Shown: positions 1 to 64,000 of the stretch, piece by piece
Position numbering within the stretch: the first letter of the stretch is position 1
How the letters are laid out: the number at the start of each line of letters is the position of its first letter
Source: Bryobacterales bacterium
GTDB lineage: Bacteria > Acidobacteriota > Terriglobia > Bryobacterales > UBA6623
Direction of reading: 5' to 3'
Length of the DNA stretch: 64,000 nucleotides
NCBI GenBank assembly: GCA_965204435.1
Contig: OZ241997.1
Span: 3,076,550 to 3,140,549 of the forward strand
Made by a program: the position numbers and the translations under genes
The notes under the pieces: generated by a model
Told to the model about the DNA's origin: nothing
The model's database searches: none
The model's input: only the letters and a program-made list of their open reading frames with translations

Positions 1-354
1 ATCCTTGTCCTTGCGCAGGATCGAGCGGAAGAACATCAGTCCCGCGCTGCGCTCGTCTCTGATCAGCGCGCGCTGGCTGCCGCTGGTGTCGATCAGCAGG
101 CCGATCGTCAGCGGCAAGTCAGTCTGGTGTGCAAAATAGCGGATCTCCTGCCTGACGCCGTCTTCGGAAAGGATGAAATCATCCTTCGTCAGGGTGCTGA
201 GCAGGCGCCCGTTGCGATCCTTGACCGTGGCGAGCAAGTTGACCACCCTGACGTCGAGCGAAAACGTGGGCCCTTCGTCGGCCGTTTCAGCATCTTGCGC
301 AACGACCGGCAACAGCGCCAGCACGGCCGGAAGCAGCAAGGCGAGCGGTCTCAT
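1..354 (-). CDS. VWA domain protein of the VWFA-related acidobacterial type, N-terminal part only (gene runs off the left edge)
   Basis: Minus-strand ATG at 352-354 opens a frame with no stop down to position 1 (118 codons). It encodes a signal peptide (MRPLALLLPAVLALLPVVAQ), then FSLDVRVVNLLATVKDRNGRLL..LTKDDFILSEDGVRQEI...LTIGLLIDTSGS, the usual start of this family. It is absent from the ORF track because it is open-ended. Confidence 0.7.
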   Translation of the reverse strand, partial: MRPLALLLPAVLALLPVVAQDAETADEGPTFSLDVRVVNLLATVKDRNGRLLSTLTKDDFILSEDGVRQEIRYFAHQTDLPLTIGLLIDTSGSQRALIRDERSAGLMFFRSILRKDKD

Positions 355-355
355 C

Positions 356-970
356 CTACATCGAGAGACGGAGGGTCCCGTGATCCGGTTTCTCCCCTGA
401 GAAGACGGATGCACGGCTGAAGGAGCGGGACTGGGTCGTTGCGGGGTCGCCTACGGCAATGTCGCGGACGCGGGCCAGGCCTTCTTGGTACGCCTCGCGC
501 AGCGCTTCCGGGGCCACGGCAGCGGCCGTGCGGGCCAGATTGAGCACGAACGGGGCGATTCGCGAATCAGCGACTAGGCCTGCAGTGTCGGCGACAGGTT
601 GAAAGGCCACCAGCGCCAGCAACAGCACAGCTGCCAAGAGCAGGCCGCGCAGGGCGCCGAACGCGGCACCCAGCAGCCTGTCGAGCAAGCCCAGGCCCGC
701 CAAGGACCAGATCCCGGCCAGCAGGCGGGCCAGCAGCGCGCCCGTGATCAGACACCCGACAAAGAGCAGCGCGAAGGCCGCGGCAGAGGCGACCTTCGCG
801 TTAGAGATCCACTGGGCCAGATAGCCGGCCAAGAGGCCGTAGCCCCACATCGCGACGAGCAGGCCGACGACAAGCGAGGCGATCCTGAGCAATTCCTTGG
901 TCAATCCGTTGAGGGTCGCGCCGATCACGGAGGCCAGCAGGATGGCTCCCAGCACGATGTCGAGCACCAT
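356..970 (-). CDS. cvpA: CvpA-family membrane protein
   Basis: 204-aa ORF with several hydrophobic helices and a CvpA-like N-terminus (MVLDIVLGAILLASVIGATLNGLTKELLRIASLVVGLL). The stop lies 1 nt before the next gene's start. Confidence 0.7.
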   Translation of the reverse strand: MVLDIVLGAILLASVIGATLNGLTKELLRIASLVVGLLVAMWGYGLLAGYLAQWISNAKVASAAAFALLFVGCLITGALLARLLAGIWSLAGLGLLDRLLGAAFGALRGLLLAAVLLLALVAFQPVADTAGLVADSRIAPFVLNLARTAAAVAPEALREAYQEGLARVRDIAVGDPATTQSRSFSRASVFSGEKPDHGTLRLSM

Positions 971-1048
971 CAGGCTTCCTCCGGCATCCGAAGAAGGCGC
1001 CTGGCTCGATTCGGCTGCGCGAGCATCTCCGACGCTGCCGGCATCGGA

Positions 1049-1669
1049 TCAGCCATGCGCTGGCGAGACATCGGTCAACGCCCCCCGGCAGGTGATCACG
1101 TAGGCCGGCGGGAAGTTCAGCCAGACGCGGGTCGAGCGCACCTTGGAAAAGTAGCGTCGCATCAGACTGCCCGTGTTGAAGTACTCGACGCGGCCCTGGT
1201 CGAGCTTGATGCGGTAAAAGTACTGGAACTGGGTGATGGCGCCCTGCGGATTCAAGTACGGCCGCAGCGGCCGGAAGACTGCATCAACAGCCGCGGCATC
1301 CATGTTCGCGATGCCCAGCGAGGAAACGACCGCATCCACGTTGGCGATGCCGCGCCGATCCAGTTCAGCGGTCGCGGTCTCGGCACCGGCGGCCACCACC
1401 TGCAGGCGTTCGTCCGGGATTTCCGAGCGCAGATAGTCGACGAACTGGGGATTGATCTCGAACGCCAGCAGGATGCTGTCGGCGGGCATGCAGCGCAGGA
1501 TCTCGCGGGTCACGACGCCCGTGCCGGGCCCGAATTCGATCACACAGCGACGCGCCGTGGATCGCAGCGGCTCCACCATCGCCTTGGCAAGGTGCTTGGA
1601 ACTCGGCGCGACCGCCGCGGTCTGCTTCAGGTTCCCCAATGCACCCGTGGCGAATCTGACTAGGCTCAT
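1049..1669 (-). CDS. class I SAM-dependent methyltransferase
   Basis: 206-aa ORF with the motif-I region VIEFGPGTGVVT and a Rossmann-like alternation of strands and helices. Confidence 0.7.
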   Translation of the reverse strand: MSLVRFATGALGNLKQTAAVAPSSKHLAKAMVEPLRSTARRCVIEFGPGTGVVTREILRCMPADSILLAFEINPQFVDYLRSEIPDERLQVVAAGAETATAELDRRGIANVDAVVSSLGIANMDAAAVDAVFRPLRPYLNPQGAITQFQYFYRIKLDQGRVEYFNTGSLMRRYFSKVRSTRVWLNFPPAYVITCRGALTDVSPAHG

Positions 1670-1725
1670 GTGCTGGTAGTTCCACGCGCGGACGCGGGCT
1701 GCCGGAAGAGTAGAGCTAACATTAT

Positions 1726-2769
1726 ATGGCGTTGCTCAGGCCCTGCACATTCAGGCTCGCGCCGGGGCGCAAGCGCCTGTCATTGGTGCCGCCCGGGCTG
1801 ATCGCGGCGTTCGCGCTGTGGCCGCTGGCGGCTAGCTTGACGGCGGCGGAAACGCTCGACTTGATCGGCAAGGTCAGTCCGTCCCTTGAGCGCGGCCGGG
1901 CCATGCTATCGGCGGTCCAAAGCCCGTTCCACGTCGAGTCCCCTGTGCGCCAGAGCCGGTTCGCGTTCCGCTCCCTAGTGCCCGGCGGCTACACGCTCGT
2001 CGTAATGGACCCCAGCTGGGGGCTGACGCGGCAGACCGTCCAAGTCACCGAGTCCTTTGCAGACAAGCGGGGCCGCGTCCATGTCGAGGTCGACTTGGAT
2101 CGCTCGGCAGTCACCCGGGCGCGCCGCGTGGAGGACCAAGGCACCGTCTCGGTCGCGGCGCTCAAGGTCACGCCGAAGGCGCGGGCGGCGGTGCGCAAGG
2201 CGCACGCACGATTCGGCAAGGGCGACCAGGAGGGCGGGATCGCCCTGCTGCACAAGGCCGTGGAGATCTCGCCCTCCTTCACGCAAGCTTGGAACGAACT
2301 TGGCACGGTGGCGTACAAGGCGGGGCGCTACGTCGAGGCGGAAGAGCACTTTCGCACGGCGCTTGACCACGACCCGCTCGCGTTCGAGCCGCTGGTGAAC
2401 CTGGGTGGCGCGCTGCTGTCGCAGGACCGTTTCGACGACGCGTTGAACTTCAATCTCGCGGCCCAGGGCATGCGTCCCGACAGTGCCCTAGCCAACTCGC
2501 AGCTAGGCATAAACTTCTTCTACAAGGGCCAGTTCCAAAAGGCGCGCGAGTTCCTGCTGCGGGCCAAGTCGGCCGATCCGTCGCACTTCAGCTACCCGCA
2601 GCTGTTCCTCGCCGAGATCTACGGCAAGCAGGGCAGGCTGGACGAGGCGCGGGACGAGCTGGACGAAATGCTGCGCCTGCACCCAGACTCTCCCGTCACC
2701 GAGTTGGCGCGGAACGCGCTGCGCCAGCTGGACTCGGCAGCCGCCGAGGCAGACAAGGGAGCGCCGTAG
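1726..2769 (+). CDS. secreted TPR-repeat protein with an N-terminal beta-sandwich-like segment
   Basis: 347-aa ORF with a hydrophobic leader. The C-terminal half shows repeated TPR-like A..W..LG..Y...G.Y..A...F..AL units. Confidence 0.65.
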   Translation: MALLRPCTFRLAPGRKRLSLVPPGLIAAFALWPLAASLTAAETLDLIGKVSPSLERGRAMLSAVQSPFHVESPVRQSRFAFRSLVPGGYTLVVMDPSWGLTRQTVQVTESFADKRGRVHVEVDLDRSAVTRARRVEDQGTVSVAALKVTPKARAAVRKAHARFGKGDQEGGIALLHKAVEISPSFTQAWNELGTVAYKAGRYVEAEEHFRTALDHDPLAFEPLVNLGGALLSQDRFDDALNFNLAAQGMRPDSALANSQLGINFFYKGQFQKAREFLLRAKSADPSHFSYPQLFLAEIYGKQGRLDEARDELDEMLRLHPDSPVTELARNALRQLDSAAAEADKGAP

Positions 2770-2882
2770 CGCCACGCGGGCTACGTCCCGCGCAGAGTCA
2801 TCGCGCCGAAGTGGGCGCGCCCCACAGCGTTCGTGCGGAACAGAGAGGCCGCAGTCGGGCACCGGGTGGTAGTCTGGGACCA

Positions 2883-5174
2883 ATGTTCGCACGCCTATCC
2901 CCGAGATTCCTTTCCGCCGCCGCGGTCATCGCGGCGGTCGCCATCGCAGCCGGGTGCGGCCAGGCGCCGCCCGAAACCTCGATGGTGAGCCGCTTCGCGG
3001 CGGACGTGGACCAAGAACTGCCTTGGCCGGAATATCCGCGCCCGCAACTGGTCCGCAGCCGCTGGCTCAACCTCAACGGCCAATGGGACTATGCCCTTAC
3101 CGACAGGGGCGCCGCCCAGCCGGCAACCTTTGACGGGCAGATCTTGGTGCCGTTCGCAATCGAGTCGACGCTGTCCGGTGTCGGCCAAGCGCCCACGGAG
3201 GAGCAAACGCTCTGGTACAGGCGCTCGTTCGAGGTGCCCGCAGAGTGGAGCGGCGAACGCGTGTTGCTGCACTTCGGCGCGGTCGACTTTCACGCCTCCG
3301 TGTTTGTCAACGGCCAGCTCGCAGGCGAGCACAAGGGCGGCTACACGCCGTTCACCTTCGATGTCACCGACTTGCTGGCCGATGCCGGACAGCAGGAACT
3401 GGCCGTGTCGGTCTGGGATCCCACGGACACCTGGACGCAGGCGCGTGGCAAGCAGGTGCGCGAGCCGAGCGGGATCTGGTACACCTCCGTGACCGGAATC
3501 TGGCAAACCGTTTGGCTAGAGCCCGTGCCAAGCGCCGGCTCGATCGAAGGGCTGGATGTTGAATCCGACCGGGAGGCCGGCGCGGCGGCCCTGACTGTCC
3601 GCACGCGCGGGGACTGCGCCGATTGCGAGGTCCGGCTGACCGCCTATCTCGGAGACACCGCCGTGGCCGAGGCCGCCGGAGACTCCGCAACAGCGCTCAA
3701 GCTCGAGCCGAGCGATCTCCAGCTGTGGACACCCGACACGCCGGCACTCTACGACCTAGACATCGCCCTGCTGCAAGGCGACCAAACCTTGGACAGGGCC
3801 AGCAGCTACTTCGCCATACGGGACATCGCGCTGGGCCAGGACGAGCGAGGCTTCACGCGCTTGCTCCTCAACGGGGAGCCGATCTTCATGTTCGGCCCGC
3901 TGGACCAAGGCTGGTGGCCCGACGGCCTGTATACCGCGCCGACCGACGAGGCCCTGCAATACGACATCGAAGTGACCAAGATGCTCGGGTTCAACATGGC
4001 CCGCAAGCACGTCAAGGTCGAGCCCGCACGCTGGTACTACCATTGCGACCGGCTGGGCCTGCTGGTCTGGCAGGACATGCCGAACGGCAACCTGCGGCGC
4101 GGCTCTCCCAACAGCCTGCTGGTAGGCTCCACCGATGCCGAGGACGCGCAGCGCCCGGCCGATTCCGCGGAACAGTTCGAAGCCGAGCTGGCCGAGCTTG
4201 TCGACACGTTCAAGTTCTTCCCCTCGATCGTCATGTGGGTTCCCTTCAACGAGGGCTGGGGACAGTACGACGTGGAGCGCATCGACTCATTCGTGCGCGA
4301 GCGCGACCCGACGCGGCTGGTGAACGCCACCAGCGGCTGGACCGACCGCGGCATCGGCGACGTGTTCGACGCGCACATGTACCCGGGCCCGGGCATGGAG
4401 CGCGTGCCGGCCGACAGGGCCACGCTGCTGGGAGAGTTCGGGGGCCTCGGCTGGCCGGTCGACGGCCACCTGTGGTGGACGGACAAGCGCAACTGGGGCT
4501 ACCGCACCTATTTCAGCCGGGAGGACCTCAACGCCAAGTACCAAGAGGTCGTTGGCAACCTCGTCGGGCCGCGCGCGTTGGGACTAGCCGCCGCGATCTA
4601 TACCCAGACGAGTGATGTGGAGGGCGAAGTCAACGGCTTGATGACGTATGACCGCGCGCTGGTGAAGTTCGACGAAGAAAGCGTCAATGCGCTGCACGGT
4701 CGCATCTACGCGGCCGAAGGCGTTGCGCGTTCGCTGCTACCCACCTCCGAGCACGCGCCCCAACAATGGGAATTCCGGCTGGACGCGCCGCCGGACGATT
4801 GGACGGGTGGCGAGGACGGCGCCGGCTGGCAGGACGGGGCGGCACCGTTCCAGTCCGGCGACAATGCCAATTTCCCAACCGGCACTGTCTGGTCGGGCGG
4901 CCAGATCTGGTTGCGGAGATCATTCGAGCTCGAAGAGGTGCCCGAAAACCTCTGGATCGAGGCATACCACGCGATCGATCAGGGCGAGGTTTACCTCAAC
5001 GGCCAGCTGGTCCTCGATTTCGCCGGCACGCGGTCCGGCGGGAGGCACTATCACCACATGGATCTCAGCGCTCACGCGGCCGCGCTGCGCCCCGGCCAAA
5101 ACGTGCTGGCGGCCACCGGTGATTTCGCCGGGGGCCTGCGAGGCTTGGATTTCGGCCTGTACGCCGTCGAATAA
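2883..5174 (+). CDS. glycoside hydrolase family 2 enzyme (beta-galactosidase/glucuronidase-like) with an extra C-terminal sugar-binding-like domain
   Basis: Track ORF is 2811..5174. The ATG at 2883 gives a lipoprotein-type leader (MFARLSPRFLSAAAVIAAVAIAAGC). GH2 hallmarks are present: PWPEYPRPQL..W.NLNGQWDY, FGAVDFHASVFVNG, NMARKHVK, WVPFNEGWGQ. Confidence 0.85.
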   Translation: MFARLSPRFLSAAAVIAAVAIAAGCGQAPPETSMVSRFAADVDQELPWPEYPRPQLVRSRWLNLNGQWDYALTDRGAAQPATFDGQILVPFAIESTLSGVGQAPTEEQTLWYRRSFEVPAEWSGERVLLHFGAVDFHASVFVNGQLAGEHKGGYTPFTFDVTDLLADAGQQELAVSVWDPTDTWTQARGKQVREPSGIWYTSVTGIWQTVWLEPVPSAGSIEGLDVESDREAGAAALTVRTRGDCADCEVRLTAYLGDTAVAEAAGDSATALKLEPSDLQLWTPDTPALYDLDIALLQGDQTLDRASSYFAIRDIALGQDERGFTRLLLNGEPIFMFGPLDQGWWPDGLYTAPTDEALQYDIEVTKMLGFNMARKHVKVEPARWYYHCDRLGLLVWQDMPNGNLRRGSPNSLLVGSTDAEDAQRPADSAEQFEAELAELVDTFKFFPSIVMWVPFNEGWGQYDVERIDSFVRERDPTRLVNATSGWTDRGIGDVFDAHMYPGPGMERVPADRATLLGEFGGLGWPVDGHLWWTDKRNWGYRTYFSREDLNAKYQEVVGNLVGPRALGLAAAIYTQTSDVEGEVNGLMTYDRALVKFDEESVNALHGRIYAAEGVARSLLPTSEHAPQQWEFRLDAPPDDWTGGEDGAGWQDGAAPFQSGDNANFPTGTVWSGGQIWLRRSFELEEVPENLWIEAYHAIDQGEVYLNGQLVLDFAGTRSGGRHYHHMDLSAHAAALRPGQNVLAATGDFAGGLRGLDFGLYAVE

Positions 5175-5191
5175 GGAGGCCGGTCGAAGGC

Positions 5192-6670
5192 TCAGTCGGC
5201 CAAGCGGCCCAAGGGACGGGTGTCGCCGCGCAGGCCGTTGCTGAAGGACTGCGCCTGCCTGGTGAGCCGTGCGACCACGTCCGGATGCTTGTCCGCAACG
5301 TCGCGCGATTCGCTCGGATCCCACTGGATCTGGTACAGTTCGCCGGGCACGATCTTGACGCGCTCGCCGTCAGACTCGGTCCCGAGGTGCAGCTTCCACG
5401 GGCCATCCCGCACTGCGCGCAAGAGCGGATTGTTTTCCGGGGGGCCGTCTTCAGCCCGGTAGCGGAAGGCGCCCTCGAAAAAGTACAGCGTCTCGTGCCC
5501 GCTGGCCTTGTCCGGAGAGGACCATAGCGGCTCCAAGTCGCGGCCATCGATCGTGCGATCCCGCGGTGGTTCGCCGCCGGCCAACTGCGCCAAGGTCGGC
5601 AGGATGTCCATCACGGAGGCGACCTTCGACGAGACCAGGCCCGCCGGGATGCGCCCGGGCCAGCGCAGGATCGCCGGGACCCGGATGCCGCCCTCGTATA
5701 CCGTGCCCTTGCTGCCGCGCAGCAGGCCCGCCGAGCCCGAATCGATGCCGTAGCCGGACCACGGTCCGTTGTCCGAGGTAAAGATGACCAGCGTTTGCTC
5801 GTCGAGGCCCAGTTCTTCCAGAGTGTCCAGCAAGCGGCCGGTGTGGTGGTCGATCTCCTCGATCACGTCGCCGTACAGGCCGCGCAGCGACTTGTCGCGG
5901 AACGCCCGGCCGCGGAACAGCGGAACGTGTGGCATGGTGTGCGCGATGTAGACGAAGAACGGCCCTTCGCGGTTCGCGCGGATGAACTCGATGGCCCGGT
6001 CCGTGTAGGCCGCGGTCAGCAGTTCCTGGCGCGGGTTGTGCTCGATGACGCTTCCGTTCTCGATTAGCGGCAGGGGTGGGAACCAATCGAGCGGGTAGGT
6101 TTCATCGGACTGCGCATAGCCTGTGTAGGCCGTGCGCTCGCGGGTGTAGCGCATGCGCTCGCCTTCATCGGGACGCCGTTCGATCTTGGGGTGGAACGGC
6201 CACATGTCATTGGAGTAAGGGATGCCATAGTAGGTGTCGAAGCCGTTGCGTGTCGGCAGGAACTCAGGCGCGTCGCCTAGGTGCCACTTGCCCAGCATGG
6301 CGGTGGCGTAGCCGCGGTCGCGCAGCAGTTCGGCAATGGTCACCTCGTTCGGGTGAATGCCCGTGCGCGCTCTCGGGATGTGGTTGAACATCAGGCTGTT
6401 GCGCGGCGGATAGGTGCCGGTCATCAAGGCTGCCCGGGCCGGGCCGCAAAACGGCTGAGCATAGTAGTCCGTCAGGCGCAGGCCCTCGGCGGCCATGCGG
6501 TCGATGCGGGGCGTGCGGATCGAGGGGTGGCCCTGCACTCCCAGGTCGCCATATCCTTGGTCGTCAGTCATGATGACCACGAAATTCGGCAGGTCGACGG
6601 CCGCCACCGGCACCTGCACAGCGACAGCAAGCCCGGCGAGCGCGGTAAGCAATGGAAGTGCGCGCGTCAT
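5192..6670 (-). CDS. arylsulfatase (formylglycine-dependent sulfatase family)
   Basis: 492-aa ORF with a signal peptide, then PNFVVIMTDDQGYGDLG and the CxPxR formylglycine motif (FCGPARAALMTG). Confidence 0.9.
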   Translation of the reverse strand: MTRALPLLTALAGLAVAVQVPVAAVDLPNFVVIMTDDQGYGDLGVQGHPSIRTPRIDRMAAEGLRLTDYYAQPFCGPARAALMTGTYPPRNSLMFNHIPRARTGIHPNEVTIAELLRDRGYATAMLGKWHLGDAPEFLPTRNGFDTYYGIPYSNDMWPFHPKIERRPDEGERMRYTRERTAYTGYAQSDETYPLDWFPPLPLIENGSVIEHNPRQELLTAAYTDRAIEFIRANREGPFFVYIAHTMPHVPLFRGRAFRDKSLRGLYGDVIEEIDHHTGRLLDTLEELGLDEQTLVIFTSDNGPWSGYGIDSGSAGLLRGSKGTVYEGGIRVPAILRWPGRIPAGLVSSKVASVMDILPTLAQLAGGEPPRDRTIDGRDLEPLWSSPDKASGHETLYFFEGAFRYRAEDGPPENNPLLRAVRDGPWKLHLGTESDGERVKIVPGELYQIQWDPSESRDVADKHPDVVARLTRQAQSFSNGLRGDTRPLGRLAD

Positions 6671-6907
6671 AGTTCGTCTCTTGTTGTTGGGGAATTGCAG
6701 TGCTCCAGGGCTTGCCCTTACGCACTACAATCCATCATCCCACTTGCGCTTCAGGGCGTTACCCTCGGCACCGTCCAAGTGGCTCGGCAATGGCTGCGGC
6801 GGGCCTGCCATCCTCAGGCCCGGACCCGGAATCTGGGGCGCACTCGGCGCTGGGAAGCGACAGCCCTTCCTGTCGCCGGCAATCTGTCGAAGAATGGCGG
6901 AGCTGCG

Positions 6908-8113
6908 CTATGGCTTGCTCGCGATCCGCGCCAGCCGATTCCCCGTCCGAACCACGAAGGACGCGTCCGCGGCTGCCACCCCGTAGACCCGACCCTCGGT
7001 GCTGAGCCGGTTCGTGGCCACGATCTCGCCACTGGACTGGGACAGGACTGCAGCCGTTCCGTCGACACCGAAAAAGTAGAGGCGTTCTCCGTCCGTGATC
7101 CCGGTCGCCCAGCATCCGGACGGAAGCCGCTTCGTCGAGATCTGCTCTCCCGTGCGCAGGTCCAGTTCGAAGAGGACGCCGACAGAATTGACGAGCCACG
7201 CGCGCCCTCCGGCGATCAGGGGAGAGCTGAACTCGGTCGTGGCCTTGTCAGCCGTCCAAAAGGTCGCGTTCGGGGTATCCAGTCGGAATGCGTGCGTCCC
7301 GCCAGCGTCACCCGCGCCGATCACGATCAGGCTCCCGGCCACGCCGGCCGACGGAACCGCATATCCGCGGCCGCCTCGCGCCGGACGCCGGAACACCTCC
7401 TCGCCGTTGTTCATGTCGTGCGCCGCCGCTCCGCCCCCGGCGGTTGTCAGCAACAGCGAGCGTCCCCCGTGCTCGATCGTCACGGGCGTTGAGAAGGACG
7501 GGGCCGGAGGCAGCCCCCGCACCCAAACATCGCGGCCGTCTTCGGCGGCGATCGCGTATAGGCGCCCCTCTCCGAACGGAGCAACGTGCAGGAAGAGACG
7601 GTCCCCGGACAGCACGGGCGAGCCGCCGATACCGTGGCGCCCGACCCAGTCATCGCCGCTCCGGGCCAGGTATCGAGCCCAGCGCTCCCTCCCAGTGTGG
7701 TCCAGCGCGACCAAGTCGCCACTTTCGAAGAACGCATAGATGCCATCCTTGTCCGCAACGGGCGTGGGCGCGGCGTTCGACATGCGCTCGTGCGCGTCCG
7801 TGGGCGCAGAAGACGGCCTCCGGTCCATCCACTCCAGTTGGCCGTCCGAGAGCCGGTACGCCGCAACCACCAAGGTCTCCTTGCGGCTGCCCACCGTGGA
7901 AGTGACGTACACCGTGCCGCCCCGGATGACCGGACTCGACTGTCCGTAGCCCTCGAGGCCGACAGACCAGGCCACGTTGGAGTCGTCAGACCAAGCCACG
8001 GGCAGGTCGCGAGCCGAGGTGACGCTCGATCCGTCTCCTCGGAATCCAGGCCAGCTGTCGCCGGCCAGCAGGCGGGCCGCCATCAGGGCAGCGAGGGGAA
8101 TCGCTTTTCGCAT
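6908..8113 (-). CDS. secreted PQQ-like (BamB-type) beta-propeller repeat protein
   Basis: 401-aa ORF with a signal peptide, then WPGFRGDGSS and repeated ...G.VYV.. / DG..LW blades. It starts 9 nt after the upstream receptor's stop. Confidence 0.75.
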   Translation of the reverse strand: MRKAIPLAALMAARLLAGDSWPGFRGDGSSVTSARDLPVAWSDDSNVAWSVGLEGYGQSSPVIRGGTVYVTSTVGSRKETLVVAAYRLSDGQLEWMDRRPSSAPTDAHERMSNAAPTPVADKDGIYAFFESGDLVALDHTGRERWARYLARSGDDWVGRHGIGGSPVLSGDRLFLHVAPFGEGRLYAIAAEDGRDVWVRGLPPAPSFSTPVTIEHGGRSLLLTTAGGGAAAHDMNNGEEVFRRPARGGRGYAVPSAGVAGSLIVIGAGDAGGTHAFRLDTPNATFWTADKATTEFSSPLIAGGRAWLVNSVGVLFELDLRTGEQISTKRLPSGCWATGITDGERLYFFGVDGTAAVLSQSSGEIVATNRLSTEGRVYGVAAADASFVVRTGNRLARIASKP

Positions 8114-8122
8114 CGTCGGCCC

Positions 8123-11011
8123 CTAGAAGCTCAGTCGCAGCGAGAGCTGGAACTGGCGCGGCTCGTACGTCCTTACGGACTGGCCGAACCGCCCGTCACC
8201 GAGGTTGTTGATCGGCTGCTGGTAGTTCACCCGGTTCAGGATGTTGAAGGCCTCCACCCGGAACCGGACGTTCATGCTTTCCCCAACCAGGACCTCCTTC
8301 TCCAACGTCACATGCAGGTCAAAGTAGGAGGGGCCCAGTTCGGAGTTGCGGGCCAGCGAGCCCACGGTGCCGGCTGCCGGCAGGATCTGGTCCGGGGTCG
8401 CGCCTTCGGCCAGCCGGAACTGCACGCTGCCCATGGGCGAGCGATCAATCGTCCCCGCGACATCGTTGATCCGGTTGATCCGCGAGCCGTTCGGATTGTC
8501 CGTGTTCGAAAGGAGCGAGAACGGGCTGCCGCTGCGCGCCCACAGGAGCGTGCCGACCTGCCAGCCTCCCAGCAGGCGGTTTCGCCGGGCGAACGGCAGT
8601 TCGTAGGTGCCGAAGGCGGTCAGGATATGCGGCTGGTGGAAATCGGCGAACGAGCGATCCACATTCCAGTCGGACTGGTCGGTCGGCACGGCGTTGGAGC
8701 TCGAGGCCACGTCGATGGTCCGCGAGAAGGTGTAGGCCAAGCGGTACGAGAGGCCTCGCCCCAAGCGCGCCCGGATCGAAGCCTGCAGGGCGTCGTAATC
8801 CGAGTACGCGCCGCCGGTCAGGTAACTCACCACGCCGCGGCTGGGGTCGGGTCGAAACGGCGCGCGCAGGTTCGGCCCGCCGTTCGGCAGGGAGGTCCTG
8901 GCCAGCTTGAGCCCCCGGTTCCCGACGTAGGCAATACTCCCGACGGAACCGATGCCCCACAACTGGCGCTCGATGGTGAGGTTCCAGTTCTGCACGTAAG
9001 GGTTGACCAACCCGCGGTCCAAGACGTATTCATCGGAACCGACCCGGGCACCCTCTAGGGGGTCGGGCAACCTGGGCCGGAACCGGGAATAGGTCGTGAC
9101 ACTTGGCGGCGCGAACCGCGACTGGGCGATGAAGCCCATCTGCAGGGGACTGAAGAAAAACCCGTAGCCGCCGCGCAGGACTGTCTTGTCGTTCCCGCCT
9201 ACGTTCCATGCGAAACCGGCCCGAGGTGCGATGTTGTTCGGATCGGAGCCGTAGTCCTGCTCGAGCCGGCCGTACTTGTCGCCCGGAACGCCGTAGAACT
9301 CATAGCGGACGCCCAGATTGAGCGTCAGGCTGGGGGTGACCCGCCAGTCGTCCTGCGCATAGAGGCTGAATTCGTGGTTGCGCTGGTCGATGCGCGAGTC
9401 GCCGAATGCGCGGGAGTAGATCAGCGGCTGCCCGCCCAGGAACGCCCCGATCGAGGGGAAGATCATCAGCCCGTTGAAGTTGCGGTCGCTGATGGAGTTG
9501 TATTGGATGTGACGTCCGATCACTCCCGCTTTCAGCGAGTGCTTGCCGGTAACCAAGGTGAAATCGTTGGAATAGGTGTAGTTGTGGAAGCGGGTCTGGG
9601 TCAGCGGAATGAACGTGCCCAAGCGGGGCAGGCCGGTCACCAGAATGACTCCCGCCTGTCCGTTGATCGCCGGATCACCCAGGGAGGGAGTGCCGGGGCT
9701 GACATGCGCGTAATAGGTCGAGTACGTCCCGCGGAACTGGTTGAACGCCCTCCGGGACAGGGACGACTCCAAGCTGACGACGGCGGAGCGGGAGAAGTTG
9801 TCGGTGCTCGCGTTGCCGGCGGGGAGGCGAGACCGCGTCGGGCCGATCGCGTTGACCCAGTTGCCCCTGGCGCCGAGTCGGTGCCGGTCGCCGGGCTGCC
9901 AATCGAGCCGGAGCAGTCCTGTCTGGCTAGTCTGCGGACTCGGCACTGCCGCGCTGTGAAGGTTCGTTCCCGGAACGTTCGGCTCCGGGTAGTGCTGCAG
10001 CAAGGCGCGGACGCTCGGGGCAGCCCTCGCGCGCTGTTCGGGAGTCAGCGTCTGGACCGTCGACGAGGCGCGGTACTGGTTGCGCACGCCAAGCTCGTAT
10101 CCGCCGTAGAAGAACAGGGAGTTGCGGCGAATCGGCCCGCCCAGCGTGACGCCGGGCATGTTGAGCCGTCGCTCCGGGCGCTGGGAGAGCAATGCCCCGC
10201 GCGCGTTCAGTTTCTCGTTCTGAAAGAAGTGATAGGCGGATCCGTGCCACTCGTTCCCGCCACGCTTGGTGACGAGGTTGACGACCGCCCCGGAAGCCCG
10301 ACCGAACTCAGCCTTGAAGTTCGACGTCTGGATCTCGAACGCCTCGACAGTCTCCATCGAGACAGGCTGCTCGGTCAGTCCTCGCCCGAGCAGGTTGCCG
10401 GCGACCGGATCGTTGTACTCGGCAGAATCGACCATCGTGTTCACGGCGCCGAGCGGGCGGTTGCCGTTGACAGTGAACGGCGCGTGGCTCGACCGCGCGA
10501 AGCCGACGCCGGGAGTCTGGTAAGAGATGGCCCGATAGTTCCGTCCCACGTTGTTGGCCACCATCGGGATGCTGGCGACCTCCGGCGGCGCATAGCTGGA
10601 GCCGCGCACCCCGCTGGAGGCGACCCGCTCGATTTCGGCGAAGGAGCCGACCACCGTGATTTCCTCGGAGACGGTGCCGAGTTCGAGGCGGATGTTGTGC
10701 ACGACCTCCTGACCGGCGACCAATTGAATGCTCTCGGCTTGGTAGGCCCGGAACCCTTCCTTCTCAGATACCAGCCTGTAGGAGCCCGTGTCGAGGCCGG
10801 CCAGCCGATAGAGTCCGGCGCCAGAGCTGAGGGACTCCGTAACCGCTCCCGTCCGCAGGGATTCGAGCGCGACAGGCGCGTCGCCGACAGGCGCTCCCGA
10901 CGGATCGAGAACCGTTCCAGTCAGCGTGGCAGATCCGACCTGGGCGCTTGACTGGCCAGTGCCGAACAGGCACAAGGAGATGAGGATTGCTGTGCGAATT
11001 ATCGTCTTCAT
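8123..11011 (-). CDS. TonB-dependent receptor with an N-terminal carboxypeptidase-regulatory-like domain
   Basis: 962-aa ORF with a signal peptide, then ATLTGTVLDPSGAPVGDAPV...GSYRL. The long beta-barrel body ends in the aromatic terminal ...LSLRLSF. Confidence 0.9.
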   Translation of the reverse strand: MKTIIRTAILISLCLFGTGQSSAQVGSATLTGTVLDPSGAPVGDAPVALESLRTGAVTESLSSGAGLYRLAGLDTGSYRLVSEKEGFRAYQAESIQLVAGQEVVHNIRLELGTVSEEITVVGSFAEIERVASSGVRGSSYAPPEVASIPMVANNVGRNYRAISYQTPGVGFARSSHAPFTVNGNRPLGAVNTMVDSAEYNDPVAGNLLGRGLTEQPVSMETVEAFEIQTSNFKAEFGRASGAVVNLVTKRGGNEWHGSAYHFFQNEKLNARGALLSQRPERRLNMPGVTLGGPIRRNSLFFYGGYELGVRNQYRASSTVQTLTPEQRARAAPSVRALLQHYPEPNVPGTNLHSAAVPSPQTSQTGLLRLDWQPGDRHRLGARGNWVNAIGPTRSRLPAGNASTDNFSRSAVVSLESSLSRRAFNQFRGTYSTYYAHVSPGTPSLGDPAINGQAGVILVTGLPRLGTFIPLTQTRFHNYTYSNDFTLVTGKHSLKAGVIGRHIQYNSISDRNFNGLMIFPSIGAFLGGQPLIYSRAFGDSRIDQRNHEFSLYAQDDWRVTPSLTLNLGVRYEFYGVPGDKYGRLEQDYGSDPNNIAPRAGFAWNVGGNDKTVLRGGYGFFFSPLQMGFIAQSRFAPPSVTTYSRFRPRLPDPLEGARVGSDEYVLDRGLVNPYVQNWNLTIERQLWGIGSVGSIAYVGNRGLKLARTSLPNGGPNLRAPFRPDPSRGVVSYLTGGAYSDYDALQASIRARLGRGLSYRLAYTFSRTIDVASSSNAVPTDQSDWNVDRSFADFHQPHILTAFGTYELPFARRNRLLGGWQVGTLLWARSGSPFSLLSNTDNPNGSRINRINDVAGTIDRSPMGSVQFRLAEGATPDQILPAAGTVGSLARNSELGPSYFDLHVTLEKEVLVGESMNVRFRVEAFNILNRVNYQQPINNLGDGRFGQSVRTYEPRQFQLSLRLSF

Positions 11012-11057
11012 GGTTTCTTCCTTTCCATTGCTGTGCCACGCGGAGGGTTCCGCACGG

Positions 11058-14000
11058 CTAGGGCTGCTTGCGGAGTCTTAGGCCGATGAGAAGCGCTGTT
11101 CCCAAGACCGCCAACCCCAGCAGCAGCCAACTGTCGAGACCGCTGCTGTCGGATTCGGGCGCGGAACTGTCCTCGCTGGTCCGAACGAGCCTGCGGCCTT
11201 GGACGATCTCGGCCCCCGCCAAGCCTGCGCTCCGGTCGACAGAGCTCTGGTAGGAGGTCAGGATCGTGGCGCCTTCGACATTGCCCGGCGCCGTCAGGGC
11301 TTGACCCAGAAATTCCTGGAACGCGGCGTTGTCAACGGTCCGGGAGTCCCCGGCCGGTCCGTAGTCCGCGACCGAGAGCGCGTACCGATTCGCGACGCGG
11401 CGAAGGGTCTCCTCGTCAGCGTCCCAGTAGCCCTTGCGAGCGGCCTCGATCAGCACGGCGGTCACGTTCTGGAGCGCGTACGGGTTCTCCTGATCGAACC
11501 ACTCGGGAATACCCAGCTCCAAGGAATCCTCCACGTAGACCCGCTCGACCTCGTCCCAGACGTAGTCGTCGATCGCCTCGGGCTTGGTAACCTGCCAGCC
11601 GAACAGGTTGGTGGCGGTTTGCGAGATCTCGACCGCTCCGGAGAATCCCTCCTCTTGCTGCTCCCGGATCCAGCGCGGGTTCCAATACTTGCCGCGCAGG
11701 TCGCGGGTCAGCGTCTCCCGAACGGTCTCCAAGCGGCCGCGCTCGACGTCGCGCACGTCCGAGACATAGGTCTCCGGCGACGTGCCGGTTGTGTCGCGCA
11801 CGGCCATGGTCATGCCCCCGAGATACTCGAAATAGTGATCCAGCGTCAGCGGGCTGATGACGTTGGTGGAGCGGCTTAGGGAGACGGCCTCGGTGCCGGC
11901 CAGGGCCTGCGCGTAGAGTCCCTCTACGTTCGCGCCCCACTCGGCGCCCTCTGTGTAAACCGCTCCGACCCGCGCCAGGTACTCCTCGGTCAGCCCCGCG
12001 GTGTCCTCGAAGTCGCCACTGCGGATGGTGTTGTCGATAACGCCCGTGCCGTAGCCCCCGACGTTGTTGCTGAAGACCCGAGCGCCGGCGTACAGCCGGG
12101 CGTCCTCGGCCGACATTCCGGCGCGCTTCAATGCGATCTGCGACTCCTCGACGTGATCCGCGATGAAGTTATCGCCGTCCGCGGCCGCGGCAGCCAGCCG
12201 GACCGCCTTGTCCAGGAACTCCATGCGGTCCGGGAAGGTGTCCCGGAACAGGGAGGCCGCCTGGATGACCACGTCGATCCGGGGCCGGCCAAGTTCCTCG
12301 ACCGGCACCAGATCCAAGTCGGCGACGATCCCGTTGTGGTCCCAGACCGGGCGCACGCCGATCAGGTGCAGGATCTGCGCCAAGTCCGTGCCGTAGTGCC
12401 GGATCAATTCGGTGTTCCAGAGCGTGAAGCCGATCTTCTTGGGGTAGCGCCCGAGCCGTTCCCGCTCGGCATCGAGGAGCGCATCCGCCAGAGACACCCC
12501 GACCTCCCACGCGGCCCGCGTGGGCACCTCCTGGGGGTTGATGCCGTACAGGTTGCGGGCAGTCGGAAGCGCCGCGGGGTTCCGGACCGGATCGCCGCCC
12601 GCGCCGGGAGGGATGTAGCCGCCCTCCAGGGCGTGCAGCGTCTGGGGGATCTCGCGAGAGGTGAGCCGCAGCGACGCGAAAATAGTCCTGACTCGGTCCT
12701 CGTCCGGACGCAACGCCGCAGCGACCCGTCGACCTTCCAGGGCTGCCTCGACATGACGGACAGCTCTCTGCTTGGCAGCCTCCCAGCGCGTGCCACTCTC
12801 CACCTGCAGCCCCATCTCGTCCGAGGCCACGCGTCGGACGTAGTCGCTGCCGACCATCGATGTCACCAGCTGAGCCGCCTCGCTGGCAGGATTGTTCTGG
12901 GAATGAACATGCAGCCCGAGCGGAATCCGGTCCTCGTTGATCAGGTGGATGTGGAGCTTCAGCTCGGCAACTTCCTCGTCCGTCGGCAGCCTCTCGGTCC
13001 AGTCGAGGCCCAGATCCTCGTCCAGCGCGCGGGCCTTGCCTAGCTTGGCGATCTGCTCGCGCAAGCGCTCCTTCAGGCTGCCCTCCTCCTGGTCGACGAA
13101 CTGCTCGGCCGCGCGGTACAGCTCGCCGATTTCGGGATCGGCCTCGGACAGCGAAGCCGCCCCGATGGGCGGGACTTGGTGGTCGACGGTCACGGCCGAG
13201 CCCCTGCGCTTGGCGATCAAGGCCTCGCCGACGTTGTCCATTATGTAGACGTAAATGTTCGGCATGCGCCCGAGCGTGATGTCGGACCAGTCGTCGGCGA
13301 GCTGCCCGAGCGGGCGCCCCGGCAGGAACTCGTGCGTCCCGTGCGTGCCGTAGTTGACGATCGCGTCAGCTTCGAACTCGCGCTGCAACCACCAGTACGC
13401 AGCCAGGTACTGGTGGTTCGGAGGCACCCGGTCGTTGTGCTGGAGTCGGGCGTCCATGTTGGCGCCGCGGGCCGGCTGCGGCATCAGGATCACGTTGCCG
13501 AACTCGAGCTTGGGCAAGACGAGCTGCCGGCGGCCGTCTCGCTCGACCGTCATGAACTGGCCCGGGGGCGGGCCGAACGAGCCGACAACCTCCTCGCGCA
13601 AGGCCTCGGGCAGGGACGCGAACCAATCCAGATAGTCCGCTTCGTCGATCAGGGAGACGCCTTCGAGGGAGGCCAGTTCCTCGAGTTCCCCGCGCTGGCT
13701 CTCGCTGATGTTGCGCCCCTTGTGCAGCATCTCGGCCAGCAGCGCGTCCGCGTCCGATACGAGGCCTTCCACGCCGTAGCCCGCCTCCTGCATGCCCCTG
13801 AGGAAGCGGATCAGGCTCCTGGGAACGTTCAGGCTGGCCGCAGTGATCTTGCCCTTCCCGATACCCGCGACATAGATGATTGCGACCTTCTTCTCGGAAT
13901 TGGGCTTGGCCCGCAGCCGGACCCAGCGCAGGGCGCGGTCGGCCAGGCGGCCGATGCGCTCCCGCTCCACGGCTTCGAAGCGGCGGCCGGTCCATTCGGC

Positions 14001-15005
14001 ACGCATCCCCTCGATCAGGGTCGGCTCGATCGCCCCGTCGATCTCGGGCACGATCGCTCCCATGGCGAGGCCGACCCCGCGGAGCCCGTTCTTGGTCTGG
14101 CGGTACTCCTCGAAGGTCTCGCCGGTAAACATCAGCGACGCACCCCGCATGACCGGGATGTCGAACTCGGATTCGAGCAGCTCGACGCCGCGCGGGCCTT
14201 GGAACCAGCGGCCATGGCGCCGCGAGATCACCAGGTCGGGCCGGAACTCCCGCACGAACTGCGGCGTCTTCTGGCCCCCGAAGATCGCGGCGACGTTCGC
14301 GCCTCGGGCTTCGAACGCCTCCAGCAAGGCACCGGTTCCGGTCGTCATGCCGAGCCGCCAGCCATCGGCGAAGTCCAGCAGGATGCGGGGTCCCGACTCG
14401 CGGTGCCGTCCCGACTCGCGCATCCATTGGACGTACTCCTCCGTCGACAGCATCAGGTCGGGAGCCTCGGGGTGGTAATAGCCGTCCTCCGGCGTGGGCT
14501 GAGGATCCTCGTAGGGCTCGCCGCTGCCGAGGTAGTGACTGGCCGCGTACCGGAACAGGTTGGCCATGTTGCGCGGCCCGCTGTGCTCCCAATACGCGCT
14601 GACCTGCTCGGCGTGGGCAGGGTTTCCGTGGCTGGCTAGGAGCCGGTTGTTCCGATCGGCTGGGACGAAAAACACCCCGGCACCTCGCGCAGCAGCTGCG
14701 GCCAAGCCGTCTTGGACAGGCCGCGTCAGCGGCTCCATGCGGCGACTCGAGATGAAGATCGCGTCGTAGCGGGAGAAGTCGGCCGTCTCAAGCTCCGGGT
14801 CGTCCATTTTTTCGCGCGACCAGAACCAAAAGCGGATGCCGGTAGCATCGGCGGCATCGGCTAGCAGGAACAGCTGCTGAGGGGGCACGCCGAGGAAAAG
14901 CATCTTCGGCATCAGCAGGTGGTAGGCAACGCCCCCTGCCAAGAACAGCGCGGCCGCCACGGCGGCGAGCCACTTCAAGAGTTTCCTGTGTCGAGGCGTC
15001 ATCAC
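11058..15005 (-). CDS. CobN/Mg-chelatase large-subunit-like protein (HmuS-like) with hydrophobic helices at both termini
   Basis: 1315-aa ORF with size and blocks typical of CobN/ChlH (..NYGTHGTHEFLPG.., ..GGYIPPGAGGDPVRNP..LPT.RN.Y, ..TLWNTE..). Its GTGATG start overlaps the upstream stop. Confidence 0.8.
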   Translation of the reverse strand: MMTPRHRKLLKWLAAVAAALFLAGGVAYHLLMPKMLFLGVPPQQLFLLADAADATGIRFWFWSREKMDDPELETADFSRYDAIFISSRRMEPLTRPVQDGLAAAAARGAGVFFVPADRNNRLLASHGNPAHAEQVSAYWEHSGPRNMANLFRYAASHYLGSGEPYEDPQPTPEDGYYHPEAPDLMLSTEEYVQWMRESGRHRESGPRILLDFADGWRLGMTTGTGALLEAFEARGANVAAIFGGQKTPQFVREFRPDLVISRRHGRWFQGPRGVELLESEFDIPVMRGASLMFTGETFEEYRQTKNGLRGVGLAMGAIVPEIDGAIEPTLIEGMRAEWTGRRFEAVERERIGRLADRALRWVRLRAKPNSEKKVAIIYVAGIGKGKITAASLNVPRSLIRFLRGMQEAGYGVEGLVSDADALLAEMLHKGRNISESQRGELEELASLEGVSLIDEADYLDWFASLPEALREEVVGSFGPPPGQFMTVERDGRRQLVLPKLEFGNVILMPQPARGANMDARLQHNDRVPPNHQYLAAYWWLQREFEADAIVNYGTHGTHEFLPGRPLGQLADDWSDITLGRMPNIYVYIMDNVGEALIAKRRGSAVTVDHQVPPIGAASLSEADPEIGELYRAAEQFVDQEEGSLKERLREQIAKLGKARALDEDLGLDWTERLPTDEEVAELKLHIHLINEDRIPLGLHVHSQNNPASEAAQLVTSMVGSDYVRRVASDEMGLQVESGTRWEAAKQRAVRHVEAALEGRRVAAALRPDEDRVRTIFASLRLTSREIPQTLHALEGGYIPPGAGGDPVRNPAALPTARNLYGINPQEVPTRAAWEVGVSLADALLDAERERLGRYPKKIGFTLWNTELIRHYGTDLAQILHLIGVRPVWDHNGIVADLDLVPVEELGRPRIDVVIQAASLFRDTFPDRMEFLDKAVRLAAAAADGDNFIADHVEESQIALKRAGMSAEDARLYAGARVFSNNVGGYGTGVIDNTIRSGDFEDTAGLTEEYLARVGAVYTEGAEWGANVEGLYAQALAGTEAVSLSRSTNVISPLTLDHYFEYLGGMTMAVRDTTGTSPETYVSDVRDVERGRLETVRETLTRDLRGKYWNPRWIREQQEEGFSGAVEISQTATNLFGWQVTKPEAIDDYVWDEVERVYVEDSLELGIPEWFDQENPYALQNVTAVLIEAARKGYWDADEETLRRVANRYALSVADYGPAGDSRTVDNAAFQEFLGQALTAPGNVEGATILTSYQSSVDRSAGLAGAEIVQGRRLVRTSEDSSAPESDSSGLDSWLLLGLAVLGTALLIGLRLRKQP

Positions 15006-15400
15006 TCCCCCATCGCGGAGGGCACACCCTCCGGCACGTACACGACTTCCCCGCTCTCCAGCCGGTAGGCCACGCCTAGGCGCGTGCCCCTTCCCGCCCC
15101 TCGCAGCTCGGAAGACTCGAGCTTCTCCATGCGCTCGCCGCGCTTGACGATCATTTCCATGTCCGGCTTTCCTGGATTCGTCACGATCGTGATGTCCTTC
15201 TGGCTCATTCGCGCCGCGATCTCGGCGAGGCTGTCCGCGCCAGCGAGAGCCAGCAGCAGGGCGACCACGAGGACCATCGACGCATCAAAGAGGTTGACCA
15301 CGCCGACGAGCGGGTCGCCGGATCCGCCTGCGCCAGCAAGCGGATCAGCTGCCGAGTTCCAGTCCCGCAGCCGCGAGCGCTGCGGTCGATTGCTGTCCAT
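15002..15400 (-). CDS. DUF2149-like single-pass membrane protein (ExbD/TolR-like architecture)
   Basis: Track ORF is 15002..15421. The ATG at 15400 has GAGGAG 9 nt upstream. It encodes one TM helix (VNLFDASMVLVVALLLALAG) followed by a roughly 70-aa soluble domain. The stop overlaps the CobN-like start. Confidence 0.65.
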   Translation of the reverse strand: MDSNRPQRSRLRDWNSAADPLAGAGGSGDPLVGVVNLFDASMVLVVALLLALAGADSLAEIAARMSQKDITIVTNPGKPDMEMIVKRGERMEKLESSELRGAGRGTRLGVAYRLESGEVVYVPEGVPSAMGE

Positions 15401-15986
15401 ACACTTGCTCCTCTTCTTCACGCCAACGCTCGAGCAGGAACCGGATCTCGATCAAGTCCGCGCGTCCCCAGATCCTCGTGATGGTTCCAAGCCCGAACGC
15501 AACCCCGCCGATCACCAGGCCGATCACAGTCGTGGTGAATCCCAGCAGCAGGTTGGAGGCCATTTGCTGCATGTTTCCCTCGGCAAGCCCCGCAAGAGCG
15601 GGTTGCAGGGGAATGAGCGTGCCGATCAAGCCCAGCATCGGACCCGCCCGGGACACGATCGAGAGTTTTTCGATCCGGGCACGCAGGGCCGTCTCGATGT
15701 CGGTGACCTGCCTGTCGACGAAAACGCTTTGGAGTCCATGGGCTTCCAGCGCGCTCCGCACGGCCCCGAACCGGCCTCGCCACGGCTGCAGCAGGAACCC
15801 GTCCAGGGACAATCCCTCCTCCCGGCAGGCGGCCAGGCTGAATCGATTGGCGCGCCGGTCGACAGCCTCGGAGAGCAACTGCCCGACGAGGTAAGTCATG
15901 CCAACGAACAGTGCGAGAACGGCAACCAGCGTGGGCACGAGGAACGCGCTGGAGAGGGAGTAGAGGATTCCCGACAGGACTTCCAT
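15345..15986 (-). CDS. MotA/TolQ/ExbB proton-channel family protein
   Basis: 213-aa ORF with a three-TM pattern and the family's C-terminal block (SRAGPMLGLIGTLIPL...NLLLGFTTTVIGLVIG). Confidence 0.85.
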   Translation of the reverse strand: MEVLSGILYSLSSAFLVPTLVAVLALFVGMTYLVGQLLSEAVDRRANRFSLAACREEGLSLDGFLLQPWRGRFGAVRSALEAHGLQSVFVDRQVTDIETALRARIEKLSIVSRAGPMLGLIGTLIPLQPALAGLAEGNMQQMASNLLLGFTTTVIGLVIGGVAFGLGTITRIWGRADLIEIRFLLERWREEEEQVYGQQSTAALAAAGLELGS

Positions 15987-16007
15987 CGCTGGTTACGCCT
16001 AGGGGGG

Positions 16008-16667
16008 CTAGTAGGACCTTGTACGGCGGGCGACCAAGAACGAGAGGCCAACCATTAACGCAACAATGCCGAGAACGGAGAGCGACTCGACCCAGTCGAT
16101 GTGCTGGGCCAAGATTCGCGGGGTCTGTGACTGGTGCGGAAGCAAGACCAGCAGCAGGGCGCTCATATTCGACGCCGCGGCAAACCCCAGCGCGGCGCCG
16201 ACGCTCGCGCCACGCCTGGCCCGGCGGCGGGCTGCAAACGCAGCGCCAAGGACGACCCCGCCATAGACGGACATGACCGAAACTCCGGCCAAGAACCCCG
16301 GCAGGTTGGACCACCGAAGGGCCTGCCAAGTAGCGGCACCTGCCGCGTAGAGCAGCAGCGGCGACGGGATCGCGAACAGCCACCCAGACCGCGATTGGGG
16401 ACGGCTCGATCGCCTCGCTCGCTCGAACAGGATCCACAAGAGGCCGTGCACGGCGATCGCGGCGGCCCATGCGGAAGGCTCGTTGACGAGCGCCCGCGCT
16501 TCGGCTTGCGACAATCTCTCGGCTAGGAGGCCGAGAATCGCGCCGGCAGCAAGCAATGACGTCGCATACGCCAAGCGCAAGCCGCGATTTCGAAACGCGG
16601 CCAGCCCTAGGGAATCTCTCGCGGCGAACAGTCCCAATGCAAGCAGAATTAGCAGCAACCAATCCAC
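16008..16667 (-). CDS. polytopic membrane protein of unknown function, first gene of the CobN-like operon
   Basis: 219-aa ORF that is almost entirely hydrophobic helices. It ends 21 nt before the MotA-like gene. No recognisable motif. Confidence 0.6.
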   Translation of the reverse strand: MDWLLLILLALGLFAARDSLGLAAFRNRGLRLAYATSLLAAGAILGLLAERLSQAEARALVNEPSAWAAAIAVHGLLWILFERARRSSRPQSRSGWLFAIPSPLLLYAAGAATWQALRWSNLPGFLAGVSVMSVYGGVVLGAAFAARRRARRGASVGAALGFAAASNMSALLLVLLPHQSQTPRILAQHIDWVESLSVLGIVALMVGLSFLVARRTRSY

Positions 16668-16880
16668 GACGCGCCCAATCTGCTGATGCTAGGGAAATCG
16701 GATTCGAATTCCGAGAAATACCCGGCAAGCAGGTACGTTTCGCTCGCCAGCGGCGCTGAATTTCGCGCTAGCGGGCCTTCCCGAGCCTCGCGAGCCGCGT
16801 CTGTCGAGCAAGCCGCAAACGACTGATCGACAGGTCTTTAGTTTCGCGCGGCGCGGCCGCAGCGCGATCCTGCCGGAGTT

Positions 16881-17489
16881 CTAGCCGGGCGGGCGCAGGT
16901 GACGGTCCAGTTCGCCGGAGAGCTGCCGGATCGCCTGCTCGGCCGCGGCGCTGAGGCCGGCAACCACGGAGCGCACCTCGCTAGCGGACACCTGCTCGTT
17001 CTTCTCGGCCGTGCCGGCCCAAACCACGCGCGCGGTCGCGGATTCAACTAGCTCGAGCGAGATTTCGACGGCGGCCCGCACGCCGCCGCCGTGGTCTATC
17101 TCCTCGAGACGCCGCAACTCCCCGCGCAGCACGTAATCCGCGGCCGTGCGGCCATCGAAGTGGTCCAGGCGCGCGAACGTTCCCAATGCCAGCACCTGCT
17201 CGCGCAGGGCGCGTGAAACGCTTTCCTGCGGATCCTCGGCCCAGCGGTGGTACTCGTAGTAGCCCACTTCCACCGGGGACTCGCGGTAGATGATGCGGCC
17301 TTGGCGAATCACGCCGCCCACCCGGATGGGCATCAGGATAGCGGTGTGTTCCAGCGGTGCAGCAGCCGGGGCCAAGGCCGGCAGGTCGAGCACGTAGTAG
17401 TTGGTTGGCGGCACGGCACCGCCACATGCCCAACACGCCACGGCGAGGCAGGCCAGGCCCAACCGCCGTCGCTGGAGGGCAAGTTTCAT
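16881..17489 (-). CDS. ABC-type transport auxiliary lipoprotein (PqiC/YmbA, DUF330-like)
   Basis: Track ORF is 16881..17552. The ATG at 17489 gives a lipobox leader (MKLALQRRRLGLACLAVACWACGG). This is followed by NYYVL and YYEYHRWAE, characteristic of the family. Confidence 0.7.
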   Translation of the reverse strand: MKLALQRRRLGLACLAVACWACGGAVPPTNYYVLDLPALAPAAAPLEHTAILMPIRVGGVIRQGRIIYRESPVEVGYYEYHRWAEDPQESVSRALREQVLALGTFARLDHFDGRTAADYVLRGELRRLEEIDHGGGVRAAVEISLELVESATARVVWAGTAEKNEQVSASEVRSVVAGLSAAAEQAIRQLSGELDRHLRPPG

Positions 17490-17513
17490 GCTAATCTGAT
17501 CCAGGCCGTTATT

Positions 17514-17825
17514 ATGACGGATCGATCCCTCTCCTGTTATCGTTGCGGGCACACCCTACGCTTGATGCCGCGCGAGAGGATTGAGCGCAACGCGACCTGC
17601 TCGTCGTGCGGCGCCGACTGGCATTCCTGCGTCCATTGCAGATTCTTCGATCCGGGCCGCAACAACCAATGCTCGGAACCTCAGGCGGAGTGGGTCCGGG
17701 ACAAGGAGCGCTCCAATTTCTGCGGCTACTTCGAGCCTCGCTCGTCGGTCAACCTCACCGCCCGCGGCGGCCGAAATCCCGCTGCGGATGCGCGAGAGGC
17801 ATTCCACAACCTGTTCAAGAAGTAG
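17514..17825 (+). CDS. small cysteine-rich zinc-ribbon protein
   Basis: The ATG at 17514 lies inside track ORF 17247..17825. The 103-aa product has CxxC three times (CYRC, CSSC, CVHC) plus two further Cys. Confidence 0.6.
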   Translation: MTDRSLSCYRCGHTLRLMPRERIERNATCSSCGADWHSCVHCRFFDPGRNNQCSEPQAEWVRDKERSNFCGYFEPRSSVNLTARGGRNPAADAREAFHNLFKK

Positions 17826-18055
17826 TGTCGGTCCCGTACCGCCCCCGGGGCGACAGTGGCCGCACATAAGACGCAAGTGGTGTACGAGAATTGCGCCTGA
17901 CGCGAACGCAGGTCGGCGGATAGCTCCGCGCGGCCGCGAGTCGCATAATGTCGCGCCAGGTCTTGGGCCTACTTCGACGGACGTTTTCTGGCATCGGAAT
18001 CCGACATTGCAGAGGATCGCCCTTCCACGAAACGACACTCGTCCCGGCAAGGGAG

Positions 18056-18859
18056 CTAGCGGCCGTGGTAATCGGTCCGCTCGCCACGGGGGCGGTTCTT
18101 GAACTCCCGGGCGAGCCGCACGAAAGCGTCGACCACGGCTTCGAAGATCGTACTGCCCTTCGCAGCCGAGGCGATCGTCGGATCCCCGTATGTGCCGGTC
18201 TTGCTGAATCGCGTCCATTCATCCATCACGTGCACGGGCGACCCGTCCATCAGGTCCATCCAAATGAACTCGGACTCCGGCATCCCGATCTCCTTGACCG
18301 CCTTTTCCATCTGCACCTTGTCCGGGGCCAGATGGAGATAGACAGACGTCTCGAGTTCCCCTGCGTGCGACATTCCGCCGCGCCCGGACTCCCGCTGCAT
18401 GCGGATCTCTTCGCGGGCCAGGCTGGGCCAGATGAATGTTCCGCAAAGCGCGTCCGTCTCTAGGATCGTTCGCCGCGCGACGAGATCCAAGATGGGCATG
18501 TTCGACCCGTGCCCGTCGGCGATCAGAATCCGCCGGAAGCCGTGGTGCGCCACGCTCTTGGTCACGTCCAGGACGAAATGGAGGAGATGCTCTTGCTGGA
18601 TGTCAATCGTGCCGGTGAAGTCCATGTGGTGCGTCTCGAATCCGTACGGGATCAACGGCAGCAGCAGGATATCGCCATCCGCTCGTTTCGCCGCCTCCTC
18701 GCAAATGCTCCAAATGAGGAAGTTGTCCGTGTCGAGAGGCAAGTGGTGTCCGTGGTCCTCCACGGAACCGATCGGCAGCACGACGACAGGTTGGTCGCGG
18801 ACCCTGCCGCCGAGTTCCTGCCACGTGTGGTGGTGGTAGAGATACGAGATCTTGGGCAT
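18056..18859 (-). CDS. creatininase-family amidohydrolase
   Basis: 267-aa ORF with VVLPIGSVEDHGHHLPLDTD, ADGHGSN and HAGELETS, the metal-binding blocks of the family. Confidence 0.85.
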   Translation of the reverse strand: MPKISYLYHHHTWQELGGRVRDQPVVVLPIGSVEDHGHHLPLDTDNFLIWSICEEAAKRADGDILLLPLIPYGFETHHMDFTGTIDIQQEHLLHFVLDVTKSVAHHGFRRILIADGHGSNMPILDLVARRTILETDALCGTFIWPSLAREEIRMQRESGRGGMSHAGELETSVYLHLAPDKVQMEKAVKEIGMPESEFIWMDLMDGSPVHVMDEWTRFSKTGTYGDPTIASAAKGSTIFEAVVDAFVRLAREFKNRPRGERTDYHGR

Positions 18860-18863
18860 CGAT

Positions 18864-20114
18864 TCAGTCTTGGACGCGCCGTTCCGGATCGATCAAGAAC
18901 CACAACACCGCACCCATACCATACACAACGGTCGCGGCCCAGAACATTGACTCGAACGAGCCGAACCGCGAAGCGAGCCACGCGGCGGAAATCGGCGAGA
19001 TGACCGCGGACGCGCTCGATGCCGTGTTCATGAATCCGGTTGCCGTCCCGCCATAGCGGTGGCCGACATCCACGCAAACCGCCCAGGCCACGGGCAGCGT
19101 GAGGTCCTGCGCTCCTTGCGCGAAGGCCATCCACAACACCGCTGCCAAAGGCTCTCCGGCGACCGCCGCCATGGCAAAGCCCACCGCGGCCAACGCGAAC
19201 CCCCCGATTCCGACCGCCCTGCGCCCCCAGCGCAGGCCCGCCCGCCGGACCAGCCAGTCTGAGAAGGTGCCGCCGGCCACGCAGGCAGCCGCGCCCACCA
19301 GCAAAGGGATCGCGGAGTAGAGGCCGGAGCGCTCCAGAGTCAGGCCGTGCTCATCCATGAGGTACGTCGGCAGCCAGGTGACGAAGAAATAGAACCCGTA
19401 TGCGGAGCAGAAGTACATGCCGAACAGGGCCCAGAGGTTGCCGTCGGCGAGCATGCGCCGCCACGGGACCGCCGAAGCCTCGGCCGGCGGAATGCCCTCC
19501 GAGCGGATGTAGGCCAGTTCAGACTCCCCGACTTCGGGGTGATCGGCCGGATCGTCCGTGTACCATCGCCAGAACAGCCAACACCAGAACAACCCGATGG
19601 TCCCGAGCACCGCAAAGGTGGGGCGCCATCCGATCAGGGCAATTAGAAGCGCCGCGATGGGAGGAGCCGCAGACCCACCCAGGCGGGCTCCCATCCACAT
19701 CAGGCCGGTGGTTCCGCCTCGCTCGCTGGCCGGGAACCACCGGGCAAGGGCCCGGGTCAGGGTCGGAAAGGCGCCGGCCTGTGCGGCGCCAAACAAGAAG
19801 CGAATTCCGGCCAGCGTTGCGAATCCCCGCACTGCCCCGGTCAGGATCGTAAGCAGCGACCATGCGGCAACGATCGGTGCCATCAGCCGCTTTTGGCCGA
19901 AGCGGTCGCCGATCCATCCCGTTGGAATCTCGAACAGACCGTAGGCCAGCGCGAATGCGCTGAAGACATAGCCCATGCGGATGCTGCTCAGTCCAAGGTC
20001 CTCGACCATGAACGGCGCGGCAACGGAAATGCAGACCCGGTCGAGGTAGGTGACGAACGCCACCGTGACCGCGAATACCAAAGTGAGGTTGCGGGCGTTG
20101 GTGTCAGTCCTCAC
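18864..20114 (-). CDS. MFS transporter
   Basis: 416-aa ORF with about 12 hydrophobic segments and the loop motif GWIGDRFGQKR. Confidence 0.85.
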   Translation of the reverse strand: MRTDTNARNLTLVFAVTVAFVTYLDRVCISVAAPFMVEDLGLSSIRMGYVFSAFALAYGLFEIPTGWIGDRFGQKRLMAPIVAAWSLLTILTGAVRGFATLAGIRFLFGAAQAGAFPTLTRALARWFPASERGGTTGLMWMGARLGGSAAPPIAALLIALIGWRPTFAVLGTIGLFWCWLFWRWYTDDPADHPEVGESELAYIRSEGIPPAEASAVPWRRMLADGNLWALFGMYFCSAYGFYFFVTWLPTYLMDEHGLTLERSGLYSAIPLLVGAAACVAGGTFSDWLVRRAGLRWGRRAVGIGGFALAAVGFAMAAVAGEPLAAVLWMAFAQGAQDLTLPVAWAVCVDVGHRYGGTATGFMNTASSASAVISPISAAWLASRFGSFESMFWAATVVYGMGAVLWFLIDPERRVQD

Positions 20115-20531
20115 GGAGGCTGATGGATTCTATCACCGCCAATCCAGCCGGGACCGGCTCAGCTCAACAGGGCTTCTGTAACGTCTAGGCCTGTCCCGCA
20201 CGGCACCCGTGGAATCTCTATCGCAAAAGGGCGTAACGTAAGTGATGCGTGGGGGAGTGGTCAGCTCCTTGGCAGCGGAGACGGGATTCTGTATTTTGAA
20301 ATGCGGGATCTGCCGACCTTCGCAAGCGCCGCAAGCGCGCCGCAAGCAAGCTGGCCGTGGTGATCGATGCGGTGGTTGTTAAGGTTGTGGCGGCGACCCA
20401 GCAGGCTCTTGGATAGGCCCGGCGCCGACATGCATCCAGCAAGCTACAGCCGCAACTCATCCCAAAGGGTCAAACATCGCGCGCGAACAGCGCCAAGCGA
20501 AAGCGCCTGAACCCGTTCGAGGACTCCCCGC

Positions 20532-22466
20532 ATGCCCCTAGCAGAGCAGCCCTCCATCGATGCCGCTGCAGAACCTTCGGCCATCGAGCGCGTCTCGCGG
20601 ATCTATGGCTTGGACAACTGGGGCTTCGGCTATTTCGGCGTGAACCCGTCCGGCCATCTCAGCGTTACGCCGCACAAGATTCCCGGCCTCGCGGTAGATG
20701 TCTACGAGGCCGTGCGGGACCAAGTGGGCAATCAGCTCTCGCCGCCCTTCCTGCTGCGCTTCCCGCAGATCTTGGACGAGAGGCTGGCGTCGCTGCACCA
20801 AGCCTTCTCCACTGCCATCGCGGAGTTCGACTACGGCGGGCGCCACATCGGCGCCTACCCGGTCAAGGTCAACCAGCGACCCGAAGTTCTGCGCCGCTTG
20901 GTGGAATCGGGCCGGCGCTACGACTACGGCCTCGAAGTCGGCAGCAAGGCCGAGTTGATCGCGGCCCTGTCCATGCCGCTGGCGGAAGGGTCTCTGATCA
21001 TTTGCAACGGCCTCAAGGACGACCTGTACCTGCGCTTGGCCATGGCCGCTGCCAAGCTCGGGCGCAAGGCCGTGATTGTCGTGGAAGACCTCCAGGACTT
21101 GCAGCTGACGCTCAAGCTGGCCCGCGCCCAAGGCCTGCTGCCGCCGATCGGACTGCGGGTCAAGCTAGGTGCTCGGGGGAGCGGCAAGTGGGAGGACTCT
21201 TGCGGCGAGTTCGCCAAGTTCGGCATGAGCACGATCGCCCTGGTGCGGGCCTTGGACCTGATCAAGGAATGGGGCGCGGCGAGCCAGCTCACGATGCTGC
21301 ATTTCCACGTCGGCTCTCAGGTCAACGATATCCGCCGGGCCAAGCAGGCCTTCAAGGAGGCCGCGCGCGTCTACGCCAAGGCGCGCAAGGCGGGCTTCGA
21401 CATCGCCTACCTCAACGTGGGCGGCGGCCTCGGCGTCGATTACGACGGCTCGCGCACCGCCAGCGAGTTCTCGATGAACTACTCGGTCCAAGAGTTCGCC
21501 AACGACATCGTCTACACGCTGGGAGAGGTCTGCGCCGGGGAGGAAGTGTCCGCGCCCACCATCGTCACCGAGCACGGCCGGGCGATGGTGGCCTACCACT
21601 CGATGCTCGTCACCGACGTGCGCAAGGTGGTCACGCCTGGCCTAGTCGCCGACGGCGAGTTCGCCGAGGTCGAGTCGGACGCCCCGCCGGTGCTGGAACT
21701 GGTCGACATCGCCGACGGCATCAACGCCAAGAACTTTCGCGAGCGCTACCACGACGCCGTGCAACAGCGCGGCGACATGAACTCGCTGTTCGAACTCGGA
21801 TATCTGGGCCTGCGCGACAAGGCCAAGGGAGAGGCCCTGTTCTGGAAGATCTGCCGCCGCGTCGCGCGGCTTTCGCGCCAGATGAAGCACCGCCCCAAGG
21901 AGCTGCAGGATCTGGATCAGATGCTGGCGTCGAGATTCGTCTGCAACTTCTCGATGTTCCAGTCGATCCCGGATTTCTGGGCGTTCGACCAGCTGTTCCC
22001 GATCATCCCCATACACCGCTTGAACGAGACCCCGACCGAACGCGGCGTGCTGTGCGATATCACCTGCGACTCCGACGGCACCGTCGACCGCTTCGTGGAT
22101 ACCAAGCACTTCAAGGAATCGCTCGAGTTGCACGCCCCGCGGCCCGACGAGCCGTACTATCTGGGTATCCTGCTGTTGGGCGCCTACCAAGAGACGCTGG
22201 GGGACATTCACAACCTGTTCGGAACGGTCACGGAGCTCAACGTGGCGGTCGGGACGGACGGGCGGCGCGTCGTCAGCCAGCCGATCCGGGGCGACAACGT
22301 GCGGGACGTGCTCGGCGATTTCGGCTACCAGCCCGAGGCCCTGCGCGAAGCGCTGGCGCGCCGGCTGGCCGAGCGCAAGCAAGCGGGGCTGATCGGTGAC
22401 CAGGACGAGCACGAGGTGCTGGCCACTTCGTCGCGGGTCTTGGACGACTATACTTACCTGGTCTAG
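20532..22466 (+). CDS. speA: biosynthetic arginine decarboxylase
   Basis: 644-aa ORF with the SpeA N-terminus (YGLDNWGFGYFGVNPSGHLSV), the PLP-lysine region YPVKVN, and a length typical for SpeA. Confidence 0.9.
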   Translation: MPLAEQPSIDAAAEPSAIERVSRIYGLDNWGFGYFGVNPSGHLSVTPHKIPGLAVDVYEAVRDQVGNQLSPPFLLRFPQILDERLASLHQAFSTAIAEFDYGGRHIGAYPVKVNQRPEVLRRLVESGRRYDYGLEVGSKAELIAALSMPLAEGSLIICNGLKDDLYLRLAMAAAKLGRKAVIVVEDLQDLQLTLKLARAQGLLPPIGLRVKLGARGSGKWEDSCGEFAKFGMSTIALVRALDLIKEWGAASQLTMLHFHVGSQVNDIRRAKQAFKEAARVYAKARKAGFDIAYLNVGGGLGVDYDGSRTASEFSMNYSVQEFANDIVYTLGEVCAGEEVSAPTIVTEHGRAMVAYHSMLVTDVRKVVTPGLVADGEFAEVESDAPPVLELVDIADGINAKNFRERYHDAVQQRGDMNSLFELGYLGLRDKAKGEALFWKICRRVARLSRQMKHRPKELQDLDQMLASRFVCNFSMFQSIPDFWAFDQLFPIIPIHRLNETPTERGVLCDITCDSDGTVDRFVDTKHFKESLELHAPRPDEPYYLGILLLGAYQETLGDIHNLFGTVTELNVAVGTDGRRVVSQPIRGDNVRDVLGDFGYQPEALREALARRLAERKQAGLIGDQDEHEVLATSSRVLDDYTYLV

Positions 22467-22487
22467 GGCCAGTCTGATCGCTCTCCG

Positions 22488-24017
22488 ATGCCGTACCCGA
22501 CCAGCGCCCAAGCCACCACGATCGCGGGACTATTGGCGGGACAAGACGGGTCCCTGCCAGCGCTGCGCAGCGAGTCTGGCGCGCGCATGTCCTACGGGGA
22601 ATTGCGCCAGCAAGCCGAACGGACCGCCGCTGCGCTGAACGCCAACGGCATCGGGCGCGGCGACCCCGTTGCCATGGTCCTTGAGAACGGACCCCACATG
22701 GCGGCGGCGTTTGTGGCCGTGGCGGCCGCGGCAGCTGCAGCGCCGCTCCACCCGGGGCTGCGCGAGCGAGAGCTCAGAGACAGCTTGGAGAGCCTGCGGG
22801 CGCGGGCCTTGATCGTGACGGCGGGCAGCGAGACTCCCGCAACCAAGGTGGCGCAGCGACTGTCCGTCCCTATCCTGCAGTTGGAGGCGATCGATCCCGC
22901 AGGCGGCTTCCGGCTCGTGGGCGGCCCGGCTGCGGGCGGAGACCTGCCGGACGCGGCAAGACCGGAAGATACCGCGCTGCTGCTGCACACCTCTGGCACG
23001 ACGGCCAAGCCGAAGCTGGTGCCGCTCACGCAGGGAAACCTGGCCGCGTCGGCGGCCAATATCGCATCGACCTTGCGGCTCGGGCCCGAAGACACGTGCC
23101 TGAACATCATGCCGCTGTTTCACATCCACGGCTTGATCGGGGCGCTGCTGTCGTCGCTTTGCGCCGGCGCGTCGGTGGCTGCGACGCCGGGCTTCGCGCC
23201 GATGCGCTTCTTCAAGTGGCTGGACGAGTTGCGGCCCACCTGGTACAGCGCCGTGCCGACCATGCACCAGGCGATCTTGCAACGCTCGGCCAGGAACGCC
23301 GCCAGCCTGGGCCGGAGCCAGTTGCGGCTGATCCGCTCGTCGTCGGCCGCCTTGCCGCCGTCCGTCCTCGCAGCCCTCGAGGAGGCCTTCGGCTGCCCGG
23401 TGGTCGAATCCTACGGCATGACGGAGGCATCGCACCAAATGGCGAGCAATCCCCTGCCCCCCGCCGCGCGGAAGCCCGGCACGGTCGGGCTCGCGGCCGG
23501 GCCGGAGGTGGCGATCATGGACGGCGCGGGCAGCCTGCTGCCCGTCGGCGCAACAGGCGAGGTCGTGATTCGGGGCACGAACGTGATGGCTGGCTACGTG
23601 GACAATCCGGAGGCCAATGCCAGCGCTTTCCACGGGCAGTGGTTCCGCACGGGGGACCAAGGCCTCTGCGACAGCGATGGCTACTTCACGATCACGGGCA
23701 GGCTCAAGGAACTCATCAACCGTGGCGGCGAGAAGATCTCCCCGCGCGAGATCGACGAAGCGCTCCTGGAACATCCCGCTGTCGCGCAAGCCGTGGCATT
23801 CGCGATGCCCCACGCGAAGCTCGGCGAGGAAGTCGCAGCCGCCGTAGTGCTCGAGGAGGGCTCCGACCTGACGCAGCGGGCGCTCAGCCAGTTCGCCGCC
23901 GAGCGGCTGGCCGCGCACAAGGTGCCGCGCGTGGTGCGCTTCGTCGAGGCCATTCCCAAGGGTCCCAGCGGCAAGCTGAAGCGCGTCGGCCTGGCCAAGG
24001 ACCTCGGGCTAGGCTAG
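22488..24017 (+). CDS. AMP-dependent acyl-CoA synthetase/ligase (AAE3/Pcs60 oxalyl-CoA-synthetase-like)
   Basis: 509-aa ORF with the AMP-binding signature LLHTSGTTAKPKLVPLTQGNL, then YGMTE, FRTGDQG and PSGKLKR. Confidence 0.85.
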   Translation: MPYPTSAQATTIAGLLAGQDGSLPALRSESGARMSYGELRQQAERTAAALNANGIGRGDPVAMVLENGPHMAAAFVAVAAAAAAAPLHPGLRERELRDSLESLRARALIVTAGSETPATKVAQRLSVPILQLEAIDPAGGFRLVGGPAAGGDLPDAARPEDTALLLHTSGTTAKPKLVPLTQGNLAASAANIASTLRLGPEDTCLNIMPLFHIHGLIGALLSSLCAGASVAATPGFAPMRFFKWLDELRPTWYSAVPTMHQAILQRSARNAASLGRSQLRLIRSSSAALPPSVLAALEEAFGCPVVESYGMTEASHQMASNPLPPAARKPGTVGLAAGPEVAIMDGAGSLLPVGATGEVVIRGTNVMAGYVDNPEANASAFHGQWFRTGDQGLCDSDGYFTITGRLKELINRGGEKISPREIDEALLEHPAVAQAVAFAMPHAKLGEEVAAAVVLEEGSDLTQRALSQFAAERLAAHKVPRVVRFVEAIPKGPSGKLKRVGLAKDLGLG

Positions 24018-24050
24018 GCCGGCTCGCAGGCCGGGCCTGCCGGGGCGCCC

Positions 24051-24770
24051 TCAGCCGGCGAAGACATCGGCGATCGTGCGCTGAATCGACTCGGCGGCCG
24101 CGCTTGGGTCGGCAGCGTTCCGGATCGGCCGACCCACCACGATGTGGTCGGCTCCGTTCAAGAACGCCTGACGCACATCGACAGTGCGCTTTTGGTCGTC
24201 TACGGGCCGGTTTTCCACGGGCCGAATGCCGGGAGTGACGACCAGCAGGCGGCTGTCCACGTACTGGCGCAGCGCCGGCGCCTCCAAGCCCGACGATATC
24301 ACCCCGTCACAGCCGATCTCGAACGCACGCCGCGCCCGCGAGAGGACGAGTTCCCGAGGGTCGCAGGCGAAGCCGAGATCGTCCAAGTCGCCCCGGTCCA
24401 GGCTCGTCAGCGCCGTCACCGCCAAGATCTTGACATCGCCGCGATTCGAGCAGGCCGCGGCCAGCATCGCGTCGTTGCCGTGGACCGTGCAAAACGTCAC
24501 GCCCCGGCCGCCAAGACGACGGACCGCTCGCCCGACGGTTTCAGGCACGTCGAAGAACTTCAGATCGACGAACACCTTCTTTCCCGAGGATGTGAGCCGG
24601 TCGACGAGTTGGAAATAGCCGCCGTCCATGAACAGTTCGAGCCCCAGCTTGTAGAAGCAGACCGAATCGCCGAGTCGATCCGCCAAGGCTAGCGCCGAGG
24701 ACGTGTCGGGCACGTCCATGGCGAAGATGAGCCGTTCGCGCAACGGGACCGCATTCCGAGAGAGAGGCAT
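24051..24770 (-). CDS. pyrF: orotidine-5'-phosphate decarboxylase
   Basis: 239-aa ORF with LIFAMDV, FYKLGLELF and VFVDLKFFDVPETV, the PyrF catalytic blocks. Confidence 0.9.
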   Translation of the reverse strand: MPLSRNAVPLRERLIFAMDVPDTSSALALADRLGDSVCFYKLGLELFMDGGYFQLVDRLTSSGKKVFVDLKFFDVPETVGRAVRRLGGRGVTFCTVHGNDAMLAAACSNRGDVKILAVTALTSLDRGDLDDLGFACDPRELVLSRARRAFEIGCDGVISSGLEAPALRQYVDSRLLVVTPGIRPVENRPVDDQKRTVDVRQAFLNGADHIVVGRPIRNAADPSAAAESIQRTIADVFAG

Positions 24771-24812
24771 CTGCGTCTAGGCTAGCGCGGAGCCGGCAGT
24801 ACGGCCGGGCGC

Positions 24813-25901
24813 TCAGGCCTGGCTGGCCTGGGACACCAAGTCCGACACGGGACCGATCAGCAGCTTGTTCGCCACCGTGTTGGGCAATGTGGTCAGCAGC
24901 ACGAAGCGCACCCCGGACTGCGGATCCGCCCAAGCGAGCGTGCCGGTGGCGCCGCCGTGCCACGCGGTGCGCTCCGAGCAGCCAGCGCCGGCACCAACGC
25001 CAAGAGCGAAGCCCAGGCCTCGCGGCCTGCCCAGCTTGGGCGTGTGGTTGCGCACCATCAGCGCCGCGGTCGCCGGACGCAGCACCCCGGCCCGTTCCGG
25101 CGCCAGGAACTCGAGAAAGAACCTCGACACGTCCCCAGCGCTGGAATGGGCCCCGCCCCACGGGGACGCCAGATCGCGCCAGTAGCGGCTGTTCCAATCC
25201 CAGTGCGCGGCCTCGGACCTGCCTTGCCCGCCGTGCGGCGGGCCCTGCTCGACTTGGCTGCGCTGCGTCTCTTCCAAGCGGATTCGGCCCAGACCCAGGG
25301 CGGTGCGCTCCATCCCGAGCGGCCGGTACAGGGTCTGTTCCAAGTAATCGGGAAACGCCGTGCCCGTGATACGCTCGCAAATCTCGGCCAGCAACAGGAT
25401 GCCCATGCTCTGGTAGGAGTAGCGCGTGCCCGGCTCGAACAGCAGGGGCGTGCGGATCGTCCGCTCGACAAATTCGCTCAAGGGAGCGTTTCGCTTGCGC
25501 AGCTCGACGTTCTCGGGAAGCTGGTCCGGCAAGCCGGACGTGTGCGTCAGCAAGTGCTTGACGGTCACGCGGGAGCGCGCCCCTCCGCTGAACTCCGGAA
25601 CGAAGCGCCTGACCGGATCGGCCAGTTTCAGCTCCCCGCGGTCGGCCAGCAGCATCGCGCCAGCGGCCGTCATCGGCTTGGTAATCGAAGCCAGCAAGAA
25701 TATCGCGTCCACTGTCAAGGCACTGCCGAAGTGGCGCTGAAACACGTCCCCGCCGCGGCGGACGTCAAGCACGGCGCCCATGACCGCGCCGCCAGCAACC
25801 TGGGCGTCGACCAAGCCCGCGGCCGCCTCAAGGTCGTCGCGGCGAGCGGCGCTCGCAATCGAGCCCGCCAGCGCCGTAGTCAAGAAAGTCCTGCGCCTCA
25901 T
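24813..25901 (-). CDS. serine hydrolase (beta-lactamase/PBP4*-like)
   Basis: 362-aa ORF with a leader peptide and the SxxK motif (ASITKPMTAAG), plus LLTHTSGL. Confidence 0.8.
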   Translation of the reverse strand: MRRRTFLTTALAGSIASAARRDDLEAAAGLVDAQVAGGAVMGAVLDVRRGGDVFQRHFGSALTVDAIFLLASITKPMTAAGAMLLADRGELKLADPVRRFVPEFSGGARSRVTVKHLLTHTSGLPDQLPENVELRKRNAPLSEFVERTIRTPLLFEPGTRYSYQSMGILLLAEICERITGTAFPDYLEQTLYRPLGMERTALGLGRIRLEETQRSQVEQGPPHGGQGRSEAAHWDWNSRYWRDLASPWGGAHSSAGDVSRFFLEFLAPERAGVLRPATAALMVRNHTPKLGRPRGLGFALGVGAGAGCSERTAWHGGATGTLAWADPQSGVRFVLLTTLPNTVANKLLIGPVSDLVSQASQA

Positions 25902-25944
25902 CCGCGGAAAATCCTAGCAAAGCACTCCAAGCCCGCGGCGCGGC

Positions 25945-27786
25945 CTACTCTGCATCAGCCCGGATCTTGCCGACCAAGTTCGGTAGGTAGGCGCCGAAGC
26001 GCCGGTCGTAGCGCGGATCTTTCTGCGGCACGGCCAAGATCCTCTCAAGGGCAGGGTTGGCTCGCTCGTCCATGTAGTCCAGCGCGTTCAGCGCGGCCAT
26101 TGCAACGAACAAGCCGTTTTCGCTCGTATCGGCGTGCTGTACGAGCACTTCAAGCGCGCGCCCGGCGTCGGCATCGCTGCCATAACGACCCAGCGCCTCG
26201 CCCGCGGCGATCCGCACAGTCGGATCCGCGTCGCCCAGCGCCGTCCGCAAAGGGCCAGCCAAGGCTTGGACGCCGTCACGGCCGCGCATCAGGGCGCCTA
26301 GGGCCGCCCAATAGCGCACTGCGCTGTCGGGGTCGTCGAAGCCCTGGCGCAAGTCGGCCTCCGCCCCGGCCTCCATGGAGGATGCCAGCTCCGCCATGCG
26401 CATGATGCGCCCGATCGGAAAGCGCATGGGGTTGGCACCCATCGAATGCGGCGCGTCATCTCCGGCGCGCTCGTGAATCGCATTCTCTGGCAGAAAGCCA
26501 AGGTCGCGGATCGACAGCGACCACTCTCGGCGTGCCGCCCGCAAGCGCTCGAGATCCTTGCGGTGCTCGGGACTGGAAGCCAGGTTCTGCGTCTCGTCGG
26601 GATCCCGCTCCAGATCGTAGAGCTCTTCGGCGGGCTTGGTCTCCCAGAAGTGCGTCCGGGGCCGCTGGAGCTTGCCCGCGTGGTAAAGGCGGTGCCACAC
26701 GGCGGTGGTCGGGGTCTGGAACATGTACTGGATGTACTGCCCGTAGATGCGGTGCGGCATGAAGTTGCGGATGTACATGAAGCGGCCGTCGGTCACGCTG
26801 CGAACCATGTCGTAGCGTTCGTCCATCCGGCCGCGAAAGCCGTAGATGTACGGCTGGGGCGGCGCTTCGAACTCACCGGCGAATGCGTAGCCCTGGAAGT
26901 GGTCGGGCGGCTCGACTCCGGCCAGGCTCAGGACAGTCGGCGCGAGGTCAACGAAACCGACCAAGCGCTCGCTCGCGCCGCCGACCGCGTACTCGGCGGG
27001 CCGCAAGTGCTTGAACTTCTCCGGTATGTGCAGGATCAGCGGGACGTGGAGGCCGGAATTGTACGTCCAGCGCTTGCCGCGCGGCATGCCCGGCCCGTGA
27101 TCGGCCCAGTAGAACACGATCGTGTCCTCTTCGAGGCCGTCCTCGCGCAGCTCGGCCAGCACCTTGCCCGCCATCGCGTCCATCTCGCTGATCTTGTCGT
27201 GATACTGGGCCCAGTCTCTGCGGCTTTCCTCGGTGTCGGGATGGTAGGCCGGCACCCGCACCTGGGCGGGATCGTGGACCGGCGTGTGGGGCCGGCGGCG
27301 AATCTGGGATTCGTGGGTGACCGTGAAATTGAACACCGCGAAGAACGGCTGGCCCGGCGCGCGCTTGCGCCAGTGCGCCTGGCGGCTCGACTCGTCCCAG
27401 ACCTGGCCGGGCTTCTTCAGGTTGTAGTCTTCCTTGGCGTTGTTCGAGACGTAATAGCCGGCGTCGCTGAGGTATTGGGGGAACATGCGCATCGAAGAGG
27501 GCAGCCGCGTCATCGAGCGCATGTGCTGGGCGCCGGTCGACGGTGGGTACATCCCGCTGATGATGGTGGTGCGCGCCGGAGCGCAAACCGGAGCGGTTGA
27601 CCAAGCGCGCCGGTAAATCATGCCCTTGGCGCCGAGGGCGTCGAGATTGGGCGTGTCCGCGTAGGAGTCCCCGTAAGCCCCGAGGTGCGGACCGTTGTCC
27701 TCGGAGCTGATCCACAAGATGTTGGGGTTGTCGGCGACGGCAGCCGTCGCGGCTAGGCCGGCCAGCAGCGCGATCCTCAAGAGCAT
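25945..27786 (-). CDS. sulfatase fused to C-terminal HEAT-like repeats
   Basis: 613-aa ORF with a signal peptide, NILWISSEDNGPHLGAYG and the CxPxR motif (VCAPARTTIISG). The last roughly 150 aa show D..VRYWAA.AL / DADPTVRIAAGEALGRYG repeats. Confidence 0.85.
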   Translation of the reverse strand: MLLRIALLAGLAATAAVADNPNILWISSEDNGPHLGAYGDSYADTPNLDALGAKGMIYRRAWSTAPVCAPARTTIISGMYPPSTGAQHMRSMTRLPSSMRMFPQYLSDAGYYVSNNAKEDYNLKKPGQVWDESSRQAHWRKRAPGQPFFAVFNFTVTHESQIRRRPHTPVHDPAQVRVPAYHPDTEESRRDWAQYHDKISEMDAMAGKVLAELREDGLEEDTIVFYWADHGPGMPRGKRWTYNSGLHVPLILHIPEKFKHLRPAEYAVGGASERLVGFVDLAPTVLSLAGVEPPDHFQGYAFAGEFEAPPQPYIYGFRGRMDERYDMVRSVTDGRFMYIRNFMPHRIYGQYIQYMFQTPTTAVWHRLYHAGKLQRPRTHFWETKPAEELYDLERDPDETQNLASSPEHRKDLERLRAARREWSLSIRDLGFLPENAIHERAGDDAPHSMGANPMRFPIGRIMRMAELASSMEAGAEADLRQGFDDPDSAVRYWAALGALMRGRDGVQALAGPLRTALGDADPTVRIAAGEALGRYGSDADAGRALEVLVQHADTSENGLFVAMAALNALDYMDERANPALERILAVPQKDPRYDRRFGAYLPNLVGKIRADAE

Positions 27787-27852
27787 GCCCCAAAGTATAG
27801 CGAGGTGCTAACGGTTAGAATCGTAGGTCCGGCGCGCTTCGCCGGCCCGACC

Positions 27853-28308
27853 GTGCTCTGCCCGTACTGCGGCCACCTGAAGAACAAAGTGATCGACTCC
27901 CGCACTACCAAGGGGGAGGAGGTGATCCGGCGCCGTCGCGACTGCTTGTTATGCAAGCGCCGCTTCACCACCTACGAGCGGGTCGAAGAACTGCCCGTCA
28001 TGGTCGTGAAGAAGGATCAGCACCGCGAGCGCTTCGACCGCAAGAAGGTGCTGCAAGGGCTGATGCGCGCTTGCGAGAAGCGGCCCGTATCGATGGCGGC
28101 GATTGAAGCCATGGTGAGCGCCGCCGAGTCCGAGGTGATGGGATCGCCCGAAGGCGAGTGCCCCACGAGCAGGATCGGCGAGTTGCTCATGCACGAGCTC
28201 AAGCGGGTCGACCGGGTGGCCTATGTGCGTTTCGCATCGGTCTACCGCGACTTCCAGGACGAGCAACAGTTCGTGCAGGAGATCCACTCGCTCCGGTTGG
28301 AGCCGTAG
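27853..28308 (+). CDS. nrdR: transcriptional repressor NrdR
   Basis: Track ORF is 27805..28308. A GTG at 27853 gives the canonical (M)LCPYCGH..KVIDSR...RRRR.C..C..RFTTYE zinc ribbon, followed by an ATP-cone. Confidence 0.9.
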   Translation: MLCPYCGHLKNKVIDSRTTKGEEVIRRRRDCLLCKRRFTTYERVEELPVMVVKKDQHRERFDRKKVLQGLMRACEKRPVSMAAIEAMVSAAESEVMGSPEGECPTSRIGELLMHELKRVDRVAYVRFASVYRDFQDEQQFVQEIHSLRLEP

Positions 28309-28360
28309 CGGACGCCGTTCCCGTCGCGCCCGTCCGCGGGCGGCGCGCTCCCTGCCTGGG

Positions 28361-29701
28361 CTAGTCGCGCTCGTCCAGCAAGTACGCCGAGCCCTTGCCG
28401 GTCCCCTGCCAGGCGTAGAACAGGAGCAGGTCGTCCACGCTCTGGCCGTCCTCGCCGCGCACGAACTTGACGCTCTGGTAACGCAGTCCGTTCTTGGGCG
28501 TCAGGTCGCGGGAGCGCTTCCAGTGGGCGCCGGAAACGTCAGAGACCCATTCCTCGACGCGGTCGCCCCAGCCATAGCTGTTCATGAGCGTGTCCTCGTT
28601 CGCCTCGCCGTCGCCGGCGATCAAGAAGGCCTGGAAGGACCCGTCCGGGCGCGCTACCAAGTGAGTCGAGTTGAACGGGTGCCCGGTTCCCGTCAGGGCT
28701 GTCTTCTCCCACTTGCCCGCGCGCAGGCGGACGAAATAGAAGGTCGAAGCGTAGGGCGTCTCGCCCGATACCGGCAGCAGGAAGTTCGGCTCGCCGCCCG
28801 GACCGAGTGCGATCGAGGGGCCCACGGACGCACTGCCGCCTTCTGTATCCAGCACCAAGCAGTCGCGCTGGGCGCTTGCAAAGTTCACAGGCCTGGCGAG
28901 TTCCTTGCCGTGCGCGTTGAAGACCTTCCCGCTTTCGAGGTCGGCCCGGACATAGTAGAGGTTGTGGCGCCGGGTGTAGTCATGCAGCACTGATCCGTAG
29001 CGCTGGCTCGAGATGGGCTCCTCGACCTTCCAAATGAAGGCGATGTGCAGGGCGCTCCCGTCTGCGGTCACCCGTGTCGTCTGATACGAGCCGGCGTGGG
29101 ACGCCAGCGGCGACTCGTGCGGGGGCGCGTCCATGTCGATCACCGGGCTGGCCGGCTCGTCCCAAGTGCGCCCCCCGTCGGCGGAGGTGCGATAGGTCCA
29201 GAAGCCCAAGTGGCCGCTCTCGCGGAAATAGACAAGCGTCCTGCCATCGGCGAGACTGTGGACTTGCGGATAGGACACTGACTGCGAGATCTCGGCGAGC
29301 CGCTCCCATGCGTCCGTCGAGCCGGGCCGCTTCGTCGCTAGGTGGTAGCCCGGGGTGCGATGGAAGCCGAAAGCGACGTGCACGCGGCCGTCCGGGTCGG
29401 CCCACACCACCGGTGCGTAATGCTGGTCCCGCTCGAAGCGCTGGGCATCGATTTCGATGCCGGTTCCGGACAGCAGCATGCGGGGCTCGGAGAACTTGCG
29501 CGCGGCGAGGTCATAGGAGCGGATCCAAGGCAGCCCCTTGTCGCCGCGCCAGACCATGTGCAGCTCGCCCTGGCTGACAACCGCTTGAGGATACATGCGG
29601 TTGTCATAGAGCATCTTCAGCGCTCCGTCTCCGGCGAAGCGCGCAACCTGGGCTGCCAACGGGCAGCCAGCCAGTAGCAACGTGAACAGGAGCGGCCTCA
29701 T
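28361..29701 (-). CDS. secreted BNR-4-like (sialidase-fold) repeat protein
   Basis: This is the C-terminal 447 codons of track ORF 28361..30121. The ATG at 29701 gives the leader MRPLLFTLLLAGCPLAAQ. The body has repeated S.DGGRTW-type elements (TSADGGRTWDEP), whereas the upstream 140 codons of the track ORF look non-protein-like. Confidence 0.7.
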   Translation of the reverse strand: MRPLLFTLLLAGCPLAAQVARFAGDGALKMLYDNRMYPQAVVSQGELHMVWRGDKGLPWIRSYDLAARKFSEPRMLLSGTGIEIDAQRFERDQHYAPVVWADPDGRVHVAFGFHRTPGYHLATKRPGSTDAWERLAEISQSVSYPQVHSLADGRTLVYFRESGHLGFWTYRTSADGGRTWDEPASPVIDMDAPPHESPLASHAGSYQTTRVTADGSALHIAFIWKVEEPISSQRYGSVLHDYTRRHNLYYVRADLESGKVFNAHGKELARPVNFASAQRDCLVLDTEGGSASVGPSIALGPGGEPNFLLPVSGETPYASTFYFVRLRAGKWEKTALTGTGHPFNSTHLVARPDGSFQAFLIAGDGEANEDTLMNSYGWGDRVEEWVSDVSGAHWKRSRDLTPKNGLRYQSVKFVRGEDGQSVDDLLLFYAWQGTGKGSAYLLDERD

Positions 29702-29816
29702 GAGAGCATCCAGCATAGCCCGGCCCCGAGAACCGCGCAAATCCAACGGCAGCACGCCCTGAATCGCGAGCTCATGCCGCGCCATGAGAGAAAACAGTTC
29801 CCCCGAATACCTCCGG

Positions 29817-30125
29817 TCAAATCCCGCATGACGCGAGAAAGCTACTGACCACCCTCGTTCGCGCCTCGTCGTAGAACACCTTTCCACCATGGGCAGCCCC
29901 GTGCAATTCGTGGAGAGCGACCGACAGCCTGAGGCCCTTGAACTTGCCATGCAGCTCATGCGACTGGTTGATGGGCATCTGCGGATCTTGATCTCCATGC
30001 AGCAAGAGCAACGGCGGGTCCGAGCTGTCGACATGAAAGACCGGGCTTGCCAACATCGCCAGTTGCCGCTGTTGCTCGGGCTGGCCGCCGAGCAAGAGCT
30101 GCAAAGCCGGTTTCCGGACACTCAA
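29817..30125 (-). pseudogene. orphan C-terminal fragment of an alpha/beta-hydrolase (prolyl-oligopeptidase/esterase type)
   Basis: 102 codons from a TTG contain only the Asp and His triad region (PPLLLLHGDQDPQMP ... LHGAAHGG). An in-frame stop lies at 30153-30155, and the receptor gene ends at 30212, so there is no room for the Ser-nucleophile half. Confidence 0.5.
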
Positions 30126-30211
30126 GCGGCCTGAGCATGGTGCTTGGCTCAGCTACTCCCGGCGAGCGGCAGGGCGCCGGCGCCCCGCCGCTGCGCGAGT
30201 TCCGAAGGCAG

Positions 30212-33200
30212 CTAGAACGTGATTCGCACGGCCATCTGCATCTGACGCATGGGCCCAGCATTATCGAGGGTCCCGAAGTCGCGGTTCTCCACATTCCCGT
30301 TCAAGGACCTGAGATTCACGTGGTTCAGCGCGTTGAACATGTCCGCCCGGATCTGAAGCCGCGAGGATTCGGTCAAGCTGAAGCTCTTCGACAGGGAGAA
30401 ATCCACAGTCCACTGGCCCAGGCCGCGGATCCTCCCGACACCGACATTCCCCGGCCGCTGGGCTATGCCGCGGACCTCCTCGACCCTGGCGAAAGCGGCT
30501 GGGTTGAGAAACTGCACATCCTGATGCGAGCCGACGCGCGGGCTGCCGAAAGTCGTGCCGGGCGGAGCATGGATGTTGCCGCCGACGTAGTCCGCTCGGC
30601 AGACCCAAGACTGCGAACAGCCCTGATCGATCCTATCCTCGGGCCGCCCGGTCGTCCCGGAATAGATGCCGGAAACCTGCCATCCCCCGAGAATGCCTCG
30701 AACGAGGCTGTTGGAATTGGGGAACTTAGGAAGCTCGTAGATCAAGTCTCCCACGGCCCGGTGCGCTGTGTCGAAGTCGGGCGGACCGCGCTCGATCGAC
30801 AGATCGAAGAAGTCCTGAATGGAGTTTTCCGCATCGGTTCCGTAGTACACGCCGACATCGCCACCGGTGAACGCGAGTGTCTTGCCCCAGGTGTAGTGAA
30901 AGTCGAACGACAAGTTGCGCGAGAAGCGCTTGCGCAACGACGTCTGCAGCGAGTGATTGATCACGCTCTCTCCCATGTCGACGAAATACCCGCCGGGTAT
31001 GAGCGTGGGATTGGGCCGGATCCCGGTCTGCCGGTCGGGCAGGTTGAACCGCCGATGCATCGGAAACTTCACGCCGCGCGTCCCCACGTAGCCGATCTCC
31101 CACATCAGGTTGGATGTGAGCTGGCGTTGGATGTTGAACTGGTAGTTGATCGTGTAGGGGTTCTGAAGGTCGGGCGTGATCAGCGAGAACACCAATTCGT
31201 TTCCGCTCTGTTCGATGTCGTGCTGTGCGAGTGGCACGATCTCTTCATTGGTGAACGGGTACATCACTCCCAGCCGGTTCGCTTCGACCGCGCTGTACCG
31301 GACCCGGAATGGAATGTCCGGTCCAGCGACGCTCTGCCTCAGGATTGCCGGCACCTGCGCGGCGAACATGACCCCGACCCCGCCTCTGATGACAGTGCTG
31401 CCCTCATCATCGAGACGGTAGGCGAAGCCAAGCCGCGGGCCGAGATTGACCCAGCCGTCATGGTCGATCGGCATGCTGCGCGGGCGACGGGCACCGAAGG
31501 CGAAGTTCGTAAAGTCGGCGCCCGGCGGCAGCTCTAGATTCTTATTGGTGACGTCGATCTTGCCGGTCGGCTCCACCGTGTTGTTGGAGTAGAAGTCGTA
31601 GCGCAGGCCCATGTTCAGCGTCAGCCTGTCGCTGGCGCGCCAGTCGTCTTGGACGAAGCCGCCGACCTCGTACATCCGGGAAGTGTGCGGCCCGTTCGAG
31701 CCGAACGAGATCACGGCCGAGTTGATTCGATTGGCCTGCATTTCCTCGATGTTGAGGAACTCATAGAGAGGATTCTCGGGATTCGTGCGCGCTCCGCCGT
31801 AGTTCACGACCCGGGCTCCGAACTTGATGGTGTGGCTGCCTCGGTTGAGCGTGAATTTCTGATCGAACGTGGTCGTCGTGCCCTCCATCAGCCAGACCTC
31901 GCCGCTGCCCAACGTGAGCGTTCCGCCAACATTGCGGAGCCGAAACCTCGGGATCCGGTTTTGCCAGTCGATCGTCTCCTCGCGGTCAGGGTCGACCAGC
32001 GTGAAAATGTTGTCGAGCCTCTCCATGTCGGCGTAGTTGGAGCCGAAGCGCGTTTCCGACACCCAAGTCACGCCTGTCTTCGTGTATTGCAAGTTGTAGC
32101 GGTCCTGCACGTACTTGTATTCGCGGTCGTTGGCTCCGTTCAGGTTGTATCTCGGATCCAGGCCGAACGGACGGTTGCGCGTGTAGGTGAACGACAGGTT
32201 GCTGGTATTGGTGACGCGATAGTCCCCCCTGGCAATCACATGGTTCTCGCTCCGTTCCCGAGACCCGACGGTCTCGGTTCGCCCGCGGTACTCGTCGAAC
32301 AGCAAGGTTGGCTCGGGAATGGTGTCCATCAGCATCCTGATTTCCTGGAACGGAAGCGCGTTGAGGATGGTGGTTCGCAACTCCGGCGTCGGAACGGTCC
32401 CCGTCACACGCCGCGAGGCGTATTCGCGATATCCCTCGTAGGTGGCGAAGAAGAACAGCCTGTTTTGCTTGATCGGACCGCCCAGTGAACCCCCGAACTG
32501 ATTGAACACCTCGCGGTTCTTCGCAATCTGGGAGCCATCCGAGTTGTAGTTCGTCTGGAACGGATTGCGTGCATTGAACACATGCGAGCGATAGTTCTCG
32601 AACACGCTGCCGTGGAGTTCATTCGTGCCTTGCTTGCTGATGAGATTGATGGTCCCGCTAACCACCCCCCCGTTCTCGGCCTTCATGATTCCGCGCATGA
32701 CCTGCACCTCGTCCACAGCTTCGATGCTCATCACGTCCATGTAATTGCGGCCGCCGTACTGTTGCAGCGCACGGCCCTCGGACGGATTGGAGTTGGCGTC
32801 AGTTCCGTTGACGGTGACTCCCGTGCCGCTCTTGCCGAGCCCGTTGATCCGCAGGCTTCCGCCTCCCACGTCGACGCCGCTGGAGAGCCTGAGGACATTC
32901 GTGATGTTGCGGCGCCCCAGCGGCAGCTCGCTGATCTTCATGGAGTTCAAGCTCTCGCTCTGCTCGGAGGCTTGGGTATTCACCAAGGGCGGACGGCCCT
33001 CGACCGTGACGGTTTCGGTCAGGCTGCCGATTTCGAGGGTGTGCGTCTGGCGCACAACCTGCGATGCGATCAAGGCGATCCCAGTGCTCTCGTAGGTCTT
33101 GAAGCCATCAGATTCGACCCTGAGCGTGTAGGTGCCAACCGGCAAGACGTTAAACACGAAGTCGCCAGTCGCACTGATCGGGGCAACATAGACGAGCCCC

Positions 33201-33364
33201 GTGTCATCGTTGGTGAGAGTCGCCTCACCACCCGGAATGACTGCACCGGACGAGTCCTGCACAGTCCCGTACAGCGTCGCCGTCGTTACCTGGCCCCAAA
33301 TGACGGTCGTCGAGCAAAGCAACAATGCGAGCGCGAGACGGAACGCAAGCGATCCTGATTTCAT
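30212..33364 (-). CDS. TonB-dependent receptor with an N-terminal carboxypeptidase-regulatory-like domain
   Basis: Track ORF is 30212..33397. The ATG at 33364 gives the leader MKSGSLAFRLALALLLCSTTVIWGQ. This is followed by TATLYGTVQDSSGAVIPG...GTYTLRV, a long barrel, and the terminal ...MAVRITF. Confidence 0.9.
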   Translation of the reverse strand: MKSGSLAFRLALALLLCSTTVIWGQVTTATLYGTVQDSSGAVIPGGEATLTNDDTGLVYVAPISATGDFVFNVLPVGTYTLRVESDGFKTYESTGIALIASQVVRQTHTLEIGSLTETVTVEGRPPLVNTQASEQSESLNSMKISELPLGRRNITNVLRLSSGVDVGGGSLRINGLGKSGTGVTVNGTDANSNPSEGRALQQYGGRNYMDVMSIEAVDEVQVMRGIMKAENGGVVSGTINLISKQGTNELHGSVFENYRSHVFNARNPFQTNYNSDGSQIAKNREVFNQFGGSLGGPIKQNRLFFFATYEGYREYASRRVTGTVPTPELRTTILNALPFQEIRMLMDTIPEPTLLFDEYRGRTETVGSRERSENHVIARGDYRVTNTSNLSFTYTRNRPFGLDPRYNLNGANDREYKYVQDRYNLQYTKTGVTWVSETRFGSNYADMERLDNIFTLVDPDREETIDWQNRIPRFRLRNVGGTLTLGSGEVWLMEGTTTTFDQKFTLNRGSHTIKFGARVVNYGGARTNPENPLYEFLNIEEMQANRINSAVISFGSNGPHTSRMYEVGGFVQDDWRASDRLTLNMGLRYDFYSNNTVEPTGKIDVTNKNLELPPGADFTNFAFGARRPRSMPIDHDGWVNLGPRLGFAYRLDDEGSTVIRGGVGVMFAAQVPAILRQSVAGPDIPFRVRYSAVEANRLGVMYPFTNEEIVPLAQHDIEQSGNELVFSLITPDLQNPYTINYQFNIQRQLTSNLMWEIGYVGTRGVKFPMHRRFNLPDRQTGIRPNPTLIPGGYFVDMGESVINHSLQTSLRKRFSRNLSFDFHYTWGKTLAFTGGDVGVYYGTDAENSIQDFFDLSIERGPPDFDTAHRAVGDLIYELPKFPNSNSLVRGILGGWQVSGIYSGTTGRPEDRIDQGCSQSWVCRADYVGGNIHAPPGTTFGSPRVGSHQDVQFLNPAAFARVEEVRGIAQRPGNVGVGRIRGLGQWTVDFSLSKSFSLTESSRLQIRADMFNALNHVNLRSLNGNVENRDFGTLDNAGPMRQMQMAVRITF

Positions 33365-33925
33365 GGTTCCCCCTTCGGGTGCCGCGAAGGCGCCCACTGC
33401 CGGCCTTGTACCTCCCGCACCCTACCCTTGCCGGGTAGGTTCACAGGCCAGCAACCTAGCCATGCCCTCTGCCATGAGGCACCGTCCTCGCGCCCGCTGG
33501 ATCTCCAGCGTGACGGCCGAGGCCAGGCACCATCGAACATGAGAACCCGCCGTGATCGTAAGGGCCGGAAGGCGTGCTGGCAAGGCTAGAACCTGCTCTT
33601 TCGTGAGAATTCCCGGGAAATCCCTCTCGCGGAACCGTTTGGGGCCGATTGCGCACGGGGACAGGCCCATCCCGGGTCACACGCTCGGGACCGGGACCGA
33701 GGTTGACACAAGGCCAGGCGGCACTATCGGCCGCGCCGGGGCGGCTCGTCTTGGCATGGAGCGACCGCGCCTCCCACGCGCGGGCCTGCTCGGAGTCAGT
33801 CGATCAACGACTACGTACTATGCTGAAGCCATTCCAAAGGTTCCTCCCCGATGACAAGAGTTCTGGGAGCTCTCTCCAGCAGTGGAGTAGTCGGGGAGGT
33901 CACTTAGCAGCGATTCTCACGACAG

Positions 33926-34097
33926 TTAGTAGAAGTACTCTGTCCCGTGCTGGAATACTTCGAGCTCGTGACGTATCGCCATTTTGATGCGGTCATACCA
34001 AGCAAGCTGCACTTTCACCCACTTCCGTTGAATCGCCCAACAGCAGTAGTCCGCAATCTGCAATCCGAAGTGGGAGCGAGACTCGGTCTCCACTCGG
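33926..34097 (-). pseudogene. C-terminal remnant of a DUF3800-like gene, cut by the IS3-family insertion
   Basis: The minus frame abutting the IS left end reads RVETESRSHFGLQIADYCCWAIQRKWVKVQLAWYDRIKMAIRHELEVFQHGTEYFY*. The LQ.AD...WA..R motif and aromatic tail resemble DUF3800 C-termini. GC content is locally lower. Confidence 0.45.
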
Positions 34098-34145
34098 TGA
34101 GAGGTGGTCCGGGGATTTTAGACCATACGCTAAGGTGGACTCCGC
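34098..34145. repeat. IS3-family left terminal inverted repeat
   Basis: The sequence is TGAGAGGTGGTCCGGGGATTTTAGACCATACGCTAAGGTGGACTCCGC. It shares three collinear blocks with the reverse complement of 36134-36188: TGAG.GGTGGTCCG, TTTAGACCA and TAAGGTGGACTCCGC. Confidence 0.75.
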
Positions 34146-34166
34146 CTGGGTTGAAAGGAGTCAACG

Positions 34167-34448
34167 ATGCCAAAAAGACGGACGTTCACGGCAGCGTTCA
34201 AGTCGCGGGTGGCGATGGAAGCCTTGCGGGGGGACCGCACCGTGCAGCAGATCGCGGCGCGGCACCAGCTGCATCCGAACCAAGTGAGCCAGTGGAAGCG
34301 CACCGCCAGCGAGCGGCTGGCGGAACTGTTCGAGCGGGGTGCTGGGCCTGGCCAAGATGAGCGGGAGGCGGAGATCCGCAAGCTGCACGAGAAAATCGGG
34401 CAGCTCGTGGTCGAGCGGGACTTTTTGAAGTCCGCGTGGGAACGCTGA
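34167..34448 (+). CDS. IS3-family transposase OrfA (HTH)
   Basis: 93-aa ORF starting MPKRRTFTAAFKSRVAMEALRGDRTVQQIAARHQLHPNQVSQWKR, with a leucine-zipper-like tail. This is the classic IS3/IS911 OrfA. Confidence 0.9.
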   Translation: MPKRRTFTAAFKSRVAMEALRGDRTVQQIAARHQLHPNQVSQWKRTASERLAELFERGAGPGQDEREAEIRKLHEKIGQLVVERDFLKSAWER

Positions 34449-35284
34449 GCCGGACCACGCGGAAGAACTTGGTGCAGCGAGACCACCCGCAGGCCAGCCT
34501 GCGCCTGCAATGCCGCTTGCTGGGGGTGTGTCGTTCCGGGCTGTACTACCAGCCGCGGGAGACAGACCCGGAGCAGCTGGCGCTGATGCGGCGGATCGAC
34601 GAGTTGTCGCTGGCGCACCCGTTTTACGGCAGTCGGCAGATGAGCCGGCATCTGCAGCGGGAACGCTATCGGGTCGGCCGCGACAAGGTGCGGCGGCTGA
34701 TGCGCACGATGGGCTTGGAGGCGGTCTACTGCAAGCCGCGCACGAGTCGGCCGGAGCCGGGGCACCGGGTGTATCCGTACCTGCTGCGGGATGTGCTGAT
34801 CGAGCGGCCGCACCAGGCGTGGTGCGCGGACATCACCTACATCCCGCTGCAGCGGGGCTTCTTGTACCTCGTAGCGGTGATGGACTGGTTGAGCCGCGCG
34901 GTGCTGAGCTGGGAGCTGTCGAACACGCTGGACACGGAGTTCTGCCTGCTGGCGCTGGAGGCGGCGCTGGAGCAGTTCGGCCCACCGGGCATCTTCAACA
35001 CCGACCAAGGCAGCCAGTTCACCTCGCAGGCCTTCACGGGCTGTCTGCAGCAGGCCGGGGTGCGGGTTTCGATGGATGGCCGGGGCCGCTGGCTGGACAA
35101 CGTGTTCATCGAGCGGCTGTGGCGCTCTCTGAAGTACGAAGCGGTGTATTTGCAGGAGCTTGCGGACGGGTTCGCGGCACGGGCGGCGATTTCCAAATGG
35201 CTGGAATTTTATAACCACGTGCGTCCGCACTCGGCGCTGGGGGGGCAGACGCCGTGGCAGGCACTGCAGCAGCGAGGAGGTTGA
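34436..35284 (+). CDS. IS3-family transposase OrfB (integrase-core DDE domain), probably expressed as an OrfAB fusion by -1 frameshifting
   Basis: 282-aa ORF in the -1 frame relative to orfA, and open upstream through the overlap. It contains ...WCADITYIPL..GFLYLVAVMDWLSR, TDQGSQFTS and YNHVRPHSALGGQTP. Confidence 0.9.
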   Translation: MGTLSRTTRKNLVQRDHPQASLRLQCRLLGVCRSGLYYQPRETDPEQLALMRRIDELSLAHPFYGSRQMSRHLQRERYRVGRDKVRRLMRTMGLEAVYCKPRTSRPEPGHRVYPYLLRDVLIERPHQAWCADITYIPLQRGFLYLVAVMDWLSRAVLSWELSNTLDTEFCLLALEAALEQFGPPGIFNTDQGSQFTSQAFTGCLQQAGVRVSMDGRGRWLDNVFIERLWRSLKYEAVYLQELADGFAARAAISKWLEFYNHVRPHSALGGQTPWQALQQRGG

Positions 35285-35286
35285 AG

Positions 35287-36081
35287 ATGAAGCCGAGAGT
35301 ACGACTGAAGCGCGGCCAGCGCGGTTGGTTCGCGGCCGGTGCGGGCTTCGAGCGAGCGCTGGACGAGCTCAGTGACACGGCGTTCAAGGTGTTCGCGCAC
35401 ATCTGCCTGAGGGCCAGGCGGGCCGACGGCTGTCTGGAGTTCGAGCGGGACGGGCTGGCCCGGCAGCTGGGCAAGAGCCGTTCGACGCTGGGACGCTGCC
35501 TGCGCGAATTGGCGGCCAAGGGGGTCTGCGCGCTGGAAGCTGCACCCAACCAGCATCGCCGCTCGCGGCTGCGGGTGTGCCCGCAGTACTGGCCGTATGA
35601 AGTGGCGGCGCAGCCGGAAGCCGAGCCGTCCGAGCAGACGGTCGCAGACGTCGGCGCGTATGTCACGGAGGTGCGCCGGATATTCTGTCAGCCGGCCTGC
35701 GTGCAGGGTCGGTTCGGACCGGCCGACGAACGCCTGGCGGCAGACTGGCACCGCGCGGGGGTGTCGCTGGAAACGGTGCAACGGGCGATTCTGCTGGGCA
35801 GCGTGCGCAAGTCGATGAGCCTGCTCGATCGGCCGCGCGGCGAGCCGGTCCGCAGCCTGCGCTACTTCGCCAGCTTGGTGGAGGAGGTGCGGACGGAGTC
35901 GTTCCCGGACTCGTACTGGCCGCATCTGGAGTTCAGCCTGCGCCGCTGCGAGCGGATCCGGCAGGGCCGCCAGGCCAAGGAGCCCGGAACTGCCGGGCCA
36001 GATTTGGCACAGGCAGACCCGTTCGGAGAGGTCCAGAGTCCTGCACGTGCAACCGCGGAGGCAGGAAAGGAGACGGGATGA
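35287..36081 (+). CDS. passenger ORF inside the IS: winged-helix/HTH protein of unknown function
   Basis: The ATG lies 2 nt after the orfB stop (264 aa). The N-terminal part resembles DnaD/replication-organiser-type HTH domains (LSDTAFKVFAHICLRARRADGCLEFERDGLARQLGKSRSTLGRCLRELAAKGV). It lies wholly inside the inverted repeats. Confidence 0.6.
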   Translation: MKPRVRLKRGQRGWFAAGAGFERALDELSDTAFKVFAHICLRARRADGCLEFERDGLARQLGKSRSTLGRCLRELAAKGVCALEAAPNQHRRSRLRVCPQYWPYEVAAQPEAEPSEQTVADVGAYVTEVRRIFCQPACVQGRFGPADERLAADWHRAGVSLETVQRAILLGSVRKSMSLLDRPRGEPVRSLRYFASLVEEVRTESFPDSYWPHLEFSLRRCERIRQGRQAKEPGTAGPDLAQADPFGEVQSPARATAEAGKETG

Positions 36082-36133
36082 TGATGACCGTGTCTTGAGG
36101 TACAATCACTGCGGTCGGTAGTTCAGAGTAGTA

Positions 36134-36188
36134 GCGGAGTCCACCTTAAATTCACCGACCCGTGGTCTAAACACATCGGACCACCTCA
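36134..36188. repeat. IS3-family right terminal inverted repeat
   Basis: The sequence is GCGGAGTCCACCTTAAATTCACCGACCCGTGGTCTAAACACATCGGACCACCTCA, the inverted partner of 34098-34145. Confidence 0.75.
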
Positions 36189-36468
36189 GTGGGAAGGCCT
36201 GCCTCTGGTCTAGACCGACGAGCCAACGGGGTTTGGCTGGATCAGTCCCCATTGCCCGAATCACGCCTAGGACAATCGAGCTGGGGGGCGACTAGTGCTC
36301 CGAGCCCGTAGTCTCTCCGGTGCTCAGCGGAGAACGTAGCTCGGTGGAGCGCATGCACGCCTAGGTGGCAGACTTCGGCGGATCTCTCCGCCGACGCTGT
36401 GCTAGACTGAGGCTTCAGGCTCTTCGGGACCCTGCGGCCCAAGAGACACCCTACGGAAGGGGCAGCGG

Positions 36469-36633
36469 ATGCCGAAGAGAACATACCAGCCGAACCGGCG
36501 CAAGAGAGCGAAGACGCACGGGTTTCGCATTCGGATGAGGACAGCGGGAGGCCGACGTGTGCTCAAAGCTCGCCGCGCCAAGGGGCGCAAGCGCCTCACC
36601 GTCAGCGACGAGAAACGCGGAATTCGCTCCTGA
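36469..36633 (+). CDS. rpmH: 50S ribosomal protein L34
   Basis: The ORF is too short for the track, so it was translated by hand: [54 protein letters not shown]. Confidence 0.95.
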
Positions 36634-36994
36634 TCTAGCCGTCGGCAGGGGGTTCCCGCCACAACGGCGCATCCTCAAGCGCGCTGACTTCCAAGCAGTC
36701 TATGATGGAGGTGTTCGGGTCGGAGCCCGGCTAGTCACGATCTTTGCGATGGCAACGGGTGCGGACCGTCCCGCCCGCGTCGGCCTGACAGTCACCCGCA
36801 AGATCGGCAACTCCGTAGTCAGGAACCGCTGCAAGCGCTTACTCCGCGAGGCCGTTCGCCAGCACTGGCGCTCGCTGCCGACCGGCACGGACGTGGTGCT
36901 GCTCGCCCGCTACGGGCTCGCCACGGCACAGGCCCGAGAGGTGGAGAGAGAGATTGCCCGAATGCTGCCCAAGGCCGCGCAAAGGCTCGGCTGA
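36557..36994 (+). CDS. rnpA: ribonuclease P protein component
   Basis: The ORF contains [17 protein letters not shown]...[25 protein letters not shown]. The only in-frame ATG/GTG/TTG upstream of the conserved N-terminus is GTG 36557, which lies inside rpmH. Confidence 0.85.
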
Positions 36995-37256
36995 GCCATC
37001 CGAGCGGCGCCGGCGCAGTGTCCCGCAAGCCATCGCGCTGGCGATCCTGCGGGTCTACAAGGTGGCTATATCGCCGCTAGTGCCGCCCTCATGCAGATTC
37101 CACCCGACCTGCTCGGACTATGCGCGCGAAGCCATCGAGTGTCACGGGATTGCCCGCGGCGCTGTGTTGGCGGCCAAGCGGCTGCTGCGCTGCCACCCGT
37201 TCTCGCCCGGCGGAATCGACCTAGTCCCGAAGGCCGTCCGGCGAGTGGACCACTAA
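36954..37256 (+). CDS. yidD: membrane protein insertion efficiency factor YidD
   Basis: The ORF contains [30 protein letters not shown]...HP.SPGG.D.VP. The TTG start is uncertain. Confidence 0.85.
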
Positions 37257-37260
37257 GCCC

Positions 37261-38976
37261 GTGAACGACGAACAATTTATCCAACGCCGAATGCTCATGG
37301 CAGCGGTCCTTTCGGCCGTGGTGATGGGCCTGTACATCTATCTGGCTCCGCGCCCCGAACCTCCGCCGCAACCCGCGCAGGACACACTTGAGGAGACCAC
37401 CCCAGCCCCTGCCGAGGCGGGCGGCCAGGCCGAGGCGGAGCAGCGGCGAGCGACTGCCGCCGAGGAGGCCGACGACACCGACGTCGAAGCCGAGACGGAG
37501 CAAACGGTGGTGGTCGAGAACGAGAACTACCGCGTGGAATTCACCAACCGCGGGGCCGTGGTGACCAGTTGGCAACTCAAGCAATACAACGACTCGCTCG
37601 GCGAGCCGCTCGACCTAGTCCACGCTGACGGGGCCAAGCGCTACGGCATGCCGTTCCGGCTGGTGCGGCCCGGCGGCGACCCGATCGAGGGGACCGACGA
37701 GGCGCTGTTCGCGTTCAACCGCGGCCGAAACGTGCGCAACGCGCCAGAGACCCTGACCTTCGAATACGCAAAGCCCGGGCTGCGAGTCCTCAAGCGCTTC
37801 GCGTTCGAGGCCTCCGGCCACGTCGTGCAGGTCGAGACCCAAGTCGTGGAAGCGGACCGCCCGCAGCGCCACCTGCTGTCCTGGGCCGGAGGATTCGGCG
37901 ACACGGCCCAAGCGGGCAACTCCGTGCACAGCCAGACCTATTACTACACGGACGGCGATATCGAGTACGTGCCCGCAGACGATGCCGAGGACGAGCGCAT
38001 CACCCATTCCGGGCCGTTCCCTTTCGTGGGCATCGGCGACCTGTTCTTCACCGCAGCCGCCATCCCCGAGCCCGGGCAAGACATCCGGATCGAGACCAGC
38101 GCGATCGAGATCGTGCCGGCGGGAGCCGAGCCCGGCGATGAGCAGACCTACGTGGCTGGCGCCTTCGGCGGCGCCACGGACAACCGCTTCCGGCTGTACG
38201 TGGGCCCGAAGAGCCGCTCGTCCCTGGCCGAAGTGGGGGAAGTCGGCAACGCGTTTCGCGGCATTGTCGACTACGGCTTCTTCGCCTTCATCGCCGAGCC
38301 GCTGTTCATCATGCTGCGCTGGGTGCACTCCAACATCGTCGCCAACTGGGGCTGGAGCATCGTGATCATCACGGTCCTCATCAATACGATCCTGTTCCCG
38401 CTCAAGTACAAGAGCACCAAGTCGATGCGTAAGATGCAACAGCTGCAGCCGCTGGTGAAAGAGATCAACAACCGCTACAAGGGCGTGACGATGCGCGACC
38501 CGCGCAAGGCCAAGCAAAACGAAGAGCTACAGGCCCTTTATAAGAAGCACAACGCCAACCCCATGGGCGGCTGCCTGCCGATCCTGCTGCAGATGCCCTT
38601 CTTCTTCGCCTTCTACAAGCTGCTCACCGTGGCGATCGAGATGCGCCAGGCGGAGTGGCTGTGGGTGTCGGACCTGTCCAACCCCGAGACCCTGGCGATC
38701 CGCGTGCTGCCACTGGCCATGGTGGCCACCCAGTTCTGGTCGCAATCGCTCACGCCGACGCCGACCGCGGACGCCATGCAGGCCCGCATGATGAAGTTCA
38801 TGCCGCTGGTGTTCGGATTCATCTTCTACCAGTTCCAAGCCGGCCTAGTGCTATACTGGCTGACCAGCAATTGTGTGGGTATAGCCCAGCAACTCGTGCT
38901 GAACCGGCTACCGCAGGAACAGTTGGAACTGGACCGAAAACCGCAGCGGGGCAAGCGGAAAAAGCGCGGCAAGTAG
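37261..38976 (+). CDS. yidC: membrane protein insertase YidC
   Basis: 571-aa ORF with an N-terminal TM helix, a large periplasmic domain, and the conserved core (NWGWSIVIITVLINTILFPL, MQQLQPL, NPMGGCLPILLQMPFFFAFY). Confidence 0.95.
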   Translation: MNDEQFIQRRMLMAAVLSAVVMGLYIYLAPRPEPPPQPAQDTLEETTPAPAEAGGQAEAEQRRATAAEEADDTDVEAETEQTVVVENENYRVEFTNRGAVVTSWQLKQYNDSLGEPLDLVHADGAKRYGMPFRLVRPGGDPIEGTDEALFAFNRGRNVRNAPETLTFEYAKPGLRVLKRFAFEASGHVVQVETQVVEADRPQRHLLSWAGGFGDTAQAGNSVHSQTYYYTDGDIEYVPADDAEDERITHSGPFPFVGIGDLFFTAAAIPEPGQDIRIETSAIEIVPAGAEPGDEQTYVAGAFGGATDNRFRLYVGPKSRSSLAEVGEVGNAFRGIVDYGFFAFIAEPLFIMLRWVHSNIVANWGWSIVIITVLINTILFPLKYKSTKSMRKMQQLQPLVKEINNRYKGVTMRDPRKAKQNEELQALYKKHNANPMGGCLPILLQMPFFFAFYKLLTVAIEMRQAEWLWVSDLSNPETLAIRVLPLAMVATQFWSQSLTPTPTADAMQARMMKFMPLVFGFIFYQFQAGLVLYWLTSNCVGIAQQLVLNRLPQEQLELDRKPQRGKRKKRGK

Positions 38977-39012
38977 TGCGCCGCCGTTCCCGAGCGGCGC
39001 GGCAAAACGACC

Positions 39013-39519
39013 ATGGCAGACATCGAATGGACCGTTGAATCCCTCGGCCCGCTAATCGATGACTTTCTCAACCCCGTGCTCGACGCGGCCGACTTCGACA
39101 TCGACTACGACATATTCGAGGTGAAGGGCAAGCTCGCGGTGATCGGCCCCGAGCTGATGGTCGATTTCGAGGGCAACGACTCGCGCATGCTCCTGCACCG
39201 CCGGGCAGAGCTGCTCCTGGCCTTGGAGCAGCTGACTCTCGAGGCCCTGCGCATCCCGCACCAAGATCGCTACCGGCTGATCTTCGATGTGAACGACTAC
39301 CGCATGCACCGCATCGAAGAGCTGTGCTTGAAGGCCAAGGCCGCGGCGGAGCAGGTCAAGCAGACCGGCAAGCCGTACAAGTTCCGCCCGATGACTTCTC
39401 GCGAGCGGCGCATCGTCCATGTCACGCTCAGCGACGACGATGAGATCACGACCCTCTCCGAGGGCACTCCGCCCAACCGCTACACGGTGGTCGAGCCACG
39501 CGCCAGCGCAGAGAGCTAG
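39013..39519 (+). CDS. jag: Jag/KhpB-type RNA-binding protein (KH plus R3H domains)
   Basis: 168-aa ORF with the R3H block SRERRIVHVTLSDDDEITTLSEG, in the conserved position after yidC. Confidence 0.8.
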   Translation: MADIEWTVESLGPLIDDFLNPVLDAADFDIDYDIFEVKGKLAVIGPELMVDFEGNDSRMLLHRRAELLLALEQLTLEALRIPHQDRYRLIFDVNDYRMHRIEELCLKAKAAAEQVKQTGKPYKFRPMTSRERRIVHVTLSDDDEITTLSEGTPPNRYTVVEPRASAES

Positions 39520-39564
39520 CGGCGGCCAGCGATCGGCAGCCCCGGACAGCCCCTTGAATCGGCC

Positions 39565-40935
39565 GTGCCCCCGCTTGATCCGCATCTGTCCGCACTGGCG
39601 GCGGACACCATCGTCGCGCCCGCCACGGCTGCCGGGCGCTCAGCCTTGGGAGTGGTCAGGCTGTCGGGCAAGCAGGCGGTTGAGATCGCCCGCGGCCTCC
39701 TGCGGCGACGGCACTGGCGTCCGCGCGAGGCGGTCCTAGACCATCTGGTCGATGCCGACGGGGCACTGGTCGACCAAGTACTGGTAACGCTGTTCCAAGC
39801 GCCCGCCAGCTACACGGGCGAGGACGTGGTCGAGATCTCCTGCCACGGCTCTCCCCCCGTATTGCGGCACGCCGTCGAGCGAGCCGCCGAGCTAGGCGCC
39901 CGCCTAGCCGAGCCGGGAGAATTCACGCGGCGAGCCTGGCGCAACGGCCGCATCGACCTGGTCCAAGCCGAGGCGGTACGCGATCTGATCGACTCTGCCA
40001 CGCTCTACCAAGCCCGAATCGCCGCGCGCCAGACGACCGGGACCCTCTCCAAGCGGCTGCGAGCCGTCAAGCAGTCACTGCTAACGCTGATCGCGCGGCT
40101 GGAGGCAGGGATCGACTTTGCCGAAGATGACATCGAGGTGGAAGGCAGCGCGGCGATCGCGGCGGCGCTGGCGCTGATGCAGCAGCAGATCGGCACTTTG
40201 GTCGAAGGGTTCACTGTCGGCAAGGTAGTGCGCAGCGGCCTGCGGCTCGCCATCGTCGGCCGCCCGAACGTCGGCAAGTCCAGCCTGTTCAACCGCCTCC
40301 TGGAGCGCGAGCGGGCGATCGTCAACCCCGCCGCGGGCACGACGCGGGATGCCATCAGCGAGACTGCGTCATTTGACGGGATACCGGTGGACCTAGTGGA
40401 CACCGCGGGCATCCGGGCGACCGGAGACGCAATCGAGTCAGAGGGTGTCGAGCGGTCGTGGCAGAGCTTGCACGACGCCGATTGCGCGTTGGTCGTGGTG
40501 GACCTGTCGCAGCCCGACACGGGCGAAGACGACGAATTGTGGCAGCGCGCGAGCTCGCATTGCCCGGCGCTGCTGGTGGGCAACAAGCTGGACCTGCCGC
40601 GCCGGCACGGCAAGTCCGAAGAGCTAATCGCCGTGTCGGCCAAGACCGGCGAGGGCATCGAGGACCTGCGCGAACGGATCCGCCAGCGCACCCTGCCCGG
40701 ACTGGACAGTCTGCACGAGGGCTCGCTGGTCACCAACATCCGCCAAGAGCAGCTGCTGCGCGAGGCGCTGCAGGCTCTCGAAAGGGCATCGGACGGCGTC
40801 CGGGCGAGGGTCCCGCACGAAATGCTGTTGCTCGATCTGTACGAAGCCCTGGGACCTCTCGATGCGATCACCGGAGCGACGTCGCTGGATGACATCTTGG
40901 ACCAGATCTTCTCCACGTTTTGCATCGGCAAATAG
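39565..40935 (+). CDS. mnmE: tRNA modification GTPase MnmE
   Basis: 456-aa ORF with DTIVAPATAAGRSALGVVRLSG, the G-domain motif GRPNVGKSSLFN, DTAGIR, and the C-terminal FCIGK. Confidence 0.95.
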   Translation: MPPLDPHLSALAADTIVAPATAAGRSALGVVRLSGKQAVEIARGLLRRRHWRPREAVLDHLVDADGALVDQVLVTLFQAPASYTGEDVVEISCHGSPPVLRHAVERAAELGARLAEPGEFTRRAWRNGRIDLVQAEAVRDLIDSATLYQARIAARQTTGTLSKRLRAVKQSLLTLIARLEAGIDFAEDDIEVEGSAAIAAALALMQQQIGTLVEGFTVGKVVRSGLRLAIVGRPNVGKSSLFNRLLERERAIVNPAAGTTRDAISETASFDGIPVDLVDTAGIRATGDAIESEGVERSWQSLHDADCALVVVDLSQPDTGEDDELWQRASSHCPALLVGNKLDLPRRHGKSEELIAVSAKTGEGIEDLRERIRQRTLPGLDSLHEGSLVTNIRQEQLLREALQALERASDGVRARVPHEMLLLDLYEALGPLDAITGATSLDDILDQIFSTFCIGK

Positions 40936-41095
40936 ATCCCGTCGCGGCGCGCTGATGCATGCCCGGCTGCTGCTGCCCGCCGGCAGAAGCGTGGGCGACG
41001 TTCGCGTTGCGGCAGCGGACCCGCGCGTGAGAATCTCTTCGATCTATCGGTCGGTGCGAGCGCGTCGAGACTCGAACAGCCAAATATAATGGGAC

Positions 41096-41347
41096 TTGAA
41101 GGCCATCATCCAAGTAGCTCCCAAAAAGACCGTGCTGGACCCGCAGGGACGCGCCATTACCAAGGCCCTCCAAGGCCACGGACACGAGGACATTGTCGAC
41201 GTCCGGCAGGGCAAGTTCTTCGAGATCGAACTTGCGCAGGGGGACAGTCCCGAAGGAGTCCGGGAGCGCCTCGAGCGCCTCGCGGCGGAAGTGCTCGCCA
41301 ACCCCGTGATCGAAGACTACGAAGTGACCGTGCTGGACGCGCCCTAG
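41096..41347 (+). CDS. purS: phosphoribosylformylglycinamidine synthase subunit PurS
   Basis: 83-aa ORF from a TTG start. It contains KAIIQVAPKKTVLDPQGRAITKAL...VRQGKFFEIEL...LANPVIEDYEV. Confidence 0.9.
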   Translation: MKAIIQVAPKKTVLDPQGRAITKALQGHGHEDIVDVRQGKFFEIELAQGDSPEGVRERLERLAAEVLANPVIEDYEVTVLDAP

Positions 41348-41361
41348 CCCGGACAAGCGCT

Positions 41362-43218
41362 ATGGCCGGAATCGTCGGATACGCGGGGCGCAAGCAGGCG
41401 GCCGCAGTCATACTCGACGGTCTCCGGAAGCTCGAATACGGCGGCTACGACTCGGCCGGGCTCGCCATCGGATCCGCCAGGGGCGTGCAGTCGCGCCACA
41501 CGACCGGCACTTTGCGCAACTTGGAGACCGCGGTCCGGCTCGATCCGGTTCGCGGCACGTTCGGCGTGGGGCACACCAGTTGGATCGCGCGCCACCTCGC
41601 GCGACCATCGCCAGCGGCGGCTGCCAAGCTGTCCAAGCGGGGCATTCTGGTCGCCGTGTCCGGCGAGCCCGGCAACCTCGACGCTCTTTGGGAGCGTTTG
41701 CCGGACGGCGCCGCGCGCAGGGAAATCACCAGCACGCCCGAAGCCCTGGCGTTGCTGATTCGCAGCAACCGCAGGAAGGGCGACTCGCTCGAAGAGGCCG
41801 TCCGTCGCTCGATCGTCGACATCGAGGGCATCTGCGCCATCGCGGCCATCGCCAACGACGAGCCCGGCAAGGTCGTGGCGGCCCGGCTGGGCCAGCCCAC
41901 GCTGATCGGCCTGGGCAAGCACGAGAACTTCATCGCCTCTGACAAGCCCGCCATCCTGCACAGAACCCGCGACATGATTCAGCTCGAGGACGGCGATATC
42001 GCGGTCGTGACTTCCCGCGGGGTGCAGGTGATGGACTCGGACGGCAGCCGCCTGTCGCGCTCGGTGCATCACGTCCTGTGGGATCCGCTGATGGCCGAGA
42101 AGGGCGGCTACAAGCACTTCGTGCTGAAAGAGATCTTCGAGCAGCCGCGAGCCATCCGCGACACCGCCCTGGGCCGCCTGGACGAAGAGACCGGCAACGT
42201 GGTGCTCGACGAGCTGGGCGTGACCCTGCGCGAATTGCGGGCGGTGCGCCACTTGAACGTGATCGGTTCGGGCAGCTCGTGGCACGCAGGGTTGATCGCC
42301 AAGAACATCGTCGAGCACCTGGCGCGCGTGCCCGTGAACGTTGAGTTCGGCAGCGAGTTCCGCTACAGCGACCCGGTCATCGACGACCGGGTGCTCTCGC
42401 TGGTCGTGAGCAAGTCGGGCGAGACCGCGGACACCTTGGCCGCGCAACAGCTGGCACATGAGCTGGGCTCGAAAACCATCGCCATCTGCAACTCCATCGA
42501 TTCGACGATGGCCCACAACGCCCGCGGGGCGATTCATACCCACGCCGGCCCGGAACTGGCGGCCGTTTCGACCAAGGCCTTCAGCGCACAGCTGACAGCG
42601 CTCTACCTGTTCGCGATGTATCTGGGCCAAGCCCGCGGCAGGCTCTCTGGCGATGCCTCGCGACAGTGCGCGCACGATTTGCTGGAACTGCCCAGCAAGG
42701 TCGAGTCAGCTCTCGAGCTGGCACCGGATTGCGAGCGGGTGGCGCGCCAACTGGCGCACACGAACAAGGTCCTCTACCTCGGGCGCGGCATCCACTACCC
42801 GATCGCGCTCGAGGCGGCGCGCATGCTCAAGGAACTGTCGCACATCCAGGCCGACGCCTGCGCGGCCGGGGAAATGCGCCACGGCCCCACGGCGCTGGTC
42901 GATTCCGACATGGTCGTGGTGGTGCTCGCCACGGTGGACCAGAGCTCTCCCTCCAGCCGCCTGCGCTACGAGAAGACCCTTTCCCAGGTGCGGGAAGTGA
43001 CGGCGCGCCACGGGAGGGCGATCTGCATCGCGAACGAGGATGACGCGCGCATCGCGCAATACGCCCACGAAGTCATCCGCGTCCCGGTCATGCGCGAGCC
43101 GCTGCAGTCAGCGGTCTCGCACATCCCCCTGCAATTGCTGGCTTACTACACGGCCGTGCTGCGGGGTCGCGACGTGGACCAGCCGCGCGACCTAGGTCGC
43201 AGCATCACTGCTGACTGA
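41362..43218 (+). CDS. GlmS-like protein: two SIS domains preceded by a degenerate class-II glutamine amidotransferase domain
   Basis: The ATG at 41362 lies inside track ORF 41089..43218 (618 aa). The product is collinear with GlmS but starts MAGIVGY instead of MCGIVG. The SIS blocks SKSGETADT, VSTKAF, GEMRHGP and DVDQPR are retained. Confidence 0.8.
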   Translation: MAGIVGYAGRKQAAAVILDGLRKLEYGGYDSAGLAIGSARGVQSRHTTGTLRNLETAVRLDPVRGTFGVGHTSWIARHLARPSPAAAAKLSKRGILVAVSGEPGNLDALWERLPDGAARREITSTPEALALLIRSNRRKGDSLEEAVRRSIVDIEGICAIAAIANDEPGKVVAARLGQPTLIGLGKHENFIASDKPAILHRTRDMIQLEDGDIAVVTSRGVQVMDSDGSRLSRSVHHVLWDPLMAEKGGYKHFVLKEIFEQPRAIRDTALGRLDEETGNVVLDELGVTLRELRAVRHLNVIGSGSSWHAGLIAKNIVEHLARVPVNVEFGSEFRYSDPVIDDRVLSLVVSKSGETADTLAAQQLAHELGSKTIAICNSIDSTMAHNARGAIHTHAGPELAAVSTKAFSAQLTALYLFAMYLGQARGRLSGDASRQCAHDLLELPSKVESALELAPDCERVARQLAHTNKVLYLGRGIHYPIALEAARMLKELSHIQADACAAGEMRHGPTALVDSDMVVVVLATVDQSSPSSRLRYEKTLSQVREVTARHGRAICIANEDDARIAQYAHEVIRVPVMREPLQSAVSHIPLQLLAYYTAVLRGRDVDQPRDLGRSITAD

Positions 43219-43234
43219 GCGCGGGCTAGGCCGC

Positions 43235-44254
<1,020 letters not shown>

Positions 44255-44396
44255 GGCTGACGTCCCTCCATGAGGCCGGGCAGAACTGGGGTCTGGCTGG
44301 GCACGTTCAGTATAGCCCTGTTTGAAATTCTGTGCCCGGCTACACCTTAAACTAAGCGGAATTAAGCGGGCGGTGGCTCTGGCCGCTCCGGCAACC

Positions 44397-45515
44397 ATGG
44401 ACACGACGACCATTCGAGCGCATTTCCCTGTCACCGAGAAATACGCATATTTCAACAACGCCGCCATCGGACCGCTGTCGAGGCCGGCTGCCTTGGCGAT
44501 GCAGGGTCAGATCGAATCCGCTCTCGCGAGCGGCGTGCACGGCTACGGCGCCTGGACCGAGGAATACGCCGGGCTGCGCGTGGAGACCGCTGCCATGCTC
44601 GGCTGCTCTCCGGGCGAGGTGGCGATCACCAAAAACACCTCCGAGGGGCTGTGCGCGATCGCCAACGGGCTCGACTGGCGCAGCGGAGACATCGTGGTCG
44701 GGCTGGACAGCGACTTCCCGGCCAACTACGTGCCCTGGCGCGAATTGCAGCAGCGCCGCGGGGTGCGCTTCCGCAGCCTGGAGCTGCGCCGCGGCCTTCT
44801 GGAGCTGGAAGACTTGGACCAAGCCTGCCGCGGCGCGCGGCTGGCCGCTCTCAGCTACGTCCATTTCCTGACCGGCTTTCGCTGGGACCTAGAGGCGGTC
44901 GGGGAGATCTGCCGCCGCCGCAACTGCCTGCTCGTGCTGGACGCCGTGCAAGGCATGGGCGCATTGCCGATCGACGTCAGGGCTTGCGGCGTCCATGCGC
45001 TAGCGGCATCCGCCCACAAATGGCTGGTCGGGCCGGAAGGCTGCGGCGTGCTGTATGTCGACCGCGACCTCATGCCGCAGGTCGTGCCCGTCGAGTTTGG
45101 CTGGGCAAGCCTAGAGGGGTTCGAGGAATACCGCCACGACGGCGGCCTCCAACCGGATGCTCGCCGCTACGAATGCGGAACGTTGAACTCGGCGGGCTGC
45201 GCCGGACTGCGCGCGTCGATTGCGCTGTTGAATCGCATCGGCCCGGACTTCGCCGCGCGCCATGTCCACGCCTTGGCCGAGCAGCTGCTCTCGGGTGCGC
45301 TAGAGAAGGGCTACGAGGCTGCTGCCGAGCGGACCTACGCAAGCGGCTCGGGGATCGTGTCGTTGCGCAAGCGCGGCTTGGACTCCGCCGCGACCGTCCG
45401 AGCCCTGCTGGAGGATCAGGTGTCAGTGGCCGAGCGCATGGGCTGGATCCGCGTGGCGCCGCACGTCTACAACAGCGCGGAAGAGATTGACCGGCTGGTC
45501 CGCCTGCTGCCGTAA
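44397..45515 (+). CDS. class-V aminotransferase-fold PLP enzyme (cysteine desulfurase/selenocysteine lyase-like)
   Basis: The ATG at 44397 lies inside track ORF 44322..45515. The ORF contains YFNNAAIGPLS and the PLP-lysine region ALAASAHKWLVGPEGCG. Confidence 0.8.
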   Translation: MDTTTIRAHFPVTEKYAYFNNAAIGPLSRPAALAMQGQIESALASGVHGYGAWTEEYAGLRVETAAMLGCSPGEVAITKNTSEGLCAIANGLDWRSGDIVVGLDSDFPANYVPWRELQQRRGVRFRSLELRRGLLELEDLDQACRGARLAALSYVHFLTGFRWDLEAVGEICRRRNCLLVLDAVQGMGALPIDVRACGVHALAASAHKWLVGPEGCGVLYVDRDLMPQVVPVEFGWASLEGFEEYRHDGGLQPDARRYECGTLNSAGCAGLRASIALLNRIGPDFAARHVHALAEQLLSGALEKGYEAAAERTYASGSGIVSLRKRGLDSAATVRALLEDQVSVAERMGWIRVAPHVYNSAEEIDRLVRLLP

Positions 45516-45545
45516 CGAATCGATCGCAGTCCGCGGCTGCCCGCT

Positions 45546-47084
45546 ATGATGCTTGACGAAATGCGAACCCTCCACATCTGCGTCGCGGCTCTCGGATTGG
45601 CGACCTCCGCTCTCGCGCAGACGGCCACCTACGACGAGCCCTACCGGCCCCAATTCCACTTCTCGCCCGCCGTCAACTGGACCAACGACCCGAACGGCTT
45701 GGTCTATCACGCCGGCGAGTGGCATCTGTTCTACCAGTACAACCCCTTCGGCGATCTGTGGGGCCACATGAGCTGGGGCCACGCCGTGAGTCCGGACTTG
45801 TTCCGCTGGAAGCACCTGCCGGTGGCTCTGCCGGAAGTTGGCGAGGTCATGATCTTCTCGGGCAGCGCCGTGGTGGATCACGCCAACAGCTCCGGTTTCG
45901 GCAGCGCTGGCGAGCCGCCGATGGTGGCCATCTACACCAGCCGTACGGAAAGCGACCAAACCCAGTCCATCGCGTACAGCACCGACAAGGGGCGGACTTG
46001 GACCGACTACGAGGGCAATCCCGTGATCGACATCGACGATCCGGCCTTCCGCGACCCAAAGGTGTTCTGGCACGCCGAATCCGAGCGCTGGATCATGGCC
46101 GTCGTGCTGGCCAACCAGCGCAAGGTCCGTCTGTTCGGCTCGCCCGACTTGAAGAGCTGGGAGTTCCTCAGCGATTTCGGGCCCGAAGGGGCGCACCCGG
46201 TGCGCAACTGGGAATGCCCGGACCTGTTCGAGCTCCCGGTCGAGGGCGAGCCGGGCACTAGCAAGTGGATCCTGCAGGTCGATTCCGGGATGGGTCACCC
46301 CTGGCTGGGCTCGGGCTGCCAGTATTTCGTCGGTGAGTTTGACGGCGAGAGGTTCACCAACGACAACCCGCCGGAGACCGCCCTGTGGCTGGATTGGGGG
46401 CGCGACTTCTACGCCGCGCAGTCGTACTCCGACGTCCCGGCAGAGGACGGGCGGCGGCTGGTGATCGGCTGGATCAGCAACTGGATGTACGCGCGCGACA
46501 AGCCGACCTCCCCTTGGCGCGGCGCGCAATCCGTGGCACGGGAGCTGCGCCTGAAGCGCTTTGACAAGGGGCTCAGGATCGTCCAGCAGCCTGCTGGCGA
46601 GATTGAGAGCTTGCGGGGTGACAGCTTGAGCCTGCGCGACCTCAGCGTCGCCGCGGCGAATCGCCAGATCGAGCGCGCGGGGTTCTCCGGCGATACGCTC
46701 GAGTTGCAGCTCGTCGTCGCGGTGGGGGATGCGCGAGATGTCGGAGTGCGCCTGCTTCAGGGTGGTGACGAGCAGACTGTGGTGGGCTTCACGGCATCTC
46801 CGGCAGAGGCCTATATCGACCGCAGCAAGTCGGGCCGGGTGGATTTCCACGAGTCGTTCGCGGGTCGGCACTCAGCAAGGCTGACACCGGCGGACGGCCA
46901 CGTCCGGTTGCGGATTCTGGTTGATCGCTCCGTGGTGGAGGTGTTTGCGGGCGAGGGCGAGGTCGCGATCACGGATAGAGTCTTCCCGTCGCCGACGAGC
47001 ACGGGACTGTCGCTGTTCGAAAGGGGCGGCGAAGCACGCGTCGTCTCGCTGGACGCCTGGAAACTGAAATCGGTCTGGAGGTGA
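45546..47084 (+). CDS. glycoside hydrolase family 32 (levanase/beta-fructofuranosidase)
   Basis: 512-aa ORF with a signal peptide, the WTNDPNG nucleophile block, FRDPKVFW and WECPDLF. The start could instead be the internal MRTL five codons downstream. Confidence 0.9.
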   Translation: MMLDEMRTLHICVAALGLATSALAQTATYDEPYRPQFHFSPAVNWTNDPNGLVYHAGEWHLFYQYNPFGDLWGHMSWGHAVSPDLFRWKHLPVALPEVGEVMIFSGSAVVDHANSSGFGSAGEPPMVAIYTSRTESDQTQSIAYSTDKGRTWTDYEGNPVIDIDDPAFRDPKVFWHAESERWIMAVVLANQRKVRLFGSPDLKSWEFLSDFGPEGAHPVRNWECPDLFELPVEGEPGTSKWILQVDSGMGHPWLGSGCQYFVGEFDGERFTNDNPPETALWLDWGRDFYAAQSYSDVPAEDGRRLVIGWISNWMYARDKPTSPWRGAQSVARELRLKRFDKGLRIVQQPAGEIESLRGDSLSLRDLSVAAANRQIERAGFSGDTLELQLVVAVGDARDVGVRLLQGGDEQTVVGFTASPAEAYIDRSKSGRVDFHESFAGRHSARLTPADGHVRLRILVDRSVVEVFAGEGEVAITDRVFPSPTSTGLSLFERGGEARVVSLDAWKLKSVWR

Positions 47085-47220
47085 TCTGCCCACGGCCTCG
47101 ATACGAATGCCAAATCGCCAAGCCACGGCCAGGGGGGCTGGGTGTCTTCCGCGCAGGTCGCCCGACGTATGCCTGAAGGACTGCGCTACAGTCGGCAGCT
47201 AGGGGAGGGCGAAGACTCCG

Positions 47221-48036
47221 GTGCCAATAGACAGTGAATCGCTGCCCATGCGACTGTTCACCGCGTCGCACGGCCGCGCTTGGGATCCCGGCGAGATCGA
47301 CTTCGCCCGCGAGCGCTCCGATTGGCACAATCTCGCGGACGACGAGCGTCAGCTGCTGTTGCGGCTGGTTTCTGGCTTCCGGGTCGGCGAGCGCGGCGTG
47401 ACCCACGAGCTGGCACCCCTGCAGCTTCGGTTCCGCCGCGGTGGCTGGCTCGAGGAAGAGATCTTCGTGGCCGCACAGATGTATGAAGAAGCGCGACACG
47501 TCCAGTTCTTCGAACGCTGGCTGGTGGAGGCGCTGCCAGGCCGGTTCGGCATCGACATCCCCTATCCCGATATGGAAGGCGACATGTTCTCCATCCGCCT
47601 GCCGCGGGCCATGCAGGCGCTGCTTGGAGACGACAGCCCCGAGGCCCTGTTGCGTGCGGTCATGCTTTATCACTTCTATGTCGAGGGCGTGGGCGCTGAG
47701 GCGGGGTACACCTTGTACCACTCGATTTTCGAGCGGAGCGGCCGGTTTCCAGGCCTCGAGCGCGGCATTCGCTTGATCCAGCGCGACGAGGCACGGCACA
47801 TCTCGTTCGGCGTGTACGTGCTGCGGAGGCTGCTGTCCGAGCATGACCAGCTTGTCGACCTGTTTGAGGACGAAGTCGCGGCCCTGCGCCGGGCCGCAAG
47901 AGACGATCCCGAACAGATTCTTGCCGGCTTTGAGCCGGCGACCGTCCCGTTCGGCGTGGATCCCGCCGCCTACCGCCAGTGCTACCTAGACAGGCTCGAA
48001 GAAATGCGCCGGCGAGTGGCTGAACCCCAGCAATAG
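47221..48036 (+). CDS. ribonucleotide-reductase R2-like ferritin-fold di-iron protein (R2lox-like)
   Basis: 271-aa ORF from a GTG start with GGGGAGGG upstream. It has two ExxH metal motifs (YEEARHVQFF and RDEARHISFG). Confidence 0.7.
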   Translation: MPIDSESLPMRLFTASHGRAWDPGEIDFARERSDWHNLADDERQLLLRLVSGFRVGERGVTHELAPLQLRFRRGGWLEEEIFVAAQMYEEARHVQFFERWLVEALPGRFGIDIPYPDMEGDMFSIRLPRAMQALLGDDSPEALLRAVMLYHFYVEGVGAEAGYTLYHSIFERSGRFPGLERGIRLIQRDEARHISFGVYVLRRLLSEHDQLVDLFEDEVAALRRAARDDPEQILAGFEPATVPFGVDPAAYRQCYLDRLEEMRRRVAEPQQ

Positions 48037-48060
48037 AAGCCTCGGCGGCACAGCCTAGCA

Positions 48061-48087
48061 ACGTCCGTTCGCACTCGGGACGGACGT
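48061..48087 (+). terminator. hairpin downstream of the R2-like gene
   Basis: ACGTCCGT-tcgcactcggg-ACGGACGT forms an 8-bp perfect stem 25 nt after the stop, with no following T-tract. Confidence 0.3.
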
Positions 48088-48304
48088 GACCATTCAGTCC
48101 TCGCTTGCATCCCTCGTGCGGCGCGCGTTAGCTCGCCGCCGGTGACAGTACATTGACGACCTAGCCCGAGTTTGTCACGACCCCGCTTAAATCGCCGAAT
48201 TCCGAGCGATTTTTCGCCGAATTGACCGCATCCCCGATCTTTTCGGCCGGGTAAACCCTTTGTTCTGCACGAGTTTGCCTGGACCTGCAGGCACGCCAGC
48301 CGTT

Positions 48305-50322
48305 TGTAGTGACATAAAATTATCATATTTTCCATATGTTGCTTGTATGTTCGCCCATGCCTGCGCCATGCTGGGAACACCGTGTTCATCCGCCGCGTCC
48401 AGACCCGCCCCCGCGCCGGCTCCTCACAACCCTATGCCTCCTTCCGCCTCGTCCGCAGCATCCGCTCCGGCAACTCCGTCCGCCAGCTCACCCTGCTCAA
48501 TCTCGGCGCCCACTTTTCCGTGCCTCAACCACAGTGGCCCGCTCTCTGCGAGCTGGTCGCAGCCATCCGCTCCGGCCGCGCGCCGCTCATCGAGCCCGAC
48601 CCCGACCTGCTCCAAGCCGCCCAGCAGATTGCCGACCGCCTCAGCCTCTCCGCCTTGCCCGACACCGCCTCCGACGATCTCGCCCACGTGCACCTCGACT
48701 CTCTCGACCACCGCTTCGTGCGCTCGGTCGGCCCCGAACGGCTCGCCCTGCACGCCCTGCGCGAGCTCCGCTTTGCCGACGCCCTGCGCGAGCTCGGCGT
48801 CTCCTCCCGCGACACCCGCATCGCCTCCGCCCTCGTCCTGGCCCGCATGCTGCACCCCTCTTCCGAACGCGAGGCGCACGCTTGGCTCAGCCACCACTCC
48901 GCCGCCCTCGAACTGCTCGGCCTCGACTCCGGCGCACCCCTGTCTCTGGCCAAGCTGTACCGCATCGGCGACCTGCTCTGGCACCACCGCGAGGCCCTCG
49001 AGACCGCCCTCTTCCGGCGCGAGCGCAGCCTGCTCGAGCTGGCCCCCACGATTGCCTTCTACGATTTGACGAATGTGCACTATCACGGCCGGCCGCGGTC
49101 TGACCTGCAACACGGCCGCTCGAAGCAGAAACGCGACGACTGCCCTCTGGTCACGCTCGGGCTGACGCTGGACGCGGCCGGCTTCCCCTGCCGCAGCGAG
49201 ATCCTGCCCGGCAACGTCTGCGAACCCGCCACGCTGGCCAAGGCCATCAGCCGCTTGGGCCGGCTGCTCGGCGACGGTCCGCGCCCGACAGTGGTCATGG
49301 ACGCCGGGCTGTCGACCGCCGAGACGATCGCCTGGCTGCGCGCCCAAGGCTACGACTGGATCACGGTGCGCCGCGGTGGCGCGGACCCGCCCGCCGCGGA
49401 TCCCGAGCTGAGCTTCCGCACCCGCCACGGCACGGCCGCCAAAGCCTGGCGGCTGCGCACCCGGGACGGCGAGAGCGAGCTGTGCCTGTGGAGCGAGGAG
49501 CGCCAGGCCAAGGACGACGCGATCCTAGCCAAGCAGCGGGAACGCTTTGAGAGCGAGTTACAGGCGCTGCACGCGGGGCTGACGAAGAAGGGCTGCACGA
49601 AGCGCTACGACAAGGTGGTCGAGCGGCTGGGCCGGCTCAAGGAACGCTACAAGCGGGTTTCGGGGCAGTACGAGCTGCGCGTGGAGCGCGCCCAGGCCGC
49701 CCGCGACACCAGCGACGAGTCGGCCGGCGCGGCGGGCCGCAAGGGGCAGCGCAAACAGTCCAGGCAGCCGCCGCTGGCCGCAGCGGTGCGCTGGCAGCGC
49801 AATGACCAGCATGCGCGCAAAGACGCCCGGGCCGGCACGTACGTGCTGCGTACCAGTCACACGGACTGGGACCTGGAGCGCGTGGCGCGCACCTACTGGC
49901 AACTGACCGAAATCGAAGCCACCTTCCGCAGCCTGAAGTCGGAGATCGGCTTGCGGCCGATCTGGCACGCCAAACAGGACCGCATCCGGGCGCACCTGTT
50001 CATCGCCGTGCTGGCTTACCATGGCGTGCATTTGCTGCGGCGCCGTCTGGGTGCGCAGGGCATGCACGACAGCTGGGAAACGATCCGCCGCAAGCTGGCG
50101 AACTGGATGCGCCTGACGACCACGCTGGTGACCGCCGGCGGGGAACGCATCGAGTGCCGCCAAGACACTCGCCCCGACCAAGCAGCGGCCGCACTGGCCC
50201 GGGCGGCCGGCGTACAGCCGCAACTGCACCGCGTCCGGACCCGCACGCCGATTGAGTGAAATCGCCGCCTGTTGAAACAAAATGTAGTGACATACTGGAT
50301 GTGTGCAAAATGTTATGTCATT
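48305..50322 (+). mobile_element. IS1634-family (IS4-related) insertion sequence; ends approximate
   Basis: The element holds a single 625-aa transposase. It is flanked by AGTGACATAAAATTA (48308-48322) and its 12/15 inverted match at 50308-50322. GC content drops at both ends. No clear target duplication was seen. Confidence 0.65.
48382..50259 (+). CDS. IS1634-family DDE transposase
   Basis: Track ORF is 48343..50259. A GTG at 48382 gives the family-typical start (M)FIRRVQTRPRAGSSQPYASFRLVRSIRSGNSVRQLTLLNLG. The C-terminal part contains ...YWQLTEIEATFRSLKSEIGLRPIWH. Confidence 0.85.
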   Translation: MFIRRVQTRPRAGSSQPYASFRLVRSIRSGNSVRQLTLLNLGAHFSVPQPQWPALCELVAAIRSGRAPLIEPDPDLLQAAQQIADRLSLSALPDTASDDLAHVHLDSLDHRFVRSVGPERLALHALRELRFADALRELGVSSRDTRIASALVLARMLHPSSEREAHAWLSHHSAALELLGLDSGAPLSLAKLYRIGDLLWHHREALETALFRRERSLLELAPTIAFYDLTNVHYHGRPRSDLQHGRSKQKRDDCPLVTLGLTLDAAGFPCRSEILPGNVCEPATLAKAISRLGRLLGDGPRPTVVMDAGLSTAETIAWLRAQGYDWITVRRGGADPPAADPELSFRTRHGTAAKAWRLRTRDGESELCLWSEERQAKDDAILAKQRERFESELQALHAGLTKKGCTKRYDKVVERLGRLKERYKRVSGQYELRVERAQAARDTSDESAGAAGRKGQRKQSRQPPLAAAVRWQRNDQHARKDARAGTYVLRTSHTDWDLERVARTYWQLTEIEATFRSLKSEIGLRPIWHAKQDRIRAHLFIAVLAYHGVHLLRRRLGAQGMHDSWETIRRKLANWMRLTTTLVTAGGERIECRQDTRPDQAAAALARAAGVQPQLHRVRTRTPIE

Positions 50323-50466
50323 GGTGTGTCACGACTTATGTGTCCGCCAAAACCTAAAATGACGAACTCAGGCTAGGTTGGTTACGTAGTCAGGCGATGG
50401 GTATCGGAAGATCGGTCGCTTCAGTCATTTGTGCGCATCTGCACATATGCCGCTATGTTCTTATAC

Positions 50467-50706
50467 ATGAGAACTACTATCGACATCAACGACGCATTGC
50501 TGGCCGCAGCCAAGTCCCACGCAGCGCGCGACCAGACAACACTGAATGCGGTCGTAGAACAGGCTCTACGCGAGTTCCTGTCGAGCTCGTCTCGATCGCC
50601 CTCCGACGCTCCTATGATTCCGGTATTCCGCGGCCTGGGCGTGCAACCGGGCGTGGACCTAACTGACAATGCGGCCCTTGAGGACCTGATGAATTCAGAG
50701 TCCTGA
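50467..50706 (+). CDS. vapB: type II antitoxin VapB (MRTTIDI-type)
   Basis: The ATG at 50467 lies inside track ORF 50431..50706. The 79-aa product starts MRTTIDINDALLAAAKSHAARDQTTLNAVVEQALREFL. Confidence 0.8.
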   Translation: MRTTIDINDALLAAAKSHAARDQTTLNAVVEQALREFLSSSSRSPSDAPMIPVFRGLGVQPGVDLTDNAALEDLMNSES

Positions 50707-50707
50707 C

Positions 50708-50960
50708 GTGAACGTGTTGGTGAATGCGTTCCGGGAGGACGCAGCCCATCACGACCGCGGCCGTCCACGGCTGTGAATGGGCACTCTCGACTATGGCTTC
50801 TCGACATACCCCGGCCTGAGGTTGCTGAATCTGCTTGTCGGTGGACCATTCGGTCTCGTGAACCAACGGACGTAGGAGGTGCCAAAGCTGGCACTGAAGC
50901 GCGCCACGTTATGTGCAGGCGAATACCGCTTCTGCGGCAGGGCCCAGCACTTATCCCGGA
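50708..50960 (+). pseudogene. vapC: decayed PIN-domain toxin gene vapC
   Basis: The frame starting 2 nt after the vapB stop reads (D)VNVLVNAFREDAAHHDRGRPRL*, which is PIN N-terminus-like. It continues through TGA and TAG stops to ...LALKRATLCAGEYRF, which resembles the usual ...LA..HGATL.T.D.DF.RF C-terminus. The total length is far too short for a PIN domain. Confidence 0.45.
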
Positions 50961-51012
50961 TCCGCCCAGCCTGTCGAAAGCCGAGCGTCCGCACCCGAGG
51001 CCGGCCGGCGGC

Positions 51013-52233
51013 TCAACAGCTATGAGAACGACGCGGCGATCTTCCCGGCAGGAGTGCGATACAGCCCGCTCCTACCATTCCGATCGCGAACACCACGGCC
51101 AAGGCGGCGTCGTAGCTGCCCGCGCTGTCGTGCATCGCGCCGACAAGAAACGGGAGCGTAGCTTGCCCAACCTGACCGAACGGCCACACGATGCCCATGA
51201 CTCTTGCGAGCGAACCGGTTCCGAACAATTCAGCGGCCACCAAAGGGATCAGCATGTAGTTCGCCCCCAAGCCGAAGCCGAACGCGGCCCCGAACAGGTA
51301 GGTCATCAGCGGCTGGTCGATCAAGTAAAGCAACGGTACCGGCAGGGAGACGAGCAGGTAGGCGCAGACCATGACGAGTTTCTTGCTGAAGCGGTCTGCC
51401 AGCCAGCCCGTGATGACACGCCCTAGCAGGCTGGAAGCCAAGATCACGAACGTCGTGTCCGCGACGACCGACGCGGAGAGGTTTGCGTCACGAAAGAGCA
51501 GCTTCATGTGCTGGTTGACCGAGCCGATCGCCGCAATGCTGAGAAACGAGCCGATCGTAATCAGCCAGAACGGCCAGCGAGCCAGCAAGGCACCGAACGT
51601 GAGCGATCCTGAACTCGCTTCGCGCGACACGTCCGAAGCGGCCTCCGGGGAGAGTCCCTTGTCCGAGGGTTTGTCTCGCAGCACGAACAGCGCGACCGGC
51701 ACGACCAGCAGGATCAGGCCGCCCATAACCTGCAGCGCCGCGCGCCACCCGAAGGCTTCGATTAGAGGTCCTGCGACGAACTTCTGCGACATCGCGCCAC
51801 CGACCCCCAAGCCGAGGTAGGCCAGACCCATCGCCTTGCCGCGATTGCGGTTGAACCAGTTCGCAAGCAGAACCTGGCTAGAAATGGGGCCGGAATACAC
51901 GAATCCGACCATCACCACGCACCAACTCAAGCGGTAGAACGCCAGCGAGCCGTCCATGGACCCGAGGCAGTTGAACGCGACCGCAAAGCACGCAGCTCCG
52001 AAAATGATCAGTTTCCGCGGGCTGAAGCGATGGACAAGCAAGCCCGCGAGCGGGAGGATCAGCAAGGTCGAGTAGAAGAATCCCGAGGTCGTCTCAGCTC
52101 GGTCCCAGCCAAACTCTGCGATGTAGTGGTCGTAGAAGAACGGCATGGCGTACATCGGCATCCCCACCGTCATCGCAAGGATGAAGAAGCAGGATGCGGC
52201 GATGAACCAGCCGTAGTAGGGGCGGTTCGGCAT
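51013..52233 (-). CDS. MFS transporter
   Basis: 406-aa ORF with about 12 hydrophobic segments and a typical MFS length. Confidence 0.85.
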   Translation of the reverse strand: MPNRPYYGWFIAASCFFILAMTVGMPMYAMPFFYDHYIAEFGWDRAETTSGFFYSTLLILPLAGLLVHRFSPRKLIIFGAACFAVAFNCLGSMDGSLAFYRLSWCVVMVGFVYSGPISSQVLLANWFNRNRGKAMGLAYLGLGVGGAMSQKFVAGPLIEAFGWRAALQVMGGLILLVVPVALFVLRDKPSDKGLSPEAASDVSREASSGSLTFGALLARWPFWLITIGSFLSIAAIGSVNQHMKLLFRDANLSASVVADTTFVILASSLLGRVITGWLADRFSKKLVMVCAYLLVSLPVPLLYLIDQPLMTYLFGAAFGFGLGANYMLIPLVAAELFGTGSLARVMGIVWPFGQVGQATLPFLVGAMHDSAGSYDAALAVVFAIGMVGAGCIALLPGRSPRRSHSC

Positions 52234-52313
52234 GAAGCGATTGGAGTCTAGCTCAACCGGCCCGGATGCTCAATCGCGCGGAATTCGCGCGCCCAGGACA
52301 GAGCCTCATGTCC

Positions 52314-53888
52314 CTACTTCAATCCTTCGACCTTGAGCACGAGCGGACCCTTGAGTGAGCTCTTGCGGCCCGAAATCAGCCGTCCGGTTGGCAGCACGGC
52401 TCGGCCGCGCGAGTCCGTCAAGACCGGCACGCTGGCGCTCGTGCCCAGCAGGCCGACAGTTGCACCGTCCTGGAGATCGGCCCTCAGCAGCGATTCGACA
52501 ACGAGCGCCTCGCCGGGCTCCGACATGGCGAACACGTAGAGAGCGTTCCGATCCGCCGACCGGGTGAACCGAAGGTCGTCCGAATCGAAGGTCGCGAAGA
52601 CCGTGTCACGGCCCCTGCCCTGCGCATAAAAGTGCGGCTGGTCTCCCTGGTGGTGGACTCGCCACGGACGAGTCCCGTAGACGGCTTCCGCGTTCACTCG
52701 CAGCCACTCTCCGATCTCGCGAAGCGTCTGCTTCTGCTGATCGGGAATCGATCCGTCGGCCCTTGGGGCGATATTCAAGAGCAGCACGCCGTTCTTGCTC
52801 ACGATGTCCGTCAGCAGCGGAATCACCCAGTCCGCGCCCTTGAACTCCATGGCTTCGATGTACATCCACGGACCTGGGCTGTCGTCGGTCTGCCACACGC
52901 GTGGCAGGATCGCCTTGGCACCGCCGCGCTCATAGTCCAAGAGCGACACACGACGGGGGATCTGGTCGTTCTTCTGCGAGATGATGCCTTCGATCCCTTC
53001 GCGGTCGCAGAAGTCGTAATAGAACTCTGTCAGTTCGAACAGGGCTTGCTCGCTGAGCCAGCGCAGCCCACCGTCGAACCACAGCTGGTCCGGGCGGTAC
53101 CGGACTATGTACTCCTTGCGGACGTCCAGCCAGTATTGCTCCGCTTCCTCCTGCGTGTCGAACCTGCCATACAGCTTCGCGAATCTGGGGTCGCTGAGTT
53201 CGGAATCGAAATCGATCGGGAAGTCGCGCGGCTTGTCCGGCCGACCGCCGTAGTATTGGCCGCAGATGCTGTGCGCGTGGTGGTGGCTGGAAACGATGCG
53301 CAGCGACCGTTTCCTCAGCTCTTCGATCAGCTCCCCCGCGATGTCGCGCCCCGCGGCCGAGGTCATGGAATTCCACTCGACCAGCTCGCTGTCCCACATC
53401 GCGAAACCATCGTGGTGCATGGCGACCGGTCCCGCGTACTTCGCCCCGGCTTCCGCGATGAGGTCGGCCCACTCGCTGGGATCGAACTTCGGAATCGAGA
53501 ATCGCTCGAAGTAGTCGCTGTAGGCAGTTTGAGCCAGAGGGCCGAACTTCCTGATGTGGTGCAGATTGTAAGGATGCCCCTTGACGTACATGAACTTCGG
53601 GTACCAGCTGTTCAATCCGCCCGTGTAGCCGGAGTCCTCCATTCCAAGGTTGTAGGGTCCCCAGTGGGCATAGATTCCGAACTTCGCGTCCCGCAGCCAG
53701 TCCGGCACGTCACGGACGTAGCGATCCCACATCGCCTCCGTGATCGTGCGAGGGCTCCGCGGCGCGCGTTGCCGCCAAGCGGCTGCGTCGGCCTGAGTTT
53801 CCGCGGCGGCGCTCGCCGCGCCCCCCGCCACGGCCAAGACTGCGATCGCCCTGATCACCCGCGAGCGATTTCCCGAACCTCGTCGCAT
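52314..53888 (-). CDS. alpha-L-fucosidase (GH29)
   Basis: Track ORF is 52314..53906. The ATG at 53888 gives MRRGSGNRSRVIRAIAVLAVAGGAASAAA. GH29 blocks are present: AKFGIYAHWGPY, AGAKYAGPVAMHHDGFAMWDS, and WQTDDS..PW.Y. Confidence 0.85.
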   Translation of the reverse strand: MRRGSGNRSRVIRAIAVLAVAGGAASAAAETQADAAAWRQRAPRSPRTITEAMWDRYVRDVPDWLRDAKFGIYAHWGPYNLGMEDSGYTGGLNSWYPKFMYVKGHPYNLHHIRKFGPLAQTAYSDYFERFSIPKFDPSEWADLIAEAGAKYAGPVAMHHDGFAMWDSELVEWNSMTSAAGRDIAGELIEELRKRSLRIVSSHHHAHSICGQYYGGRPDKPRDFPIDFDSELSDPRFAKLYGRFDTQEEAEQYWLDVRKEYIVRYRPDQLWFDGGLRWLSEQALFELTEFYYDFCDREGIEGIISQKNDQIPRRVSLLDYERGGAKAILPRVWQTDDSPGPWMYIEAMEFKGADWVIPLLTDIVSKNGVLLLNIAPRADGSIPDQQKQTLREIGEWLRVNAEAVYGTRPWRVHHQGDQPHFYAQGRGRDTVFATFDSDDLRFTRSADRNALYVFAMSEPGEALVVESLLRADLQDGATVGLLGTSASVPVLTDSRGRAVLPTGRLISGRKSSLKGPLVLKVEGLK

Positions 53889-54193
53889 GCACTCTTCCGA
53901 TCCCATATGCCGCCTCTCGACTTTGGCCGGTCCCGCCCAGCCGCCAGAAACCCCGACGGTGGGTCTCCGGGCAGCGCAAGGATTTCAGGCCAGTTGTCGT
54001 CCTGCTGGTCGCCCGTCTGCTTGATCACGCTCATCGCGGTCGCGATGAGCGACGAAATATCCGCCATGTTAGCGGACAAGATCATCGTATTGTTCTCTTT
54101 CGCCAGCATCCCGGGCTTCTCGACGTAGTGCTCGGCGACGCTCAGCTGCACTGGCCGATAGCCGCCGGGAGCGTTGGTCGCTCCGGCCACCAT
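53855..54193 (-). CDS. hypothetical small protein upstream of the fucosidase gene
   Basis: This is the 3' end of the long antisense track ORF 53855..56095. Third-codon-position G+C is 17/20 at 54061-54120 in this frame but 7/20 at 54301-54360. The ATG at 54193 has GAGGGG 6 nt upstream. There is no recognisable motif, and the start could instead be GTG 54286. Confidence 0.35.
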   Translation of the reverse strand: MVAGATNAPGGYRPVQLSVAEHYVEKPGMLAKENNTMILSANMADISSLIATAMSVIKQTGDQQDDNWPEILALPGDPPSGFLAAGRDRPKSRGGIWDRKSACDEVREIARG

Positions 54194-54523
54194 GCGAATC
54201 CCCTCGGCCGGATCGGTCGCAACAATCGTGATGGCGGCGGGCTGGACTGCTGGAAGCGTGACGGCTACGCAACGGCCGCTGAGCACGGAGGTCCCGGAAG
54301 AGAATCGACGTTTGGGCTCCCTTTCCCGGATCGCTCCTGTTAGACTTCCAGCAGCAATTCTCCCGTGGCGGGCAATCCTACTGCGTTGCGGGGCGGCACG
54401 GGCCTTCCGAAATCTGTCGGAAGCGGTGCGATTGCTCGGGCCCGGGACAAGCACTTGCCTGCCCTGGGCGGATGCCGCAGGCTTGCCGACTCGCCGGGGG
54501 GGCAGAGAACCGGGAGGCGAACA

Positions 54524-57500
54524 ATGGCATTCAGAAACACGCTTGCAGTCCTTTGCTTGGGGCTTTTCTTCGCGATCGGCGCGTTCGGCCAAGCCACGGG
54601 CCTGATCCTCGGAACGGCACAGGACGGCTCCGGCGCGGTCATTCCGGGCGCCGACGTGCTGGCCATCAACGAACTGACGGGCATCGAGCAGTCCGCGCAA
54701 ACGGATGCCCAAGGGCGGTTCAACTTTCCCCGGACGCCAGTCGGGACGTACCGGGTGGAGGTGCGCAGTGATGGATTCTCCACGTTCTCGTCGGGCACGT
54801 TCCGCCTCACGGCGGACCAGAGCCGCCAAGTCACCGCCACCCTCGAGATCGGCCAAGTGACCGAAGTGGTGACTGTCGAAGGCGCGGTCGCCCAGGTCGA
54901 GACCTCGAACGCCACCCTGACGGAGATCATCGACGAACGCCGCATCACAGAACTGCCCTTGAACGGCCGGAACCCGATCCAGCTCATCATGCTCGTTCCG
55001 GGAGTGAACACCGGCCCCGGCGGCGTCATTTCGCAGTTCGGGGCGTTCAGTGTCAACGGCGCCCGGGCGCAGTCCAACAACTACATGCTCGACGGCGGAG
55101 ACAACAACGACCACCAGGGCGGCGCGCCCATGATCGTGCCCAACCCTGATTCGCTGGAAGAGTTCAGCATCCAGACACAGAATTTCTCTGCCGAGCACGG
55201 CGGAGCCATGGGAGGCGTGATCAATGCGGTCACGAAGTCCGGAACCAACGAGTTCCACGGCAGCGCGTTCAACTTCCTGCGAAACGACGTGCTCGACGCC
55301 ACCAGCTTCGACGCCAACCGAACCGGCGTGCAGAAAGGCAAGCTGCGACGGAACCAGTTCGGGGCGACTCTGGGCGGCCCGATCGTCAGGAACCGCTCCT
55401 TTTTCTTCTATGCCTTCGAAGGGACGCGGACACGACAGGCTCAGGCATTCCTCCACAATGTCGCGACGGATCTCGAGCGCGGGGCCGATTTCTCCAAGTC
55501 CCGCAACGCCCCGAATGACCCGGACACCGGGGGCGCTTTCCCCAACTCCGTCATTCCCATGGGCCGCTGGAACCATGTCGCTCCGAACTACCTGCAGGCC
55601 CTGATCCCCAACGCGAACGTTGTCAACACGCGAGGCGACGGCACGGTGCTGGGACGAATCGGCTTCAACCGGCCGGACAACCCGGACCGCGACCAGCACA
55701 TTGCGAGAGTTGACCACCAGGTCACCGAAAAGCAGCGCGCAACGTTCCGGCTGTTCCGCAACGTCGACGACAGGTTCCGGGCCGCCAACGTGCCGACCCT
55801 GACCCAGAACGAGGGCTTCAAGAACTGGAACCTGCAGGGCTCCCACACATGGACGATCTCTCCGACGCTGCTGGGCGTCGGCAGGTTCACGTGGAACGAG
55901 GTCGACCAGCTGCGTGGCGGGAACCCGGTCATGTTCGACGGCCAGGTCGCCACGTATGAAACCCTCGGCGTGAATGCGATGCGGGCCGCGCCGTTCAGCC
56001 CGGACGAGCAGGCGGTCACGTGGCGCGGCAGAGTCCAAGGCTTCTGGAATCTCGGGCAAGTGAACGTGCTCGACACCGATCGCCAGACCTACCACGCCGT
56101 ATATGACTGGTCATGGACGAGAGGCGGCCACATGATCAAGTTCGGCGGGGACTACCGCTGGTCGAAGAGCGACCGCCTGACCAATAACCGAGTCGACCCG
56201 CAGTTCACGTTCAACGGGAACAGAAGCGGCAACGCGCTGGGGGATTTCTTCCTCGGGTACCCGTCCCGTTTCGTCATGGGCTCCCTGCGCATCAATCGGA
56301 TCCGAAACATCGGATCGAACCTGTACTTCCAGGACGACTGGAAGGCGCTCCCGAACCTCACGATCAGCATGGGAGTTCGCTGGGAGCCCTACCACCAGTT
56401 CTACTCGGCCGACGACGAGCTGTCCGTGTTCATTCCCGGCAAACAATCGCCTTCCTATCCGCAAGCCCCGCCGGGGCTCCTGTACGCGTCCGATCCGGAC
56501 ATTCCCAGAGGCGGCGCGCCGAAGGACTGGAACAACTTCGCCCCCCGCATCGGCCTTGCCTGGCAGCCAACGGCAGACGCCAAGACGGCGATCCGCGTGG
56601 GATACGGCCTGTTCTACGACATGCCGCCGTTCCACTCGCTCAGCCAGTTCGTCAACAACCCGCCGTTCTCCATGCAGTTCGACCGGCGGCAGGCCGACCT
56701 CAACGCGACCGGGGCCACCTTCGACGAGCCGTTCCGCGGACGCGTCAATCCGTTTCCCTTTAGTCCACCGCGGACGGATGAAGAGCGCGGTGCCTTCAAC
56801 TTCGTCACGCCTATCTTGTTCGGCAGGAGCGTCAACCCGAACCTGGTAGCGGGCTACAACCAGCAATGGAACGTGAACATCCAGCAGGAGCTGCCCTACA
56901 GGATCCTGCTAACCGCCGCCTACATCGGCTCGCAGGCGTCCAACCTTCCAATGGTGCTCGACATCAACGTCAGGCCGCCACGCAGCAGCGGGCGACCCAA
57001 CGTGAGGCCGCATTCGGACTTCACGGCAATCCGGGAGTACCAGTCCATCGCGTACAGCAACTACAACGCGTTCCAGTTCACCATGAACAAGCGCATGAGC
57101 GGCGGGTTCTCGATCCTCGCGCACTATACCTGGTCGAAGACCATGGACCTTTACGCGACGAACGACCAATTCAATCCCCAGAACATCGAAAACATTGACG
57201 CGGAAAAGGCCCTCGCGAACTTCCACCACGCCCACAGGATGGTCGCATCGTTCGTCTGGGACATTCCGTCTCCAGTGAGCAGGGGTCCCGGCAGGTGGGT
57301 GCTGGGAGGCTGGCAGGTCAACGGGATCTATTCGGCCCAGACCGGCGATCCGGTCAACATCTTCCACGGACGCGACATCGCCGGCACGACAATCGGCGGC
57401 AGCCAGCGCCCCAACCTGGTCGGGGACCCCCTGGCGGGAGTCAATCGCAGCAGGGCCAACATCGTCGATGGCGGGGCTTGGTACAACGTGGGCGCGTACG

Positions 57501-57763
57501 CCCTGCCCGACCGCGGGTATTTCGGGGACCTGGGCCGCAACACGCTGATCAGCCCGGGCGACTGGAACCTGGATCTGGGACTGTTCAAGAACTTCAATGT
57601 CTCCGAAGGTGTGAACCTCCAGTACCGGTGGGAGATGTTCAACGCGATGAACCACGCCAACCTCACCAATCCGGTGGGACGCATCATCAGCGGGACCGCC
57701 GGGGAGATCAACACCCTGACGGGCCCGAGAATCATGCAGATGGGGCTGCGCATCGAGTTCTGA
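54524..57763 (+). CDS. TonB-dependent receptor with an N-terminal carboxypeptidase-regulatory-like domain
   Basis: Track ORF is 54365..57763. The ATG at 54524 has GGGAGG upstream and gives the leader MAFRNTLAVLCLGLFFAIGAFGQ. This is followed by GLILGTAQDGSGAVIPGADV...GTYRVEV and the terminal ...MGLRIEF. Confidence 0.9.
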   Translation: MAFRNTLAVLCLGLFFAIGAFGQATGLILGTAQDGSGAVIPGADVLAINELTGIEQSAQTDAQGRFNFPRTPVGTYRVEVRSDGFSTFSSGTFRLTADQSRQVTATLEIGQVTEVVTVEGAVAQVETSNATLTEIIDERRITELPLNGRNPIQLIMLVPGVNTGPGGVISQFGAFSVNGARAQSNNYMLDGGDNNDHQGGAPMIVPNPDSLEEFSIQTQNFSAEHGGAMGGVINAVTKSGTNEFHGSAFNFLRNDVLDATSFDANRTGVQKGKLRRNQFGATLGGPIVRNRSFFFYAFEGTRTRQAQAFLHNVATDLERGADFSKSRNAPNDPDTGGAFPNSVIPMGRWNHVAPNYLQALIPNANVVNTRGDGTVLGRIGFNRPDNPDRDQHIARVDHQVTEKQRATFRLFRNVDDRFRAANVPTLTQNEGFKNWNLQGSHTWTISPTLLGVGRFTWNEVDQLRGGNPVMFDGQVATYETLGVNAMRAAPFSPDEQAVTWRGRVQGFWNLGQVNVLDTDRQTYHAVYDWSWTRGGHMIKFGGDYRWSKSDRLTNNRVDPQFTFNGNRSGNALGDFFLGYPSRFVMGSLRINRIRNIGSNLYFQDDWKALPNLTISMGVRWEPYHQFYSADDELSVFIPGKQSPSYPQAPPGLLYASDPDIPRGGAPKDWNNFAPRIGLAWQPTADAKTAIRVGYGLFYDMPPFHSLSQFVNNPPFSMQFDRRQADLNATGATFDEPFRGRVNPFPFSPPRTDEERGAFNFVTPILFGRSVNPNLVAGYNQQWNVNIQQELPYRILLTAAYIGSQASNLPMVLDINVRPPRSSGRPNVRPHSDFTAIREYQSIAYSNYNAFQFTMNKRMSGGFSILAHYTWSKTMDLYATNDQFNPQNIENIDAEKALANFHHAHRMVASFVWDIPSPVSRGPGRWVLGGWQVNGIYSAQTGDPVNIFHGRDIAGTTIGGSQRPNLVGDPLAGVNRSRANIVDGGAWYNVGAYALPDRGYFGDLGRNTLISPGDWNLDLGLFKNFNVSEGVNLQYRWEMFNAMNHANLTNPVGRIISGTAGEINTLTGPRIMQMGLRIEF

Positions 57764-57938
57764 CCCGCATCGCCGGCCCTCGAGTCGGTCCGCCCGTCCC
57801 GCCTCCGCACTACCGGCAACGGGCGGGGCGACCAAGCAGGTCCCGGCCACCTCGATCACTTGGGGCCGCACTGGACACCCCTGTTCGACAAGGGGACCGA
57901 GCGGTGCCAGGGCTAGGGCCCAGCTCAGACGGCTGGCC

Positions 57939-58529
57939 CTAAGCTCGAACTGCGACGGCTTCCGGCTCGCGCAGCAGCGAGTAGGCCTTGAGCATCCTCA
58001 TGAATTCTGGCATGTAGAGGTGCTGGTCGAACCAGCCGCGCCCACTGACCATGTTTCCGGAGCGCACGCAGCCCTCATCGACGAACGTCGCGCCACACAC
58101 CTCGACGTCGAACTTGCACTTCGGGATCGTCGCCATGCGCTTGCCCGCGATCACGTTCGCCGTGGCGACTATCTCTGCCCCGTGACACACGACGGCAACC
58201 GGCTTGTCGTGTTCGAAGAAGTGGCGGACTACGCGGATCAGGTCTGGATCGTAGCGGATGTACTCGGGAGCCCGGCCGCCAGTGAGGAACAGCCCGTCGT
58301 ACTCGTCGCAATCGATGTCGCGGAAGGCTACGGTTGCCTCCAAGTGATAACTGGGCTGCTCGCGCGTAATGTCCCACCCGGGCGGGATTTCGTGCATTAC
58401 CAACGGGTAAACACGCGCTTCGGGCCCCGCGACGACGGCCTCGTAGCCATCCTCCTGGACTCGGTACACGGGATAGAGGGTATCCATCGCTTCGGCAGCG
58501 TCTCCGATGGTTATCAGGACCTTTGACAT
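57939..58529 (-). CDS. DJ-1/PfpI-family protein
   Basis: Track ORF is 57939..58637. The ATG at 58529 gives MSKVLITIGDAAEAMD. The nucleophile-elbow block is KPVAVVCHGAEIV. Confidence 0.85.
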   Translation of the reverse strand: MSKVLITIGDAAEAMDTLYPVYRVQEDGYEAVVAGPEARVYPLVMHEIPPGWDITREQPSYHLEATVAFRDIDCDEYDGLFLTGGRAPEYIRYDPDLIRVVRHFFEHDKPVAVVCHGAEIVATANVIAGKRMATIPKCKFDVEVCGATFVDEGCVRSGNMVSGRGWFDQHLYMPEFMRMLKAYSLLREPEAVAVRA

Positions 58530-59002
58530 TGATACGTTCCCCGGAGCCTCCGCCAACACGGTCCGAAAGCGCGGGTGCCGCTCGCACGGCACAAGACCGG
58601 CCTCGTTTCGACTGGATCGGCTGCGCCCCAGCGTCATTGTGCCATAGACACGACGAACACCCGCCCAACCAGACCGACGCCCGATTCCAGGTAGCGGCCT
58701 GAATCCCCGTTGAAGCCCGGCCTGCGGTGGAGTGAAGAAACGGCGGCACCCGGGCCGCGAGGTTTCAGATCGTGCATTGCGACCTCACGGGTTGGCTCGG
58801 TGACGACCGGCCCGTGCGAGCAAAACGGGTGCGTGTCTCACCGATCCCTCCCCGGACGGTACCTGCACGGGCCGCCAATTGTCTGCCGCAGCGAGGTCCG
58901 AGCCTCCGAAAGGCGGCGAGTTGTAACGGTTTTCGTAGACTATTATGCCGTTCATACCTGAAAATGCTATCATACGTAGGCTGACCGCACTATGCCACAG
59001 AG

Positions 59003-59209
59003 ATGAACGGCAGGGAGTTCATGAGACGCGCCAAGCGGTACGCAGCGAGGAACAGCTTGGACTTCCGCTTCGAGCGAGCCAAGGGCAAAGGGAGCCATGG
59101 CCAGCTGTACGTCGGGGGCCGGGCAACTACCGTCAAGCGGTCGGAACTCAGCAGGGGCCTGTTGCGGAACATGCCCCGCGACCTCGGGATCGAGAAGGAG
59201 GACTTCTGA
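59003..59209 (+). CDS. hicA: type II toxin HicA (mRNA interferase)
   Basis: 68-aa ORF containing ...RFERAKGKGSHGQLYVGGRATTVKRSELSRGLLRNMPRDLGI, the HicA GSH block. The stop lies 1 nt before hicB. Confidence 0.85.
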   Translation: MNGREFMRRAKRYAARNSLDFRFERAKGKGSHGQLYVGGRATTVKRSELSRGLLRNMPRDLGIEKEDF

Positions 59210-59210
59210 A

Positions 59211-59639
59211 ATGCGATACGCCTATCCATGCAGGATCGAACGGGACGAGGACGGCGCGTTCGTCGTTTCCTTCCCGGACGTGCCCGGAGCCAATACCGGG
59301 GCGGACGACCGCGCCGAGGCGCTGGAGCTGGCCGGGGACGCGCTGGCGACGGCCCTTTCGATGTACGTGAATCTCCGCAAAACCATCCCGGTTCCGGGCG
59401 TGGCATTGGACGGTCAGGAGGTCGTCGCCGTGGACCCGGTGACGGCGGCCAAGTTGGAGCTGTACACCGCGATGCGGATGCAGGGCGTCAGCAAGCGGGC
59501 CCTCGCCGAACGGCTGGGCCTGTCTGCGGCGGCGGTGGGCCGTCTGACCGACCCGGGCAACAACTCGCGCATCGGCCATCTCGCCCACGCCCTGCGAGTG
59601 GTCGGCCGGGGGCTCGTAATCGAAAGCCGCTCGGCCTGA
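59211..59639 (+). CDS. hicB: type II antitoxin HicB with a C-terminal XRE-type HTH
   Basis: The ATG at 59211 lies inside track ORF 59097..59639. The product starts MRYAYPCRIERDEDGAFVVSFPDVPGANTGADDRAEALELAGDAL and then carries VSKRALAERLGLSAAAVGRL. Confidence 0.85.
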   Translation: MRYAYPCRIERDEDGAFVVSFPDVPGANTGADDRAEALELAGDALATALSMYVNLRKTIPVPGVALDGQEVVAVDPVTAAKLELYTAMRMQGVSKRALAERLGLSAAAVGRLTDPGNNSRIGHLAHALRVVGRGLVIESRSA

Positions 59640-60154
59640 CACAATGGGCAACGCGCAATGGCGGACGGTGACCGAGATCCGTATCGGCGAGACCTCGGGA
59701 CAGCGACCCTACCCAGCACGGCCTGAAGATCAGGGTCCGGAATAACGGCCTCAACTTGGTTTCAGGCCACTACGCGATTCCAATGCTGCAGCAATGAACA
59801 GCGAGTGCAGCTCTTGAAAGATCTCTCGCCGACGGTATTTGCCGCAGGAATCCCGAGAACCGCTAGAGGGCAAGGATGCGATGCTCGGCGAAGGGGCTCC
59901 GGAGGGCTGCTCACGAGGCCCTGTCCGCCCTGCTCGCGCCAATCCCAGAAGAGGCACGCCGCCAGTCGGCCGGCACGCCAGTCACCCACCCGATATCCTG
60001 TAGGGCAGGCTGGCTGAGATCGTGCTCCACAGGCCCGAAGTCGTCCGCTGAGCCTGCTGGTTCATCGTGAAACAGTTCAGTCCATCGCAGCCTCTTGGCC
60101 GGAGCGTTCCGTGGCACAGGAGTTTTCCGAAGGCCATTCCCTAGGCGGAACCTG

Positions 60155-61843
60155 ATGCAGATCATCAGCAAGGATCGCGAAATCTACGACGCCGTTATCG
60201 TCGGATCCGGCGCGACGGGGGGCTGGGTCGCCAAGACGCTCGCCGAGTCTGGCATGCAGGTCGCCTTGCTTGAGGCCGGCCACCGCACAACCGAAGCGGA
60301 GTTCACCGAACACCTGCGCACCTACGACCTCAAGTACCGCGGCAAATCCCCTGAGATCTCCCTCAACCGTCCGATCCAGAGCATGAAGTACGCCTGCCGC
60401 GAGTCGAACTTCGAGTGGTTCGTCGACGACATCCGCAATCCCTACACGTATCCGGAGGACAAGCCGTTCCAGTGGACGCGCGGCCGCCAGCTTGGAGGGC
60501 GGTCCCTGACTTGGGCCCGCCAAAGCTACCGTCTGTCCCCGCTAGACTTCTCCGCCGCCAGCCACGACGGCTACGGCGAGAACTGGCCTGTGACATACCA
60601 GGAAATGGTCCCGCACTACGAGACCGTCGAACGCTATGTCGGCATCAGCGGCGAACCGCTCGGCCTCATGCAGTTCCCCGACAGCATCATGCAGCCGCCG
60701 ATGGCGATGACCTGCGGCGAGGAGCATTTCAAGCACAAGGTCAACGCCCGTTTCGATCGCAATGTCACCATCGGCCGCACCGCGATCCTGACCAAGCCGC
60801 TCAACGGCCGCCAGCCATGCCACTACTGCGGCCCGTGCGAACACGGCTGCATCACGCATTCGTACTTCTCCAGCGTTTGGACCACCGTTGCGGACGCTGA
60901 GAAGTCGGGCAACTGCAAGGTGCTAACGGACGCGGTCGTCTCCCACGTCACGACCGACAAGGGCACCGGCCTCGCCGACGGCGTGGCCTACTACGATCGC
61001 CTGACTCGCGCGCCGAGGAAGATCCGCGCCAAGGTCGTGGTGCTCTCGGCATCGACCTTGGAGTCGACCCGCATCCTGCTGAACTCAGGCGATGGGTTCT
61101 GCAATTCCTCGGGCGCGCTGGGCCACTACGTCATGGACCACATGTACGGAGGGGTCTCGGGCGTGCTGCCGGTCAAGGAGAACAAGCGCTGGGCCGGCCC
61201 GCCCCAGCGCCCGAACGGACTCTATTTGCCGCGCTATCTGAACGTCGAGCACCCCCACACCGACGGCATGATCCGCGGCTTCGGCGCCCAGATGCGCAAC
61301 AGCTCCAGCTACGGCTCGCCTGCCGCGATCGCGGCCATTCGCGGCTTCGGGGCAGACTTCAAGCGCGCCGTGCACGATTCCGACTCCTACTGGCGCTTCA
61401 GCCTGGGAACCTCGTCGGAGTGCCTGGCGCGCTACGAGAACTACGTCAAGCTCGATCCGCACGTCAAAGACGCCTGGGGCATTCCGGCCCTGCACATGAA
61501 CGTGACGTGGAGCGACAACGAGATGCGGCTGTTCAACTACTCCGCCGACGCCGGCGAGGAGATGTTGCTGGCTGCCGGGGCCGAGGACATTCGCAAGATC
61601 ACGACACCGCGCTGGCCCGGCGGTGCCACCCACGAGGTCGGCACGGCGCGCATGGGCAACGATCCGCGCAAGTCGGTGCTCAACAAGTGGAACCAAGCCC
61701 ACGACGTCAAGAACCTGTTCGTCACCGATGGCGGCGCCTTCGTCACGATCGGCTGCGTCAACCCGACGCTCACCATGATGGCGCTCGCACGGCGCGCCTC
61801 CGAGTACTTGGTCGAGGCGGCGAAACGAGGCGAACTCGCATAG
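60155..61843 (+). CDS. GMC-family FAD-dependent oxidoreductase
   Basis: The ATG at 60155 lies inside track ORF 60095..61843. The ORF has the FAD fold motif YDAVIVGSGATGGWVAKTLAESGMQVALLEAG and the C-terminal HEVGTARMG...NLFVTDG. Confidence 0.85.
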   Translation: MQIISKDREIYDAVIVGSGATGGWVAKTLAESGMQVALLEAGHRTTEAEFTEHLRTYDLKYRGKSPEISLNRPIQSMKYACRESNFEWFVDDIRNPYTYPEDKPFQWTRGRQLGGRSLTWARQSYRLSPLDFSAASHDGYGENWPVTYQEMVPHYETVERYVGISGEPLGLMQFPDSIMQPPMAMTCGEEHFKHKVNARFDRNVTIGRTAILTKPLNGRQPCHYCGPCEHGCITHSYFSSVWTTVADAEKSGNCKVLTDAVVSHVTTDKGTGLADGVAYYDRLTRAPRKIRAKVVVLSASTLESTRILLNSGDGFCNSSGALGHYVMDHMYGGVSGVLPVKENKRWAGPPQRPNGLYLPRYLNVEHPHTDGMIRGFGAQMRNSSSYGSPAAIAAIRGFGADFKRAVHDSDSYWRFSLGTSSECLARYENYVKLDPHVKDAWGIPALHMNVTWSDNEMRLFNYSADAGEEMLLAAGAEDIRKITTPRWPGGATHEVGTARMGNDPRKSVLNKWNQAHDVKNLFVTDGGAFVTIGCVNPTLTMMALARRASEYLVEAAKRGELA

Positions 61844-61916
61844 GCCGCCGGATGGCAATGCCGGTCCGGCACCTAGGGCCGCCCGGCCCGACGCTCCCCG
61901 GTTCCGAGGCTCTGGC

Positions 61917-62588
61917 TCAGTTCTCGTCGGCCTGCGCGTCCTCCGCCTCGTCAGCTTTGTCAGCTTCGTCAGATTCTTCGGGCGCCTGCCAGCCGAGGTC
62001 GATGGTGCAGCCCGGCAGCGCCTGGCCCAGCTTCTCGGCTCCTTCCGGAGTGACTTTGGTCTGCCACAAATACAGGCTCTTCAGGTTCTTCAGGCCTTCC
62101 AAGTGAGCCAGTCCCGCGTCCGTGACGCCCGTCAGGTAGAGATTCAAGTACGCCAGGCTCTCCAAGCCGGCCAGATGAGCCAAGCCCGCGTCCGTCACCT
62201 TTGTTTTCTCCAGATGAAGGCGCTTGAGCGCTGTCAGGCCCGCCACGTGCACGAGGCCCTCGTCGGTGACGTCAGTCCCTCCCAGATGGAGCGACTCCAA
62301 CCGTCCTAGGTCTTTCAGCAGCGCGAGCTCGCCGTCCAAGGCAGGCGACTCCGGACGTTCGGTATCCGTGGCGTCAACCTGGCGCAAGCCGTCCTGATTC
62401 CGTCCGAGGTGGAAGGCAATCTCCAGCCCGGCATCATCCGCGGCAACCCGCATAACCCGCCCGCCCAGCTCCTGGATCTTCTCTACCAGTGCGGGGTCGG
62501 GCCCATCGTCCGAACCGCCCTCTTGCTGGGCGGCTCCGTTCGCAGTCACTCCCAAGAGCAACAGAATCGCAATCGTGGCACTCCTCAC
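61917..62588 (-). CDS. secreted leucine-rich-repeat protein with an acidic C-terminal tail
   Basis: 223-aa ORF with a signal peptide. It has four or five about 24-aa repeats (L..L.L..T.VTDAGLAHLAGL) and ends EESDEADKADEAEDAQADEN. Confidence 0.75.
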   Translation of the reverse strand: MRSATIAILLLLGVTANGAAQQEGGSDDGPDPALVEKIQELGGRVMRVAADDAGLEIAFHLGRNQDGLRQVDATDTERPESPALDGELALLKDLGRLESLHLGGTDVTDEGLVHVAGLTALKRLHLEKTKVTDAGLAHLAGLESLAYLNLYLTGVTDAGLAHLEGLKNLKSLYLWQTKVTPEGAEKLGQALPGCTIDLGWQAPEESDEADKADEAEDAQADEN

Positions 62589-62962
62589 GGGAACCTCCTT
62601 TTGTCAACCAGGATCGGATTGTTCGCCTGCAACACCTCTTCGGAGGATGCGCCGCCGTGTGCCTTCGAGCGCTGACCGCGTACAGCCTCCGACTCTGCCC
62701 AGCGTCGTCCACGCGACTGGCTGCCCCGGTGGGCGGCGCCGGCATCCCGCGGGAACCAGTGCCGGAGCGATGGAATCACCGCCTCGGAGCATCGGGCCGA
62801 AGGAACGCGGCTGGAACTGCCGTCATTCTAATATCGTGGTGCGGGCATCGGGAACCTCCAGCGAGTTCCGGCCACGTCCCCAAATTCCGCCACACACGGA
62901 TCTCTCGAACTCGGGCTCCCTGAAGATGGGGCGGGCACGCGGCAAAGTCCTTGCAGGGTCGG

Positions 62963-63013
62963 CCTTTACGCGGCGGGAGGGCCTGAGCCATGCCACTAGC
63001 CATGCGCAGGGCG
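62963..63013. repeat. left copy of a 51-bp imperfect direct repeat bracketing the brnTA cassette
   Basis: CCTTTACGCGGCGGGAGGGCCTGAGCCATGCCACTAGCCATGCGCAGGGCG matches 63684-63734 at 41/51 positions at a constant offset of 721 nt. The match includes exact runs AGGGCCTG, GCCATGC and CATGCGCAGGGCG. Confidence 0.6.
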
Positions 63014-63054
63014 CCTGCAGCAAAAACTGCAGCGGGTGCAACTCACACTAGCGC

Positions 63055-63312
63055 TCAAGCCCCATCGTGCTGCCTGATCCACTCGCGTAGGGCATTGTCG
63101 ATGCGAGTCTGCCACCCGCGTCCTCCCAACTTGAAGTAGTCGATTACGTCAGGCGAAAGGCGGATGGTGGTCGACACTTTCGGCCTAGCAACGGGTGGCC
63201 GACCGCGACGGACGGCAGCCTTGGCAAACTTCTCCGGCCAGCGGTCAGCGGAAAGATCCGGCGCGTAGTCCTTGACCAAGCCTTGGTGCGTAGAGTCCTT
63301 GTTCTCGTCCAT
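63055..63312 (-). CDS. brnA: type II antitoxin BrnA (ribbon-helix-helix)
   Basis: 85-aa ORF containing ...RRGRPPVARPKVSTTIRLSPDVIDYFKLGGRGWQTRIDNALREWI, the BrnA signature. Confidence 0.8.
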   Translation of the reverse strand: MDENKDSTHQGLVKDYAPDLSADRWPEKFAKAAVRRGRPPVARPKVSTTIRLSPDVIDYFKLGGRGWQTRIDNALREWIRQHDGA

Positions 63313-63539
63313 TTGCTTTCCTCACGCCAATAACGCGACAGCCGTGGTTGCGTGGAGTCCAGAACCTCCATCCTTCCGCTGAGCAACCCCACCGTGATGG
63401 AGCAATCCTCGCCATAGTCCCGACGGTTGTCCGCGACAGTCAGCGTGGCACCTGCGAACACTCCGTCAGCGCGGGCCATACCGAGCCCTCGGGCATCGAA
63501 TGTGGCCTCGCGCCTCGCCGCGTGGAAGTCGATCTCCAA
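63245..63539 (-). pseudogene. brnT: type II toxin gene brnT (DUF497) split over two frames by an apparent 1-nt indel
   Basis: From TTG 63539, frame 1 reads EIDFHAARREATFDARGLGMARADGVFAGATLTVADNRRDYGEDCSITVGLLSGRMEV. The conserved continuation ..FWTPRNHGCRVIGVRKANGREQGLY.. is in another frame that stops at 63245. The switch lies near 63355-63375. As written, frame 1 instead runs on to 63144 across brnA. Confidence 0.6.
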
Positions 63540-63683
63540 AATTTATTGTTACTACAGTCAATCGGATTGTCCAAGTCGAGGCCGGGACCATAGCCCGGCA
63601 TTCACCGTCCCTTCTCGCGACACGCGGCCGACGAGCGGATGTCGCGAAGAGTAGTTGGCGGACGACTAGCGTGCCCAGCGTTT

Positions 63684-63734
63684 CCTTTACACATCCGCAG
63701 GGCCTGCGCCATGCTATTGGGCATGCGCAGGGCG
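63684..63734. repeat. right copy of the 51-bp direct repeat; includes the start codon of the sulfatase gene
   Basis: The sequence is CCTTTACACATCCGCAGGGCCTGCGCCATGCTATTGGGCATGCGCAGGGCG. See the left copy at 62963-63013. Confidence 0.6.
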
Positions 63735-64000
63735 TTGCTGGCAATCCTGATGTGCGGGGCCTGCTCTGGGCCCGATGGGAGTGTCGCACCGGCCGGAGAG
63801 CAACAGCCGCCAAACTTCGTGGTCATCCTGGCGGACGATCTGGGCTACGCCGATGTCGGGTTCCAAGGGCTGCGGGACTTCGCAACGCCGAACATCGACC
63901 GCCTTGCCGCCACGGGCGTACGCTTCACCAACGCCTACGTGAGCCACCCGTACTGCAGCCCGTCACGGGCCGGGCTGCTCACTGGGCGCTACCAGCATCG
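63711..64000 (+). CDS. arylsulfatase, N-terminal part (gene runs off the right edge)
   Basis: The frame is open from ATG 63711 to the window end. It reads [20 protein letters not shown]...[17 protein letters not shown]...[21 protein letters not shown], which includes the CxPxR motif. Confidence 0.85.

Follow-up and report, generated by a model that had tools for sequence, protein, structure and literature searches.

The class I chelatases CobNST and ChlHID/BchHID are soluble, cytoplasmic enzymes, which insert metal with the aid of AAA+/VWA partner subunits and ATP. What, then, is the role of a protein of this fold whose gene lies among membrane-protein genes, next to a TonB-dependent receptor (TBDR) and without such a partner? 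One such protein, referred to here as S, is encoded in a Bryobacterales (Acidobacteriota) genome, in an operon with the order T-U-V-S-R-P (Table 1) that lies within the 64-kb stretch of DNA analysed here (the window). Our results suggest that the operon is related, in rearranged form, to the Hmu system for haem uptake and iron stripping in Bacteroidota, which is, to our knowledge, the sole route for anaerobes to free haem iron with the ring intact. Published work treats the Hmu system as restricted to, or typical of, Bacteroidota (PMC10100974, PMC12094164), and the biochemistry of the HmuS family has been described (PMC12583661, PMC13227078).

Table 1. The tightly packed minus-strand genes (16667 down to 6908) and an upstream palindrome; positions are those of the window.
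Feature	Position	Strand	Description
T	16008-16667	minus	219 aa; polytopic inner-membrane protein, HmuT position, weak DUF2162 member
U	15345-15986	minus	213 aa; MotA/TolQ/ExbB-family proton-channel subunit, HmuU homologue
V	15002-15400	minus	132 aa from ATG 15400; DUF2149 single-pass protein, HmuV homologue
S	11058-15005	minus	1315 aa; HmuS-like class I chelatase homologue, TM helix at both termini
R	8123-11011	minus	962 aa; TonB-dependent outer-membrane receptor, acidobacterial CarboxypepD_reg + OMP_b-brl_4 type
P	6908-8113	minus	401 aa; exported PQQ_2/BamB-like beta-propeller
Imperfect palindrome TCGGAATTCGAATCCGA	16698-16714		31-47 nt upstream of T start codon

The six genes are separated by a 21-nt gap (T/U), a 56-nt overlap (U/V, given the V start in Table 1; the full V open reading frame is 15002-15421), a GTGATGA stop/start overlap (V/S), a 46-nt gap (S/R) and a 9-nt gap (R/P), and the V/S overlap is kept in Bryobacterales relatives. 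An earlier note on this DNA had described the same packing and junctions, with a propeller gene closing the operon and a gene order unlike that of the Bacteroidota loci, and these descriptions were borne out. No AAA+/VWA chelatase partner (CobS/CobT or ChlI/ChlD) was found among the approximately 46 large ORFs (at least about 200 aa) of the window, in agreement with that note; in the Cupriavidus CobN locus used for comparison, the AAA+ and VWA subunits are plainly visible. The absence of a HmuY gene also held, with PF14064 matching neither the operon proteins nor the other ORFs scanned in the window, and HmuY was readily picked up in comparison loci.

S has the Pfam CobN-Mg_chel domain over its full length (989 bits), as expected from its earlier assignment to the CobN type, and public records name it 'cobaltochelatase subunit CobN'. 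It shares with the CobNST and ChlHID/BchHID proteins the six-domain CobN/ChlH fold and the HxGxHG and GE motifs, and with ChlH an active-site His. However, S scores under every CobN and BchH cut-off of the NCBIfam equivalogs, its best scores being 837 bits for NF004644 (cut-off 1248) and 633 bits for TIGR02025 BchH (cut-off 829). A phmmer comparison with the PDB gave 612 bits for HmuS (9d26), 431 for CobN and 426 for ChlH. In a neighbour-joining tree S is sister to the HmuS clade, whose members come from hmuY-R-S-T-U-V operons, and does not group with cobalamin-pathway CobN proteins, the outcome that the earlier note had named as contrary to its hmu-like reading. Judged by sequence, S does not belong with the biosynthetic CobN and ChlH proteins; among solved structures, the haem dechelatase HmuS of Bacteroides is its nearest relative. 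The two proteins are about 30% identical; a bona fide HmuS is reportedly defined, by Nath et al., by at least 50% identity.

The topology of S also differs from that of the soluble enzymes. Hydropathy peaks at residues 13-31 and 1293-1311 mark transmembrane (TM) helices with positive charge flanking the outside of each. Helices at both termini are also present in all other U/V-linked S proteins and in the Cupriavidus CobN pair, and the C-terminal helix is absent from ChlH and the remaining CobN proteins that were compared. Because there is a membrane anchor at each end, the bulk of S is predicted to be periplasmic, where its body should therefore lie. Thus, S is set apart from CobNST, ChlHID and BchHID by its anchors and predicted periplasmic exposure as well as by its equivalog scores and the lack of a nearby AAA+ gene.

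Residues H264, H555, E594, H1057 and E1060 of S correspond to His-254, His-538, Glu-577, His-1209 and Glu-1212 of HmuS. H264 lies within an invariant HGRW motif aligned to AH254GR of HmuS; this HGR histidine, a site-1 haem ligand in HmuS, is found chiefly within the HmuS and Bryobacterales clades and in no CobN or ChlH protein. The motifs GTH555GT and LTLDH1057YFE1060YLGG are invariant in the S clade (the HmuS counterpart is LSLDHxxEFMGG), and the active-site motif LTLDHYFEYLGG holds the His-1209/Glu-1212 dyad of HmuS. Two features of HmuS are absent from S. The other site-1 ligand, Met-79, is replaced in the alignment by an invariant Arg (S-x-R-R), followed at +1 by Met only in the closest orthologues. 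The methionine-rich insertion (domain IV) is represented by a stretch of 100 aa with 2 Met, compared with 165-382 aa in the HmuS clade and 9-16 Met in its Bacteroidota-type members; S has 27 Met overall and no more than 4 in any 60-aa window. The Bryobacterales version thus suggests that Met-79 and the insertion are dispensable, His-254, His-538 and the His-1209/Glu-1212 dyad being the residues kept. At the active site, S, HmuS and ChlH have DHxxE whereas the characterised CobN proteins (7c6o, 9uk9) and the S protein of Trichlorobacter (Geobacter) lovleyi have DDxxQ; this difference is a candidate sequence marker of substrate class, as a rule based on few characterised enzymes.

The membrane proteins encoded upstream of S support the relationship to hmu loci proposed in the earlier note. 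U matches Pfam MotA_ExbB (PF01618) with 35.7 bits (cut-off 22.9) and is 28% identical to Bacteroidota HmuU over its full length (BLASTP, E 6e-21), and V matches DUF2149 with 95.9 bits, again above cut-off, and is 43% identical to HmuV (BLASTP, E 7e-28). U has three TM segments (16-34, 117-135 and 146-164), as in its family relatives of the ExbB-ExbD-TonB, TolQ-TolR and MotA-MotB systems. Like ExbD and TolR, V is predicted to have its N terminus inside and a single TM helix with an Asp near the cytoplasmic helix end, followed by a beta-rich periplasmic domain. In the V family alignment, N36 and L37 are invariant, F38 and D39 (the Asp within the TM helix) are near-invariant, and the C terminus is conserved as G.G.R.G.AY.L..G..YVPE. 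The motif x-L-F-D-x-x-M-V-L of V resembles PFIDIMLVLL of T. lovleyi ExbD. However, hhalign shows no relation between V and ExbD, V has no sequence match in the PDB, and its AF2 model (pLDDT 51.7) is too low in confidence for fold comparison. V also differs from the ExbD stators in having no TonB-like partner gene and a CobN-type protein as its constant genomic partner. Of the ExbB/ExbD-like channel claimed in the earlier note, the ExbB half therefore stands with U, but the ExbD half is supported by neither profile comparison nor structure, the likeness being confined to topology and the membrane Asp motif.

T, to which the earlier note gave no name, resembles HmuT in position, size and polytopic nature but is barely alignable with it: hhalign E values were 0.013-0.087, which is not significant, and the BLASTP match (E 3e-4) was limited to a 51-aa C-terminal stretch. 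Comparison of T with the T. lovleyi DUF2162 protein gave an hhalign E value of 5e-4, and the Pfam DUF2162 match covers the full length of T at 27.8 bits, under the cut-off of 34.4. A hydropathy scan detects five hydrophobic segments in T, and a structure model has about seven long helices. The T family is tiny, with 44 representatives among 1.84 billion proteins, and R17, D18, P101 and G128 are invariant.

R has a signal peptide, Pfam CarboxypepD_reg and OMP_b-brl_4/TonB barrel domains, a TonB-box-like strand (EEITVVG) and a C-terminal Phe. We considered R as an orthologue of HmuR and rejected this, since the similarity is generic to TBDRs (28 bits) and R lacks the FRAP and NPNL boxes of haem receptors. 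Two further receptors in the window belong to the same family as R. The position of R directly after S is conserved in Bryobacterales loci. P matches Pfam PQQ_2 (87 bits) and has a Sec-type signal peptide with no lipobox Cys. Its gene follows R in the orthologues and L020, precedes R in L068 and is missing from other T-U-V-S-R loci; P is thus an accessory protein linked to R.

The related loci confirm the acidobacterial host suggested previously, as 68 of 68 come from MAGs of Bryobacterales/Acidobacteriota, the nearest of them 97% identical. A survey of gene neighbourhoods found the complete T-U-V-S-R-P set in conserved order at 15 orthologous loci of Bryobacterales, where S is 76-97% identical, and T-U-V-S-R is retained in Bryobacterales MAGs down to 54-56% identity of S. 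As synteny is conserved across these loci, the six genes are not adjacent by chance. Some of the related Bryobacterales MAGs are, we assume, sponge-associated. The S-U-V core is not peculiar to Acidobacteriota, being also present in T. lovleyi, Runella, Azospirillum and Pseudoalteromonas; across Pseudomonadota, Thermodesulfobacteriota, Bacteroidota and Acidobacteriota, two-anchor CobN-fold proteins are nearly always accompanied by MotA/ExbB and DUF2149 genes. The earlier note had regarded the placing of the channel genes first as distinctive, but the channel genes also precede S, as U-V-S or T-U-V-S, in T. lovleyi, Runella, Pseudoalteromonas, L075 and seven metagenome loci. Coupling of S to U/V is not obligatory, because stand-alone U-V pairs and orphan S paralogues are also found in Bryobacterales, and because Mesle 2023 reported Bacteroidota loci with R-T-U-V in which no S was detected (PMC10100974).

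Comparison with the hmuYRSTUV loci of Bacteroides thetaiotaomicron and Porphyromonas gingivalis indicates what is shared and what has changed. Both arrangements have a two-anchor CobN-fold protein beside U, V and a TBDR, with a polytopic protein at the T position and no AAA+ partner, and the HmuS residues listed above have equivalents in S. In contrast, the gene order is T-U-V-S-R-P here and Y-R-S-T-U-V in Bacteroidota, and the Bryobacterales operon has a non-orthologous receptor and an added PQQ/BamB-like propeller, lacks HmuY and belongs to another phylum. We lean towards the view that the operon is a Bryobacterales version of Hmu-type import and periplasmic metal stripping. In this version, R would carry a metal-tetrapyrrole, most probably haem or some other metalloporphyrin, into the periplasm, possibly with help from P. 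S, tethered to the inner membrane at both ends, would bind the substrate and remove the metal in a central cavity through His555 and His1057/Glu1060, the residues used by HmuS, yielding free metal (Fe2+) and porphyrin. We infer removal, rather than insertion, of metal. T may transport one of the products through the inner membrane. U and V would form a proton-driven membrane module of the MotA/ExbB type, co-translated with S, and we favour the view that this module serves S, for instance by helping to load substrate or release product where ATP is lacking. The earlier note's proposal that proton motive force, rather than ATP, drives S is plausible as an inference. Counting against this reading, Met-79, the Met-rich insertion and HmuY, all features of bona fide HmuS operons, are missing, and R is no orthologue of HmuR. 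If the reading is correct, a rearranged, HmuY-less system would extend Hmu-type chemistry to free-living Acidobacteria.

The role of U and V may instead be limited to energising R, with or without T, in the manner of a TonB system, while S acts independently. This model, drawn for Bacteroides HmuU/V, in which HmuU/V are assigned to powering HmuR (PMC12583661, Fig. 1 legend), is in our opinion the less probable of the two roles but a serious alternative. It is consistent with the membership of U in the MotA/ExbB family, with the TonB-box-like segment of R, with the lack of TonB or ExbBD genes among the large ORFs scanned in the window and with the stand-alone U-V pairs of Bryobacterales, which lie in housekeeping neighbourhoods. 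Moreover, HmuS as a purified protein is active in vitro in the absence of T, U and V, given NADH or a reductant (PMC12583661). However, V has no detectable homology to ExbD, and no TonB-like protein is encoded in the compared clusters except that of T. lovleyi. There, a canonical ExbB-ExbD-TonB set lies beside T-U-V-S, and therefore T-U-V is not simply a receptor energiser in that organism. Among metagenomic DUF2149 loci flanked by 5 kb or more at both ends, 24 of 24 encoded U together with a CobN-like S in the same orientation, whereas R was detected in only 8 by an insensitive test, and S-U(-V) occurs without an adjacent receptor in Azospirillum and L076/L077. A broader proposal, which we put forward tentatively and consider rather unlikely as a whole, is that S-U-V forms a (de)chelatase that faces the periplasm and is shared across phyla, in which a proton-driven U/V stator of the MotA/ExbB type replaces the AAA+ ATPases (ChlI/ChlD, CobS/CobT) and couples the proton motive force, through the anchors of S, to the conformational cycle of that protein; the Bryobacterales operon would be its haem/porphyrin version, with DHxxE and DDxxQ marking porphyrin and corrin or other substrates, respectively. 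The survey of S-U-V loci makes the roles of HmuT, HmuU and HmuV, and the power source of a non-cytoplasmic class I chelatase homologue, accessible to testing.

The architecture alone cannot name the substrate, because relatives with the same architecture are found in corrinoid (T. lovleyi) and apparently nickel (Runella) contexts. Import of a corrinoid or cobalt chelate by R, with S inserting or removing cobalt or remodelling corrinoids, is improbable here but has a precedent. The T. lovleyi SZ cluster on plasmid pSZ77/pGLOV01 (Wagner et al. 2012, PMC3403914) has the layout TBDR-DUF2162-MotA/ExbB-DUF2149-CobN-ExbB-ExbD-TonB-TBDR, and a cobalt/corrinoid role has been proposed for it, as for the B12-riboswitch-controlled hmu-like loci of Bacteroidota. 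As in our operon, this cluster has the T-U-V-S order, a receptor alongside and a two-anchor CobN-type protein with no CobS/CobT. Mesle 2023 also reported hmu-like operons with cobalamin riboswitches in Bacteroidota (PMC10100974), and the public annotation of S is CobN. The T. lovleyi cluster differs, however, in its surrounding corrinoid genes, its two cobalamin riboswitches, the DDxxQ motif and missing HGR histidine of its S protein, its extra ExbB-ExbD-TonB set and a receptor placed before T rather than after S. In the window, no cob or cbi genes were found among the large ORFs scanned and no cobalamin riboswitch was matched by Rfam at gathering score, nor at a permissive E of up to 1 in 16500-17000; the same test on the T. 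lovleyi locus, as a positive control, found two (107 and 65 bits). S is also phylogenetically nearer to the haem-type HmuS, whose site-1 histidine it keeps. Import of haem or a metalloporphyrin, followed by periplasmic demetallation, is thus the reading favoured by sequence, because the window has no riboswitch and the DHxxE motif is like that of porphyrin enzymes and not CobN.

Slightly less probable still is a non-tetrapyrrole substrate, for which R would import a nickel, cobalt or other metallophore, S would free it of its metal within the periplasm, and T would move the ion inward. In Runella, genes for a TBDR, a NicO/DsbD_2-like membrane protein in the place of T, and U, V and S are flanked by hypB/F on one side and hypC/D/E on the other, which is a context of nickel insertion, and in Azospirillum S-U-V adjoins a TBDR and an ABC importer of the iron type. 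However, the Runella S is of the DD type and lacks the HGR histidine, unlike S here, and there were no hydrogenase, urease or Ni/Co genes among the large ORFs scanned in the window. Every characterised member of the CobN/ChlH fold known to us acts on tetrapyrroles. Finally, it is very improbable that S is the large subunit of an ordinary cobaltochelatase or Mg-chelatase with AAA+ partners elsewhere in the genome: its full-length domain and public name would fit, and partner genes could sit beyond the 64 kb searched, but its scores are far under the equivalog cut-offs, its two anchors imply a compartment without ATP, its gene is embedded in conserved synteny between membrane-channel genes and a TBDR, and it falls in a clade with HmuS and not with CobN/ChlH.

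The region upstream of T was also compared. Searches with Rfam and for Fur boxes found no iron-, haem- or B12-responsive element, and neither an E. coli-type Fur box nor an Rfam element lies near the palindrome. The earlier note had placed this palindrome at 16696-16712 and proposed it as an operator; it exists upstream of T, but 2 nt away from that position. It is conserved in L001-L004, L010, L012 and L016, degraded in L014 and absent from L005-L009, L011 and L013, being kept only among close orthologues whose entire intergenic region is conserved and lost in more distant relatives. This pattern argues only weakly for an operator, and the palindrome is at most a possible operator or promoter element. 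The T start codon is confirmed by a conserved (A/G)TGGATTGG among orthologues.

The six minus-strand genes that we call, in order of transcription, T, U, V, S, R and P represent, by comparison of their sequences, a Hmu-type system in Acidobacteriota, in which S is a relative of the Bacteroidota haem dechelatase HmuS. The earlier note had described six ORFs, with assignments for all but T, whose junctions from T to P are a gap of 21 nt, an overlap of 56 nt, a GTGATGA overlap and gaps of 46 and 9 nt, all of which was borne out by the ORF coordinates and Pfam. It had also reported the lack of an AAA+ partner for S, and no AAA+ or VWA chelatase subunit was found among the ~46 large ORFs scanned across the 64-kb window. 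The observation made in that note is confirmed and its interpretation partly supported.

Genes of the putative Hmu-type operon, in order of transcription (domains from Pfam)
Gene	Position	Strand	Length	Domain
T	16008-16667	-	219 aa	DUF2162, full-length but weak (27.8 bits vs 34.4 cut-off)
U	15345-15986	-	213 aa	MotA_ExbB
V	15002-15400	-	132 aa, counted from ATG	DUF2149 (96 bits)
S	11058-15005	-	1315 aa	CobN-Mg_chel (989 bits)
R	8123-11011	-	962 aa	CarboxypepD_reg + OMP_b-brl_4/TonB barrel
P	6908-8113	-	401 aa	PQQ_2

S scores under every NCBIfam CobN and BchH equivalog cut-off, and its best solved relative is Bacteroides thetaiotaomicron HmuS (PDB 9d26; 612 bits), ahead of Mycobacterium tuberculosis CobN (431) and Synechocystis ChlH (426). 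The nearest relatives outside Bryobacterales (~30% identity over 99% of the length) lie in canonical hmuY-TBDR-S-T-U-V operons (TBDR, TonB-dependent receptor). In neighbour-joining trees, whose topology is indicative only, the Bryobacterales S clade is sister to the HmuS clade, followed by other S proteins linked to U and V, then CobN and then ChlH. HmuS is reported to be a periplasmic protein with an anchor at each end (PMC12583661, PMC13227078); in S, hydrophobic helices span residues 13-31 and 1293-1311, and both are present in every U/V-linked S examined, the C-terminal one being missing in ChlH and most CobN proteins. A biosynthetic CobN or BchH role for S is rejected on thresholds, topology and context. 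One Cupriavidus locus (L071, 8001-18792) holds a tandem CobN-type pair with cobW between the copies, followed by MoxR-type AAA+ and VWA genes; its first copy has hydrophobic helices at the N- and C-terminus despite these neighbours.

Among the HmuS residues defined by Nath et al. (PMC12583661), His-254 is retained in S as H264, within an invariant HGRW, His-538 and Glu-577 as H555 and E594, and the His-1209/Glu-1212 dyad inside LTLDHYFEYLGG. Unlike the Hmu system, the window operon has no HmuY, has lost both Met-79 (an invariant Arg in S and its clade) and the Met-rich insertion (100 aa with 2 Met, versus 165-382 aa in the HmuS clade), and differs further in a receptor that is not orthologous and in an extra propeller. 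Compared over the full length of U, Bacteroidota HmuU shows 28% identity, and V is 43% identical to HmuV. V has an ExbD-like topology, and its membrane Asp, D39, is nearly invariant and lies in an NLFDxxMVL motif that resembles PFIDIMLVLL of a genuine ExbD. Homology of V to ExbD is unsupported by profile comparison (hhalign of the DUF2149 alignment against Trichlorobacter lovleyi ExbD found nothing), by a profile search of the PDB, which gave no relevant match, or by modelling, the predicted AF2 structure (pLDDT 51.7) being too poor for a fold search.

The polytopic membrane protein T belongs to a tiny family restricted to its clade: an exhaustive profile search of 1.84 billion proteins gave only 44 representatives. 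R17 and D18 are invariant, and 5 of the 32 representatives scanned show some match to DUF2162. Foldseek of its AF2 model (pLDDT 60, pTM 0.54) gave no PDB match at E < 0.9, and hhalign was only marginal against the T. lovleyi DUF2162 protein and not significant against HmuT or a Runella NicO-like protein. The ties of T to DUF2162 and HmuT are only marginal, and a literature search found no relevant report on DUF2162 or on hmu-like loci in Acidobacteria. R belongs to a generic TBDR type of acidobacteria that has three members in the window; it shows no HmuR orthology and lacks the FRAP and NPNL boxes, and an assignment as haem receptor was rejected on these grounds. The two other CarboxypepD_reg + OMP_b-brl_4 receptors lie at 30212-33397 and 54365-57763, the former adjoining a BNR/sialidase-like gene (28361-30121) where GC is lower (0.605-0.62). 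The Sec signal peptide of P lacks a lipobox.

When one genome per species was searched, close relatives of S turned up at 68 loci, all in Bryobacterales/Acidobacteriota MAGs, the nearest with 97% identity. In a synteny survey by tblastn, with the six window proteins as queries, the complete T-U-V-S-R-P set was present at 15 orthologous loci (S 76-97% identical) and at L020 (S 56%), whilst T-U-V-S-R without P was found at L017-L019, L033, L048, L061 and L062, T-U-V-S alone at L015 and L057, and P-R-T-U-V-S at L068. The core is therefore T-U-V-S-R, and P is an accessory gene, beside R in both arrangements. The only conserved gene downstream of R in the P-less loci is a small ORF of ~117 aa, in three lake MAGs. 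Chance adjacency of the operon genes is rejected because synteny is conserved, and the V/S stop-start overlap is also kept in orthologues. Many Bryobacterales loci (L021-L032, L034-L043, L046-L047, L049-L056, L058-L060 and L064) hold an additional S paralogue with 53-58% identity (for example L029 9986-13894 and L024 9914-13765), an orphan in that T, U, V and R are all missing beside it; it retains the TM anchors as well as HGR and DHxxE. In the two orphan loci examined, L024 and L029, a miaB-like radical-SAM gene and a bifunctional-nuclease (BFN) gene come next. These genomes have the operonic copy as well, as in OZ241924.1 (operonic L006, orphan L032). Stand-alone MotA_ExbB + DUF2149 pairs also occur in Bryobacterales housekeeping neighbourhoods (L073 8415-9381, L074 8424-9393), lacking T, S and any receptor; their U and V proteins are 51-53% and 65-77% identical, respectively, to those of the window.

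Beyond Bacteroidota and Bryobacterales, too, the S-U-V core is widespread. Plasmid pGLOV01 of T. lovleyi encodes TBDR-DUF2162-MotA/ExbB-DUF2149-CobN, then a canonical ExbB-ExbD-TonB set and another TBDR, the cluster being preceded by two tandem cobalamin riboswitches (L078 2152-2343, 2444-2618); its lack of CobS and CobT was remarked in 2012 (PMC3403914). Runella slithyformis pRUNSL01 (L080 2557-10591) has a TBDR, a NicO/DsbD_2-like protein, U, V and S between hypB/F and hypC/D/E, which suggests that one of the family's branches has a role in nickel supply. Azospirillum brasilense has S-U-V beside an iron-type ABC importer and a TBDR, Pseudoalteromonas has U-V-S, and L075 has HmuY-T-U-V-S. A metagenome scan with a DUF2149 alignment as query gave 24 loci flanked by 5 kb or more on each side; in all 24, both U and a CobN-like S are encoded on one strand, with U-V-S order in seven, in a sample biased towards gut Bacteroidota. 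The gene order that the earlier note set apart from the Bacteroidota arrangement is therefore common, and the lack of an AAA+ partner characterises the TM-anchored branch as a whole. The stand-alone U-V pairs and orphan S paralogues of Bryobacterales are counter-examples to the linkage of S with U and V.

The best-supported reading is that R would import a metalloporphyrin, which a membrane-tethered, periplasm-facing S would demetallate at a site formed by His555 and His1057/Glu1060. The comparative data tend to favour a functional link of U/V with S, because S accompanies V in all 24 of the metagenome loci with long flanks, translation of V and S is coupled, and T. lovleyi carries a separate ExbBD-TonB set next to T-U-V. 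Against such a link, HmuS is active in vitro without U or V, and unlinked U-V and unlinked S copies exist. In the published model, HmuU and HmuV instead power HmuR (PMC12583661), and U and V could likewise power the receptor here; a review proposes inner-membrane transport for the T/U/V counterparts (PMC12094164). That proton-motive force drives S directly, as the earlier note had it, seems unlikely.

Architecture alone leaves the substrate undecided. Three observations favour a putative porphyrin or haem substrate. Firstly, no cobalamin riboswitch was found in the window by a test that detects those of T. lovleyi, whose DD-type operon was the only one of 18 sources scanned (the window and 17 loci) to have them. 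Secondly, the site-1 His of HmuS is common to the window S and is missing from T. lovleyi S, Runella S and CobN. Thirdly, in the active-site motif of TM-anchored CobN-like proteins (S residues 1053-1064, compared in L078, L079, L080, L082 and metagenome loci L086-L161), DHxxE is carried by HmuS, the Bryobacterales clade and Azospirillum, with the His also retained in ChlH, and DDxxQ by the structurally characterised CobNs, T. lovleyi, Runella and Pseudoalteromonas. This motif difference, inferred from few anchors, is a possible marker of substrate class.

The palindrome that the earlier note proposed as an operator exists, at 16698-16714, two bases from where it had been placed. Its conservation is limited to close orthologues; it is therefore no evidence for an operator, and a conserved one is rejected. 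No iron- or haem-responsive element was found: Rfam gave no family in the window or leader, and a search for E. coli-type Fur boxes upstream of T at 25 loci found none better than shuffled controls. In the operon region there are a single sigma-70-like site and three terminator-like ones, no more than expected by chance. The sigma-70-like site (11027-10998, minus strand, TGGAAA-18-GATAAT) runs from the S-R gap into the first R codons and could be an internal promoter for R-P, one site being about chance (0.6 expected).

Elsewhere in the window, sulfatases and glycoside hydrolases (GH2, GH32, alpha-L-fucosidase) are dense (2811-6670, 25945-27786, 45546-47084, 52314-53906), consistent with a sulfated-glycan-degrading lifestyle. 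Several of the closest MAGs, with names such as RHO3_bin and SB066x_bin, are presumably sponge-derived. A DDE transposase ORF of 638 aa (48343-50259) adjoins a swing in GC skew and a fall in GC content from 0.68 to 0.615, and this region may be an insertion element.

Follow-up and report, generated by a model that had tools for sequence, protein, structure and literature searches.

A GlmS orthologue lacking its glutaminase cysteine is retained in a genus of Bryobacterales

The only GlmS homologue encoded by a closed soil Bryobacterales genome (Acidobacteria; 6.36 Mb, no Ns) lacks the N-terminal cysteine nucleophile of this enzyme family, along with nearly all other residues of the glutaminase site. 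Its gene lies at positions 41362..43218 on the forward strand of a 64,000-nucleotide stretch of this genome (hereafter the window), and encodes 618 amino acids plus a stop codon, beginning with MAGIVG (ATG GCC GGA ATC). We propose, with a probability of roughly one in three, that the product is a glutamine-independent, ammonia-using Fru6P/GlcN6P enzyme that derives from the ancestral glmS and has been kept by purifying selection.

A previous examination of the letters of this DNA, the sequence-only reading, gave positions 41096-43218 for the 618-residue protein. The gene does lie within this span, which as a whole corresponds to purS plus the GlmS-like gene. The purS gene (FGAM synthase subunit PurS; 41096..41347, forward strand) encodes 83 amino acids between a TTG start and a TAG stop, and was identified by matches to Pfam PF02700 (E 2.7e-25) and NCBIfam NF004630 (85 bits versus a cut-off of 75). 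As had been noticed before, the ATG of the GlmS-like gene follows after only 14 nucleotides, the spacer being cccggacaagcgct (41348..41361, forward strand). Further upstream is the open reading frame of mnmE (tRNA modification GTPase; 39565..40935, forward strand), and a convergent M48-family peptidase gene (43235..44467, reverse strand) forms the downstream boundary of the glmS slot. Between positions 39000 and 44600, no Rfam element, including the glmS ribozyme/riboswitch, was matched at E ≤ 1. Promoter-like sites were not found, and the sole terminator-like site (43447-43464) was no better than shuffled controls. Co-transcription of purS and the Cys-less glmS is likely because the spacer carries no promoter, terminator or Rfam element.

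Six-frame searches with TIGR01135 yielded no other full-length GlmS in the closed genome, and no hidden canonical glmS in this genome or in 19 congeners. Each of the 20 species of the genus has exactly one full-length GlmS match, scoring 484-607 bits versus 756-840 bits in canonical relatives. When the recurrence of a Cys-less GlmS next to purS was surveyed by tblastn, the gene order yidC-jag-mnmE-purS-glmS, followed by the oppositely oriented M48 gene, was found to be identical in the 19 genus relatives, and mnmE-purS-glmS synteny was also observed in relatives with a canonical glmS. In a phylogenetic tree, the Cys-less proteins form a monophyletic clade (100% support, stem length 0.59) beside the canonical sequences of their family. 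The description of the protein as a GlmS paralogue must therefore be abandoned, since it is the sole GlmS homologue, occupies the mnmE-purS-glmS slot that holds a canonical MCGIVG glmS in sister genera, and belongs to one clade in the tree. The Cys-less gene is the positional orthologue of these genes, which is to say the ancestral glmS itself and not a duplicate.

The significance implied for an 'isolated purS' finds no support either. Most genomes of the order have purS as the gene immediately preceding a canonical glmS, and both purQ and purL, for which the rest of the genome was checked, are present together with purF in an intact purQ-purL-purF cluster at 3.6037-3.607 Mb of the genome, about 485 kb away. 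Because the purS adjacency is inherited synteny, it has no bearing on the function of the GlmS-like protein. An explanation through a link with purS, or through a purine pathway that lacks some of its steps, was accordingly rejected. Comparison of the neighbourhood across relatives by synteny likewise revealed no conserved new partner gene.

Residues were called by alignment to E. coli GlmS (4amv, 3ooj) and by using a 95-sequence alignment, and the replaced and retained residues are named here by their E. coli positions. All the motifs originally quoted for this protein (MAGIVG, LEYGGYDS, HTSWIARH, VSGEPGN, SKSGETADT, VSTKAF, LKELS, GEMRHGP, DVDQPR and LGRSITAD) are present as described. The Cys1 position is occupied by Ala2, whose GCC codon is located at 41365..41367 (forward strand), and no upstream in-frame start provides a Cys, as the in-frame sequence before the ATG translates as ...ARTSAM and runs across purS in a different frame. 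The full set of replacements at the positions compared is C1A, R26G, R73S, T76A, H77R, H86A, N98S, D123T, Q348K, K485M and K603R, and the retained residues are W74, G99, S303, S347, S349, T352, S401, K487, E488 and H504. Thus, in the former glutaminase (Ntn) domain (residues 1-240; 41362..42081, forward strand) the fold is kept and the active site is dismantled, with only Gly99 and Trp74 remaining and the replaced residues varying within the clade. Position 2 is Ala, Ser or Pro across 64 clade sequences and is never Cys, which is found there in 29 of 29 canonical relatives. None of the 27 positions checked varies among these 29 canonical relatives, which belong to the same order. Canonical Ntn hydrolysis of glutamine appears to be ruled out, since the protein retains neither the nucleophile nor the oxyanion-hole Asn, nor the Arg and Asp that bind glutamine. 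Judged from these losses, the initial view that the protein cannot use glutamine in the canonical way is borne out.

The protein could still function as a glutamine-dependent GlcN6P synthase if it employed another nucleophile, underwent internal autoprocessing to expose a new N-terminal Cys, or received ammonia from a glutaminase acting in trans. In favour of this reading, the genome requires GlcN6P and encodes no other GlmS homologue, a new invariant Cys158 is present in the N-terminal domain, and roughly one in four clade members has Ser at position 2, a residue that can serve as an Ntn nucleophile. However, most members carry Ala or Pro at this position, and those with Ser2 also lack R73, N98, H86 and D123, such that neither the glutamine pocket nor the oxyanion hole is left. 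Moreover, no linked glutaminase gene was found near the Cys-less gene, and relatives without any GlmS (see below) demonstrate that another route exists. We therefore consider an unconventional synthase of this kind to be very improbable.

The isomerase domain (two SIS subdomains, residues 241-618; 42082..43215, forward strand) conserves its phosphate-binding and acid/base residues and also carries clade-specific fixed substitutions. Residues S303, S347, S349, T352, S401 and E488 are invariant across the clade, where E488 is the isomerisation base of the E. coli enzyme and corresponds to Glu491 of this protein (codon at 42832..42834, forward strand). H504 is His in 60 of 65 clade sequences and Gln in one subclade. 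The equivalent of the Schiff-base lysine Lys603 is Arg613 (codon at 43198..43200, forward strand; alignment to E. coli GlmS), within the tail LGRSITAD. Across the clade this position is Arg in approximately two-thirds and Lys in approximately one-third of the sequences, with rare Leu or Glu, and the Lys485 position is Met in most members and otherwise Lys or Gln. In E. coli GlmS, Trp74 gates the ammonia channel. This residue (codon at 41581..41583, forward strand), whose neighbours are variable, is retained in 17 of 18 genome copies and 47 of 47 metagenomic copies, the sole exception being a copy truncated by a contig end (G036).

Profile searches still place the whole protein in the GlmS family, with scores of 561.9 bits for TIGR01135 (cut-off 418.05; residues 3-616 covered) and 582 bits for NF001484 (cut-off 381), although it ranks some 250-300 bits lower than its canonical relatives. 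Pfam reports SIS domains only, and its GATase models no longer detect the N-terminal domain. An AlphaFold model (pLDDT 82.8) is predicted to retain the full-length two-domain GlmS fold, with an N-terminal Ntn glutaminase fold and two SIS subdomains, and aligns by Foldseek with TM scores of 0.87-0.88 to E. coli GlmS (1jxa) and human GFAT1. Confidence falls below a pLDDT of 50 at residues 26-28 and 76-92, the latter being the low-complexity Q-loop region, and is also low in the C-terminal tail.

Nineteen further genomes of the genus share the Cys-less state, as do approximately 48 clusters of metagenomic proteins, and Cys is absent from position 2 in all of them. This recurrence excludes chance or sequencing error. 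The open reading frame (~1.85 kb) is intact and its start is conserved in 19 of 19 genus relatives with assembly coverage, and the twentieth copy is cut by the end of a contig. For unsaturated pairs, dN/dS ranges from 0.09 to 0.19 in the N-terminal domain and from 0.04 to 0.08 in the isomerase domain. A control pair of canonical GlmS proteins gives values of 0.066 and 0.074, and the constraint on the isomerase domain is thus equal to that on canonical GlmS. The glutaminase domain, which has lost its catalytic residues and is still under purifying selection, fits the operational definition of a pseudoenzyme.

These data also bear on whether the gene is a pseudogene in decay, or an ordinary glmS that was misread in sequencing or assembly. 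Such a reading might draw on the missing catalytic residues, the variable glutaminase pocket and the pace of divergence, which relative to MnmE is 1.15x for the Cys-less GlmS and 0.76x for canonical GlmS, or about 1.5 times faster. However, the intact frames in all 19 covered relatives and in dozens of metagenomic clusters, the dN/dS values of 0.04-0.19 and the appearance of identical substitutions in independent assemblies effectively refute it. True decay within the family looks different, with the gene either cleanly removed or reduced to a short piece of its 5' end. The suggestion of a 'decaying duplicate' likewise fails, given dN/dS far below 1 in both domains over a radiation in which MnmE identity falls to 58%. 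We assign the decay or artefact explanation almost no credence.

Loss of glmS has gone further in neighbouring lineages. In a sister genus, a clean deletion has removed glmS from between purS and the M48 gene, and the two genes directly abut each other as a result. Another genus of the family has only a 5' remnant of glmS that begins MCGIVG. Within this family, glutamine-dependent GlmS has been given up on at least two occasions, and probably on three. In a sample of 150 genomes from the phylum, we looked for further Cys-less GlmS lineages, and the low scorers checked for motifs (families f18 and f16; all but the low-scoring matches G180 and G188) proved to be canonical, with CGIVG, HTRWATHG and LAKSVTV.

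Because the sole GlmS copy lacks the residues for glutamine use, the genus must have another route to the amino-sugar precursor, and the existence of such a route also follows from the relatives that have no GlmS at all. The presence of GlmM, NagA and MurQ indicates that GlcN6P is still required. A NagB-II-type SIS deaminase homologue is encoded apart from the Cys-less gene in the source genome (C1:443794-444861), scores 183 bits to Shewanella NagB-II (8eol) and shares its ...KVTQTL tail. This homologue is present in every Cys-less or GlmS-less genome of the family that was searched (15/15 in g1, 7/7 in g2 and 7/7 in g7). It is absent from 7/7 g4 and most g8 genomes searched, and those among them that were searched for GlmS have the canonical enzyme. 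The NagB-II-type deaminase is the likely ammonia-dependent source of GlcN6P in GlmS-less genomes. A NagB-I-like protein was rejected as the universal alternative, as it occurs in only 12 of 14 other genus members and 6 of 7 sister-genus genomes, which is less consistent than NagB-II. Similarly, there is no support for the Cys-less protein as a stand-in for a lost phosphoglucose isomerase, since a 570-residue PGI-family gene is present at C1:260618-262330.

We hypothesize that the ability to hydrolyse glutamine was lost at the base of this one Bryobacterales genus, and that the isomerase domain still binds Fru6P or GlcN6P and may interconvert the two with free ammonia through Glu488 and His504. 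The reaction would resemble that of GlmD/NagB-II, carried out in a GlmS chassis. The dead N-terminal domain may have been kept as a structural cap above the sugar site, with Trp74 in place and the degenerate, probably disordered Q-loop opening the old glutamine pocket to ammonia from the solvent. Glutamine-dependent GlcN6P synthesis would be dispensable in the family because an ammonia-dependent route exists. Set against the ammonia-using reading are the change of Lys603 to Arg in about two-thirds of the clade and of Lys485 to Met in most of it, the Gln that replaces His504 in one subclade, and the 18 newly fixed columns described below. Bona fide SIS deaminases keep the tail lysine and, if the Schiff base is obligatory, both amination and deamination would be impaired without Lys603. 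E. coli GlmS is known to have practically no ammonia-dependent activity. Furthermore, because the sister genus manages without any GlmS, the Cys-less protein cannot be required merely to supply GlcN6P.

Some of these same observations would fit a pseudoenzyme that catalyses no reaction and only binds a hexose or hexosamine phosphate (Fru6P, GlcN6P or Glc6P), serving amino-sugar or cell-wall metabolism as a sensor, a regulator or a scaffold. Both half-sites have lost residues thought to be essential (C1 for the glutaminase, K603R plus K485M for the isomerase), and the phosphate-binding residues are perfectly conserved. Deletion of the gene in the sister genus suggests an accessory role outside core biosynthesis, and selection on both domains is expected where the whole two-domain shape counts. 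However, Glu488 is invariant and His504 nearly so in approximately 65 sequences, and neither is obviously needed for binding alone. The constraint on the C-terminal domain matches that on a working enzyme, the neighbourhood offers no conserved new partner, and no GlmS pseudoenzyme was found in the published literature. A purely non-catalytic role is thus possible, but on balance doubtful.

A comparison of the two groups of sequences reveals 18 columns that are conserved in both clades and yet differ between Cys-less and canonical proteins. These include L484R (37/37), G398A/V399A in the sugar-binding loop, T302S, Q348K (in a subclade), K603R and four invariant cysteines (C158, C457, C500 and C555). 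The Arg at 484 and the Lys at 348 introduce basic side chains within or close to the active site. Changes of this kind point to adaptation to a new role more than to plain retention, and the long stem branch of the Cys-less clade, after which constraint was restored, would fit a shift in function. For example, the isomerase domain might have been neofunctionalised to act on another, probably more anionic phosphosugar, as a deglycase or isomerase like FrlB, AgaS or KdsD-type SIS enzymes, and the four new cysteines might form a metal or redox site. However, three of these cysteines arose by single-transition Tyr-to-Cys changes at apparently buried positions, and may be mere core repacking. Scores against SIS-family HMMs are far below their cut-offs (NagB-II, 108 versus 430 bits; GlmD, 82 versus 580; FrlB, 33 versus 430; AgaS, 43 versus 529), and gene context gives no sign of a new pathway. 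Neofunctionalisation is therefore rather unlikely. We regard as similarly speculative a broader scheme, in which the genus and its glmS-deleted neighbours make all amino sugars of peptidoglycan and LPS without glutamine-dependent GlmS by using a NagB-II-type enzyme that aminates Fru6P with free ammonia. In this scheme the former GlmS would be a new protein with a freshly evolved site, made of the four invariant cysteines and the new basic residues around the sugar pocket, possibly as a metal/redox centre or with a new phosphosugar specificity.

GlmS is regarded as an antibiotic target and as the enzyme with which hexosamine and cell-wall synthesis begins, a step considered essential and nearly universal. 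Its N-terminal Cys has been held indispensable, and a genetic selection has been built on this requirement (PMC11822699). The Cys-less genus, which belongs to a family of abundant soil bacteria, is a natural counter-example to the notion of an indispensable GlmS. Annotation pipelines call these proteins 'glutamine--fructose-6-phosphate transaminase', and metabolic reconstructions of Bryobacterales are therefore wrong at a key nitrogen-carbon node. The findings also point to ammonia-driven hexosamine synthesis in free-living bacteria by a NagB-II-type enzyme that runs in the biosynthetic direction. The natural series from canonical GlmS through a Cys-less but retained protein to a remnant and a clean deletion is well suited to following the conversion of an essential amidotransferase with two domains into a pseudoenzyme or a new enzyme.

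No description of such a protein was found in the literature on NagB-II, Lys603, genomes without glmS, or GlmS pseudoenzymes, and three known systems serve for comparison. The Cys-less protein resembles GlmS/GFAT (EC 2.6.1.16; 1jxa, 2j6h, 4amv; TIGR01135) in genomic slot, length and Ntn plus 2xSIS fold (TM 0.87), with 38% identity to E. coli GlmS and 48-52% to canonical enzymes of the order, and in retaining the phosphate-binding Ser/Thr residues, Glu488 and His504. Unlike GlmS, it has replacements at Cys1, Asn98, Arg73, Asp123, Arg26, Thr76, His77 and His86 that vary among clade members, a degenerate version of the C-terminal LAKSVTVE tail with Arg or Lys at position 603, and 18 newly fixed columns. 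NagB-II (Shewanella, 8eol; NF046059) and the GlmD of archaea and Thermotoga (NF041128) are homologous to its isomerase half and catalyse, independently of glutamine, the interconversion of GlcN6P with Fru6P and NH3, which by analogy is the chemistry proposed here. Unlike the Cys-less protein with its 618 residues and N-terminal domain, these deaminases consist of SIS domains only (~330 amino acids) and keep the tail lysine, and the Cys-less protein falls below their cut-offs (NF046059, 108.5 versus 430 bits; NF041128, 82.1 versus 580 bits). The closest parallel at the Cys1 position is the E. coli GlmS C1A mutant (3ooj), which likewise carries Ala, folds, and binds sugar phosphate and glutamate. 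However, 3ooj is an engineered single mutant whose other catalytic residues are intact, whereas the Cys-less GlmS has had its entire glutamine site taken apart in nature and has been preserved by selection throughout the radiation of a genus.

The Cys-less GlmS homologue is encoded by 618 codons on the forward strand (window 41362-43218), starting at an ATG with the first codons ATG GCC GGA ATC GTC GGA (MAGIVG). The protein matches the NCBIfam GlmS model TIGR01135 across residues 3-616 with 561.9 bits (cut-off 418), and only its SIS domains are recognised by Pfam, with no match to the class-II glutaminase models. Residues were assigned by HMMER alignment to the E. coli GlmS structures 4amv and 3ooj and from a 95-sequence MAFFT alignment, and are numbered as in E. 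coli GlmS. The glutaminase half carries the replacements Cys1 to Ala, Arg26 to Gly, Arg73 to Ser, Thr76 to Ala, His77 to Arg, His86 to Ala, Asn98 to Ser and Asp123 to Thr, and the isomerase half carries Gln348 to Lys, Lys485 to Met and Lys603 to Arg. Retained are Trp74, Gly99, Ser303, Ser347, Ser349, Thr352, Ser401, Lys487, Glu488 and His504. All motifs quoted in the sequence-only reading are present, and its claim that this protein cannot use glutamine in the canonical way is correct, since the glutaminase site has been dismantled. An upstream in-frame start was also sought, and none is able to supply a cysteine. Cryptic use of glutamine is effectively excluded.

An AlphaFold model built from a 53-sequence alignment (pLDDT 82.8) matches the full-length E. 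coli GlmS structure 1jxa with a TM-score of 0.87. Only residues 26-28, 76-92 and 196-200 and the last 11 residues are modelled with low confidence; residues 76-92 were once the Q-loop and are now of low complexity (PSPAAAAK).

The gene had been described as a paralogue, but genome searches, synteny and phylogeny establish it as the sole full-length copy and a positional orthologue of glmS. The genome is a single contig (C1) of 6,356,060 bp that contains no Ns and has an estimated completeness of 96.8%; the source names attached to near-identical proteins assign it to Bryobacterales (Acidobacteriota). A six-frame search of it with TIGR01135 yields no canonical glmS and no other full-length match; the further matches are a 355-aa SIS-only protein, purF, MurQ and two sequences that align only to the glutaminase-domain portion of the model (positions 65-200). 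In a survey of 81 genomes of the order, each of the 20 species in this genus has exactly one full-length GlmS match (484-607 bits), none of them canonical, and other genera score 756-840 bits. The locus was fetched from 19 congeners, and all complete loci share the order yidC-jag-mnmE-purS-glmS-like, followed by a convergent M48 peptidase gene, an aminotransferase gene and a GH32 gene. Canonical-GlmS genomes of the order likewise carry purS immediately upstream of glmS, with mnmE upstream of purS in two families (f1 and f3). Because this synteny is shared with canonical glmS, the Cys-less gene occupies the ancestral glmS slot, and its adjacency to purS is older than the cysteine loss. Maximum-likelihood phylogeny groups the Cys-less sequences in a single clade (100% SH-aLRT, stem of 0.59 substitutions per site) whose neighbours are canonical sequences of the same family.

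The adjoining purS (window 41096-41347, forward strand; TTG start, 83 codons, TAG stop) ends 14 nt before the ATG at 41362, and is matched by the Pfam PurS model (E = 2.7e-25) and by the NCBIfam model above its cut-off. Any special significance of this neighbour is undercut by the age of the arrangement, and also by the finding of purQ and purL, intact and clustered with an intact purF, elsewhere in the genome (C1, 3,603,656 to about 3.607 Mb). The mnmE-purS intergenic region (window 40936-41095) measures 160 nt and has neither a match in Rfam nor a promoter of sigma-70 type; this spacer reaches 600-750 bp in some congeners (e.g. loci L048, L053 and L062).

Conservation was examined in 64 clade sequences (17 genome copies and 47 metagenomic cluster representatives, 57-97% identity), none of which has Cys at position 2. 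Among 37 non-redundant representatives, this position is Ala in ~62%, Ser in ~27% and Pro in ~8%. The eight glutaminase residues vary from member to member within the clade; in contrast, none of the 27 positions inspected varies among the 29 canonical relatives. For unsaturated pairs (dS 0.15-0.5, Nei-Gojobori), residues 1-240 show a dN/dS of 0.09-0.19 and the isomerase domain one of 0.04-0.08; a canonical control pair (dS ~0.4) gives 0.066 and 0.074. Relative to an MnmE clock, the Cys-less protein diverges at 1.15x and canonical GlmS at 0.76x, which amounts to roughly 1.5-fold relaxation, mostly in the N-domain. Both domains are under selection. MnmE identity within the genus drops to 58%, a level seen between families of the order, and so the reading frame has stayed intact over a long time. 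The gene had also been suggested to be a decaying duplicate, but its frame is intact across a deep genus and dN/dS is far below 1 in both domains; decay is effectively excluded, even more firmly than cryptic glutamine use. Nor is the Cys-less state, which recurs throughout the clade, a sequencing error.

Regarding present function, we infer that the Cys-less GlmS works without glutamine at its isomerase site. The sugar-phosphate site is largely intact: Ser303, Ser347, Ser349, Thr352, Ser401 and Glu488 are invariant in the clade, and His504 is nearly so, being Gln in the Pro-2 subclade. The best explanation, to which we assign a probability of only about 35%, is an enzyme that uses ammonia to interconvert Fru6P and GlcN6P reversibly (Fru6P + NH3 = GlcN6P). 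The dead N-domain would serve as a cap, with which the near-universal retention of Trp74 is consistent, and ammonia would enter through the old glutamine pocket, left open by the degenerate Q-loop. Counting against such an enzyme are the K603R and K485M replacements (position 603 is Arg in about two-thirds of the clade and Lys in about one-third; Met, Lys and Gln all occur at position 485). No ammonia-dependent activity is known for E. coli GlmS, which also weighs against it. A non-catalytic protein that senses a sugar phosphate is a somewhat less probable alternative.

Also unfavourable to an ammonia-using enzyme are 18 columns in which the Cys-less and canonical clades each reach 90% conservation or more yet hold different residues, a set that suggests adaptation to a new role. 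These include T302S, G398A and V399A in the sugar-binding loop, and L484R (37/37), I489L and N532Q. In addition, the whole Cys-less clade shares four newly fixed cysteines (C158, C457, C500 and C555 in the protein's own numbering), which replace Phe/Tyr156, Tyr/Ile454, Tyr497 and Ala/Val545, respectively; they may make up a metal or redox centre, or may reflect simple repacking of the core. Three of the four stand where canonical GlmS conserves tyrosine. A changed substrate or a new metal/redox site is less likely again than a sensor.

Relatives tolerate the loss of glmS. In the sister genus, six of six genomes in the GlmS search lack a full-length match, and in the three examined at the locus (G030, G066 and G107; loci L077, L078 and L079) glmS is cleanly excised: the distance between the end of purS and the stop of the convergently oriented M48 peptidase gene is ~25-70 bp, with the rest of the yidC-jag-mnmE-purS...aminotransferase string unchanged. 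This dispensability is a further point against the ammonia-using enzyme. In another genus (g7), genome G044 retains a 5' canonical glmS remnant just after purS (L076, contig 1, 4511761-4511940), which encodes 37 protein letters before going out of frame and is followed by ~500 bp of non-coding DNA and a suf-like operon; a second genome has nothing of glmS left. Because the remnant is canonical, this loss began from a canonical gene, independently of the Cys-less lineage. Within this one family, glutamine-dependent GlmS has been given up on at least two and probably three occasions, in a phylum where 147 of 150 sampled genomes have GlmS (the low scorers checked are canonical).

GlmM, NagA and MurQ are present in the genome, and GlcN6P must therefore still be an intermediate. 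The best candidate for its ammonia-dependent supply is a 355-aa SIS protein homologous to NagB-II (C1:443794-444861, reverse strand), which scores 183 bits against Shewanella NagB-II (8eol) and 223 bits against NF046059, below the cut-off of 430. Its sequence ends ...RPRMLSKVTQTL, with the same KVTQTL tail as the Shewanella enzyme, and its gene lies downstream of msrA, outside a nag operon. By eye, some of the residues that line the allosteric site of the Shewanella enzyme (equivalents of Tyr215 and Lys219) look changed. The homologue was found in all genomes searched of this genus (15/15), the sister genus (7/7) and g7 (7/7), and is absent from g4 (7/7) and most g8 genomes searched, two genera of the family whose members in the GlmS search have canonical GlmS. 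This distribution fits an alternative-route role within the family. However, the homologue also occurs in many canonical-GlmS genomes, and its presence is hence permissive, not diagnostic. The pattern is weaker beyond the family, where two genomes of the phylum lacking GlmS also lack NagB-II. One acidobacterial genome (G239; single contig, 3.4 Mb, 97% complete) has neither a GlmS match (E <= 1e-100) nor a NagB-II match (E <= 1e-10), and may represent a further lineage with an unconventional hexosamine route.

A NagB-I-like protein of ~291 aa (C1:3409587-3410459, forward strand) has FFMDEY and GHIAFNEP motifs and only 66 bits to TIGR00502. Its gene, divergent in sequence and divergently placed beside an MFS transporter gene, occurs in most, not all, GlmS-less genomes. 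The genome has no bifunctional GlmU above cut-off; a nucleotidyltransferase-like half adjoins a phosphohexomutase-like gene, and a separate left-handed-helix acetyltransferase-like match lies elsewhere (C1:3990090-3991507 and C1:109126-109806). The organisation of UDP-GlcNAc synthesis may differ in this genome.

It is surprising for an enzyme that is nearly universal and normally essential to be disabled and still kept as the sole copy throughout a genus, in a family that has repeatedly discarded GlmS. No natural GlmS of this kind was found described in the literature searched. Although the protein is a GlmS by descent, it fails three defining features of that enzyme, namely Cys1, the glutamine pocket and Lys603; the EC 2.6.1.16 annotation should not be applied to it. 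The protein may act in the manner of GlmD/NagB-II, but it stands outside both families, with HMM scores far under their cut-offs. Its closest laboratory analogue is the E. coli GlmS C1A mutant (3ooj).
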